Shown: positions 1 to 64,000 of the stretch, one piece after another
How the letters are laid out: every line of letters begins with the position of its first letter
Position numbering within the stretch: position 1 is the first letter of the stretch
Assembly: GCA_030704615.1 (NCBI GenBank)
Contig: CM060733.1
Coordinates: 27,776,001-27,840,000, forward strand
From: Takakia lepidozioides
Lineage: Eukaryota > Plantae > Bryophyta
Direction of reading: 5' to 3'
DNA length: 64,000 nucleotides
Program-made: the position numbers and the translations under genes
Notes under the pieces: model-generated
Database searches by the model: none
What the model was told of the DNA's origin: nothing
Seen by the model: only the letters and a program-made list of their open reading frames with translations

Positions 1-465
1 ATTGCTAAAACCTAACTGAGAATGGAGTTGTACATGCTCTAATGTAACAATATATTCTTGAGAATTCAACTCGATAGACACATAATCAAAGTTCACAGAT
101 GACACCAAGAAACTACCAATATATAAACATCTAGTCGAAAAACTTGTCTTCAACCACTTCCATTGATGTGGGAAGGCTGGGAGGGCTCTCATTTTTTAAT
201 AATTGGGTCTTGAATGCAACTATGGGCCCCGCCAGTACGGCCCATGGGGTGAGCTCATGAACCCACCCCCCTTTCACCGGGTCTAGATTCTGAATTTTTT
301 CTAAGTCCTAGTTCTTTAACGACGGCGGGCCTTCTAGCGGACTGGCCAAACCCTCAACAGATTGACTCCAACTGGCGAGCGGACTGACCGGTAGCTCTCG
401 CTCGCCTGACCGGTAGCTCTCAGGCCCCACTGTGGACTTTTCTTTAGGTTTTTGCTCTCTCTCTA

Positions 466-1010
466 TCCCATTTATAGCCCATCTCTTCAATGAAGCAGTG
501 CAACATGGCTTTCCAACAGAGTGGACAAAGAGCATCATCCACCCCCTCTTCAAGAGAGGTGATAGGCTCGCACCGACCAACTATCGCACAATTATGGTGT
601 CTTCGTTACTGGCTAAACTGTTTGGGGCACTAGTGGCCATGGAACTGGATGATTGGGCTGAATCCTCTCACATGCGTGCTATTGGGCAAGCAGGTTTCCG
701 TCGCAACTGATCCGCTCTTGACCACATTGCCACTTTCAGACTATGGTAGAATGTGCAAGCTATGACAAAAGAATGGTGTATGTTTGCTTGGTAGACTTTC
801 GAAAGGCTTTTGATTTGGGTCCTCGAGACCTTTTCCAGCGACTCCACAGGATGGGGGTCCCTCCAGACATCATCTATGCCATCTGATCCATGTATGAGAT
901 TGTCTTTGGCATGGTCAACGTCGCAGGGGAATTCTCAGCAGAGGTGCATAGCAACACTGGGGTCAAATAGGGCTGCCCCGTCTCACCTACCCTTTTCGGA
1001 TCTACATTGA
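466..1010 (+). pseudogene. Degenerate non-LTR retrotransposon (RTE-like) reverse transcriptase fragment
   Basis: RT motifs FPTEW-IHPLFKRGD-NYRTI, QAGFR, VDFRKAFD and GVK*GCPVSPTLF are recoverable across stops and frameshifts. Confidence 0.9.
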
Positions 1011-1355
1011 CGACAGACTCCTTCGGACCCTCCTCAAACAAAATATATGTTTATTTATTAATACACGTTACCACCACAAAGTCACCTGCGAAGATTTGAG
1101 AAATAAGCCTCATGTCCATCATAAATTGTACATTACCATCACACTAGCTGTTTCTTTCTAGAAACAATTGGATAATTAGTTATATATCTACATATCTTCA
1201 GGTGTTTTGTGGGCCCAACAGACTCACTCCCCCTGTGGCTTCCCCTACGCGCGTCCCGGGCCGGCTCACCCGAGCATACTGACCCCGCCGGGTAGGGGTC
1301 GCCCCACCCTGTGGGACCGCCACAACCGCACGTCCCCGCATTGAAGACCCTATTA

Positions 1356-3279
1356 TCAAACAGTGAGAAGCGTGGGAAGGCTGGGAGTGCGTTTAATTGA
1401 TGTGGGAAGGCTGGGAGTGCGTTTAACAGGCAATATCGTTTTCAAAAATTCCAGAAAAATTGTATAGCTCAAGTGGGACTTGGTAGTTGGCTTGCAGATG
1501 TCGTAGTGATCTGCATCTTCAATTATGTAGTTGTGAGTCCTTGACATCGAAATAGCTGAAGCATGTTCCACCACCATTGTTGGAGTCTGCACACAGCATT
1601 GCATGCATTACATGGCCATCAGCACAGGCCACTAAAACTTCCAAGACACACCATCTGAATTGATCAATCCTCCACTTCATGAGTTGGAGTACTGATACCA
1701 CACATTGCACATACATGCTTCACCAGCATTGCTCAGCCAAGTCCCTCTCCTCACGACATCAATGCGAATCAATCACGGCCTATGAATTCCCATTGTAAAA
1801 TATTTTGTAAGATAGTGCTTGTTGCTCCAATTTTGTTTCCGGGAACAATGTACAACATCTGTAACTCTACAAGTGTGAAACTTGACCCTACCTTTCCTTG
1901 TATCTTGGTGGGCCTGCCTTCCCCAAAGGCACAAATGTTGATGTTGGCGGCACCAATCAAGAAGTCGTTAGATAGTTCCACTAAGTCGTTAGATAGTTCC
2001 ACCATGAGCTTCTTCTGGACCTTCGATTCATACCATGCGAAATTTTTCTTATATGTACGCACATAGCGAAGAAGGTCTGCACTGGTACTTGGTACACTGT
2101 AAAACACCACACCTTTCAGATTGTCCAAAAACGCTCTACAGTTTCCTAATTCTTTTTTGTACAAAGCATTTCGGGTCCCTGTATTCGATGTGACTATCCT
2201 TACAACCTCAACCACCAAGCTCTCGATTAGAAGTCCCCCAAAGCCATGACCAATCAGCACGATTGAGGTGTTTTGGTCCAAAACCCTCCACCTGCACACA
2301 GATCACGAGTCAAGATCTTGCCTTAAGGAACTTACGCAAATACAAACAAAATGCATACAGATGCGCTAAGTGCAGTCGTCAATGAACCACGCTTTCCAGC
2401 ACCTATCATACTATATTACTTCAGGGAAGCTGGGAAGCTAGGGCAGTTATGTGCTCTACCTCTGCTCAGTGATCCACTGAGCTCCTGGGACTCAACTCAT
2501 AAATTCTGACTTCCCTGGCTGACCAGTCGTGTCACATCATGAATTCAGCTTACAACATTTTGTTTAAGAGGCTGAAGCTCAAGTTGACATGGCAAATTGT
2601 TCAAACAAGCCTGCAAGGCGCTTCTGTCGGGCCCAATGGGGGCCACCAACGACTATTCTGACTGTTCCACGTTGAGTTGAGCATTCTCAATTGTTCAGTC
2701 AGACTACTTTACAGATGGTCCTTTGATTCACAAGAGGAGACAGATACCCGTTCACCAAACTATTCTTCAGTTTGCTGCCCATATCGCTCATGTCTTCAAA
2801 GGCTAAGGTGTCATATTGAAGAGACAAAACGAGCGCATTTGAATGATGCAGATCGTCCAGCAGCCACTCTGCTGGCCAGCAGACGGTGGTGCCACGCTGC
2901 ACCCACGTAGATTTCCATTTCCCGGCGTCATCGTCATCCTTTGGCAGTTCATGGAAGAGAATCACAACCAAGGCAGGTTTAATGTACTCTCCAACAGGCC
3001 AAAGCTTATGCCACAACTGATGCATCACACCCAGTACAACGCACGACATGTGTCAGTTAAGTAGACAAGAAACAGGACCTCCACATTTGTTAGTGGTCGC
3101 AGATCAAATGCAATCAGCTCGTTTGCCGCCATCTTTGCAAACTTGGCTAACTTCCACAGTATACAATCCACTTTACAGTGTTGTCTATGCAGGGCTGTCT
3201 TCACAGATCTCTCACAATACACTTCAAATGCGGACCAGGTGAATTCAGGCATGTAGAAAATTGATACTCCGGGTACCAT
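1356..3279 (-). CDS. Spliced SERAC1/PGAP1-like alpha/beta-hydrolase-domain protein of the type found N-terminal in bryophyte hydrolase-NLRs; nucleophile motif altered to GHGFGG; 5' part uncertain or decayed
   Basis: Phase-consistent GT-AG exons ~3279-3079, 3016-2748, 2291-1892, 1586-1356. Motifs: VVILFHE..W..TW..CWPAEWL..VLSLQYD, IVLIGHGFGGLLI, KGVVFYSVP, FGEGRPT, DADHYDICKP. Confidence 0.75.
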
Positions 3280-5016
3280 TCAAAAGCTCTTTCCAGCTGA
3301 TCTCTCCTTTGCAAGAAGCGATGCTTACTACTCCAGTTTGCCCGGTTTGTTGTGGATGCGTCACTCCCATTCCCTGAACTGAAGAGCTTAGCGTTTCCAT
3401 GGTGATGTCCAGGGGGCCTTGGCAGCTAGCCTGGTGGGTGTTGAGTAAAATGAGAACTGATTCCTGAAGATGCTTGAGCGAACTTCTATACTTGAGAGTA
3501 CCAAGGCGGCCAAGCTCACGTCTGGACATGGAAACAGAGATGCAAGGCCACAAACGATTAAGGCAGGGTTGAATCCAAAACATTTGAACGGTAAGGAAAT
3601 AGTAGACGACTAAGAAGCCGTAGTCAGGAAATTTATAGGAGAAGGGGAAAAGTTGCTCAATATACTACATTCTCAGAAGGTTGAAGTAGACTATGCACGT
3701 CTTGACCACCGTTGGACAAGTGATGCACCTGAAATCTCATGGGTAACAGTGGCTGGAAAGATGCTGCGCCCCGCCCTCTCTCGTAGTGTTCACTTTTTCA
3801 GCTATCCTCCACAGAAGATGTTGACTATTAGCCCCGCAACTCTATATCTTGATCAACAGGTTTCTTGTCGCTGTACACTCAATGACCTCCTAAGCTCAAT
3901 CTCAAGACTAGCTGGGTAGTGACGAGGACCCAAATCGTTCCTGTAGCTCCAGATTATCTCTCAAAAGACCATGTTCCCATATGCAAATTGCTTGGATGCT
4001 GGATCACGACTTCTAGATATGATTTTTGACAGTCGGGGTTGTACCCAAACTATGTGTAAAACAGAAGAGAATTGGCTGTGCACGAGAAACACCTTCTGGT
4101 GATTCGCGAGGGAAGTAGAGGTTAGATAGATGATTCTTCAATACTTTTCCAGCAACTAGTCACAGCGCGTCCGTTGCCCCATGCCCCTCAGGAATTACTC
4201 CGTCAAATAGAAAAGGAACACCGGAGGAGACTAGCCCTCTTTTTCCTCTCCCGTTCATCCGCACAACCGCAGCAGCAGTCTCGGACCTGTGCAGCTCTTA
4301 TAGTACACATACAGATAAAGATAAGATAAAGTTTCTTTAACGTCCAGTGAATTTACAGAGCCTACACGCCATGCAGAGAGCAACCTACACGCCATTCTCC
4401 CAAGTGACATATTCCATTACGTGGTAGACTTTTGGAATTACGTGGCGTACAATTCAAGGTAAGTAAGGGTAGGTAAGCAAACCTTCATTTACCGGACACA
4501 CCTATGCATTCGTCTGTGCTTACAAGACAACTGTCCAGCTTTTGGTCCGTCATGTACTGGACCTGAATGTCGGCGACAAGGGGATTGTCGGCAAGAAGGG
4601 GATTTTCACGTGGCCAAAAGCATGGCGGCAGTATATGCTGTACGCGTTGTAAGGTTGTCAGTCATCATCTTATACTAATTTTATCAAAGAGCATCTACGC
4701 ATGCACCACTATCGCGGCACTTGAACTGGAGATGGTTGGTTCATCTGTTTCTAATAGCTGCAAATTCCGTTTACAAGAGATGCATATGAACCTTCGAGGC
4801 TATTAGAAACAGATGATGAGGACCATACTGCAGTGCACAAGGCAAGGCCGAGGCTTCGCCTGAAGCCTAATTTTCCATCCAAGAGTCTGGATTACAAGTA
4901 CATGCAACTTGATAACAATGCGGTGGAGTTAGTGGCCTTGCAAGGCTAGCAAATTTGAAGAGGCATCTCCAAGCACGGCGTGGTTTAGGCTTGAAAACGG
5001 AAAGTGTGATGAGGTG

Positions 5017-7268
5017 ATGCGGCTTTTGGAGGGTGAAGCTAGGTTGCTACGACAAACAGGTTCTAAGAACCGTACTGCATTACACATGGCAGTCATCGAA
5101 TGCTGCGCAGAGCTAGTGACGCAAGTGATACAACTGGTTCGTACACCACCGTCCAATAATGCGGGTGATTTGTCTCTCGGGGATCTACTTGAAGCAGTCG
5201 ATGGTTCATGTGGTCAGACAGCGCTGGTGATCGCAATAGTCATTGGAAATACAAAAATCGTCAACACCCTGAACAATGCCGCCCGGAGTTCACCCGAACC
5301 CAATGAAGATAGCGACTTAGAACGTAGGCAGCAACTACGGGAATTAATTGTGCAGGAGCTACAAGAGGAAAAGTTCCAGGCTCACACAGAATTGTTGAAC
5401 CGTTTAAGATCCCCAACCGACGAAAATACTGGGGAAGAGTATGTCTTTCATCGCGCATGTGCCTTTGATGCGATTGAGTCTAAAAAAATTAGCGAAATAT
5501 TGCAGAAAATATTACAGAGTATAGTTGACAGGGCAAAGGAGAGAGAGCCAGAACTAGTACACTTTATTTACGAACTGAAAGATCGCCGAGGCATGACTCC
5601 GTTGCACGCTGCAGTTGCCAGTGAGATAGAAAGCAACCTGACTCTTCTTCTCGGGATAATTCCTAACGAAGATCGGTACAACAATTGTGTGAATGCCCTT
5701 GATGGCGCAGGACGAACACCGTTGCATCGAGCTGCTGCACAGTCTGGAGACGAGTCCAACATTGGTCCGATGCTCGTGGCTGATGGAAGGACAAATTTGA
5801 ACGCAGTCTTTTCTCCGTCTGCAGATAAGGAGGATTATCCAGCAGATTACAAAAGGGCTCATCGCAGCCCCAGAACGGCCCTGCACTTGGCTGTGGTCCA
5901 CAACAAGCTCAAATGTGTGGAAGCTCTTCTCGGAGCCGACAGTTCTCGAATAGACTTGAACCGCACGTCTGCTCGATTTGTAAAGTTTCATGAAAGTGGC
6001 CCCGACCAGATCATGTACTGGACACCTCTGCAGATTGCTGCATTCATGGGACACCTGTCCGTGCTCCAAATGCTGGTCCAGGTAACTAGTCTATCAAACC
6101 TTCCTTTTTTGTCTCCCTTCTTAAGTGTACGCATTTCACATAAGCTATTCACAAATGTCAGTAGTTTCTGATTCTCTTTTGAGCCCTATACATACTAGTA
6201 AGATAGTGGGCACAATGATAGAGCCACATTCAATCAAAAATAAAAAATAAAATAAAAAAAGATTTGCATCTGACCTCGCTATGTACTTTTTGTCAGAATG
6301 ACAAAGCTTACGATCACGGACGATATCGCAACAAATCGAGGTCCCCTACAATTTGGGACCAAAGTAGCGCGTTGCACATTGTTGTATGGACTGGAAATGC
6401 AGAGGCTCTAAGGTTGATCGTGGAGAGCAGACAATTTGATCCATTCGTTACAGATGTGACATTTGGGAAAACCGCCCTACATTGGGGAATAGATGAACGG
6501 GTGTGTTATCACGGCAAAGTACAACATTATGGAGATTTTGTTGACTATGAGAGTTTACAACTCACATGTGAAAGAAGTTCTTTAAGAAGACGATTGACAG
6601 ATTTCAGTGGGAAGGGATGCTTAATCTTATTGCTACAAACTGCTGATATCGACCTATGGCCCAAAGATAACCAAGGACATGTTCCTTATCCTGGTCCTTT
6701 GGCATCTCAAGAAGTATGCACATGGTGGTATGAATATGTAGCTACCCTCATTCGGGCCACAAAGAAAAACCTCACTATTGCAGCAAACGCCATCACAATT
6801 ACAGCAGCATTAGTTGCAACTGCGTCTTTTCTGGGACCACTACAACCTCCTCTTGGCATTGAGAGCAATGCATCACTATATTATGAAGTTCTTGCAGTGA
6901 GAATCTTTATTGTAAGTGATAGCTTGTCATTTTATTTGGCGGTGGCATCCATCATGTTGTCTATCATCCCATCACTTCCTTTGCCACAAGAGCCGCTGCA
7001 AAGGGAGTTGCGACGACACCGGATTACGATAATTGTGGCGGTATGTTTACTCTTAGTATCTATTGTATGTGTTCTAGTTGCTTTTGCGGCCGCCACCATT
7101 GCAATATTGCCGGCGTGGAGTCCTAGAATGTTGACATTGAGCACAACCATTATTGGTGGAGCCGTTTGTGTGTTGGTTATGATGGCGTTCTTGTTTAGGT
7201 TGTTGAGATTTATGCTCCATAGATGTGAGTTTGTTAAAGACCTATACTACGAGTATGCCCAAGTTTAG
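5017..7268 (+). CDS. Ankyrin-repeat + PGG/transmembrane (ACD6-like) protein, copy 1
   Basis: Exons 5017-6081 and 6297-7268 with a phase-0 GT-AG intron. Multiple TALH/TPLH ankyrin repeats, then AALVATASFLGPLQPPLG and ~4-5 hydrophobic helices. The upstream ATG used by copy 2 reads 'caaggct' here. Confidence 0.9.
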
Positions 7269-7289
7269 TGACATTTGATCAATCAAAGT

Positions 7290-8412
7290 AACACCACCCG
7301 GACCATCCGGTGACCATCATCCCAGGGCTTGTCAAATTCTCCCCAACCACATAATCACATCTCCTCTTTGTAACCCTAGATTGTGTTATCCCATGTAAAC
7401 CCCAGAAGTGGAACCCTTTGACCCTAAAACCGTGTCACCCCTAAATTGGCACCCCATGCAACCCCGGATCATGTAACCCCTAAAGCATAATCCTGAACCA
7501 TGTAACCTCATTGTGTGATCCTACGTAACTTTATATGGTGACATCCGGAGTTCATATCACCTTATGTAACCCCGGATCTATAACCACATCTCGTGCCACA
7601 CCCTCTCTCACCCTAGATTGTGTCATTCCACTTCAAATCCATATTTATGATGTGGACCAAAATGATCACCTTATGTTCAAATTTCAATGGAATTCACCAA
7701 TAGTACATATGAGAGCTTGAGTCCGTTGTAATTTCATTCATTGTGGTAACAGTCCACGATGATGGTGTGCAAAAGTCAGTAGCAGAGTCATTTTTTATCA
7801 GACTAATAATTAGAGAGTTATTGTGGGTGCGTATTAAAGTTAAGAATTCAATGACATATACATTTGTTGGTTTCAGTGAGTAAATTCAAAAATATGGATG
7901 ACACCATCAATTGCAGTCATTTAAATTTGGTTGACACCATATAGGGCTCATAGGGTAATACGAATTGAGGTTACACGATGGAGGTTATATGGGTCAGGGT
8001 TACACTTGAGGGGTTACATGATCCTGGATTATAGTGGGTGACACAGTCTTAGGGTTACAAAGGGTCACATGACATGGGGTTATACGATCGATGTTCTAGA
8101 GGGTGATACAATTTTAAGGTTACAAAATTTTAAGGTGACATGACATGGGATTACATTACATAGGGTGACACGAGACTTGGGATGACACGATTTTGGGTAA
8201 CATAAGGTGACACAAGATGTGGTTATGCGGTTTGGGTTACACGGAACTTGGGGACGGATGTCACCATAGGACCTAGCCAATGAGATGAGAGTGGGGGTGG
8301 GGAGAATTTGACCGAGCCATGCTTGCTGCTGCGAATTAATGTCTGCCTGAGGCAGAAAACCGGGCAGTCCGGGGCATTCGGCCCAAGCAGCTCGCATTAA
8401 GTTCTTACCTTA
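7290..8412. mobile_element. Old non-autonomous relative of the large MULE (copy A)
   Basis: 8290-8412 resembles the MULE right TIR (gggggtggggag..tgaccgagcc; atgtctgcc; gcattaagttcttac), and 7325-7350 is its inverse. TGTAACCC motifs lie on the left half and GGGTTACA on the right half. Confidence 0.75.
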
Positions 8413-8432
8413 TCAATATATAAAGCAAGGTA

Positions 8433-8755
8433 CCGTACTTACCTAGTTTATTAGGCACTTCCGCACCTAATGATTAATAAAAATAGAATATTATTAGGCA
8501 GATTCGTTTTTATTATTTAGGCACCTCACCTAGGTAATTTCCAAACATTAGGCATGTACACTGGATAACAATGAACAATTGTTTTTTACCTCTCTCAAAA
8601 ACTATTGTTGATGTAATTCTCACAATTTTCACAATTTTCGAGCAATTAGGCACTTATCAGGAAAATTTTCCAAGTTTTAGGCACATTTTCCAAAAAAGTT
8701 CTAAACTTAATTAGGCACTTGATTTTGAATTAATTATTGCCTAATAAGCTAGGTA
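8433..8755. mobile_element. Tc1/mariner-type MITE (copy A; right TIR tip deleted)
   Basis: TA|ccgtacttacctagtttattaggca ... tgcctaataagctaggta. The intact paralog is at 33255-33583. Confidence 0.75.
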
Positions 8756-9299
8756 TAGTTTGTTGGTTTTGTTTGTTTTGTAGCGTTGAGATCTCCCACC
8801 CGCGGGCTGTAGCCCCGGTGCTTGGTACGGTTGGAAAGTCCTTGATGAGGAGGGGTGATGAGGCTTGGTCTCATGATTTTTGGACTCGCGGTGTCGAATT
8901 TCAAGTACTTTTGATCGTTGGAAATTCACGAAAAATAACAAAGTGGGCTTTCGTGGGACAATGATTGGAGCCTCGACAAAGATATATCAATAATGATTGG
9001 ATATATTACTACTCAATAAATTCATGGAAAAAAAGAAATTGGGCCCTGACATGGGAGACGTACTTGGATAGGAAGATAATAGGAATAATGTAAGAACTTA
9101 ATGCAAGCGCGTCAGGACGGTCCAGCCCTGACACCCGTACCGCCGGTTCTTCGCCTCCGGCAGACATCGAAAGGCAGCCGCTGGGCTCGGTCAATCCCTC
9201 CCCACCCCGCCCTCATCCCATCGGCGTCGTCGCCCAGGCGCGTCGTCGCCCCCTGCGTCGTCGTTCTGCGACACCAGTCCGCCGCTTCCAGCAGTCCGC

Positions 9300-11945
9300 C
9301 AGTTCCCTGTAACCCCCGCCCCGGGTTCAACCATCACCCCCATGTAACCCTCTGTAACTCCGCCGAGTGTAACCCACATTACCATGTAACCCTCTGTAAC
9401 CCATATAACCCCATGACCCTCTGTAACCCTCACCACCATGTAACCCTCTGTAATCCATGTAACCCTCTAAACACCGCAGAGGTCACCCCCACCCCTATGT
9501 AACCCTCACTACATGTAACCCTCTGTAACCCATGTAGTCCTCTATAACACCGCAGAGTGTCACCCCCACCCCTATGTAACCCTCACTACATGTAACCCTC
9601 TGTAACACTTTGCAACCCATGTAACCCCTGTAACCCTCTGTAACCCGCAGAGTGTCGCCCTCACCCTTATGTAACCCTCACTCCATGTAACCCTCTGTAA
9701 CCCATGTAACCCTCTGTGACCCTTTGTAACCCTCACCACCATGTAACCCTCTGTAACACCGCAGAGTGTCACCCTCACCCGTATGTAACCCTCATTCCAT
9801 GTAACCCTCTCTGACCCTCTGTAACCCTCACCACCATGTAACCCTCACTCCATGTAACCCTCTGTGACCCTCTATATCCCTCACCAGGTGTAACCCTTAC
9901 CTCCATGTAACCCTCTGTAACACCGCAGGGTGTCACCCTCGCCACCATGTAACCCTCACTCCATGTAACCCTCACAACCCTCTATGGCTCTGTAACCTAT
10001 GTAACCCTCTGTAACACCGTAGAGTGTCGTCCTCACCCCTTATGTAACACTCTGTAACCCATGTAACCCTCTGTGACCCTTTGTAACCCTCACCACCATG
10101 TAACCCTCTGTAACACCGCAGAGTGTCACCCTCACCCGTATGTAACCCTCATTCCATGTAACCCTCTCTGACCCTCTGTAACCCTCACCACCATGTAACC
10201 CTCACTCCATGTAACCCTCTGTGACCCTCTATATCCCTCACCAGGTGTAACCCTTACCTCCATGTAACCCTCTGTAACACCGCAGGGTGTCACCCTCGCC
10301 ACCATGTAACCCTCACTCCATGTAACCCTCACAAACCCTCTTGGCTCTGTAACCTATGTAACCCTCTGTAACACCGTAGAGTGTCGTCCTCACCCCTTAT
10401 GTAACCTCTGTAACCCATGTAACCCTCTGTGACCCTTTGTAACCCTCACCACCATGTAACCCTCTGTAACACCGCAGAGTGTCACCCTCACCCGTATGTA
10501 ACCCTCATTCCATGTAACCCTCTCTGACCCTCTGTAACCCTCACCACCATGTAACCCTCACTCCATGTAACCCTCTGTGACCCTCTATATCCCTCACCAG
10601 GTGTAACCCTCTGTAACACCGCAGAGTGTCACCCTCGCCACCATGTAACCCTCCGTAACCCTCACAAACCCTTTGTGACACCGCAGAGTGTCGCCCTCAC
10701 CCTTATGTAACCCTCACTCCATGTAACCCTCTGTAACCCATGTAACCCTCTGTGACCCTTTGTAACCCTCACCCACCATGTAACCCTCTATAACACCGCA
10801 GAGTGTCACCCTCACCCCTATGTAACCATTTATGACCCTCTGTAACCCATCTAACCCTCTGTGACCCTCTATATCCCTCACCAGGTGTAACCCTTACCAC
10901 CATGTAACCCTCTGTAACACCGCAAAGTGTCACCCTCGCCACCATGTAACCCTCCGTAACCCACACAAACCCTCTGTGACACCGCAGAGTGTCACCCTCA
11001 TGCCCATGTAACCCTCACTCCATGTAACCCTCTGTAACCCTCCGTGGCTCTGTAACCCATGTAACCCTCTGTAATACCGTAGAGTGTCACCCTCACCCCT
11101 TATGTAACCCTCTGTAACCCATTTAAACCTTTGTGACCCTTTGTAACCCTCACCACCATGTAACCCTGTGTAACACCGCAAAGTGTCACCCTCACCCCTA
11201 TTTAACCCTCATTCCATGTAACCCTCTCTGACCCTTTGTAACCCTCACCACCATGTAACCATATGTAACCCATGTAACCCTTTGTGACCCTCTATATCCC
11301 TCACCAGGTGTAACCCTTACCACCATGTAACCCTATGTAATACCGCAGAGTGTCACCCTCGCCACCATATAATCCTCCGTAACCCTCACAAACCCTTTGT
11401 GACACCGCAGAGTGTCGCCCTCACCCCTTATGTAACCCTCACTCCATGTAACCCTCTGTAACCCATGTAACCTTTGTAACCCTCACCACCATGTAACCCT
11501 CTGTAACACCGCAGAGTGTCACCCTCACCCGTATGTAACCCTCATTCCATGTAACCCTCTCTGACCCTCTGTAACCCTCACTCCATGTAACCCTCTGTGA
11601 CCCTCTATATCCCTCACCAGGTGTAACCCTTACCTCCATGTAACCCTCTGTAACACCGCAGAGTGTCACCCTCGCCACCATGTAACCCTCACTCCATGTA
11701 ACCCTCACAAACCCTCTGTGGCTCTGTAACCTATGTAACCCTCTGTAACACCGTAGAGTGTCGTCCTCACCCCTTATGTAACCCTCTGTAACCCATGTAA
11801 CCCTCTGTGACCCTTTGTAACCCTCACCACCATGTAACCCTCTGTAACACCGCAGAGTGTCACCCTCACCCGTATGTAACCCTCACTCCATGTAACCCTC
11901 TCTGACCCTCTGTAACCCTCACCACCATGTAACCCTCAGTAACAC
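9300..11945 (+). repeat. Left subterminal TGTAACCC minisatellite array with ~357-bp higher-order units
   Basis: Dense catgtaaccc/ctgtaaccct units about 10 bp apart. Identical spurious ORFs at 9775 and 10132 give the 357-bp period. Confidence 0.95.
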
Positions 11946-12289
11946 CGCCTCGTGTACATCATACACGTGTAAACTATCCGACGGCCGAATGGAGGTTTAA
12001 ATAGAGGCCGAAACCCTAATTTGCTCTCTCCATCCGTTTCCAGATTCTTAGCTCGCTCGTTTTTTTGCTTTGGGGCATCAGCTTTCTGCAATTCCCATGG
12101 TGCCCAATCGGCTTCACACATCAATGCGAAAGATTTGTAGTTCATTCAGTTCAGTATCGTCATCCCAGCAACATACAAGACAACGCTTTCCGCGCACGAT
12201 CCGTCAAATTTATTACCACGGTTTTCTCTACGATTGATACGGTTGTCTCTATTCTTTTTCTTTCTCAATGTCATTCTTGTTGTTTTGTC

Positions 12290-12460
12290 ACCGTCCCCGA
12301 TGGCTATGGTATTCCTAAGATCCGCATTAGGAAAGGGTTTTGTTTCTTTCGGTCTAGCCATGCAAGCAGCCGCTCATTTGACGGGGTGCCCATTCACTCT
12401 CCTCTCGTGTATCTTTGTTCACACACCAGCCGGGGCAGCCTACTCATCGCTATTATGGAT
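12290..12460 (-). pseudogene. Decayed inverted paralog of the cargo-gene zinc-finger exon
   Basis: The minus strand reads ..CPGWC/..RRVNGHPVK*AAACMARPKETKPFPNADLR, versus ..CPYCG..SRLNRHIVDGTAACMARPKGTKPFPDAELK at ~13430-13560. Confidence 0.8.
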
Positions 12461-13257
12461 GCAATACGTATCGAATCATGCGTGTTTTGCAAGCACTGTC
12501 AACCGGTTACATGTCTGATGGTTTATATGACTACCTCACGTGTGGTATGGTTACACACAGGGGGTTACACGGTGTTTTCTTTCTCAATACATGCTAGCTT
12601 GGTAGACGGTTTAGTAATGGAGGTTTAGATGGGTTGACATGTTTGATGGGTTACGTGGATGTTGCGCTCGCGGAGCCACATAGGCTAGGGTTACATGGGT
12701 GGGGCATTACATTGACCATGTTTACCTGGAGGTTGCATACTAATGGTTTGATATGACAGGGTTACATCGATGTTGTGTTCGGGAGTCACATAGACTAGGG
12801 GTACATGAGGTTGTGACGAAGGGTTACATCATATCTGGGTACCTGACGGAGGGTTACACTCGACGTGCCTGGCATTCGAGTAACGGCCGGTTTGTCGCGC
12901 TCACAAGTGTAGGGTTACGGGTTACACTCCGCTATTCCGGGTGACACCGGGATTGCAACTCATACACGTGTGAGTCAGTGCGGATATAATTGATTGCAAG
13001 CCGCCAGATTTTAATGAACCGCCGTCTTTCGCTTAACCGACGTGCCTTACGGGTGACATCTAGCTAGCTTCGTTCTTCGTTCTTTGATCATTGTTCAGTT
13101 TTCCCCTTCTCGCAGCCTTTCATATTCTTCCTGCACTCCTTGCTGTGCGTGCTCCCTGTTGTGCGTTCTTCGGAATTCTCTTGGTCTTGGTCTTTTCTTG
13201 TCTTGTCTTTTCTTGCTCTTGCTCTTCTCTTCTCTTCTGTCAGCTTTTTCTTTTGTC

Positions 13258-16200
13258 ATGGCTGATTGTTATTTGTTCCCTGGAGAGGCTACTATTCCAT
13301 TTGATCACTTGAAAAGGGATGGCGAACGAGTTCGCTTTTGGTACACTGAGCATGAGCATGCTACAATGATCGCGTACTGCCACACCAGGTGTAGAGAGGC
13401 CAAGGTGGAGGGAGCAAAGGGCCGGCCTAAGTTCAAATGTCCTTATTGTGGGGCAGTAAAGGTAGATAAGAGCAGATTGAATCGGCATATTGTCGATGGA
13501 ACGGCCGCATGTATGGCCAGACCGAAAGGAACAAAACCGTTTCCTGATGCGGAGCTCAAGCATGCCATGGCTGTTGAAAATGTGATGAATTCTGTTCCAG
13601 CTTCTTCTGTTGATGCATATCATGCATGGATTCTGCAAAATAGGGTGGCTTTGGGTGAGATTGCAGATCCTATTGAAGTGCCTGCTGTTGTACCTTCTTC
13701 GGCTATTTCTGCTACAGAGGTTCCATCTTCTAGTGCTCCTGCTGTTTCTGTCCCTGGTCCTTCTATTCGGCAGGTTTCTAACGAGAGAGACAAGCGGCGA
13801 TTGAGCCCGCCTCTACCTGTCCCTATTGCAAAGAAAATCAACATTGGAAACCGGGGAAACCGGAGCTCAAGGTTCATCTTGCGAAAGAGAACTCCAGGCT
13901 CAATCCTTCTGCTACCGCATGGCCTTATTCCTCAGTTCCCATTTGAATGTCAATGAGAAGGGGTTTTGGCCGGCATTCCAAGAATTTGTTGCGCGAGGCG
14001 AGGGCGCAGTCCATGCGACAGCTGCAAAATCAAGTTGGGTTCTATCGACAGACAATCAAGTTGGATTCCCTGCCATTTCTCTGTTTTTCAAATTTTGGGC
14101 TGTTGTCTATCCATGTAACCCCTTGTGTTACCCCCCCTGTCTCTCCTGTGGCGTGTAACCCAGAGTGTAACCCACCTACAGAGGACCCCTTTTAAAAACC
14201 CCTATGGTGTGTAACCCACCTCTGTGTAACCCCGTGTAGCCCATCTTGTTTGTAACCCATTTTCATGTGTAACCCCTCGTGCTGTAACCTTTTTCTCTGG
14301 TGTAACCCCTCACGCTGTATTGCGCAGGGAGCTCGATATCATCTTAGAAGCGATGATATGGACAGTGTTGTTGCTGCCCACAAGGCGTTTACTGCCCAGC
14401 CGGATCATGGTCCGTTAATGATAGAGGAATTGAATCGGGTGAAGGAGTATTTAGAGAGCATTGGGCATCCTGACATGCCAAAGCAGAAAAAGAAAAAAGG
14501 TGGGAGACTTACACGAGTCCATCGAGAGAGCCAAGCCTCACATGATGATGACACGATGGACGAACTAGCTGTTGGCAATACCGACCTTGACGATGCCAGA
14601 ACTTCAAATCCTCTTGTCATCACTATTACTGTAGATGGAATCAAAGGTTTGGTTGTTCCACATCCGTTGGAATTCACTCGTGGTTTTGCCGAAGGATTGA
14701 TCAGTCAAATGGAGAATCTCACCAAACCGCACATTGGACCGCCACCACTCCTTTTGAGAATTCTAGCCCACAACGATGTAAGAAATCATGGCAGGTCAGT
14801 TTCCCAAACGCATCCCAGGTTGGGGTTCACGACTGAACTTCTGGAAAGTGCTCTTACGGCCTCAAAGGTGAAGGACCTGGTCGATGAGTATTACGGCTTT
14901 AGTCTGATGTACTTTGCACAACCTGGTGACGGAATTGCGACCTTGGATTCTGAGCTCGAAGACTTAAGATCGAGTTTGAGTACAGAAGAGTGGGGTGACC
15001 GGTCAATTAAGATCAACGGAGCTATACAGTTTTGCAAGGCAAGCCGTCGTCGCGCCGCCCATCACTTTGCGATCCAACAGAGAGAATCGTTTATCCAGCT
15101 TTGGTGTTGTGGCCTCTTCAGCGAATCACCAACAGAAATGGACTTCAATGCGCGTTTGGGCATCCAGTATATGAGAGACCTTGGGTCTGTAGTGCCTTGG
15201 TATCTCTGTAAGTGTTACTCCATCCACTGTCACCCCTCTCGTCGTGTAACCCCTTTGTGTGTAATCTTGTAATCATTGTAACCCTCGCTATGTGGAACCT
15301 TGTAACTCAGTGTAACCCTCGTTGTGTGTAACCCTGTAATCAGTGTAACCCTCGCTGTGTGTAAATCAGTGTAACCCTCGGAGTATGTAACCCTGTAATC
15401 AGTGTACCCCTAATGGTACCCCTCGCTGTGTTACCCTAGATTTGTTACCCTCTCGTTGTGTAATCTCAGTAGTGTAACCCATGGTAGTGTAACCCATTGC
15501 AAACTACTGTCTCTAACAGGGTGGTGTAACCCATATCGTGTAATCCGAACCACTGTCTTGTCCTAGTCAGTGTAACCCTTACATAGTGTAACCCTTGCAC
15601 TTTCAAAAACCTCGTTCCACGACTAAAAACCTTTGTCTTTTCCCCGATGCAGATGAGTCCGAGCTCATGACCAATCAAGTCGCCAATGCGTTCAAAAACC
15701 TTTTTGAGGCTCAACGTGAGCTTCACGAAGTTGTGTATGGGGCCCCTCCACAATGCGATACAGGGGGCGTAGGGGGCGCGCAGACGAGCGATGGGCCAAT
15801 TTCCGCCCCGCAGAGCGACGATGTACATGACGAGGACATCATTCCAAGTCAATCTGCCGTTGTATCTTTGTCGCAGGTTGGTGAATTGTACTCAACCCAG
15901 CTGCACTTAGGGGTGAACCTAGCAGACTTGACGCGGGATTTGCCCATGATTTCTGATACTGATACTGAAGATGATACATCAAGGTGGAACACCCAAGTGC
16001 GAACCTCTTTGTCCGCAGCCCCAGTCATTTCTTTTGAAGGTCTTAATCGAAGAATCGGGGACCCGCTTGACCCAGAGTCTGTGTATGACTTTGAATCTGG
16101 AGATGCTGGGTTGAACCCTCGATGCAGCAATGTAAGTATTTGTCAGGATCATGTGGTCAACCTCTCTCAGAATGACCCAGCCTTCGTGGGTCCCATTGAT

Positions 16201-18612
16201 GCGCAGGGTGACTCTGCAAGGGGAGGATGCCCTGAAACCGAGGGTTACACTGCACCTGAGGGTGACACTGTGCAGAGAGGAGCAACAGGGAAGGAGGGTT
16301 ACACTGCACCTCAGGGTGACACTGTGCAGAGAGGAGCAACAGGGAAGGAGGGTTACACTGCACCTCAGGGTGACACTGTGCAGAGAGGAGCAACAGGGAA
16401 GGAGGGTTACACTGCACCTCAAGGTGACACTACGGATACCGGTGTGGCTGACAATGTCGTGAGGGACATTGTCGTGGGTGACACACCATTGCCCGTGAAC
16501 ACTGCAACTTCCGTTGAGAGTGACATTGACATGGGTTACACTGATAGGGGTGACACCCCACAGCCAACCCACATGGTAGATGTCAGTGAGTGTAACACTG
16601 TCATGGATGACATTCCACTACCACTAGTCGTGGAAGGTGACACTCCTTTGCCACGGCCACTAGTCGCGACGGATGACGGTCTTCTGCTAGTCAACATGGT
16701 CTTGGAGGGTGCGGAGAAGGGTGGTACAAGGGTGACACACATAAGATTGTTACTCAGCAGAGTGACACTAGGAAGGAACCCGATGAGAAGGGTGACACTG
16801 CGAAGAGTGACACTGATAATGCGGCCAAAGAGAAGGGTGACACTGAGAAGGTAGCCGGAGAGAAGGGCGACACTGAGATGCGTGACTCTGAGGAGGTAGC
16901 TGAAGAGAAGGGTGACACTAAGAAGAGTGACACTGAGGAGGTAGCCGAAGAGAAGGGTGACATTGAGAAGGAAGCCGAAGAGAAGGGTGACACTGAGAAT
17001 CGTGACACTGAGGAGGTAGCCGAAGAGAAGGGTGACACTAAGAAGCGTGACAAGGGGTTTGAACAGAAGGGTTACACTGACAGGGGTAGCACCGAGGAGG
17101 TGAGCTGTGACACTTCTGCCCTTGGTCAATCACCTCCCCAGCACGTCTCAGACGAGGGAGTGCAGTCTTCAGCACTTGCAGCAAACTCAGAACAAGGCAC
17201 CTCTGGCTCAGAAATTCCCCCTACCGGCGGCATTGTCAGGGTTGCAGAGAATCCCAGGAGGTCAAAACGGCCGCCTGCTCAAAGAAAGCGGTTGGCTGAA
17301 CCCCCTAGCGCTGACAAAGAAGTATCTGTTCTTGTCGCACCCAAAAAACAGCGAACCAAACCGAAAGGCAAAAGTGCAGGGGTCTCGGAGGTTGACGTTG
17401 TCCAGCAGCAAGAGGTCCTTGCCAAGCACTTGCGGGAGCGTTCGAGGTACCTCATTGTACTTTGATCCTCTCTGATTTTGAATATTGATTATAACTCTTG
17501 TATGATGCATCGTAATGTTCGTAATGTGCGTTTGTTGTGCAGACTAAAACAACGGTACTTGACAAAGTTCAGAATGGTGTCGGACCCTCCTGGGGCGCCC
17601 GAAGTGAAGTTTTATTATGGCGATGCCTTCCTGGCTTCTAGTCCGTTACAGTTTTACTTGGAAGAGACAGATTTTGAGCCGATGTATAAAATAAGAGCAA
17701 CTGTCACAGATGCATTGCTCTCGGGTTACAACAAACTTCTGGAGGCCAAATTGTTTAAGGCTATCGCACCTGAGTTTGTCATCTGTGCTCCTTTCAATGG
17801 CATGTCATGCGTACCAATGGTAACGATCTGCAGACGCTATTCGGGTTGGTGCAAGAATGGTACACTCAGGATGCCCGAGGGATGGTGTTCACAAAGAATC
17901 GAGATCTTGTGGACGTGGTTGTCATCCCTATTGTCTTCGAGTAAGTAATTTCAGCATTGACTGAGCATGTTGGGTTACACTCCTCTATTCTAGACTGAGT
18001 TGCACTAGTGACTGCTGACTAGTTGTGTAACACCGTTTAGAGTTACAGTACAAAGGGTTACACTACTGGGTTACACCACAGCCGGTTACACCACAATGGG
18101 TTTCATTGGAGATGTTTTTTTCTATTCTGACGTAACGGCTTTGTTTGTGTTGCAGTGATCACTGGAGTGTTGCTGTTTTAGAGCGCCGAGGTCGGATAGT
18201 ACATTTGGACTCCCATAAAACCATTGCCCGACCCAAACTCATTGAAGGAATTTTGCGAAATTTTGCCATAGCGTTCTTTGATTTCATGCCTGGATCTGAT
18301 GACTTCAGTTACGTCATGGAGAGGATGGAATGGTTTGAGGCCAGTGTCCCCCAACAACGGAGCTGTTGGGAGTGCGGCTATTATGCACTTTGTTTTGTGC
18401 AATTTTACTTGGAGTGGAAGTTCAATGTGAAAACCACAGAAGATCGAACCCGTCATAGGCGGGCGTTTACTGCAAGTTGGTTCAACGAGTCAACCATGAT
18501 AGCTTCCCGTACTCATATGATTAGTTGGCTAACGTGGGGTTACACTTATGGGTTACATACCTGGCTATGTCAGGGTCACGTTGCTGAAACAGTATACTTT
18601 CGTGGCATGTAA
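13258..18612 (+). CDS. MULE cargo gene: N-terminal C2H2/BED-like zinc finger, unknown middle domain, acidic repeat linker and C-terminal Ulp1/C48 SUMO-type protease (~1440 aa after repairing 3 single-base frameshifts)
   Basis: Exons 13258-14059, 14328-15207, 15653-17446, 17543-17940, 18156-18612, all GT-AG and phase-consistent. Zinc finger FKCPYC-x12-H-x7-C. Protease motifs VVIPIVFDDHWSVAV..HLDS..PQQRSCWECG (His-Asp-Cys with oxyanion Gln). Frameshifts near 13835, 16679 and 17793. Confidence 0.8.
16240..17080 (+). repeat. Coding tandem repeats: 54-nt unit (EGYTAPQGDTVQRGATGK x~3.5) and EEVAEEKGDT-type units
   Basis: Units start at 16240, 16294, 16348 and 16402, and are built from ggttacact/ggtgacact. 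Confidence 0.9.
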
Positions 18613-19661
18613 CCCCACCTCGACTATGCGCATTTGTTTTATTTTTTATTTTTTTCGCACTGAAGTGTTTGTGCACTGAAGTTCTCAGATTTATACTACA
18701 TGGGGTTACATACATGAGGGCTATGTACAATGGGTTACATACGATGGGGTCACAATAGTGTGGGGGTAACATCTGGTCGGGCTACATACTTCTTGGAGTT
18801 ACAACACTCTGGGTTACACTCACTCAAGAGGGTTACACAGTTCTAAGTTACACTGTGCACAATGAAAGTGGGCAGGGTTGCCTATACAAGGGCTACGTGT
18901 CGTGGGGATACATAAGATGGGGTGATGTAGCATCGGGGTTTATAGCGTGCACCCCAAATTGTACAATGGGTTACATGCGATGGGGTGACATCAATGGGGG
19001 TTACATGTGGTCGGGATACATACTTCTTGGGGTTACACAACAACAAGTTACACTCCGGAGGGCTACACTGGTCCATAACATAGGTTGAACGGAATGATTA
19101 TCTATCTCATGGATTACACGTCCATGGGTTACACACAAATTGGGTTACACATAGAGGGGTTACACATACAGGGGCTAGTGTTGGTGACTAAAGGTGCTCG
19201 ACTTCAACATCTTCCCACTCTGTATTGAAGGGTCATGTAACCCCGGCAGACTAACCCAGACCCTGTAGTCACATTGTAGTCACATTGTTCTCAGAGTTAC
19301 ACCACTGACAGCAATATTCTATGGGGTTACATACTGGGTTACACTGTTGATAGTTACATTGCAGTTACACTTGGAGTTACACCACAATGAGTTACACTGA
19401 AGAGGTTCACACTCATCTGTGTTACACTGTGTGGAGTACCACAGATGCAAGTTACACTAAGTAGAGCTATGTTACGTTATGAAACCCCAGACAGTGTAAC
19501 CCTGCGGTGTGTCACCCCGGCCCATGGGTGTCCCATTGAGTGGGTTACATAGGTTGAATGTGGATGGAATGGCAAAGTGAATAACAACCCATGAACAGAC
19601 ATGTACTTCATATTAAACTTGGTGATCACAAAGTAAGTGTCATTGCCAATGGACTCAATGG

Positions 19662-22600
19662 TCACTTACTACGGAACCGGTCTACAAAATCTACTTTCCT
19701 GGCAAGGGACATGTTGTTTCCATCATCATTTTTTATGAATGGAACTGCTTGAAGAGGGTGCAACAGACCTTTGTCGATTCTAACTTGTAAAGTGGACAGC
19801 CTCCCACGAACACAACGAAGCTCGGCAAGCAAATGTTTGCGCATTGTTTCACTCTCATTGCCAAGAAGCGACAGGGACTTCATCTCAGATTCAATTGATG
19901 AAACATCCGATGGCTCCTGCCGACCACGCCGGGATGATGCTGAGCACTCCGTAGGCTCTGCTAGATTCACAACTTCCTCCTCTGCATCAATATCTGGAAG
20001 TTCCGATTTCATCAACATGTGAAGACCTCCATGAATGGTCCCGAGCTTTGTGCCACAGAGCTTCACAATAAGCCCTTCCTTCAGATTTGGCTTCATCAAT
20101 TGAAGAACGCGGATTTGATGTTTGCACAAGTTACCCTTCAAAGCCCATGGACAATCGCAACAAGCCCAGGTGGTCGCAGGTGCATAGATTGTGTAGCTTC
20201 GACCGGCCGTTTGAACACTATCCACAATCGCCGGATGACCAGGAACAGTGGGCAAATGAACATTGACATCAGGGATCTCCCTTGCAGTCCAAACAGCATT
20301 ACTGATAAATTCCTCCTGTCGTACATTCCTTTTGAAGCCTTTCGATTTCAAGTTATCTCTATACCAATAGTGGGTTAGAACAGGACCCACGAGTTCGCTG
20401 ATCAGCCAATCGATTCTCCTGCCATCAAGCCTTTGCTTTCCCGAGCGTAAACGAGCCTTCAAATTTCCGTGCCAAGATTCAATTGCGGCATTAGTATCCT
20501 GACTTGCGTGGGGAATATAACGAGCCCCCGTGATCCACATGCTCAGTTTTGGGACCCATTCCATTCTGATGTAACGTAGGAAGTCACGCGCAAGCGGATA
20601 GGAATAATTCAAATCTTCCAGTCGCTCCAGCGCCCACTCTTCTGGGGTGACTCCCACACAGGCGTTAATGCCGTACATTACGTCGCCAAGCTGTTTCAAA
20701 ACAGCATTGCGAGTGTATGGATCGGGCATCTTACGCCACGAATGTTTCAGCCAAGCGCGGCGAACATGCCAAAGGCATAGAAATATTGCTACGTCCCCAA
20801 ACGATTCCCTGCACGCACACACATCAAATGCCACCCAATCCATCAGTGTAACTCTTGTCAGTGTAACTCTTATCAGAGGAACTCTTCGCAGTGTAACTCG
20901 TAGAAGTGTAACTCTTCAAAGTGTCACTCTTAGTAGTGTGACTCATGTAACCCCTCGTGCATCTGGTCATGTAACTATCAGTGAAACTCACAGCAGTGTA
21001 ACCCAACACATATAACCCCTCGCAGCGCTGTAACGCAATCCATGTTACACCGTGTAACTCTCAGAGCGACCCAACCCATACAACCCTCTGCGATGCTCCC
21101 AGTGTAACTCACATGCTATAGCAGTGCAACCTAATCCATGTAGGACTGCGGATGACACGCCGTGTAACTCCCAGTGTAACTCGCAGTGTAACCCTCTGTC
21201 TACCTCATAGCAGTGTAACCCTCGGTCTAACTCACAGTAGTGTAACCCTCGGTCTAACTCACAGCAGTGTAACCCTCCGTCCAACTCAAGGCAGTATAAC
21301 CATCTGTCTAACTGATAGTGTAACCCTCAGTGTAATAGACAGCACTGCAACCCAATCCATGTAACCCCTCGAGCAACTGACAGTGTAACTCCAAGTGTTA
21401 CAGGCAGCAATGCACCCCCTCGTGTAACTGGCAGTTTAACTCTTACTGTGATTCTCAGTGTAACTAGCAGCAGTGTAGCCCGATCCATGAAACCCCTCGT
21501 GCATGCAACTTGTAGTGTGACTCAGAACATTGTAACTTCTAGCCGTGTACCTGATAGCATTGATTTCTGCGTCTGCATCGTCGACAACAAAAGCATTTGG
21601 CCTCCAATCTGGTTTGCTCTGAAGAAGTCGGTCGCGAAGACGTTTCATCCAGGGGCTCAAGTCAGTCGTTTTGTTTCTCGCTGATATAATATAAGCAACA
21701 GGTATGCCGTTGAGCCATTCGTCGAACACCATCATGGTATACATTGGGAACTGCAATGTCGCAATGGTACAAAAATGAATAAGGTGAGCGTTATAATATT
21801 GGCAACAGTTGCATGGCACTCACATTTCAGAATGCAATGAAAGGTAAAGCGTGACACGAATACCTTATTTTCGTTGGTCCCAAATGTTGCATCGCAGGAT
21901 ACCACACGGTTGTGTCCCAGGTCGATCATTTTCTGTTTTTGCCACTCCGTTTGTATTCCAATTACGAACTTCAAATCACCCGCCACTGGCGCTGTCTCTT
22001 CATGGTAGAAGAAGACGCTTTCAGGATTGCTATCGACCCACATACGTACACTTTGTGCATCATCTGGATGTTTTTTGTAACTCTCAATCGCAAGCTTGTG
22101 GCAATGTTTCTCACGTCGTACTCGAACAAGAAACAATCGCGACTCCACTCCATGCCTGGCTGAGATGCACAAGCTTCCTGGAGTTGTTGAGTGTGTTGTG
22201 TCATAATCATAGCTGGAGATAGGCCACTGCGAAGACTATCGACGATCCACTGTTTCATATCTTGGTTGAGACGAGGGGCATGCACGAATCGCGAGAAATG
22301 GGAAGAGGGGTCAGCTGAACCATGACATGGCTTTCCTTTTGCATCCACATGCTTTCTGGAAGTATGTGATGATTGCCAACTCTGAATCTAGAAAACACTG
22401 GCCAACTTTGAAGCTACACGTACACCCACGTTTGTATGACTCTCCGAAATCCGCTGCCTTACGTCTGATTCGCTTGACTGCTGTTTGATTATCGGAGGCT
22501 GCTATCGGTTTTTTTTCTTCTTCAATCGGCGGGTCCGTGCGTCTATCTATCGGGCCGTAGCAGCAGTGGTACCTGCAAAAAAAGCATATAAAGCGAGGAG

Positions 22601-23056
22601 GGTTATCGCCATATACGACTTTGCTAGACTAGCAGAAAGAAGTGGGGCTGGGAATGTTATACAACCCTCATAAGTGACTTATTTATGCCACTGACGATAA
22701 CTGTTCGCACGCGGTGTTGTCAAATCTGGCAACTCACGGTACCTTCGATCTTGAACATAAAATTGGGTCTTCCCATCCACTCTACTCCTTTCTCCCTCCA
22801 GAAAGTCAGGAATGCGAGACCATGGAACGACAGCTACTTCGATGGATATCCGTTTCCCTTTTCCCTGGGAAACCTGGCGTATCCAACGGAGGTTTGTGTG
22901 ATTGAAAAGCCCGTCTATGGGCAGCTGTAGGATGCATTTCAAATGAGATACCAAATGCTGCAAATGACAGAGTTCTCCCGCCTCATCTTTCAAACCATTT
23001 GATTCCAATGCTGCTTTGCGTTCCTCGTCTAGCACCTTCGCGGCAGCACATGCCAT
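19662..23056 (-). CDS. MuDR/MULE DDE transposase with N-terminal WRKY-GCM1-like domain and C-terminal SWIM zinc finger (~810 aa repaired)
   Basis: Exons ~23056-22683, 22572-21864, 21750-21551, 20808-19662. Motifs YHCCYG..KRGCTCSF..H..CHG, SCDATFGTN (D), VVDDADAE (D), CLWH, TNAAIESWH (E), CDCPWALKGNLCKH (SWIM). Frameshifts near 22354 and 22100; the first donor reads ATAAGT. Confidence 0.92.
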
Positions 23057-23269
23057 TAGCAGCAACAGTACCACTAGTACAGTACAAATCGCATAACACA
23101 CGCAGCGGAGCCCTCGGGACTGCACGTCGTCTACGCACCTGGTGAAAATGACGAGCGATGATGGAGTTACACGTGGGTTTTGATGTCACCGAATCGTGTA
23201 ACCCAGGTTTGAATTCAAAATATCTGACACCTCTTGGAGCCCGCCAATTTTTGCCGGGCACTAAGGGGC

Positions 23270-25012
23270 TACACGAACAGGGGTGACATGCGTTGGGGAT
23301 AAAGGATCCGGGGTGACACGAGCTATGAGTGACACAATCGGGGGTTACACGGGGGGGATTGATACAGTATCGGGGTTACATGGTGGGGTTACAATGTGAG
23401 AGTTGCACAATGAGGGTTACATGAGGCGGAGCTAAAGCGCTGACGTGCAGAGGGTTACAGGGATATTGGGTTACGAGGAACTGGAGTTACACGGAGAGGG
23501 GTATATGGGATAACATGATACAAGCTTACATTGGGGTTCACGATGCAGGATAACATGGAGTGAGGGTTACACCTCGCGGAGTAACAGAGGGTTACATGGG
23601 TTACAAAGGGTTACAGAGGGTCATGGGGTTACATGGGTTACAGAGGGTGACATAGGGTTACATGGGAGGGTTACATGGAGTGAGGGTTACACTCAGCGGT
23701 GTTACAGAGGGATAAACGGGTTACGGAGGGTTACACCTGGTGAGGGTTACAGAGAGTCACAGAGGGTCACATAGGGTTACATGGAGTGAGGTTACACAGG
23801 GATGAGGGTGACACTCTACTGTGTTACTGAGGGTTACTGAGGGTTACATGGTGGTGAAGGTTACACCTGGTGAGGGTTATAGAGGGTCACAGATGGTTAC
23901 ATGGGTTATAAAGGGTCAGAGAGGGTTACATGGAGTGAGGGTTACATGGGGTTACATGGGTTACACAGGGTCACAGAGGGTTACACGAGTTACGCATGGT
24001 CACAGAGGATTACATGGGTTACAAGGAGTGAGGGATGCATAGGGATGGGGGTGACACTCTGCGGTGTTACAGAGGGTTACATGGTGGTAAGGGTTACACC
24101 TAGTGAGGGATATAGAGGGTCACAGATGGTTACATGGGTTATAGAGAGTTACAGAGGGTCAGAGAGGGTTACATGGAGTGAGGATTACATAGGGGTGAGG
24201 GTGACACTCTGCGGTGTTACAGAGGGTTACAAAGGGTCACAGAGGGTTACATGGGTTACAGAGGGTTACATAAGGGGTGAGGACGACACTCTACGGTGTT
24301 ACAGAGGGTTACATAGGTTACAGAGCCACAGAGGGTTTGTGAGGGTTACATGGAGTGAGGGTTACATGGTGGCGAGGGTGACACTCTGCGGTGTTACAGA
24401 GGGTTACATGGAGGTAAGGGTTACACCTGGTGAGGGATATAGAGGGTCACAGAGGGTTACATGGAGTGAGGGTTACATGGTGGTGAGGGTTACAGAGGGT
24501 CAGAGAGGGTTACATGGAATGAGGGTTACATACGGGTGAGGGTGACACTCTGCGGTGTTACAGAGGGTTACATGGTGGTGAGGGTTACAAAGGGTCACAG
24601 AGGATTACATGGGTTACAGAGGGTTACATGGAGTGAGGGTTACATAAGGGGTGAGGGCGACACTCTGCGGTGTTACAGAGGGTTACAGAGGGTTACATGG
24701 GTTGCAAAGTGTTACAGAGGGTTACATGTAGTGAGGGTTACATAGGGGTGGGGGTGACACTCTGCGGTGTTATAGAGGGTTACATGGGTTACAGAGGGTT
24801 ACATGTAGTGAGGGTTACATAGGGGTGGGGGTGACACTCTGCGGTGTTATAGAGGGTTACATGGGTTACAGAGGGTTACATGGTGGTGAGGGTTACAGAG
24901 GGTCATGGGTTATATGGGTTACAGAGGGTTACATGGTAATGTGGGTTACACTCGGCGGAGTTACAGAGGGTTACATGGGGGTGATGGTTGAACCCGGGGC
25001 GGGGGTTACAGG
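23270..25012 (-). repeat. Right subterminal GGGTTACA array, inverted relative to the left array
   Basis: Reverse complement of the left-arm units, with ordered inverted correspondence over roughly the outer 1 kb. Confidence 0.95.
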
Positions 25013-26749
25013 GAACTGGCGGACTGCTGGAAGCGGCGGACTGGTGTCGCAGAACGACGACGCAGGGGGCGACGACGCGCCTGGGGCGACGACGCCGATG
25101 GGATGAGGGCGGGGGTGGGGAGGGATTGACCGAGCCCAGCCGGCTGCCTTTCGATGTCTGCCGGAGGCGAAGAACCGGCGGTACGGGTGTCAGGGATGGA
25201 CTGTCCTGACGCGCTTGCATTAAGTTCTTACATTATTCCTATTATCTTCCACTTGGATACATAGGAGATTGCACGTGGGCTTAGATGACAGTAGACACTT
25301 GGGCCTCTACATGGGAGATGCACTTGATACATGAATAGGAGATTGTACCTGGGCTTAGATGGGCCTCGACATAGGAAATTGCACTTGGTCTTAGATTTCA
25401 ATTCTTCGTACATGGGCTAATGACATCTGCTACACTAGAGGTCACACTTAGGCCTCCACATAGGAGACGTAGGGATGCATAGGAAATCGCACTTGGTCTT
25501 AAATTTCAATTCTTCACACATGGGCCAAAGGCACAAGCTACCCTAGAGGTCGCGCTTGGGCCTCCACATTGGACTTGGACTTAGATGACATTGGACACTT
25601 GGGCCAACGGCACAAGCTACCCAATATGATAAAACTGGATGTAGTGGACTTCACTCAGGGAATTGAGAACACTACACCGGTTTCTTTCTGGCATGTCTTG
25701 CCAACCTTCTCCCGAGAGTGACATGGAGCTGAAGGGCCAGTCGGGGTGACACCTGGATACATGGGAGGGAGTGTAAACTCCACTTGGGTTTACCTAAACT
25801 GGGTTACACGGTGGGGAGTGTAACTCCACTCAGGGTTACATGGAAGGAAGTGTAACTCCCCACCGTGTAACTCACACTTGGCCTGAAAATCCCTATTGGT
25901 CACTCCAATCCTCTCCTTTTTTGGACCTTTAAAACTTCCCCCAACCGATGTTGAGTACTCTCATTGATATACTTGGTCTATTATTCACATTTCTATTCAT
26001 TTGAAGATGATGCAGGTTCCAAGTTTACTATTTTTTGCAGAGCCCACCAAAGTAAGGTGGAGGCATGGTTACAATGTAGCCCTGAGCCATGACCAGGAAT
26101 ACCTTCGACACTGGGTAGATGCCACGCTGGCAGCCCAACGGTCCTTTTATGAACGCGCAGGTTGCCTTGCAACGGCCATGTCGCCCCCGTTCCCGCTCTG
26201 CTCTTCGCACTAGGTGTTGATGATTTTGCGGGAGCATTAAAGTGCGGTGTAGGTGTGGTGCACCACGGGACTTTCTTGTATTTTGTTTGGAAGCTGATTT
26301 GGTTTCTTTCATTCCCCTTTCTCTTCTTCTCTCCAATTTCTGCAGTTTTCCGAGCATTAAATCTGTGGTTCTAAGGTGCATTACGTAAGAAGAATGCGCT
26401 CGGAGATTCCGTTGGAAGGGTTGAAATGTCAGTCGCTCCATCTTCACAAATTCTGTCTTTCAAAGCTTTGCAATGTCAGATATGCTGTCTCTTGTCAGAA
26501 ATAGTAGGAATGATACATTTCAAAGGTTTTTGAGGAATTTTCTCTTTTGCTTTGCCTCTGGACACAGCTGTCTCCCTATCTCTCGTTTTCCGCTGTGGCA
26601 ATCAGACGTCAGTGCTACATCTACTCCTTGGGATCGTCGATGATGTGCAGAGACTGCGATTTTAATCACAACAGTTTTTCTAGTGTTGTGTCTGAATGGT
26701 GTTGGAGTGTCAAGGTTATAGCCCTTGCACGACACTTTGAGAACATAAA

Positions 26750-26822
26750 GGGACGGGTAGCTCAGTGGTAGAGCACCCCACTGGACTGGGGGAAGTTCTA
26801 GGTTCAATCCCTAGCCCCAGCA
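26750..26822 (+). tRNA. tRNA-derived pseudogene or SINE head
   Basis: A-box TAGCTCAGTGG and perfect T-arm CTAGG-TTCAATC-CCTAG (B-box). Anticodon-like stem CCCCA/TGGGG has a 6-nt loop and the acceptor stem does not pair, so it is not a functional tRNA. Confidence 0.7.
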
Positions 26823-27152
26823 CACGCCAGTGGCTTTACAACAGACCAGGTAAATTCAGGCATGTAGCCGGGTACCATTCAAAAGCTCTTACCAGCTGAT
26901 CTCTCCTTTGCAAGAAGCGATGCTTACTACTCCAGTTATTTGTTGTTGATGCATCACTCCCATTCCCTGGGGGAAGTTCTAGGTTCAATCCCTAGCCCCA
27001 CCACACGCCAGTGGCTTTACAACAGACCAGGTAAATTCAGGCATGTTTGCCGGTTACCATTCAAAAGCTTCTTACCAGCTGATCTCTCCTTTGCAAGAAG
27101 CGATGCTTACAACTCCAGTTATTTGTTTTTGATGCATCACTCCCATTCCCTG
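26786..27152 (+). repeat. 2 x 181-bp tandem repeat: tRNA 3' half plus a fragment of the hydrolase-gene region 3234-3376
   Basis: aagttctaggttcaatcc at 26793 and 26974. Each unit contains ccattcaaaagct..ccagctgatctctcctttgcaagaagcgatgcttac, as at 3277-3330. Confidence 0.9.
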
Positions 27153-27159
27153 GGCTTCC

Positions 27160-27393
27160 CTCCTCCCCTGACCTGAAGAAGTAGAGGTTAGATAGAGGAT
27201 TCTTCAATACTTTTCCAGCAACTAGTCACAGCGCGTCCTCCTCCCCTGACCTGAAGAAGTAGAGGTTAGATAGATGATTCTTCAATACTTTTCCAGCAAC
27301 TAGTCACAACGCGTCCTCTTCCCCTGACCTGAAGAAGTAGAGGTTAGATAGATGATTCTTCAATACTTTTCCAGCAACTAGTCACAGCGCGTC
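27160..27393 (+). repeat. 3 x 78-bp tandem repeat at the duplication junction
   Basis: acctgaagaagtagaggttagatag at 27171, 27249 and 27327; single copy at 4111-4170. Confidence 0.9.
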
Positions 27394-27638
27394 CGTTGCC
27401 CCATGCCCCTCAGGAATTACTCCGTCAAATAGAAAAGCAACACCGGAGGAGACTAGCCCTCTTTTTCCTCTCCCGTTCATCCGCACAACCGCAGCAGCAG
27501 TCTCGGACCTGTGCAGCTCTTGGAGTACTTATACAGCGAGCAACCTACAGGGGAGGGGAAGGAGGGGCGGGCAGGGGGCAGAGAGAAAACGTTTTAGAAA
27601 AAAGAGGGGCGGGCAGGCAGCCAGCTCCGCGTCGTAAC

Positions 27639-28464
27639 CAGTGTTGGGCGGTTCTTGCATTTGTGAAGGAACCTTCGGTTCCGGTTCCAAAATTATTTCA
27701 AGAGACGGTTCCGGATCCGGTTCCGGTTTTTTTTTATTGAGCCGGTTCCGGTCCGGTTCCGGATCCAACTTTTAAACATGGGGGCGGTTCCGGTTACCGG
27801 TTAGTTGCTGATAAAAACCATCGGTTCCGGTTAGGTTCCGGTTCTATTTTAAAAATATATTTGTTTAATTTAATTAGATTTAAAATATTTTATCAGTCCG
27901 GTAGATTAAATAGCAGTGTATTCACATATTTGAACTAAAATCCAACGATTTTGTTAGTTTTCACTAACACAAAAAAACAAACAAAAATACTCTAGATAAA
28001 CTGGTAGAAGAAAATGGGCAAAATTTTATGGGTTGAAAGTACTATTCAGCTACCTGGCAAGTATTGGCATCTTCAAACATTTTATTAATGAACTTAGCCA
28101 GGATATCATGGAGCTGGAGATTGAACCCAAGATCTCATGGCGCTGAAGCATTGAACATAGAATCTCATGGCCTTCAAGCATTGAACCCAGGATCTCAGGA
28201 GCTTAAGAGCATTAAATAAGTTTTTCCCTGGGCCCACCAGCCCCACCAAGGGGTCAAGAACCAGGAACCGGAACCGCTTTGGAGCTGGAACCGCCGGTTC
28301 CCACACATGTGGTCGTAGCTGGAACCGCCGGTTCCGGTTCCCACACAATCCCCAATGAGCGGTTCCGGTTCCGGTTCTGCACAGGCGGGTCCGGTTCCGG
28401 TCCGGTTCCACATAACCGGAACCGGCGGTTACCCGGGGCCCAGGCAGGTAACCGCCCAACACTG
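27639..28464. mobile_element. Non-autonomous hAT element (826 bp)
   Basis: 15-bp perfect TIR CAGTGTTGGGCGGTT; 8-bp TSD GTCGTAAC at 27631-27638 and 28465-28472; dense CCGGTT/AACCGG subterminal motifs. Confidence 0.93.
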
Positions 28465-29981
28465 GTCGTAACCTACACGCCATTCTCCTAAGGTGACGAT
28501 TTCGGGGGCCCCATGAGGGGACAACGTGACGTATTCCATTACGTGCTAGACTTTTGGAATTACCTGGCGGATAATTCAAGGTAAGTAAGGGTAGGTAAGC
28601 AAACCTTCATTTACCGGACACACCTATGCATTCGTCTGTGCTACAAGACAACAGTCCAGCTTTTGGTCCGTCATGTACTGGACCTGAAAAGCTGGCGACA
28701 AGGGGATTTTCACGTGGCCAAAAGCATGGCGGCAGTATTATTAGTGAAGCTGTACGCGTTGTAGGTTGTCAGTCATCATCTTATACTAATTTTATCAAAG
28801 AGCATCTACGCATGCACCAAAGCCATACCTGCAAACAAGAGAAGAACCAAAAAAGAAGAGACTGGGTGACAAGTTCGTTCTATCCCCTTCAATGAAAAAA
28901 GAGTAGTCCGAGACGGACTTGAAGAGAACCCAGCACGTCTGGTATCGTGAAGACACCCAGCACGTCTAAGACACCCAGCACGTCTAAGATACCCAGCACC
29001 TCTGGTCGATTGCCGTGATCCGTGATACCTGCACTGAGTGTCCCACATAGTGGACAATACAAGGATGGGATAGTAGGAGGATGGCGTACCTACAGGTTGG
29101 CTTTGCGCGAGGCTTTGCGATGATGAGCAAGTAGGACTCCACAAGTGTTGATCGGGTTTTTGTTTTTCAGGAGCACACAGAATTTTAGAGTATTTGCCAT
29201 TACTGTCGTGCAAAACTACCCCCACATCTTCCGTGTCAGCAGGATAGCCGAAAGAGTGAACTCCACGAGAGAGGGCTGGGCGCTATCTCCTCAAAGTCGC
29301 TCGTACGCAATGGTAGAGAATGCTGGTGAGTTTGTGAGGATGGTATTAGGGAGAGAGAAAAGAGGAGTGCGTGTGTATGGGATGTTGGATACCAGCTTGA
29401 CATCTTGAGAGTTGCTTCTTCTGTTAAAGAGTTCGTGCTTTTTGAGAGATTAAATCCTGGAGGGGCAGATGGCCCCAAACATTTGCTGGGAGTAACGTGC
29501 ATATCTCTCTAGCTAGAGTTACATCATTTTGACATTGGTTTTGGTGTTGTTGGGGTCGACTAAGGATCGGCTTCCTCAATTGCATAGGACAGCCTTATTT
29601 CCTGCGAAGCCTGGAAGTGGAATCTTCGATCTATAGCTGTCCATCAGTGAGGGATGCACTCTGGTTTACAAGTCTGAATAGCTTCGAAAACAGGTATTTC
29701 TTTCTCGATAACAATGTCTGGCAAAGATGTAGATAGTGGGCTTGCAATGGTTGGTTCATCTGTTTCTAATAGCTGCAAATTCCGTTTACAAGAGATGCAT
29801 ATGAACCTTCGAGGCTATTAGAAACAGATGATGAGGACCATACTGCAGTGCACAAGGCAAGGCCGAGGCTTCGCTGAAGCCTAATTTTCCATCCAAGAGT
29901 CTGGATTACAAGTACATGAACTAACGTTTAGAGCACATCCTCCTTTCTTGATAACAATGCGGTGGAGTTAGTGGCCTTGCA

Positions 29982-32310
29982 ATGGCTAGCAAATTTGAAG
30001 AGGCATCTCCAAGCACGGCGTGGTTTAAGGCTATTGAAAACGGAAAGTGTGATGAGGTGATGCGGCTTTTGGAGGGTGAAGCTAGGTTGCTACGACAAAC
30101 AGGTTCTAAGAATCGTACTGCATTACACAAGGCAGTCATCGAATGCTGCGCAGAGCTAGTGAGGCTAGTGCTACGACTGGTTCATACATCACCGTCCAAT
30201 AATGCGGGTGATTTGTCTCTCGGGGATCTACTTGAAGCAGTCGATGGTTCATGTGGTCAGACAGCGCTGGCGATCGCAATAGTCATTGGAAATACAAAAA
30301 TCGTCAACACCCTGAACAATGCCGCCCGGAGTTCACCCGAACCCAATGAAGATAGCGACTTAGAACGTAGGCAGCAACTACGGGAATTAATTGTGCAGGA
30401 GCTACAAGAGGAAAAGTTCCAGGCTCACACAGAATTGTTGAACCGTTTAAGATCCCCAACCGACGAAAATACTGGGGAAGAGTATGTCTTTCATCGCGCA
30501 TGTGCCTTTGATGCGATTGAATCTCAAGAAATTAGCGACATATTGCGGAGCATATTACAGAGTATAGTTGACAGGGCAAAGGAGAGAGAGCCAGAACTAG
30601 TACACTTTATTTACGAGCTGAAAGATCGCCGAGGCATGACTCCGTTGCACGCTGCAGTTGCCAGTGACATAGAAAGCAACCTGACTCTTCTTCTCGGGAT
30701 AATTCCTGAAGAAGATGAGTACAACAATTGTGTGAATGCCCTTGATGGCGCAGGACGAACACCGTTGCATCGAGCTGCTGCACAGTCTGGAGACGAGTCC
30801 AACATTGTTCCGATGCTCGTGGCTGATGGAAGGACAGATTTGAACGCAGTCTTTTCTCCGTCTGCAGATAAGGAGGATTATCCAGCAGATTACAAAAGGG
30901 CTCATCGCAGCCCCAGAACGGCCCTGCACTTGGCTGTGGTCCACAACAAGCTCAGATGTGTGGAAGCTCTTCTGGGAGCCGACAATTCTCGAATAGACTT
31001 GAACCGCACGTCTGCTCGATTTGTAAAGTTTCATGAAAGTGGCCCCGACCAGATCATGTACTGGACACCTCTGCAGATTGCTGCATTCATGGGACACCTG
31101 TCCGTGCTCCAAATGCTGGTCGAGGTACTAGTCTATCAAACCTTCCTTTTTTGTCTCCCTTCTTAAGTGTACGCATTTCACATAAGCTATTCACAAATGT
31201 CAGTAGTTTCTGATTCTCTTTTGAGCCCTATACATACTAGTAAGATAGTGGGCACAATGATAGAGCCACATTCAATAAAAATAAAAAAATAAAAAATAAA
31301 AAGATTTGCATCTGACCTCGCTATGTACTTTTTGTCAGAATGACAAAGCTTACGATCACGGACGATATCGCAACAAATCGAGGTCCCCTAGAATTTGGGA
31401 CAAAAGTAGCGTGTTGCACATTGTTGTATGGACTGGAAATGCAGAGGCTCTAAGGTTGATCTTGGAGAGCAGACAATTTAATCCATTCGTTACAGATGTG
31501 ACATTTGGGAAAACTGCCCTACATTGGGGAACAGATGAACGGGTGTGTTATCACGGCGATGTACAACATTATGGAGACTTGATTGACTATGAGAGTTTAC
31601 GACTCACATGGGAAAGAAGTTCTTTAAGTAGACAATTGAAAGATGTCAGTTGGAAGGGATGCATAATCTTATTGCTACAAACTGCTGATATCGACCTATG
31701 GCCCAAAGATAAACAAGGACTTGATCCTTATCCTGGTCCTTTGGCATCTAAAGAAGTACGCACATGGTGGTATGAATATGAAGCTACCCTCATTCGGGCC
31801 ACAAAGAAAAACCTCACTATTGCAGCGAATGCCATGGCAGTTACAGCAGCATTAGTTGCAACTGCGTCTTTTTTGGGACCACTACAACCTCCTCTTGGCA
31901 TTGAGAGCAATGCATCACTATATTATGAAGTTCTTGCAGTGAGAATCTTTATAGTAAGTGATAGCTTGTCATTTTATTTGGCGGTTGCATCCATCACGTT
32001 GTCTATCATCCCATCACTTCCTTTGTCACAAGAGCCGCCGCGAAGGGAGTTGCGACGACACCGGATTACGGTAATTGTGGCACTATGTTTACTCTTAGTA
32101 TCTATTGTATGTGTCCTAGTTGCTTTTGCGGCTGCCACCATTGCAATATCACCGACCTGGAGTCCTAGAATGTTGACATTGAGCACAACTATTATGGGTG
32201 GAGCTCCTTGTGTGGCGGTTGTGATGGTGTACTTGTTCAAGTCGTTGAGACTTATGCTCCATAGATATGAGTTTGTTAAAGACCTATACGAGAAGTATGC
32301 CCAAGTTTAG
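29982..32310 (+). CDS. Ankyrin-repeat + PGG/transmembrane (ACD6-like) protein, copy 2 (704 aa)
   Basis: Exons 29982-31124 and 31339-32310; intact ATG-to-stop frame with the same domains as copy 1. Confidence 0.92.
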
Positions 32311-32446
32311 TGACATTTGATCAATCGAGTAATTAGTTATCTATAATTTGGCAACGTGGTTCTGGATGTTGTATTTTCCTCATTCTAAGGGCTGCTGTTT
32401 TGTTGGTATATATATATATATACTTTCATACCTATGGAATAGTGGA

Positions 32447-33234
32447 GGCCTGACACCACGGGACCATCTCGTGACCATCAGTTCCCAGGGCTTGTCAAAT
32501 CCTCCCCAACCATATAACCACATCTCATCTTTGTAACCCTAGATTGTGTTACCCCTTTGACCCTAAAATCATGTCACCCCTAAATTGGCACCCCGTGCCA
32601 ACCCCGGATCACGTAACCCCTAAAGCATAACCCTGAACCATGTAACCTCATTGTGTGATCCTATGCAACTTTATATGGTGACACCCGGAGTTCATATCAC
32701 CCTATGTAACCTCGGATCTATAACCACATCTAGTGTCACCCTCTATCTCTATCACCCCAATGACATACCATATAGGGCTCATAGGGTAATCTAATTGAGG
32801 ATACACGATGGGGGTTATATGGGTCAGGGTTACACTTGAGGGGTTACATGATCCTGGATTATAGTGGGTGACACAGTCTTAGGATTACAAAGGGTCATAT
32901 GACATGGGGTTATACAATCGATGTTATAGCGGACGACACAATTTTAGGGTTACAAAATGGTGACATGACATGGGATTACATTACACAGGGTGACACGAGA
33001 CTTGGGGTGACATGATTTTGGATAACATAAGGTGACACAAGATGTGGTTATACGGTTTGGGTTACACACAACTTGGGGATGGATGTCACCATAGGACCTA
33101 GCCGCTGAGATGTGGGGGTGGGGAGAATTTGACCGAGCCTTGTTTGCTGTTGCGAATTGATGTCTGCCTGGGGCGGGAAAACCGGGCAGTCCAGGGTATT
33201 AGGCCCAAGCCGCTCGCATTAAGCTCTTACCTTA
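32447..33234. mobile_element. Old non-autonomous MULE relative (copy B)
   Basis: Paralog of 7290-8412 lacking ~300 bp of internal sequence; ends in gctcgcattaagctcttac. Confidence 0.7.
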
Positions 33235-34225
33235 TCAATATATGAAGCAAGGTACCGTACTTACCTAGTTTATTAGGCACTTCCGCACCTAATAATTAAA
33301 TAAAAATAGAATATTATTAGGCAGATTCGTTTTTATTATTTAGGCAGCTTACCAAACATTAGGCATGTATTACAGTCGACCCTGGATAATAATGAACAAT
33401 TGTTTTTTACCTCTCTCAAAAACTATTGTTGAGGTAATTCTCACAATTTTCACAATTTTCAAGCAATTAGGCACTTATCAGGAAAATTTTCCAAGTTTTA
33501 GGCGCATTTTCCAAAAATGTTCTAAACTTAATTGGGCACTTGATTTTGAATTAATTATTGCCTAATAAGCTAGGTAAGTACGGTAGTTTGTTTGTTTTGT
33601 TTGTCTTGTAGCATTGAGATCTCCCAACCGTCCGTAGCCCCGGTGCTTGGTACAGTTGGAAAGCCCTTGATGAGGAGGGGTGATGAGGCTTGGTCTCATG
33701 ATTTTTGGACTTGCGGTGTGGGAGATGTGAGTACTGTGTGGGCTTTCGTGGGACAATGATTGGAGCCTCGACAAAGATATATCAATAATGATTGGATATA
33801 TTATTACTCAATAAATTCATGGAAAAAAAGAAATTGGGCCTTGACATGGGAGACGTACTTGGATACATAAGAGATTGCACGTGGGCTTAGATGACAGTAG
33901 ACATTTGGGCCTCTACATGGGAGATGCACTTGGAGGAGATTGTATCTGGGCTTAGATGGGCCTAGACATAGGAAATTGCACTTGGTCTTAGATTTCAATT
34001 CTTCATACATGGGCCAATGACATCTGCTACACTAGAGGTCACACTTGGGCCTCCACATAGGAGACGCAGGGATGCATAGGAAATCGCACTCGGTCTTAAA
34101 TTTCAATTCTTCACACATGGGCCAAAGGCACAAGCTACCCTAGAGGTCGTGCTTGGGCCTCCACATTGGACTTGGACTTAGATGACATTGGACACTTGGG
34201 CCTACGGCACAAGCTACCCAATATG
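33235..34225 (+). mobile_element. Putative Helitron-like non-autonomous repeat (its copy-A equivalent, 8413-9070 + 25260-25625, is split by the MULE)
   Basis: TC-initiated AT-rich start; several tandem 3'-end-like units gggcc(a/t)a.ggcacaagctaccctag / gctacactag ending in CTAG; no TIR or TSD seen. Confidence 0.4.
33255..33583. mobile_element. Tc1/mariner-type MITE (329 bp)
   Basis: 25-bp TIR ccgtacttacctag(t/c)ttattaggca with 1 mismatch, flanked by TA on both sides. Confidence 0.88.
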
Positions 34226-35297
34226 ATAAAACTGGATGTAGTGGACCTCACTCAGGGAATTGAGAACACTACACCGGTTTCCTTCTGGCATGTCTTGCCA
34301 ACCTTCTCCCGAGAGTGACATGGAGCTGAAGGGCCAGTCGGGGTGACACCTGGATACATGGGAGGGAGTGTAAACTCCACTTGGGTTTACCTAAACTGGG
34401 TTACACGGTGGGGAGTGTAACTCCACTCAGGGTTACATGGAAGGAAGTGTAACTCCCCACCGTGTAACTCACACTTGGCCTGAAAATCCCTATTGGTCAC
34501 TCCAATCCTCTCCTTTTTTGGACCTTTAAAACTTCCCCCAACCGATGTTGAGTACTCTCATTGATATACTTGGTCTATTATTCACATTTCTATTCATTTG
34601 AAGATGATGCAGGTTCCAAGTTTACTATTTTTTGCAGAGCCCACCAAAGTAAGGTGGAGGCATGGTTACAATGTAGCCCTGAGCCATGACCAGGAATACC
34701 TTCGACACTGGGTAGATGCCACGCTGGCAGCCCAACGGTCCTTTTATGAACGCGCAGGTTGCCTTGCAACGGCCATGTCGCCCCGTTCCCCGCTCTGCTC
34801 TTCGCACTAGGTGTTGATGATTTTGCGGGAGCATTAAAGTGCGGTGTAGGTGTGGTGCACCACGGGACTTTCTTGTATTTTGTTTGGAAGCGGATTTGGT
34901 TTCTTTAGATTGTCATTCCCCTTTCTCTTCTTCCCTATCTCTCGTTTTCCGCTGTGGCAATCAGACGTCAGTGCTACATCTACTCCTTGGGATCGTCGAT
35001 GATGTGCAGAGACTGCGATTTTAATCACAGCAGTTTCTAGTGTTGTGTCTGAATGGTGTCGCGATGCCATAGAATGTACATAGAATGTATTCTAATGTGC
35101 CATAGAATGCCATACAATTGCACCTTCTCCCTTCCCGTCTCTCTTCAAAAAACCTAAATCTGATATGAGAAGATCTTTTCTGATGAAGCTTCATCATACA
35201 GCAGCATAATGCAGTCCAGTCGCAACAGAATTGAGGAAAGTTTTGGATTAGAACCTCCGTTTCTGCTCACTTAACGTGAATCTGACAGACAGAAAGC

Positions 35298-37499
35298 ATG
35301 TTTGGCACTTCCAATCTTGGTTTCATTCGTGGAGGTTCTTTGGGACAGAGAGCAGCTGTCATGGAGCCACCAACTGACGGTTTGTCAAGCAGGGGAAAGA
35401 ATGTACAAGCGCAGCTAAGGGACCAAAAACCGTCACTCCACAACTTGGCATGCAGAAGAGAAAGGTACAACGCACAAGAAATAATTCCCTTCAGATATTC
35501 TTCTGCTGGCTACAGCTTTGAAAGATTCCCACTAGAAAAAAAGAAGCAGTGGGCTCACAACAAGGATGATGGAGGAGCGAGGAGATTGGGGACGGATTAT
35601 TCATACCTCCATTGGCAAGCAGAGGATTGCCAAAACGTAAATCCCCCTTCGATACACTTCGAAGTCTATGGTGAAAGAAATGGAGCTATAAGCAAGCCAC
35701 GCCCGACGGAGAGAGCATCCTCCCGCGGTACTCAAAGAGGCGGCAAGAGCAGAGTTTGGGCGGCATGGAAAGAGCTGCAATCCTGGGGCCATCTGAAGCT
35801 GGGGAGTACCGCAGCTGTTGGCACTCCAGTTCATGATGAGGAAGATAGAGACTTCGTAAAGGAAATTACACCGGTGTCTCTGACGATCCGATTTGACAAC
35901 ATCAGAAAGGTAGAACCACTAGCATGTGAGATTGTAACTGCCTCTATTTTTGCTGGACCTTCATGCCAAGTCATGCGTATGTTTGCCTTGTCGATTTTAT
36001 CTCTCTCTCTTTCTTTGTCTACGGGAAAAATTCCATTCGCGGTTATTTCCCTGCTGCCTACACAAAGTACACTTCGTCTCTGCGTTTGACCATCTGTCCT
36101 GTGTCATGGACGAAGTTAGGGGCTAAAAGGTCGACCTGGATACACTTCCCTCCCTGGAAGTCAATAAACTATATAATGTGTCATTGGTATGCAGGTGAAT
36201 GAGAACCAAGAGAGTCTGCGCAAAGGTTCAAGATCACAAGAAGAGCAGACCGTCAAGAAGTGGGACGCTGATGCTCTTCTAGCGTCTTCCAACAGAGGGT
36301 TTTCAGAAGTCAGTAATGATAAAAATATGTGTAAAAGGCAGACTGCAATATCTGCCATCGCACAGGCACTCACCCCCTCTCTTCATTCCAACAGAGAGGG
36401 CCAAGGAGAGCTTGCTCTCCGCATGGCAGAATTCCTTTCGGCATTGAAGTCATCTGTCAAGACGAATGAAGTTGATTGCTGTGAGCGAAAAGTTGCGGCA
36501 AGCCTGGCGTCAATGACCAGGGGTACTGAGCTGGCAGAGATCGATTCCAAGCTCATTAACATATGGCTGGATGCAGTGGAGGAACAGCTCCGTGCAGTGC
36601 CCACGGAAGCTGATGTGCGTCATTTAGAGGTACCCGTTCTCTTCATCTACCGGAGAACAAATTGGGTGTGCTACGTGATGAAGTTGTGGAGTTCTTTGTC
36701 TGCACTCGCGAAGTAGATTCGTCGTTCATGTAGAACTTTTTTCTTGCGTTGGTTCAATGTTGGCCCTTCGTGGTTCGAAGTTGATGCAGACTACTACTGA
36801 TCCGATGGGATAATATCTAGGTCCGTGGGATTTCTCAATGGAGATTAGTCGGTTGGAGAAGGTCAGAAAACAAGACAGATTCCTAGGCACAAAATGCCAA
36901 TTGTCATAAACGTTACAAAGCAGTAATGTGAAGGAAACTTGTACTGCTAATGAAGTGACTGTCGGTTTTGGTTTCCTGAGAGGATTCAAGGGCCTTAGAG
37001 AATTCAGGAGTTCGGTTGTGGCAATAACACAGGACGCCTTTGCGATTGTCCATCTTTGCAGGCTTTGCTCGATGACCTGGAGTGGAATCCTGGAAAGGGG
37101 AGAACCCCATGCACGTCCACCTCATGTCATCAAAAATCTCAACGCTGCTGTTGTCGAGGGCCTCAGGAAATTAACCTTCCCAGTTATACCATAGGTTCAA
37201 AGGAGAGTGAGCTTGATCAGATAGCTCATACCACTACTAATCTGGAAATCAATCTTGCTAACATGCCCACTGTGACAGACATTCAGAAGATGCGGTGTAG
37301 AGGTGATAAATCAGCACGGGAGATGACGTGCCATTGTAAGGATACCAGAGAAGCTGTCGACGAGCTTCACCTTGCAATTGGGAGCGGAGAAGTGGCTTGG
37401 TTCAAGAGTCTGGACATCAGCACCGCTCGCCTTGAGGCCATAGCCCATGTTGTACTCCCTTTGGAAGCCATATACATCAGTCCGCCTGCCACAACTTAA
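35298..37499 (+). CDS. Uncharacterised 494-aa protein, 3 exons
   Basis: Exons 35298-35909, 36195-36629 and 37062-37499 join in phase 0 at GT-AG sites with no stops; no recognisable domain. Confidence 0.7.
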
Positions 37500-37848
37500 C
37501 AGATGTCAACTCTCACGGACTCGAAGACTAAGAGCGAACACCAAGCCTTGTGATGACTGCTGGCTACCACAGAACTGGCTACTAGAATCTTGTGAGTAAT
37601 CCAGTCACAAGTGAAATGAATACGAGGTCCAGTGAAGAAAAGAGGCAAAGCTTGTATTATTAGTCTGGAGTCTGGACCTCCTTGACTCATTACCATGTGG
37701 GAATTACGATTGCAAGAGACATGGTAATCTTCTCAATATGAATGAAAACAGCCCAACTTGGCTTGCTTGCAAGAAGTATTTGTTCTCCCAGCTAGTCTGA
37801 CAAAATCTTCTCCTGGGCAATGGCATTATTTCTGGAAGGTCCAAATCA

Positions 37849-38312
37849 GGGGACATGTGAACTGGCCTCATTCCAAGATTTAGTTCCTAAACCTGGTGCT
37901 ATACCAAACACTCTATTACACACTTTGACGTTTGGATGATGAGAAGAAAACATGTGGAAGAGAAGAAACAAACACTGCGGGGACATGTGAACTGGCCTCA
38001 TTCCAAGATTTAGTTCCTAAACCTGGTGCTATATCAAACACTCTATTACACACTTTGACGTTTGGATGATGAGAAGAAAACATGTGGAAGAGAAGAAACA
38101 AACACTGCCATATGAGCAACTGCACAGTTGTGGAATGGAGAGGCACAAGTGACATGTGAACTGGCCTCATTCCAAGATTTAGTTCCTAAACCTGGTGCTA
38201 TATCAAACACTCTATTACACACTTTGACGTCTGGATGATGAGAAGAAAACATGTGGAAGAGAAGAAACAAACACTGCCATATGAGCAACTGCACAGTTGT
38301 GGAATAGAGAGG
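37849..38312 (+). repeat. 3-copy tandem repeat (130-172 bp units) between convergent genes
   Basis: gacatgtgaactggcctcattccaagatttagttcctaaacc at ~37852, ~37982 and ~38151. Confidence 0.9.
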
Positions 38313-38909
38313 CACGAGTCCAACATACCGCAAACTAAACTTGCACGAGGAATCGCATTATTCGAAAGACTGAACCTGATTACTAATCCATGTTACCTGT
38401 GTCCAGATGGATGCATGGACTGTTTGGGGGATACACGGCCAGCAGAGGTAATCCTTCAAGCACCCCCATGCAAACTAAGGTGCCTGGGTCACTTCAGCTG
38501 CAGTCGAAGACTAGTGGACAGGTTAGAAGAATATCCGTGGAGAGTGGCGGACAGCGAAATCTCTTCTCACTAACTCATCATCCTCAAATTTTAGTCGAAT
38601 TCACAAAATACCTACTTTTCACATTGTAATATTAACAAAACTGGTCTTCACTGTTGTACAAATGGTCTTATGCTTTCATGCCAACTGATGTGTGCGTGGA
38701 AGAGGGCCAACAAAAGCATGAGACAGTTCTAGGGGCCATCAATCTGGCTCCAAAACTAATGAGTGCTCCTTCAATCCCCTGTTGTGGACTACGCTTGCAT
38801 ATAGGACTATGATAGCACTCCTGCACATCTGTGAACATCACACAGCATTCTGCAAACCTAGTCAGTAACATCTATGATGCTCCACGTTGCCTCCTTGTTT
38901 TGAAGGAGG

Positions 38910-41900
38910 TCATGTAGAATGAGCGTTCACCATCTCCCGGTACACCATGTCTATGAAGTGGTCATTCTGCAGACACCATCCCCAAATCCCTGGTTACAGT
39001 CCAGTCTGAATGCTGCTGTGATCTGCTGTGATCTAGTCCTTTTCCCTCCTCTTCTGTCACAAGCTCTGATCTCTGTCTCGACTACTTGCTGCACCTCTCC
39101 CTCTTTCTCACTCTTTGCAGGGTGTAAAAAGTGCCCTCGTGTCTTCCTCTCTCATTTTCTTCCCAGCTCACCTTTTCAAAACAATGAAATCTTGTCCGAC
39201 AGTTACACTACAACTGATGGACTCCTCAAAGCAGCCACAGCCCAGGATCTCACTACAACTCTACCCACGAAGGCATCAATCTGTAACTGAAAAAAACAGG
39301 GCAACAGCAATGTCCTGTGGGCATCAGGGCCTTACTCCAATGTTAACGGTGATTACAACAAGGAAGCGTAACCTGGAACAGATAGAAGCAGCAGAAAGGA
39401 AGAGTAACCTGGAACAGCCGGAAGAGTGCATCACGGACACCGTCCCTTGTGATGGGCCCAGTATGTGACGAGGATGACGAGGGTGCAAGCGAAGGAGGGG
39501 GAGCTGGAGGAGGAAACGGTTGAAGCAAAGGAGCACCATGAGAGGGTTGCAACGTCGGCGTTGAAGGGGTCAATGAGGTAGCGGTGGAGGCTGAAGAAAG
39601 AGGAGGGGGAACAAAAAAGGAGTGCTTTACATGAGTTGTGCGAATTGTGGTGCCAATATCAGGAGGGTCGAGCGAGAGAGGTGCCAAGGAAGTGAGTGGA
39701 AGGGGTATAGACGTGGGAGAGATGATAGAGGGGAGTGGGAGAGGGGTAAGAGTTGGAGAGGATGCAGGACGAGAGGACAATGAGTGCGTGACACCTAATG
39801 GCCGTGAGGCTGTTGATGGTGGTAATTCGATGGTGTTCACATGAACTGCATTCTGCTTCCACACAAAAACAGTATACAAATCATTTCTTAACTGTAGCAA
39901 CCATCATCAAACTAACTTGTGCTTGTAGAGAAAATCTCCAGAGAGACGAGAAGGGGGAAGGGGGGACTGTACCTCCAAGACTCTGCTTAACCTCACCTTG
40001 AAGCCATCACCCAGAACTCCAGTTTGTAACACTCATCACTGCAGGAAGATAAAAGCAAAAGCAGAGATGGAGACTTCGTCAAAAAGTGACCTACAGTGAA
40101 AAAGCGTTCGAGGGGCTCATCAGAGACCTCCGGCAAAGGCGAGGAAACTGCTACAGCTGGCTCCAGTGGACCCTCCACAATAGCTGCAGTTGGTACTGCC
40201 TCCAGCTCCTGGAACTCCGAGCTGCATCCATGAATGCACGACTCATCATGTGAGACTCCATTCTCGCATCTGAAGAAGAAACACGGTTATGTCTTAGATG
40301 CCCTTGTACAGAATATGTGCAGAGAAAGGGTCCCTCGATGGTCATAACCATATGGGAATTAGTCTCAAGACAATAGTTAAAATTTAATATTTGAAAATGT
40401 TGCCAAAGCTTGTAGTGAAGGCTTTTCTTGTTCAATTTCAATCCTATCCTACCAACTAAGAGAGGGTTACACACTGATCCATTGTTTTCAGATACAGAAC
40501 TAGAATGAGTGTCAAAGGGATTTCTTGTGGCTGTCAGTACCTCTCCAACAATGATGGTCATCTACCTTAGTCTTTTCTCACTTGTTCTCGCTTCGCGCAA
40601 ATTGTCAGGCGACACATACAGACCCTTTCAATCACACAAGCGGGAGCCAGCCTTACATCTGCCTCCTCTGCTCTCCCTCCAAATAGGGATCTATGACTGA
40701 TAAGAGACTATGAAGCTTTTTGAACAGAGATGGATCTAGGGCATTCCTGTAGCCTGCATTCCTGTAAGCAAGTCTAGGGCCCACCCCCGAAAGGGGGAAG
40801 TAGCCGTGACGCGAAGTGGCTCTTAGTTACGCCGGCTCCGGCCGGAGTCTTCTATCTTCTCTCTCTCTTTAAGCAAGTCACCCAACTATTAAAACTGATG
40901 GCAAGCTAGATATACAGGAGCAATGTATCTGAGAGAGGTCAACCAGAACCAGGGAACAATGTCTACTCTTGTGAATTCTGGTCACAAAAGAAATAAAGCG
41001 GGACACAAACCTTAGACAGCACTTGCTAATGCATTGGTTTCATGAACAAACCCACAATGACCATTGGTCCTACTGATATGCATGGTTTCTGAGGATTCAA
41101 AATCCATGTACACACAGCTGTTCTTTTTAGCAGGAATAAAATCAGGAGAACAGGACAAAGATGCACAAGGGGAGAGACAGGAAGGTGGTTGACGTCCCAA
41201 ACCTTGGGGAGAACAACTTAGGCTTTGGAAGAATCTTGCAAAAGGCAGTCAATATCCTGCAACACAGCAAAGTGAGCAGGTGTTAATCAGTATTCCACAA
41301 CCTGTCCTTACAAGTATCGTAGAAACCTTGATCTCAATTGTCTGGGTCAATCTATGTAGGCCAGTTTCATGGTATAGGATTATGCCACACCCCGGGAAGA
41401 AATTGTAGAACTGCACCCAAAAAGCACCTTGCTTATTCTTACTGGAAAATAACCTGCCGGACAGACGTACAGGTCACAAGACTAGCACATTCTCCAGCTT
41501 CCATAGAGCATCGTCATAAACTTGAAAATCTTCATGATCAATGAGACCTCCTTGTCTAGCCCAGTCAGGTCATCAAACCAAGAGAGAATGTACTCATGAG
41601 ACGTTGTTTGCCGTAGCCTTGTGGCCATAGACCCTGCCCCCAGTTTGGGTGGAACAAGGGGGAACAGACACTACCTTTGTAAGGGGCTCACTCCAGAAGT
41701 GGGATTTACCTTGATATGAACTGGCTTTCTAGATTTTCTCTAGAAGGCCCTTCACACAAGCATCAGTCTGCTGTGTGTGAGCTGCCCAGCAATTAGACCC
41801 CAACAGGGCCTTTCGAGATTTTGAAAGTTGATGAACAGAGGTGCAGGGACTAAGTTCTTGATGGTCCTGACAAGGGTCACTCTCTGATGAGAATACCGCA

Positions 41901-44227
41901 GACATTGTATCAGAAAATGGATCTTGCCTTTGGTAGCCCGCACATTGGGAATCGACAATCACCCTTTCCTCTCTGCATCTGTTTATTGTTCAAAGGTTCC
42001 CACCCTGAGTTTGAAATTCAGTCTAGTGCTGAAGGTAGATTGGCCTGTCAGACCATCCTTAAGAGCCTGACCCATGTCAAACTAGAAACGAGAGAGAGAG
42101 AGAGAATACACCTGGAGAAGAGTTTTGCCACATCTTCACATTCACGGGGGTTGTAGAACCAGATGCCATTCACTTCCTGTGCCGCATTGCGATAGAGCAA
42201 ATAGGGCACCTGCACCTCATACTCAAAATCGTCTAGCAGATCCTCCACCAGGTTGTCTGCTCCCAGACCAACCATAAAACCCCTCTTAACAGCTGAATTC
42301 CTTCGAACCTCATTCATTATGGAGTCAGAATTAATTATATAGTCCTGTTCACATAGGAACCAATATGCCTTCAAGTGCCCTGTCTTCTTGCTGGCACTGT
42401 CCCCTTGTTTTACCTACATTTACCAATGAATACTTCCAGCAGATAGCCACATGGTCAGGGCACTGTGGCACCACTTAGGTGGCCTCTGGGTTAAGGTCAA
42501 TGTTGGAGGTCACTCACTGGAGCCAGTTTTTTGCTACAAAAAGGGAGTGTCACCTACTAGCTACGTAGGTGGATGTTTGAGGAGGCCTGTAAAAAGACTC
42601 TGCCTAACAATAGAACGATCTGTGAGAATCTAATCACTTGAGGGTGTTTCAGGCACATGTCCAAGCCCTGTGTGCATAAGGGATTCCATACTCCCAGAAG
42701 GGTGGTCTAACTAACTTGACTCTCTTCTATGATTGGCAATTTACAGTAGTAAACTGACTTGATGGCTCTGAAACATAGAGCAAATCTACTCCTAATCAAC
42801 ACATTTTCCATTTCCTTCTGAGGCCACAAAAGTTTGTTTTCCAGACCAAGGAAAACAACACTTCTCACATTTCCAAACACACCTGTGCTCCGTCGATTCA
42901 TCACAACAAACTGGAAGCGAGGCTGTGTCCGCCTGCAAAGAAGTAGTCCATGGATTCAAACAACAACTACAGGAGATCTATGACTGTCCTACAGAAGGAA
43001 GAAGCCAATCATGAAAGTTATTGCCATGAAGTCAAGAAAGTTTGTAGAAATGGATCTCTCACCGTTTAACAACAAAAAGTGAGCCCTCCACATCCTTGCG
43101 ACTCTGCAATCACACTTTCAGTTTGATTCTGAAATTACAAAATCGCAAACATTATCTCCCTTTCAACTTTTGCAAAACCCCATAAAGCAACCCCTTCATT
43201 TTCTCTTTTTAAGTACTAACAAAGATCGAATGGAGGCAGACAAGCGTTCAGTTCACTCTGGTTGCTCTCATGTTCGTCAAGACACAAGCATGCATAGAAA
43301 AAATAAGCATGCAGTTGACATACTGCTTTCTCCATCAGACGAATGGCAGATGTGTGCCAATGTAGACATGTGTCCAAACTAGATAAGAGTTTTTCAGAGA
43401 TCATATCAGTGAACCAGGGGGGGTACAATAAAACATTGTGCAAAGTGTGAAGAGAGAATATGCAAAATGTTGTCACCAAGCCAACCTACACCAATACCTA
43501 TCTCTGTGGCCCACAATTGACCCGAATTACTAAAAGGATAGCCTCTCAACCCCTATCCTGATACAATGAATTACCTCCAATCTCTGCATTTCCTGCTTGC
43601 CTTTCAATTCTGTGAACATGCAAAGGCCAAGCCCTTATTTTTCGCTCATTAGTAAGTTCCCAGCTAAAACAACCATGAAAATCCAGCATCCCTCCAAAAC
43701 CCTATCAAAGGGTTCCCAAAAATAGTCCAAGTTGTCATCCGTGACAGCATGTTGCAGCACTCTTACAGCTAGGATGTAGCATTCAAACCTAGCCCTCCAG
43801 TTCAATCGATATGTTACTCCCTCGTTCCTCCTACCACCCTCCTTTTCCTCCCTGGTTTATATCAAACCCAACCGCAATTGGCAGCCTTTTAACCCATATT
43901 TCAAGACGGAAGCTAGCAAACATGTTGAAGACAGTGGTAGCAGTCGAACACGGAGGAATTACAAAACACCAAATGCACTTGAAAGGCTCATGTTGAAGGG
44001 CCCTTCAACCCACATGGAACCGTGCTAACCTAACCCTGAAAGACCTCACAAAGCTACGGCAAACCTACCCACTGGCTGGCATCGACATTGAACTGATAGA
44101 ATGTGACATGCGCAGCTGTAGTGAGAATGTCCTCCACATGCCGGTCCATCCTCTGCAGCACAGTCAAGTTGAGCTCCTTGGTACTACTCTGATCAAGCTG
44201 CGGCATGGGCTTCCCATTCTGCGCCAT
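38910..44227 (-). CDS. DCP1: mRNA decapping activator DCP1 (EVH1-like domain, Pro-rich linker, trimerisation helix)
   Basis: Exons 44227-44069, 43103-43063, 42932-42883, 42256-42112, 41256-41203, 40269(or 40221)-40095, 39852-39409, 38966-38910. They give MAQNGK..LNLTVLQRMD..AAHVTFYQF..WSRKDVEGSLFVVKR..PRFQFVVMNRRSTDNLVE..VNGIWFYN..ELEAVPT..ITRDGVRDALFRLFQNDHFID. Confidence 0.95.
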
Positions 44228-44911
44228 CGTCTCTCCCTCACTCCCTCCACATGCACTCCCAACAAGATGCTACCTGTCTTCACTTCCTGCTTCTATACCC
44301 AACCCACCAGGGCGAATCACCAAATGTCTCCCTCGCAGCCAAGGGCCCGCCACCAGACTCCTTCTCACACTTCCACCTGTGGGCCCCGCTGTGAAGAGGT
44401 CAACACAGCGGCCTGGCACGGCTGCTGTCAGAAGGTCTTGGCCTCGCCTGCTCTGCTCTGCTGGAAGTTTTTCTTAATTCAGAAGGGGAAGTAGCTCTTA
44501 CTTCAATTGGAATCTTATGGCTCTCTACATCTTTTGTGCCCTTTTCTTTCTTTTTTCATTTTTCGAATAGCGGTGAGGCAACCTCGCCCTAGAGTAGTTG
44601 GGTTGAAACCAAAACTACATGAAAACAAAGAACATGTAAGTAGTCGAAGTTCCAATGGTGCAGCTTTGTGCATATAGAACCCAACCCCCGGAATGTTTGT
44701 TCGAAATAACTGTTAGTTATTTGGCTCAACTAGTCTTTAATCAATATAGCAAACAATAAGTTGCGTGCTAGGTTGCTATAAGTTGCGTCCTAACAATTCT
44801 AATGTAGCCCCAAGTGTACAATTTGCCACACACCAACAAACAAGATGAAGAAAAATATAGAGAATGACACAAGAGAGTGTGGCAAGGAGAGTACGGTAAA
44901 ATCCAACCATC

Positions 44912-45637
44912 ACTCTTTAAAAATATTTAAGTACACCGACGCACCATACAAAGCGACTCATCATGTATCATCAACATTTTCCCTATTGATGTTCACAATT
45001 TTTATGTACCTAACATCTTGTTTGGAAGGAAATATGGGATAAGGCAAAATCAGCCAAGATATCGGTCTTTCTTTGGAAAGTGTCTATTTGGCCTAGTATG
45101 ATGGTGCATTTGCTCAACTTGGGTGCATGGGCCGGATGGAACAGAACAACAACAACGGCTAATATATCCCTAACGTCGTGGCATCTCTGGAAAATCAAAC
45201 GCGCCCAAGTGTTTGATAAAATACTCCCTTCAATCAATCCTAGAATGACGGCCCAGCACCCTACATAGGCACTACAATTATTTCCTTAAACATGACAAAT
45301 TTCTTCCACTATAATTAACAACAGTACCTCCCTAGGTGACCAAGAAAAAGGATGTCAATTGGTGCCATAAGAAAGATCATAATCAAAAAATCATGCGCAT
45401 TTAAATTTAAAGGAAAATCCCTCCATTTTAGTAAAATGAAATGGGAGACAAATTGAAACCTTCATAGCCATAAGAATTGTCAACAACCAAAAAGGCAAAG
45501 CCATCTCAAGAAACCCACCATATATATAACATCCGGACACTAACAAAACCTGAGTATGAAAGACCCAAAACTAACAAACAAATGAAAGTCGACCCAAAAC
45601 AAAAAAAAAACCATGGAGGGAAAGGACTCGGAAGGAT
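44912..45637 (+). repeat. Direct repeat, copy 1 (~730 bp)
   Basis: Near-identical to 52702-53444. Confidence 0.95.
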
Positions 45638-46122
45638 GGAAGCAATGGAAATCAAACTGTCATGATAAAGGAGAGCTTCCTAAACCCAAGTTGCCACTCG
45701 CAGGGAGGAGGCTACATGCAGTTAATGTTTCAAGTTGGTACGATGCTCAAATATCGAGAGATTCATTGGTGGCGAATCAAACATATGTGTTTAATGCATA
45801 TTTGGAGATGTTTGAGCTAGAGCCATTCGAATGAGTTGATTACAGCCACATGTATTTGCAAATTTCATGAAAACAAATCTCATGAATAATCAAGCTTTTG
45901 CTTTTGGATTTATGGCACGTGCTACAAACATAAAAAACTCACTCATTTTTAGCTGCAACAATGAGATCAAAGAACATGAGGGTGAAAAAGAATGGAGATA
46001 GATAGGGTTTGTTGAATAAAGACCAAGTTGCATCTCATATGTCATACATATCGCAAAAGCACTAAAGCCTTGATGACATTGAAATTCGAGCACGGGGAAA
46101 CTGAATTTTTAGTTTCCTGATA

Positions 46123-46670
46123 CCATAGTGGGATGGTCGGCTAGGCCTACCTACTAATTATTTTTGGGGCCATCTGGCAATTAGGCACTTTTGAGAAAAA
46201 AAAAAAAAAAAAATTAGGCATCTTGGATGTGTAATCTTTTCAAATTAGGCAACTAAAAATAATGATCACTAAATGAAAACACAAAAATATAAAAATACAG
46301 CCACTGCCATAGATGAAAATTGAAAATTGAGTCTATGGATGACGTTTTAAATGAAAACTCAGCCCCTGGAAATCGAAAATTGAGTCCATGGATTACGTTT
46401 TAAATGAAAGCTCAGCCGCTGCCATGGATGCAAATTGGAAACTGAGTCCATGGATGACATTTAAAATACATCTCATTTTAAATGGATGTCATTTTTAGAT
46501 TTTTTTTCTAATTTACATTAAAGTTAAATTTATACCACATGCATTTCTAGAAATTAGTCACTCTTTTAAGATAATTTTTTAAATTAGGCAATCTTTTCAA
46601 AAATAATTTATTTTGATTAAACGTTTTTTTTTCGAATTAATTTTCTGCCTAACCGGCTATCCCAATACGG
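46123..46670. mobile_element. Tc1/mariner-type MITE with internal ~60-bp repeats
   Basis: Imperfect 24-bp TIRs ccatagtgggatggtcggctaggc / gcctaaccggctatcccaatacgg, TA on both sides, and ttaggca motifs shared with the 33255 MITE. Confidence 0.75.
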
Positions 46671-49600
46671 TAGTAGTTTAGTAGGAGGCAATGGAGTGAA
46701 TATCACTTTAGTCTAGCTTCCTCTATTTTTTAATTTTTTCAACAAACCAAACTATAAACGCAGATCCAACTGCCAACAAAAAAAATTTAAATCACGCCAA
46801 CAATTAATTTCACCCTAATAGCCAAAAGACTTCGCCATGATTAGTTAAATGTGTCAAATATTCCAGCAAATTGAAGAGCATGGCCAATATAACAATCACT
46901 TTACCTAATCAACATATAATTTGTCGAAGATACGTTATTTCGTTCTCCTCTAAATTTGACGGTTGCGTGTAAACAGGTTTTGAGATATTCTTTGCCTGCA
47001 ACAGATGTAAGCAAATTTGATAAGAATAGGTCATGGAATCTCATCCTTGCAAATGGTGAGGAATACAACTATTATTTGGAACTTGAATGAGTAACCATCA
47101 TCCCAAGAAACATGGTGGACCCAAATCTTACATTTGTTCTAATCTCTATCAAAATACCAATGTTTTTTGGTTAGGTTCAACCATTTTACAATACATGATG
47201 TTGAAATCGTTATTAGGTTATTTTTTTCATTATTAATTTAATTAAATTTAGAAGGATGTAATAATATTTTTATTTTAAAAAACTATTTTAAAAAACTATA
47301 AAAAATGATTTGGAATTTTTCATCCTTCCTTTATCATATTTTTTAGTACTTATACACGTACATCATAATTAACTCTTTCTATCATTGTTGAAATAACGTA
47401 CCGGGTTTGTAGCAAGACTACCTCGCAAAAATAACACACAATTGATACCCTATCAAAAGAATGCACATTGATCTTTGATCTTAATTTTATGTAAACCTAA
47501 AGCCCTGAGAGTTATGTACACGTCTCCAATGTTGCACGAGTCATTTTGCTATCTCGCTAATATAGAAGAAATTCTTATTGTTATGATCTTTGTACAATGT
47601 ACTAATCTCTAACGTAGGTAAAGATATAAGACTTACAGAACTCCCATTAAGTCTAATACGGTTTACAATAACAACCAAGAGGTAAAGTGAGACTCTCGTC
47701 CTATGTCCCAAAGTTTGGATTTATAGAGTTGTTTCAAAAACTATAAAGAGGATGTTATGGGAAGTGAAAGTTCCGCAATCTCTTAAGCAATTTTCAAAAA
47801 AGAAATGATTGAATACCTTCCAAATCTCATTAAAATGAGAACAAGAATCAGCACTTAGTTTTGCACTAGCAAGCGTATGATTAAAGAACATCAAGAACTT
47901 CTTCTACGTCAAGAGTCGCTCGAACCCCTACCTTGTTTTGGTAAGTAGAAGCTTCACCTTTAAATCCAAATCCACAACCCGCTTCATCTCAGATCTCATG
48001 TCTTCGACTTCTTGGCGAGTGCGTCTCTTTTGCTTCAGTTCGTAGGTAGTGTGCCGATGATCAATAAGATCCAACAGTACAACCATAATAAACCTATTGC
48101 AGCCAGATTACTTGGGTAGATTAATATGGTATGATGTTGTTATTTTTATTACCAATCATAAGTACATCTATGCTCACGCATTGAAATATAAAGATGTTAG
48201 TTTGAATTTTGCATGTGTTAATTCAAGCAATGCACAATGGAAAGTACAATTGAATATTACAATATGCACTTGTGAGAATCATGTTATTTATATTATCAGA
48301 AGATTCAAGTTTTCTATAATCATGATTGGAACTCGTTGTTTCAATCCTAAAACCATAAGATAAAATTTGTTTGACTAGAAGTGGTCAAGGTTGCAAAAAC
48401 AAACTAGTCATTTTACTTAAGAGGATCCGAGCAGTCACTAGCCTACCTCTTCGCAGCGCCTCAAAAAAACACATCACACAAATCTTTGGAAGAGGTTGTG
48501 AATAACGAAAATTTGTCGCCTTATCTTGCTAGAGGTGTGGGCAACCAGGTGAACGGGTCTCGCCGTTGCATTATCTCTTTTTGCAATTTGTTTATCTCCA
48601 ACCCTTGACGTCTCACCTCATCGGTAAGACTCGTCCCATTCATCCCCTCCGTCCCCTTCATGTCGTAAGACACAAAAGCACTCTGCTTGGTTTGCTATCA
48701 TCAAGCATATCAATCTCGTTTTTGTACCACACGACACCATCACGATTTATGCTCCACGAGCGAGGGATCAAGTAGCTTGGTTTGGAGCTTTCTTAGCTGT
48801 TCTGGTTTTCTTAACTTTTGTTACATTGGTTTGCAAAAAGCTAGCATGGTGAAGGAAGGCTCGAAACAACGGTTTGTTTGCGACAAAAGATGGAGTCTAC
48901 TTCCTGGCTTGGCGATTAAAGAACGGTGGACCCAGCCAAGGCGATGCTCATTCCTTCCTGAATGTGCACATAGGTGGTAGGCATACAAGTTTGGAGAAAC
49001 AAAAATGCATGGATCAGTGACACGCTTCAATACTTTTTAGCTGAATCTTAGTGAATTTGAAGAAAATCATATGTATATGCAATATATTTAATCTCATTTA
49101 ATAATATTGTAGTACTATTACATTAGATTGATAATTTGACAACTATTATTGCATCTCTTATACAACAATTTTGCATGGATAGTTGATGAATGAATTTGAG
49201 GATAGGGATGTAATAGGGTTACATATGTTCTTCGCGCTCTTCATGTTCTTCACTCCGTTCATGTTCTTCGTGCTCTTTTAATCTTCGCGCTCCGCTTGCT
49301 TGCTCGCTCCAGTGACGACAAAGTCGGAACTGGTTTTAGCAGAGGCGGGAATAAGCTATATTTTTTTTGTCGTTCATTTCCTTTCGTTACGGCGCCAAAT
49401 TTCCGAGCTATGTATGTCAAATTCGCGCTCTTGCATAAACCTCATAATTCCAAACCTCTCTCACCACTTATGAATCACATAGAGGCAAGTCCATAAATAA
49501 ATAAATATCCTGAATTGATACCGGAGAGAAGATTTTTTAAAGAACAATTCAATGCCCACCAAATGCTGCCCAAAATCAGCAAGTGGATACACCTTATATC

Positions 49601-52600
49601 TTAAAAAACCATTTTTTTTTACATAACCAAAAGCCTTGGCGCTACCGTGGTATAGTTGTACCATTGTCCGTCTGGCATTTATGAGTATGAAGAGTTCCAA
49701 ACCTAGATGAGTACCTACCACGCTGGCATAATCGGAATAGTACCCCAAGTTATTACTAGGTTAAGAACTTGGCTATACTATGTTGGTAACTGTTGATTTT
49801 GCCTAGGTGTTGAGATTTTGACCCAGTGTATTTTGGACCCACTGGTATCAACAGATTTTTTTCTTTGATATAATTATAACCTGCTGGTTTCGAAAATATA
49901 GATACTTTGCCGCCAATTCTAGCCATCATCAGGTATATTGAAAATGTAATACCTCATATACGGTTAAAGTGAATAAATACATCCAACATTTAAGCTTCCT
50001 ACAAACCAAATTAAATTTTCCTCGCTTTATCTCTTAATATGAATTAAATAGCCTTCCTCCCCTTTTTATTAAAAGAAAATTAAAAAATAGAATCATGAAT
50101 AAACACTATGAACATATCATCCTGAAGAATGCAATTTGACCATATAAATATTGCTTGAATGTCTGAAGCTTTCAATGACGTCAAAATTATCGTTGAGATA
50201 AGAAATCTGTAATTGCATCTTCAGAGGTAAGAAATAAACAGACATGAAGTACAAATCAACTAGCTTCATAAGATGCCATTGTGCACACCAACGGTCACTT
50301 TATTCAGCTAAAGTCAATGCACCTATCATACCTAGTGAAAGATTCAGCGATGCTAGACTGTTGCTTGTACACCTCACCAATTGGCAACTGCCCAACTTCT
50401 GTTTTGCCTCCTGGCTATCTGGTGGCCAAAGCAGCATACCACCATACATTGATAAAGCCCCTGTATGATATTTTCAAATAATTTTGTATATTTGTATATA
50501 TTTTATAAAGTTTTTATTCCCTTCCCTTCCCTTCCCTCTCCACCTTTTGTCTGTTCCAATCATTTTATGATGTATATTTCGGAAACTTTTTGCTATATTC
50601 TTTCTTCATTAATAAAAACTTAGTGAATTTATCCCTCACCCCTTCTAATAGCAATTATATCGGCTCTGCTATACGCTATGTTAAAATCATAAATCTTATA
50701 ACTCTTATGTTCTATCTCTCTCCTCCATTCAGCACTCAGTTACCATTCGTCACTGGAAGTGCGGAGCATCGCGAAGCCCTAATAAATATTCTTCATCACA
50801 ACTTATAAGCATGTTATTTTCTGATGGCAATTTTATTTTAAAGTCACATATTCCTACTCATGCGCACAACGGTTAATATGGATGTGCAATCACAAATCAT
50901 TTTGGTCAAGTTGTAGAGAATATGGTATTTTAAGGCTCTGAAAAAAAACTATTCTTAGCATCTGATTTATTCTCTGTGCTGTTATATATGCGGTTTTATG
51001 CAATGCATCAACAATAGGGAGTGTACGATGTTGGTTGTCATGTTCATCACGGGGTGAAATCAAACGGTATTGGAAATGCATGGTACTATCATGTTCAGTA
51101 TGAAGATTTTGGTATCACAAACGTCGATTGATTTCCTTTGCAGGGGATTTATGTCACTTGTGATGCGTCCTACCATTTGATAACAACTTGATTTGGCCAC
51201 ATGTTTAAAACACAAACATTGGTCGCAACAATCTAATACCATGACCCCAACGTACGATCCAAATAGAGATTAATAAGATAGTACGCTTGATAACATCAAA
51301 TGTACCGTCCTCTCACAATTTTGACGAAAAGACATAACGTAAAATTTTGGTGGGTTTTGTGCTGATCAAGATCAATAATATAATATATTGACACAAAAAT
51401 TAAAAAATCAATTGTAATCAAATTACTTGGATGGACTTCAGTATGATGTTGTTGTTTTTAATCACAATCATGCATACCGGTATATGCATAAATTATAAAT
51501 AGATTAGTTTGTGTTCAATTCAATCAATGTACAATGAAACATTCAATTAAACATTACAATTTGATATTTTATTTTTGGATACTTTTTAAATATCATATTA
51601 TTTATATCATGATAACTAGATCAAAGATTCATGGTTATGTGTACACTACCTATTGGAAACATTTTGCCATGGAGGGATCAGTAGATAAAAATATCATTTG
51701 TTATTCTACTAGTGATGAGAAACCATAATGACCTCGAGTTTTTCAAACTGTGTATCTAATGTAACCCTCCTCTTTCCCACCTACATTTTGATCCAATCTC
51801 AGTCACCAATTTAGTCACATGAGAATCCATGGGCAAGGGTTACTCCTTATTACAACATTGAAGCTTGCTCTCCTTCCACCAAGATTATCAGAGGTTGGTC
51901 CTTTCAATATTGTCCAAAGTGTGACAATGTTGATTGTTGGCTCCATTAATCGGCAAGAGACCTGGTGTTCAAATCTTAATACCTCATTATTTTTTGATCG
52001 TAAAGTGGTTTGGATGATAAAGTTCGTAAATTTGAAAAATTAATGTGGTCGTGGAGGAGGACAAAATGGTGACTGCGGAGGGAGATGAAAAAAAAAGTTG
52101 TGGTAGAAGTTTAGAAAATAGAATGAGAATGTTATTTATTCACATTTTAGGGATGAAAGGATACATGACGGTCAACAATGCAGGCTGCACAACTAGAGAA
52201 AAAGACACGTGGAGAGGCTCATGACCAAGAGGAGTTGGGCTGCCTTGAAGCCGCTGCCGAGAATGGGATGGAGAACTTAGAAGAGAAGTGACTGGCATGG
52301 GACCTCGAACCTTACCTGAGAGGCGCAGTGGGGGAGGGCTCAACAGATACTATAGGATTTCTTCGGTCGGTGGGGCGCCAATGAAAGAACCTGGAATCAG
52401 CGGTGGAGAAGACCGTTGTGAAGATGACAACTCTTCTTGAACTTGGTGCCTGGAGCTTGGACTCTGGTGCGCATCAGGAACGTGTGAGCTAGGGGTAAGG
52501 GTACGTTGGCGTTGGGGTCTTCCAAGAGGAGCACGTCTTCCAACAGGAGCAGTTGCGGTTGTGTTCAACACCTCTCGGTGCTATGGGGAGTGAACTGTCA

Positions 52601-52701
52601 GGGATGGTGGAATAGGGAGTAAAGGGGTTGTGGTGAGGGCTGGAGCTGGCTGCCGGCGTCGGGGCTGAACGAGGTGGGGACGAGCCGATCGAGGCCACCT
52701 G

Positions 52702-53444
52702 ACTCTTTAAAAATATTTAAGTACACCGACGCACCATACAAAGCGACTCATCATGTATCATCAACATTTTCCCTATTGATGTTCACAATTTTTATGTACC
52801 TAACATCTTGTTTGGAAGGAAATATGGGATAAGGCAAAATCAGCCAAGATATCGGTCTTTCTTTGGAAAGTGTCTATTTGGCCTAGAATGTGATAGGTTG
52901 TACCAATATGATGGTGCATTTGCTCAACTTGGGTGCATGGGCCGGATGGAACAGAACAACAACAACGGCTAATATATCCCTAACGTCGTGGCATCTCTGG
53001 AAAATCAAACGCGCCCAAGTGTTTGATAAAATACTCCCTTCAATCAATCCTAGAATGACGGCCCAGCACCCTACATAGGCACTACAATTATTTCCTTAAA
53101 CATGACAAATTCTTCCACTATAATTAACAACAGTACCTCCCTAGGTGACCAAGAAAAAGGATGTCAATTGGTGCCATAAGAAAGATCATAATCAAAAAAT
53201 CATGCGCATTTAAATTTAAAGGAAAATCCCTCCATTTTAGTAAAATGAACTGGGAGACAAATTGAAACCTTCATAGCCATAAGAATTGTCAACAACCAAA
53301 AAGGCAAAGCCATCTCAAGAAACCCACCATCTATATAACAACCGGACACTAACAAAACCTGAGTATGAAAGACCCAAAACTAACAAACAAATGAAAGTCG
53401 ATCCAAAAAAAAAAAAACCATGGAGGGAAGGGACTCGGAAGGAT
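52702..53444 (+). repeat. Direct repeat, copy 2
   Basis: Near-identical to 44912-45637 with an extra ~21 bp near 52887. Confidence 0.95.
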
Positions 53445-54537
53445 TGAGGCGGGCTCCAACTTACAAGATGCACCTACCCATTCACAAGTTGGGCAGCTTT
53501 TGTTTACTCAAACAGCTATGAAACAAAATTTACTAGCACTAGAATATCCAATTGCTTCTGCAACACCCAAGCTCAGTACATCAAACCACTGTGAAATGCA
53601 ACAAAGACACGAACCGACTGCAAGCCAAGACAAATCATCCCTCTTGTCCACAATGGGACCGGACCACATCGCTCCATCTGGCCTGTCATAGAAAAATGAG
53701 AAGATGGACAACCCAAGGGAAGGCAGACCCGGGCCCATATTCTGCTAGAGTGGACCCAGCTTCAAACTCAGCTCAATACTATACTAATCTGAATTTCAAG
53801 CCACAACAAAGCATCCTTCCACCATTGTGCAGTAATCTAAAAAACAGACGAGATCAAAACAAGTTGAATCTTTTGACATTCTCTTGCAACCTGCTGCCCT
53901 GGAAAAGACACGAGACATTAAGACCCCTTAAATCTATAAGCCATCATCCACACGAGCTTAAAAGTGATACGCACCAAGCACCCAACATACTTGAAACAGA
54001 GTATAGATGACAAGTACATGCATGTTACCAAGAGTTTCTATAATAACATCTACAGAAAACACGAAGAGCTTATGGGACAATAGGAAAACAAGAAACAAGA
54101 AAAAATAAAACACAAGAGTGAGGTTTGGAACACAGCTAAAGACAGCCCCGGGGACCAAGGTGTTTAGCCACAAGGCCGTGGTGTGCTGGAGCAGAGGAGC
54201 AAGTTTGTGCAATCAGACATGATTGCAGCCGGACACGCTCTGCACAAGGCAATCACGAGCGGGGGTTCATTAGCGATGACAAGTTTGTTCTGCTTGAAGG
54301 AGATGCAGTCATTCGCAATGAGGACACCCGCAACCCTCTCAAAGCTTTCGAGTTGAGAGACTCTCAGACCCTACCTTTATTTTCTTTAGTATTCAGTGAG
54401 CGAGAGATAGGGGAGTATTGCTTTGTGTCTACCTGACAGAGAGAGGAGGAGGGTTGGTTAGAGCGAGCTACTGTAGCTTGGGATAAGGTTAGTGGCAGGT
54501 TTCTGGACATAGATATACCTCCTACACCTTATCATCA

Positions 54538-55390
54538 TGTCGCGCACCTCACTTCGGTAAGCTCCCCCTCAAGTCATAGTTACTCGCTTTTCTGCGCGCG
54601 CCTAACTCCCAACCTGGCCGCCGGACCAACTTGGAGCTTCGGCTGCTCACCGGGGCATAACGGTCCCCCTTCGTTCTCCCAATGAACCCTCCACCGATTT
54701 GGAACCAGCGGGAATTCCCTTTGGTAGTTGGCAGTCCGAAACAGCTCCCCACTCTTTGGTCGCTTTCCGGTTCGCTCGCTTACTCACTAGTTTTTGGTCA
54801 CCAACGGGCTTGCACCGTTCTCGGGGTTACTACTCCATATATATACTTATGTAGCTGTCCGCGGGGGTTTCACAACCAGCCATGTCATTTTATGGCGAAC
54901 CACCACGAAAACCCTCGACTCCCGGTGATGAGTCGCGGTGAGTCTTGGCCCACTCACCACGGCCCTTATGGACCGTGATGAGTCCCAAGACTCCCCACGA
55001 CTCCCACCACGAGGTCTCCGCCCCCATGGTGAGTCCTATGCCACCCCCACTAAGTCCCTCTAAGCTACCACCACCCCTTGTGGAGCCACCCCCACCGCAA
55101 CCCGGTGTGCGGGGCTCCACCTAGTGAGCGCCTCCGCCTCCTTGAGTGCCTTGGGCACTCAAGGGTGCTTCAGCCCCCGAGTACCTATCGCTGCCACTGC
55201 CCCCACCACAGGGGCAGCCCCTCATGTGTCCCGACCCCCTGCCCTCAAGGCAAAGGGCCGCGACACCTTGAGTGCCTTGGGCACTCAAGGGTGCTTCAGC
55301 CCCCCGTACCTATCGCTGCCACTGCCCCCACCACAGGGGCAGCCCCTCATGTGTCCCGACCCCCTGCCCTCAAGGCAAAGGGCCGCGACA
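54538..55390. mobile_element. Solo LTR with a tandemly duplicated terminal ~125 bp
   Basis: TGTCGCG...CGCGACA termini; 4-bp flanking repeat ATCA (54534-54537 and 55391-55394); TATA-like tatatata at ~54838; duplicated units 55140-55266 and 55267-55390. Confidence 0.8.
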
Positions 55391-55909
55391 ATCATGCAGA
55401 GCGAGGCACTTTGAGAGAAGTCTGGCAGTTGATAGCATAGATCAGGATTAGATTTTGCTTGGTCGGGCCTCTATTCTTCCCCTCCCTCTCTTTACTATTG
55501 TCATTACTTTGTACTTGTAGTTGCCAAAGCCTCTTTTGGTAGAGGCCAGTCAAGTCCGGGATTTTTGGGCTGGGATGTTCTGTAGGATCAGCACTGCAGA
55601 TGGATTTTGGTGTGGGGGTGTTGATATTTTGATTTCTTGTGTTTGGATCCCCCCAACACCTGCATGCTTGACTGTGCGCCATGTTGGTTTTGTGTGGGCG
55701 TTTGCATTCATAGGGATTAGGCCGGATTTGATCACCGGTTAATCCTAGAGTATGCTGTCGGTGGTGAGGCTGGAGTGTTGACCAGCAAGACCACCAGTGT
55801 TTCTTCTATGGTGAGACTGGGTTGATGACCAGCCAACCATAGGAGTTCTTGCGGTGGATGCAGGTGCAAGTGCCCTGAGCCACTGGGATATGACCCTTAA
55901 ACTGCAACA

Positions 55910-56530
55910 GGTGCCCACCCGTGTCACTATTAGAATTAGTACTAGAGCCTTATAGTGTCACGTAGGGGAGGTGCACGTTGTGAGTGTCATCATGGAGTTA
56001 CCCAAGGGTTTTGAGGGGAGTACGGCTACAGACAGTAGCAGTGAGATTGGGTTCACAAGACGAGGTATTCGGTTCATACCTTCACCTCCACCCTCGACTA
56101 ATGTAGAGCCTGACACAGACCCGGAGGCTTTATCAACAGGTGTGCAGTTTTCTTCGTCATTGTTGTGGGACGACATGGAGGAGATGTATGGAGCTACCAA
56201 GGGGCCTCGTAGGTACTCTGGAGCTGTGGGCACAATCGAGCTAGATGACTTTATCGAAGAGTTCGACAGATGATGTGATTTGCAGCAGATGCGCAATCCA
56301 CAGTTGTTCACCCCATTCATGGCGTGGAAGGGATTGTTCCAGCATTTGGAAGGCCCGCCTATGGATGATTACCACGAGTTCAAGCGAGGACATGAAGCAG
56401 AGATTGAGGAGTGGAGGATGTATTGGTCACCTGACTACGTCTCTATTACTCGAGGAACAACGCGACTAGTAGCGGCATTAACACCAATACCTCCCACGGC
56501 CAGCACTAGTAGTGGAACAAGTACTGCCGG
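55910..56530 (+). pseudogene. Truncated Ty3/Gypsy-like element: PBS-like site plus gag with a premature stop
   Basis: ..AACA then GGTGCCCACCCGTG (resembles a tRNA-Lys-type PBS). Gag-like RYSG..ELDDFIEEFDR*CDLQQ..AWKGLFQHLEGPPMDDY, with TGA at 56271. Confidence 0.65.
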
Positions 56531-58557
56531 TACTTCTGTAGAAGATTGTGACAGACTACTTTATTGTGCATATATATGTGGTGTAGTTTGGACAACGATG
56601 TAGTTGTATAGCGATACGTATGCGCACGACATATTAATATCAGAGACAACTCGCTGTTGCAGGTTCTTTATCTGCTGTTGTCTTATGTATTATGTGTATA
56701 GACGAGTGTTGTGCGGGTATCAATACTTTAATATACTAGACATGGTAGGATTTGGAGGAGTGCTTTGTTTTTTAACTCTGGTATAAGTATTGCAGAATGA
56801 CCAATTTGCAAATAATATATTGGTATATGTATTTCCCTTAGATATGCACAATATATGGTATCAATAATATGGTTTTTATTTTTAAAAAAAATCAGTTGAA
56901 TATCAATATGGATATCAATATTACTTATTTTTTGAGCTATTCAAATGGCTTATTCCAGTATTGAAATGGCCAATTGAATAGCCTAAATTGGCCATTCTAA
57001 TATTGAAATGCCACGGGGCAAACGGAAGAGCGAAGCAGGGCCCTAAGCACAAAGAATCGCAGCTGCCAAATAAAACTCCCGCGACAAAAGAGATATCCTA
57101 AGGAGCTATCACCCCATTATGTGCCTTTAATGTTTGCGATATCATACTGGGGATGACAACCAAATCTCCAGCGATCCGTGCCTGTAGTATGAATATTAAG
57201 CTCTCATAGCTGCACAATAATGGTAATGGCCTGATATTGACTAGGTAGTCGGGGAGGCGAGACTGGCTACGGGAGTACCCCGTAGTCAGCCTCGCCTCCA
57301 TGTCTACCGGACATAACTGAGGTTTCTGGACGTATTGGGCTACAGTGGTGGGCTACGGCGGGTGACATGTCTGTCCAGGACAAATTAAATGTTGCCACGT
57401 ACGTAAAATGTCTCCATACCTCGGTTATGAAATGAGAGCTCCAAACCGTAATCCATGATATGCCCTGGGTATTCGACCTACCACCTACCAGTCGGGTAGG
57501 TTCTCGAAGAACCTGCTGATCCTTACTATTGATAGCTGGGAAGACCCACAAATACGAGTCAACATTGGTATAGACTTGACACACATCCTTATATACATTT
57601 TTTGGAGGTCTCCTCATTCTTTCCCATAATATCGAAGCTAGCTAATCTAGACAATTTTTTATTTATTTAAAAGCTTCTCATGGCTTTACGCTTATTGGCC
57701 ACTTCTTGTTCCCAGGGGCTTTCATTCATATGGACATATTGTGATTCTATTAATTAATTGATTCATGTTTGCTGTTTTTTTTTGGGGGCATGCCTTTGCA
57801 GAGCCCACTATTTACTAATTTAGTAGATAATAAGTTAGTAGGGCGGTGGGACCCTTTTAGAAGGGCCTGGACACATGTCAAGACTTCCAATTCTAAATTT
57901 GGCGAGTTCCTCCATTTCTGTTTTTGGACCCCCTCATCTCACTCCTCAATACACCTGGCCTTCCTACATAAGCGCCCCACTCTAATTCCTGGGCCACAGT
58001 AATTCCTGGACCACTCTAAAATCAGGCCCGAATGAAACTGCTCTACATATTCATAGGATGCCCAAATTTCATCTAGGTGTTGCACTTGAGCTAGTCCATA
58101 ACTAATCTATCTCTTGATGTGAGACAAAACTTTAGCTTAGCTTGTAGGCATGCCAATAGCAATTGCTGTCTTGATCCGAACAATAACATATCGTTCATCA
58201 ACGAGGAGTAAAGCAGCGCGAGGAAGCGTTACTGCACCACACAAGGACTGGCCCCATTACATGTTTATGGTGTCTAGCCTAGTGCAAGAGACTTGATTAG
58301 CACATATGTCTAGATCCGATGGCCTTCGAGGCGTCCATGGCGGCCAGTGTTGCTCCAAAAGGTCGAACATTCCCGTAGTAAGCGTCGGCTGCGGCCTGCA
58401 GCAATGGTTGAATCAATTGTCAGAAACGCATTTCTGGAAGCTTGAATGTGACAATGACAGTGACGGTGATAGTGATTGTGACAGTGACAGTGATAGGTAT
58501 TATGCTCTACAACACTACTATGTACTATTTGCACGAAAAAGGAAGAGGGGCTTGCCT

Positions 58558-61500
58558 TAATTGTTCCGTTGTTTCAGCTCTTCCATGACTCAGACAAGGC
58601 TAGTGTAGAGCTGGAAAGTTTCAAAATGGAAGAGGAAATCACCTGTCCTTGAATTGATGGCACACCACCGCTGCCTAAGGAGAAAAACCCTTTTGTGCCT
58701 CTGTAAGCCTGCAAACCACTCTCATATTATTCTGTGATATCAGAGTGAAACCAGTTACAGAATGTGAACAAAGGGCTCAATTCCCATTGGGAGACATACT
58801 GTTGTTTTTTGGCGCTGTTTACCTCGTGGTATTCTTCAGTTTGTTGGGTTTTCTCTGAAAGCTAATCTAAAGTGCAGATGTTCAATCATCTGAGGCAGTG
58901 AACATTACATCTCGGGACTGAGAGATTGATAAATGAAGAAAGGACAGATTGGTGAAGGTGTGTGAGATGGGAAGGGGGACACTTACATATTGGACTTCAT
59001 TCCGCATGTCGTCCTCTGTAACTCTTTCGGGCTTGGTATAAACTTCTTTGGGAACTGGAGGGAAGGGGTGATCGTGTTCCACATTCTCCGGGCTCATCAT
59101 CTGCTTCAATCAGAGCAAAGATGTTATAGGCTTACGTACCCATTTTGGCCTATAGTCCTTTGTTTGGTATTCAAACTTTGTTTGCCCCTCTCTCATGCCT
59201 ATTAAATGCATTCAGTATATCACGACAGCAAGAGCTTTCTTTCTACTGCCCTGGGTATCCCGACCCTCACCAGCAAGTGATCACATTACACAACTAGCTC
59301 GTTGCAAAAGCATCTCCCTAGCTCTTTGGGGTAGATAGTGTTCTGGAATTTAAAAGAATGACATAGTAATCTCTTTCAACTCTCGGAATTCACTGGCAAA
59401 GACCTTGAATACATGTACGCAGCTGAAACACAGAACAGAACGAGCGTTTTCATTTCCTAGAAACGGGTCATAAGGGGCTTCTTAGGCCAACCGTTTTGGG
59501 GTACTTGTCAGGGTTTTCCTTATCCGATACAGGCTTCACATGCCCGGGGTGACCACATTCCAAACGATGCTGCTCCTGAAACTCCTTCTCTAGTCTTTTC
59601 CAACGTTCTTCTTCCTCTTTTCTTTCTTGTTCTTCCTTCTTCCTTCTCTGCGTATCATAGATGAGAATACAAGATCAATTGCAGAGATGTGATGGTACGT
59701 GATTATGAGTCCTTATTTGCAGCGTCATTATGGCCGTAGAGCCCGCCTGTGTTAAGCGCCTGAAGTCTGGAGGGAGTGCTATGAAATGACTAATCTCACG
59801 TTACTTTCAAACAAAAGGATAAGCTGACCTTCGCATACTCCTCAGCAGCGACGACTTCTTTCTCGGCTCCTTCATGTATCTTTGGTGGGGAGGGAGAGAG
59901 GCCAAGGAAGAAACAGTCAGTCAACAAGAAGCTTCACAACGGACAAAAGTAAGCAACAGATATGCATTATCGTGGGACTTATCACTCCACACCTTTGGTA
60001 CATAATAGGAACTCCAGACAACTACGCCGATGTAGCTGCAGCTGGACCATGCTAGCTTTGTGAGCCAACAAATGGGTGCCAAAGTTTCCTAAAAGACTTG
60101 GAAAATTTTGCAAGAAACTGGAATACAATGACACAATTCTGCATGATTAGCTGCTTCAACAGATATCGAGCTGACATTTCCTTCTAGTAGCACGAGGGAG
60201 CTTCAAGTACCTCGTAAGTGCTCTGAACAGACTAATTATAGTAGCGTTGTTGTTAGGATAGATTGTGTCAAAAGGTCAGTGGAGCTGAAGGGCGATAGCA
60301 CATTGCAGCTTAGTTGCATTTCGTGTGTGAATTGCTCGTGAATTGGGGATTCGGTGTCAAAGTATGGGGTGAGGCAAGGGCACCTTGTTTCTCAAGAAGC
60401 TCATGTCAGAGTAGCTGGTGTCGTAGGTCACCCTTGTTGGGAAGCCCTTCCGGTACTTAATGTAAGGATCATTTGTGTCAATTGGCAATACCTCCATATC
60501 CCACCTTTCTGGAATTTTGATTCTCGAGTACTCTACACTGCGGATTGCAGTCATTGATTCAGCCTTCAGGAGTTACATATTCTGATAGAAGTACAGGTCT
60601 ACACATGCCAGCATTCAACCAAAACGAAAACTCTTTTCTAAGGGAGACTGCTAGACAAACTACCCCCAGTGCTGTGGACGCCAGACCTGTACAAGACGAA
60701 AGAAACATACTTGTAAAGTGTAGTGTCCGTTTTGAATGGGAAAACATTTCGCGGTGCTTTGTTTGGATGTCGAAACCACCCACCGCCTTCCTTCGGCCCT
60801 GAGTAGTCTTTGGGGTCTGGTGTAGTGTACTGGATTGGCAACAAGAGGGACACTTTAGAACATCAACTAACCCCCACGAGCATATTACAGATCAATATAG
60901 AGAGTAACCTTGCCTTGTAGCCATGGACAGAGTGGACTAAATTGAGGTTTCTCTCAACAATCTACATACGAGAAAAAGAGGGGACAGAGTGCAGGATGAG
61001 AACACGCAGTCGGGGGATGAGGGGCTGGCAGTGTTGCATTGCCTTGTCTGATCTGCACGCACTATAGCCTACCCAATAAGTCCAACACTGTAGTGAGGTC
61101 ACTTCAAGTATGCAATGGTTTAATCTTCAGTGCTGCTGTCAAGATTGACTTACAGGTCTCGCATATGTACACGACATCCAAATTATGCTCACGTTCTTAA
61201 AATAAGTCAGTTCGATTTCTTCCTGAATGAAGAAACGAGATAAGCAGATGCAAATTTGGGTTCCATTTTTCTTGTGAAGCTACTTGTGGGAGTAATGCGG
61301 GCTTTTGCACGGGGACAAGGTGTTGATTGTGGAAAGCTATGTTAGTTGTATAGCAAGACAGCCTGCGTAACATCCAGTGACCCTGAGGGTAAAGCATTCG
61401 GGTGGAGCAAAGCACTACACTCAGCTACTTCCGAGCTGAATCTAGTTGGGCAAGCTCATAGCATAAAACGCTTCTCAGAAGCGCGAGAACTGACAAAGCG

Positions 61501-61688
61501 AATGAAAATGGACTGAGGATTCCGACGATTCGACCCCGAACTTCTCCACATCCTGAATTTTGAGACATGTGATGCCAGTATATCTCTTGGAACTTGTTGT
61601 GTACCTCACTATCATACAAAGTCTCCCATCGAGGGGGTCCGGTGCGCTTGGTCGCGGCTGGAATAGGCTTGGATATTTTCAATGACAT
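58558..61688 (-). CDS. Uncharacterised multi-exon gene (at least 10 small exons; charged coiled-coil segment)
   Basis: Chain of short splice-bounded exons that join in frame, e.g. MSLKISKP..YDSE | IVERNLN..GYK | YTTPDPKD..TLY | VEYSRIKIPERW..RNK | ..RRKKEEQERKEEEERWKRLEKEF.. | MMSPENVEHDHPFPP. The 3' end is approximate. Confidence 0.6.
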
Positions 61689-62199
61689 TGTGTGCAGGCC
61701 CTACACGATGTCTCCTGAACCCTGATCTGTTCCATTGCCACGGCACAATCGCAACTTCAAAACTTACTGTTTCTGTTTCCGTCATCTCAACTCTTTACAT
61801 ACAGCGATAAGTTTCTTATGTTTCCTTCTTATATACTCTTTTTCGATACCCTGCAATGCCCATCCCCAGGCATCATTCAACTTTCAAGAATCTTACTAGA
61901 GAAGTGCTCACTATTGTGTAGTTTAAACTTGTTCTAGCACGCTGTACTGGAAAACTTGAAAAAAGGAGGTGATTCTCTCATTTCCCTCCCAACAAGTGCC
62001 CCAAATTTGGCACAGTTTGGTGAGGAAGATTAACAAAACAACACAGCGCTGCAGGCTCACCTAAAACATCGAGCAATTCAGCACTTCCAAGCGAGCAATT
62101 CAGCACAACGAGGAGGTCTTCTCTGCAATGAAAGGAAAACAGATTTCAAAGTGGGTTGGAGATTTCCATGAACAGATACGTGCCTCTCACTTTCTAGGC

Positions 62200-62312
62200 C
62201 GGAGAGTAGGTTAAGAATAGCTGGAGAGTGGTTTAGTAAAGTACTTCGTAAGCAATCTGTTATGCCAAGCAGAGAGATTCTCCTGGTGCGCGAGCAGAAA
62301 ATGTTGGACGTA
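62200..62312 (-). pseudogene. Diverged fragment duplicated from the PyrD locus (63848-63982)
   Basis: Shared blocks agagtaggtta, ggagagtg.tttagta, cgtaagcaatctgt, attctc..ggtgcgcg and ttggacg in the same order. Confidence 0.6.
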
Positions 62313-63441
62313 CATTAGACGTTCGTCGACGAGTTATGTTCAAGCCCACGAATGTCCTGCGTCTCTGAAACCCCGACGACAGAGAGGCATGCATGGCAGC
62401 CCTGGGTAACGTAACTCCGACCTAGGGATTTCTGTGTGCCCTCTCTAATCCTGTAATGAAAGATTCAACAGGGGATTTTACAAACTGTGTTACATTCAGA
62501 TTTGTTTCGAACAGCAGTTTCAAGCCAATTGTTGACGATTGAAGAGCAATAGAGGAGGACGAGGTTTATGGACAGGGTGATTAGAAAGGAGGCTACCTGG
62601 AGGTGGAGAAATATGAGTAGTTACGTCCAGCAGTGATCAAAATTCAGCAAGAGAGTTGCTGGAATAGGCAAGGATTTGGAAAGCCAATATATGGAGGGGA
62701 GGACGTTTGGAAGGAGTATTTTTGGAACCTCAGTCCACGGTGCAACAAGCGAGGCACTAAGTTGGGTGTCTGTGTTCTCACTGCACAATCCCACAACCCC
62801 ATACACAGTTGTTGCACCTTTCGCAAGCTACAAGGCTAGAGGCTGTGCTAGAGGTGGATTAATCTCTCCCTCTTTCCTTCAGACATGTTTTTGTAGTCCT
62901 GTCACCATGTTCTAGAGCCTGGAAGGTAGTTGCCAGTAAAGTTCGGGTTGTCATTACCTGTGATTTTCTGTTCTGGAGGGTGGGATAGCTCAATGAGACA
63001 GGGAGTTAATGTGGGGGCAGATCCATCCTAGAGGACAAGGTTTCAAAGCACAAGCATACTAACCACTCTGGCACTGATATAGGACCTGGACATCAATCAT
63101 AGGGTACTCTAGCGCCAATAGGGTCTATCGGCTAGGAGGGTCTATCAGCTAGGATATAGGGGTTTTATCAGAATCCATGATTTCAACTACTGTCTACATG
63201 GAATTGAAGTTTGCAGTCCACCTTGCATGCCTGGTAAAGCCCAGTCCCTGTTTCACTGGCAAGCCAATAAGGAAGACCAATTTTTTTCGAGCAATAAAAA
63301 GGATCTTGGAGGTTCACAAGTTCCTACTCGGCACCATGATTTTTTCAGACTTCATGACAAAGAAGATGTATGAAACGTGGCTTGTTTTCCTTTCAATCTA
63401 GTGAAATTGAGTCAGACTGACAAATGTTGTCATTGTAAGAT

Positions 63442-64000
63442 CTATTTAGGAAAGTAGGCCTCAACTACTACTTCCCTTCCTGACACACATGTTGATATGC
63501 TCTCCAACTTGATTAAATCGTTTTCCACACCAAATCCAGGTTTCGTTCTACGTTCCCCGAGAATGGTAGGTGAGATATTAACAACCAATTTATGTGCGAT
63601 TTCTTCCTTCAGAGCTTGTTGGGCCAGAAAGCTTTCAAGTCCTGAAAGATCAGGCCTCCTTGAGTCTAACAGCACAGAGCAAGCACCTCGCTGGTAGCAT
63701 GCATCTAAAACATGGTCAAGACTGAGCTCTTTCATGGTTACTACATCCACCCCCCTTGCACGCAGTCGATACTCCATAGATTGCCCTACTTGTCGACTAT
63801 AGCCTTGAACATCTTCCACTAGTGCGCTTTGATCACTTTTTATGGCTGCAGAGTAGGTTAGGAGTGGGTGGAGAGTGATTTAGTATAATACTTAGGAGAC
63901 TTACCGTAAGCAATCTGTAGCAAGAGGAATTCTCAAGGGTGCGCGCACACACGGAGCGGAAGCTGTGGAGAATCTTGGACGAATGTGAATACATTATATG
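63442..64000 (-). CDS. PYRD: Riboflavin biosynthesis PyrD (RibD family), C-terminal reductase-like domain; gene continues beyond the window
   Basis: RGVDVVTMKELSLDHVLDACYQRGACSVLLDSR..KLVVNISPTILG..VVVEAYF fits the degenerate RibD_C domain of plant PyrD; probable intron 63846-63904. Confidence 0.8.

Follow-up and report, generated by a model that had tools for sequence, protein, structure and literature searches.

A Mutator transposon family of a moss-like plant with a clade-wide accessory gene and a short motif massed in its non-coding DNA

We analysed a 64-kb stretch of DNA (the window) and conclude that it carries a member of a recently amplified Mutator family, autonomous and residing in a moss-like plant. 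This family falls within a larger transposase clade in which an accessory ("cargo") gene accompanies a private 7–8 bp word of the form RTGT-N-W-C. Judging from sequence, we tentatively propose that mosses evolved anti-silencing in Mutator elements with terminal inverted repeats (TIRs), independently of eudicot VANC: a zinc finger and a helical domain would read a word specific to each subfamily, co-diversifying with it, and in most subclades would bring a SUMO/NEDD8 protease to the chromatin of the element. We regard this scenario as quite possible, if not yet probable.

Results

Structure of the element

The element spans positions 9071–25250 (16,180 bp) and is flanked by a 9-bp target-site duplication. 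A nearby segmental duplicate holds a paralogous site free of the insertion (33857–33865), where ACTTGGATA is single. Over 1.7 kb the two arms are 88% alike, and the 110-nt TIR core reaches 98%. Long TIRs, the 9-bp duplication and a transposase with a SWIM finger (a SWIM profile match) and putative DDE residues together identify the element as a MULE. The closest homologues of the transposase are PF10551 MULE proteins (42–46% identity), and its second exon contains, in this copy, two frameshifts, at ~22354 and 22100. Features outside the cargo gene are as follows.

7291–8420, no strand: diverged, internally deleted relative; right end homologous to the element TIR; same motif, mirror polarity
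32453–33230: second copy of the internally deleted relative
9062–9070, plus strand: left target-site duplication, ACTTGGATA; present once at the uninterrupted paralogous site
9071–11960, plus strand: left TIR, whose 110-nt core matches the right end at 98% complementarity, and a 2.6-kb arm array containing 113 TGTAACY
18613–19661, no strand: convergent 3′ intergenic region, 24 motifs
19662–23056, minus strand: MULE transposase of ~790 aa in four exons (23056–22743, 22572–21864, 21750–21551, 20808–19662)
20809–21550, minus strand: transposase intron, 21 motifs
23281–25250, minus strand: right TIR and its arm array of 71 motifs in mirror polarity
25251–25259, plus strand: right target-site duplication, ACTTGGATA, pairing with the left copy

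The cargo gene

The cargo gene converges on the transposase gene and encodes, in order, a zinc finger, a central helical domain, an acidic linker and an Ulp1-like protease.

12100–12490, minus strand: decayed inverted copy of the zinc-finger exon, with stops and frameshifts (16/24 identical, E 2e-10)
12491–13257, no strand: 5′ region, 8 motifs on the minus strand
13258–14059, plus strand: exon 1, with a C2HC-type finger (CPYC, residue 61), linker and the first part of the central domain; this copy lacks two bases at 13944
14060–14327, plus strand: intron 1, 9 motifs
14328–15207, plus strand: exon 2, conserved central helical domain (hhalign E 5e-4, 130 columns)
15208–15652, plus strand: intron 2, 13 motifs
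15653–17446, plus strand: exon 3, acidic low-complexity linker; frame break near 16725, with a longer repeat in other copies
17543–17940, plus strand: exon 4, encoding the N-terminal half of an Ulp1-like domain; this copy lacks one base at 17791
17941–18155, plus strand: intron 4, 5 motifs
18156–18612, plus strand: exon 5, encoding the Peptidase_C48 core, in which His lies in HWS, Asp in HLDS and Cys in WECG; its 3′ end is uncertain

The donor of exon 1 was placed by analogy with L002 and L009, two relatives that have an intron at the same position. Searches were made exon by exon, and the spliced protein was joined only to count its length and stops. The original prediction was of a single protein of ~1440 aa joining a zinc finger to an Ulp1 protease. 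This length is recovered, at 1445 aa, only once the indels at 13944, ~16725 and 17791 are corrected; the frame as assembled ends at residue 233. Sequencing runs contain CC after 13944 (X1, X4 and X6), T after 17791 (X1 and X4) and, at 16727, a longer repeat that keeps the frame. We conclude that an in-frame form of the gene exists, seen directly in runs at two of the indel sites and indirectly at the third. None of the RNA runs contained the cargo gene.

The single finger scores 17–18 bits against a Pfam cut-off of 27, and its Pfam and PDB matches are below threshold; the pattern CxxC..LxxH..C is kept across the clade. No PMD or VANC-associated Pfam match was found in the cargo exons, nor, among the matches listed, in 127 homologues of the central domain. 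These results agree with the suggestion that the cargo has a conserved zinc finger and is not a VANC/PMD homologue. Comparison of the central domain with solved folds gave no match, in a search dominated by one long helix and with a library in which the presence of VANC21 is uncertain. An AlphaFold model of exon 2 from the single sequence reached a pLDDT of only 38; a model of the central domain of the L002 homologue reached 89 and matched only coiled coils, through the long helix. Sequence searches with exons 1 and 2 returned only the element itself or repeat artefacts, and a fish contig and a repeat protein matched by cargo exons were discarded as such. In the ESM Atlas, searches turned up no named relative. 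A weak profile match to ribosomal bL20 (E 0.011) had no backing from fold searches and was rejected.

The protease domain lies just above the Pfam cut-off for Peptidase_C48 (21.9 versus 20.7 bits). Its His-Asp-Cys triad is intact, as had been predicted, and is invariant in eight homologues. Among PDB profiles the best match is SENP8, a NEDD8 protease (7e-7), followed by SENP2 (6e-6); Ulp1 is also matched. Two complete relatives, L001 and L002, lack the protease domain yet keep the finger, the central domain and the motif, which suggests that the protease is an optional, dispensable part of the system. Since these relatives have no protease, and since the profile is equally near to SENP8 and to SUMO proteases, the proposal that a tethered deSUMOylase forms the core of the system is unsupported.

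Motif distribution

There are 277 copies of TGTAAC(C/T) within the element, against ~6.5 expected from dinucleotide content; with the arms left out, 93 copies remain against 3.4 expected. Density is 24–29 per kb in the element's non-coding DNA, 0.7 per kb in non-repeat exons and 0.3 per kb in host DNA. Every motif block named in the original prediction is present, and its statement that nearly every non-coding compartment is occupied needs amendment in two respects: three small introns (96–167 bp) are empty, and the repeats of cargo exon 3 (16221–17110) are built of motif and TGTCAC units, with 6 and 20 copies, respectively. The expected rarity in host genes such as DCP1 was borne out, with one motif in the 5-kb DCP1 region. 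Once motif-bearing relics had been masked, the host DNA of the window held 15 motifs in 45.8 kb, compared with 11.6 expected, and hence no enrichment.

Each block has a single strand polarity, and the arms and some introns are tandem arrays. Internal blocks share no more than six 14-mers with one another or with the arms, and the sequences flanking the motif differ, from which it follows that the core was gained repeatedly and far from the element ends. We conclude from these comparisons that the internal blocks arose independently of one another. The VANDAL-like layout that had been proposed, with the motif in introns, intergenic and terminal non-coding DNA and the blocks grown separately, thus holds.

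Conservation of cargo and motif across the clade

The cargo gene is kept throughout a transposase clade comprising Ceratodon purpureus and metagenome loci. Homologues, with the same domain order, occur in L090 of C. purpureus, L088, L001/L002/L009/L091 and L018/L024/L025/L032/L063. They are linked to the window element through the finger (hhalign probability 92.6%, E 5e-7), the central domain (E 5e-4) and, by iterative HMM, the protease. In finger and central domain pN is far below pS, indicating purifying selection on the cargo. The C. purpureus element, at CM026437.1, has 318-nt TIRs and a convergent cargo gene encoding finger, central domain and Ulp1-like protease; its transposase is annotated as hypothetical M758_4G088100 and its cargo gene is unannotated.

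As predicted, motif variants differ between MULE subfamilies, each subclade having its own: TGTAAC, TGTCAC, TGTTAC or TGTTTC. Finger, transposase and motif descend together, so that the correlation of finger with motif amounts to one phylogenetic event. One comparison separates them. L088 and L090 share AGTGTCAC, equally dense in their coding and non-coding DNA; their fingers are 67% identical and the N-terminal parts of their transposases 50–57%. The transposase of L087 is nearer to that of L088 (68–69%), yet its word is AGTGTTC. This contrast would favour the finger as partner of the motif, weakly and as a single case: the right part of L087 is lost, making it a poor finger-less control. A BAH-like reading of extra open reading frames in L087 found no support on search. 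A sister clade has the protease, with neither a detectable finger nor such a motif; its loci are decayed, so these absences carry little weight. The tree is a quick IQ-TREE run in which the base is unresolved and the window element sits on a long branch.

Candidate readers of the motif

We consider it close to an even chance, on the sequence evidence, that the accessory protein is a VANC-like anti-silencing reader of the motif to which the protease is an add-on. The protein would bind the word through its zinc finger and basic flanks, and numerous molecules of it would load onto arms, introns and spacers. Once loaded, it would keep the chromatin of the element open, and the protease might strip SUMO or NEDD8/RUB from nearby silencing factors. 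We favour the accessory protein because the motif was gained far from the ends, where cut-and-paste transposition needs no binding sites, a placement that VANC targets show as well (PMC5735166), and because the cargo is conserved and motif variants follow the subclades. Weighing against it are the single, low-scoring finger, the joint descent of finger, transposase and motif, the equal density of the motif in coding and non-coding DNA of L088 and L090, and the complete relatives that have no protease.

A serious alternative, if somewhat less likely, is that the transposase reads the motif. The arms would then be Foldback-type arrays of its binding sites, and the internal copies would extend such binding, whether to load transpososomes or to bring about activation and hypomethylation; in this case the cargo would bind the transposase, as MURB binds MURA, or have a separate job. 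Two thirds of the motifs lie in the mirror-polarity subterminal arms, a deleted relative with no genes retains TIR and motif arrays, and MULE TIRs often contain short subterminal repeats (PMC5225508). The AtMu1 transposase alone suffices to bind its motif, and to hypomethylate and activate cognate copies (bioRxiv 10.64898/2026.08.24.746577), and MURA–MURB contact has been demonstrated (PMC12973397). Moreover, the motif class is constant in most transposase subclades, and L087 has a related word with no detectable finger gene. However, AtMu1 binding was at TIRs, whereas in the moss element four introns, the spacers and linker-coding DNA gained the motif independently, and the motifs of L087 and L088 differ although the N-terminal parts of their transposases are the most alike.

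We think it improbable that slippage and unequal exchange, in the absence of any reader, multiplied one seed word across unconstrained DNA. Tandem arms and introns and strand-polarised blocks fit such neutral growth, but the same core stands between unrelated flanks, and similar words turn up again in subclades and hosts that are distant from one another. The sequence GGGTTACA resembles telomere repeats. Least probable of all is a host factor recruited by a telomeric or telo-box-like word, with a cargo that does not read sequence: the arm polarity, with the G-rich strand toward the element ends, fits, but TGTCAC, TGTTAC and TGTTTC in relatives have no G run, so that the conserved core is not telomere-like, and host DNA is not enriched.

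Discussion

If the accessory protein is the reader, a non-homologous moss system would represent convergent evolution of sequence-specific anti-silencing, and the clade would offer a natural series of finger/motif pairs one or two bases apart. Should it be the transposase that reads the motif, the clade would instead illustrate, to an extreme degree, self-activation driven by a transposase. Because one member resides in C. purpureus, a moss used in the laboratory whose genome is public, the identity of the reader, the role of the protease and the effect on methylation are directly testable.

Within the clade, L090 has the same transposase type, a convergent cargo of the same domains and its own motif; it differs in that AGTGTCAC occurs at ~3–4 per kb, with no difference between coding and non-coding DNA, and in having no kilobase arm arrays. 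Foldback-type MULEs such as Muta1 of Aedes likewise combine TIRs with short subterminal repeat arrays and 8–9 bp target duplications, and AtMu1 offers a transposase as sequence-specific regulator. Unlike either, the moss element has arrays of 2–3 kb, the word also in internal introns and spacers, and a large accessory gene.

Active plant TIR elements repeatedly carry Peptidase_C48 as an accessory domain (PMC12973397), and MULEs of melon, rice and grapevine have captured it in an accessory gene (PMC13317346). The moss protease is captured too, but it is fused behind a finger and a domain with no fold match, and it was lost in one subclade.

The closest parallel is with the anti-silencing VANDAL elements and VANC of Arabidopsis, including the KIU (Kaonashi) type. 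VANC targets a short motif in introns, intergenic and terminal DNA, tandemly repeated and differing by subfamily (PMC5735166); according to a review, it is VANC-type (KIU) genes, and not VANB, that contain the Ulp1 domain (PMC13317346). Both systems are MULEs with an accessory gene and a subfamily-specific motif massed in the same compartments, and in both the Ulp1 domain is present in only some of the accessory genes. VANDALs lack TIRs, and VANC has been described as a dicot-specific derivative of MAIN/PMD (PMC13547354). The moss element, from a moss-like host, has long TIRs and a cargo with a C2HC finger and a helical domain for which the searches gave no match to PMD, another Pfam family or a solved fold. 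Since VANC–Ulp1 fusions are known in eudicot VANDALs, the fusion of reader and protease is itself not new; what is new is a cargo gene conserved clade-wide under purifying selection, with each subclade carrying its own variant of the motif.

Insertion and flanking sequence

The element is a TIR Mutator transposon (MULE) of 16,180 bp. A 9-bp target duplication, ACTTGGATA, is present at both of its ends, and the empty site, with a single ACTTGGATA copy at 33857-33865, is found in a segmental duplicate elsewhere in the window. Complementarity over the terminal 110 bases is 98%; the arm-to-arm alignment covers 1.7 kb. The features are as follows.

9071-25250: the MULE insertion
4732-9070 with 25251-26329, and 29747-34933: two copies of a segmental duplication (~95%), ankyrin-PGG gene region; just one carries the MULE
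7291-8420, second copy 32453-33230: internally deleted, gene-less relative of the element, right TIR homologous, older than the local segmental duplication
12100-12490 (minus strand): decayed inverted copy of the cargo zinc-finger exon
25750-25880 and 34330-34470: small cluster of the element's motif in recipient DNA beside a 108-bp tandem repeat, likely a further transposon relic
44912-45637 and 52702-53444: 740-bp sequence occurring twice, 96% identity

Motif abundance and placement

The whole element contains 277 copies of TGTAAC(C/T), where about 6.5 are expected; outside the arms (the subterminal arrays at both ends) there are 93, where 3.4 are expected. The motif reaches 29/kb in arms and spacers, 24/kb in introns and 0.7/kb in non-repeat exons; host DNA of the window has 0.33/kb, against 0.25/kb expected. 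The original observation of a motif massed in nearly all non-coding compartments is confirmed, except that three small introns lack it; the repeats in cargo exon 3 consist of the motif together with a TGTCAC variant. Every block has a single polarity, and the deleted relative carries the same word in mirror polarity. The two arms have 477 14-mers in common. Since internal blocks share at most six with any other block, and their flanks differ, the core was amplified independently from one compartment to the next, a pattern that speaks for selection acting on the word.

Structure and intactness of the cargo gene

The cargo gene has five exons with GT-AG ends, which were searched individually and encode 1445 aa only after correction of three indels; in the assembly, a stop ends the frame at residue 233. 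Contigs matching the element have CC after 13944 (three runs), T after 17791 (two runs) and a longer in-frame repeat at 16727 (three runs). The cargo is intact in the majority of the family. Either the window copy has decayed or the assembly is wrong there; successive deletions of 1-2 bases alongside few substitutions make assembly error in a high-copy repeat, we infer, the likelier cause. In run X4, main contigs reach a depth of about 700-1100 and diverged contigs about 27; if 27 is single-copy depth, this points to some 30-40 near-identical copies.

At 18530, about 264 additional bases are present in runs X1 and X4, so other copies may have a different last cargo exon and stop. None of the runs recorded as RNA contains the cargo gene. 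X6, a 2018 run of unstated library type, covers only 13054-14115, from exon 1 to within intron 1, and sections of exon 3 within 16104-17500; this could point to a short finger-only transcript, unless the library is DNA. The decayed inverted finger exon suggests that cargo 5′ ends once faced both ways in the element.

As noted at the outset, the catalytic triad of the Ulp1-like protease is intact: its C48 domain exceeds the Pfam cut-off and retains His, Asp and Cys. The zinc finger falls below the cut-off. The proposal of a deSUMOylase at the core of the system was not borne out in that form. The protease profile matches the NEDD8 protease SENP8 alongside SENP2 and Ulp1, and therefore does not single out SUMO as substrate; two TIR-bounded relatives, L001 and L002, lack the protease but retain finger and central domain. 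The protease is most readily understood as an optional effector.

Conservation across the transposase clade

The minus-strand MULE transposase has four exons and a SWIM finger; its closest database relatives, 42-46% identical, contain the MULE domain. We fetched related loci via the transposase and searched them for cargo domains with iterative HMMs. The order finger, central domain, protease recurs in Ceratodon purpureus (L090), L088 and AT-rich metagenome loci, among them L032 and L063, which we take to be Sphagnum-associated from their sample series; the cargo either converges with the transposase or lies upstream of it. These loci show that the cargo extends beyond the Takakia genome. Profiles built without the window match the window finger (probability 92.6%, E 5e-7) and exon 2 (E 5e-4, 130 colinear columns, including the near-invariant Pro and Gly of the central-domain family). 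Between L002 and L009, purifying selection is evident in finger (pN 0.15 vs pS 0.84) and central domain (pN 0.25 vs pS 0.63).

The L002 central domain has a confident predicted fold (pLDDT 89) made up of helices alone, one of them 60 residues long; the alignment of window exon 2 is confined to what follows this helix. A fold search with the L002 domain matched only coiled coils, and a Pfam search gave no meaningful match. A weak profile resemblance of the C-terminal part (alignment A3, L002:12843-13754 family) to ribosomal protein bL20 (E 0.011) was not confirmed by fold search.

In the transposase tree, loci with enriched TGT-type words form one supported group. A separate group has the protease; finger and TGT word were undetected in its decayed members.

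Other features of these loci were also recorded. The transposases at L088:1002-3170, L090:10306-12345 and L087:7564-9453 carry a 400-500 aa low-complexity insertion within the N-terminal zinc-binding region. A small third ORF lies directly downstream of the transposase in L002:10967-11482, L001:4029-4508 and L009:3546-3947, with comparable ORFs in L088:4893-5351, L087:11361-11972 and L090:14137-14658; it is conserved inside subclades, has no Pfam match, and no counterpart was seen in the window element. Two ORFs downstream of the L087 transposase (L087:12818-14230, plus strand), with neither Pfam nor PDB match, may be part of another element.

Candidate readers of the word

The enriched words, all one family, are GTGTAACC in the window element, AGTGTCAC in L088/L090/L010, CATGTTAC in L001/L002/L009, YATGTTTC in L024/L032/L063 and AGTGTTCC in L087. 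The word is biased to non-coding DNA in L001 (p 5e-6) and L009 (p 1e-8), with no such preference in L088 or L090. Anatomy, motif placement, conservation and subclade-specific words are direct observations.

An element-encoded protein would bind the word along the full length of the element, and since end pairing needs no internal sites, a chromatin or transcription role for internal copies is likely. We tentatively favour the cargo as reader, with an anti-silencing role, on comparative grounds: L088 and L090 have a word in common, and it is their fingers that have diverged least (67% identical, versus 50-57% for N-terminal parts of the transposase), while L087, whose transposase is closer to that of L088 (68-69%), has another word. 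Words differ between subclades, but finger and transposase descend together, and the finger-versus-transposase comparison is a single contrast, with L087 truncated. That the transposase itself reads the word is a serious if somewhat less likely alternative. In its favour, the majority of motif copies are subterminal, copies are kept in the gene-less relic, and AtMu1 transposase alone binds its own motif and hypomethylates cognate copies (bioRxiv 10.64898/2026.08.24.746577). Neutral growth of repeats, disfavoured by separate multiplication of the core, is improbable, and a host factor recruited by the word slightly more so.

Comparison with known systems

The structure of the element is real and well supported; its function is putative. 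Our literature search, in which subscription papers were thinly covered, found neither the moss clade nor its cargo described. VANC binds short words massed in VANDAL introns, intergenic and terminal DNA, and these words vary by family (PMC5735166). Some VANC genes (KIU) have a captured Ulp1 domain, of no established role, and still direct hypomethylation (PMC13317346). VANC is dicot-specific and MAIN/PMD-derived (PMC13547354). Having TIRs and no detected PMD homology, the Takakia element is not a VANDAL; it may nonetheless work like one.
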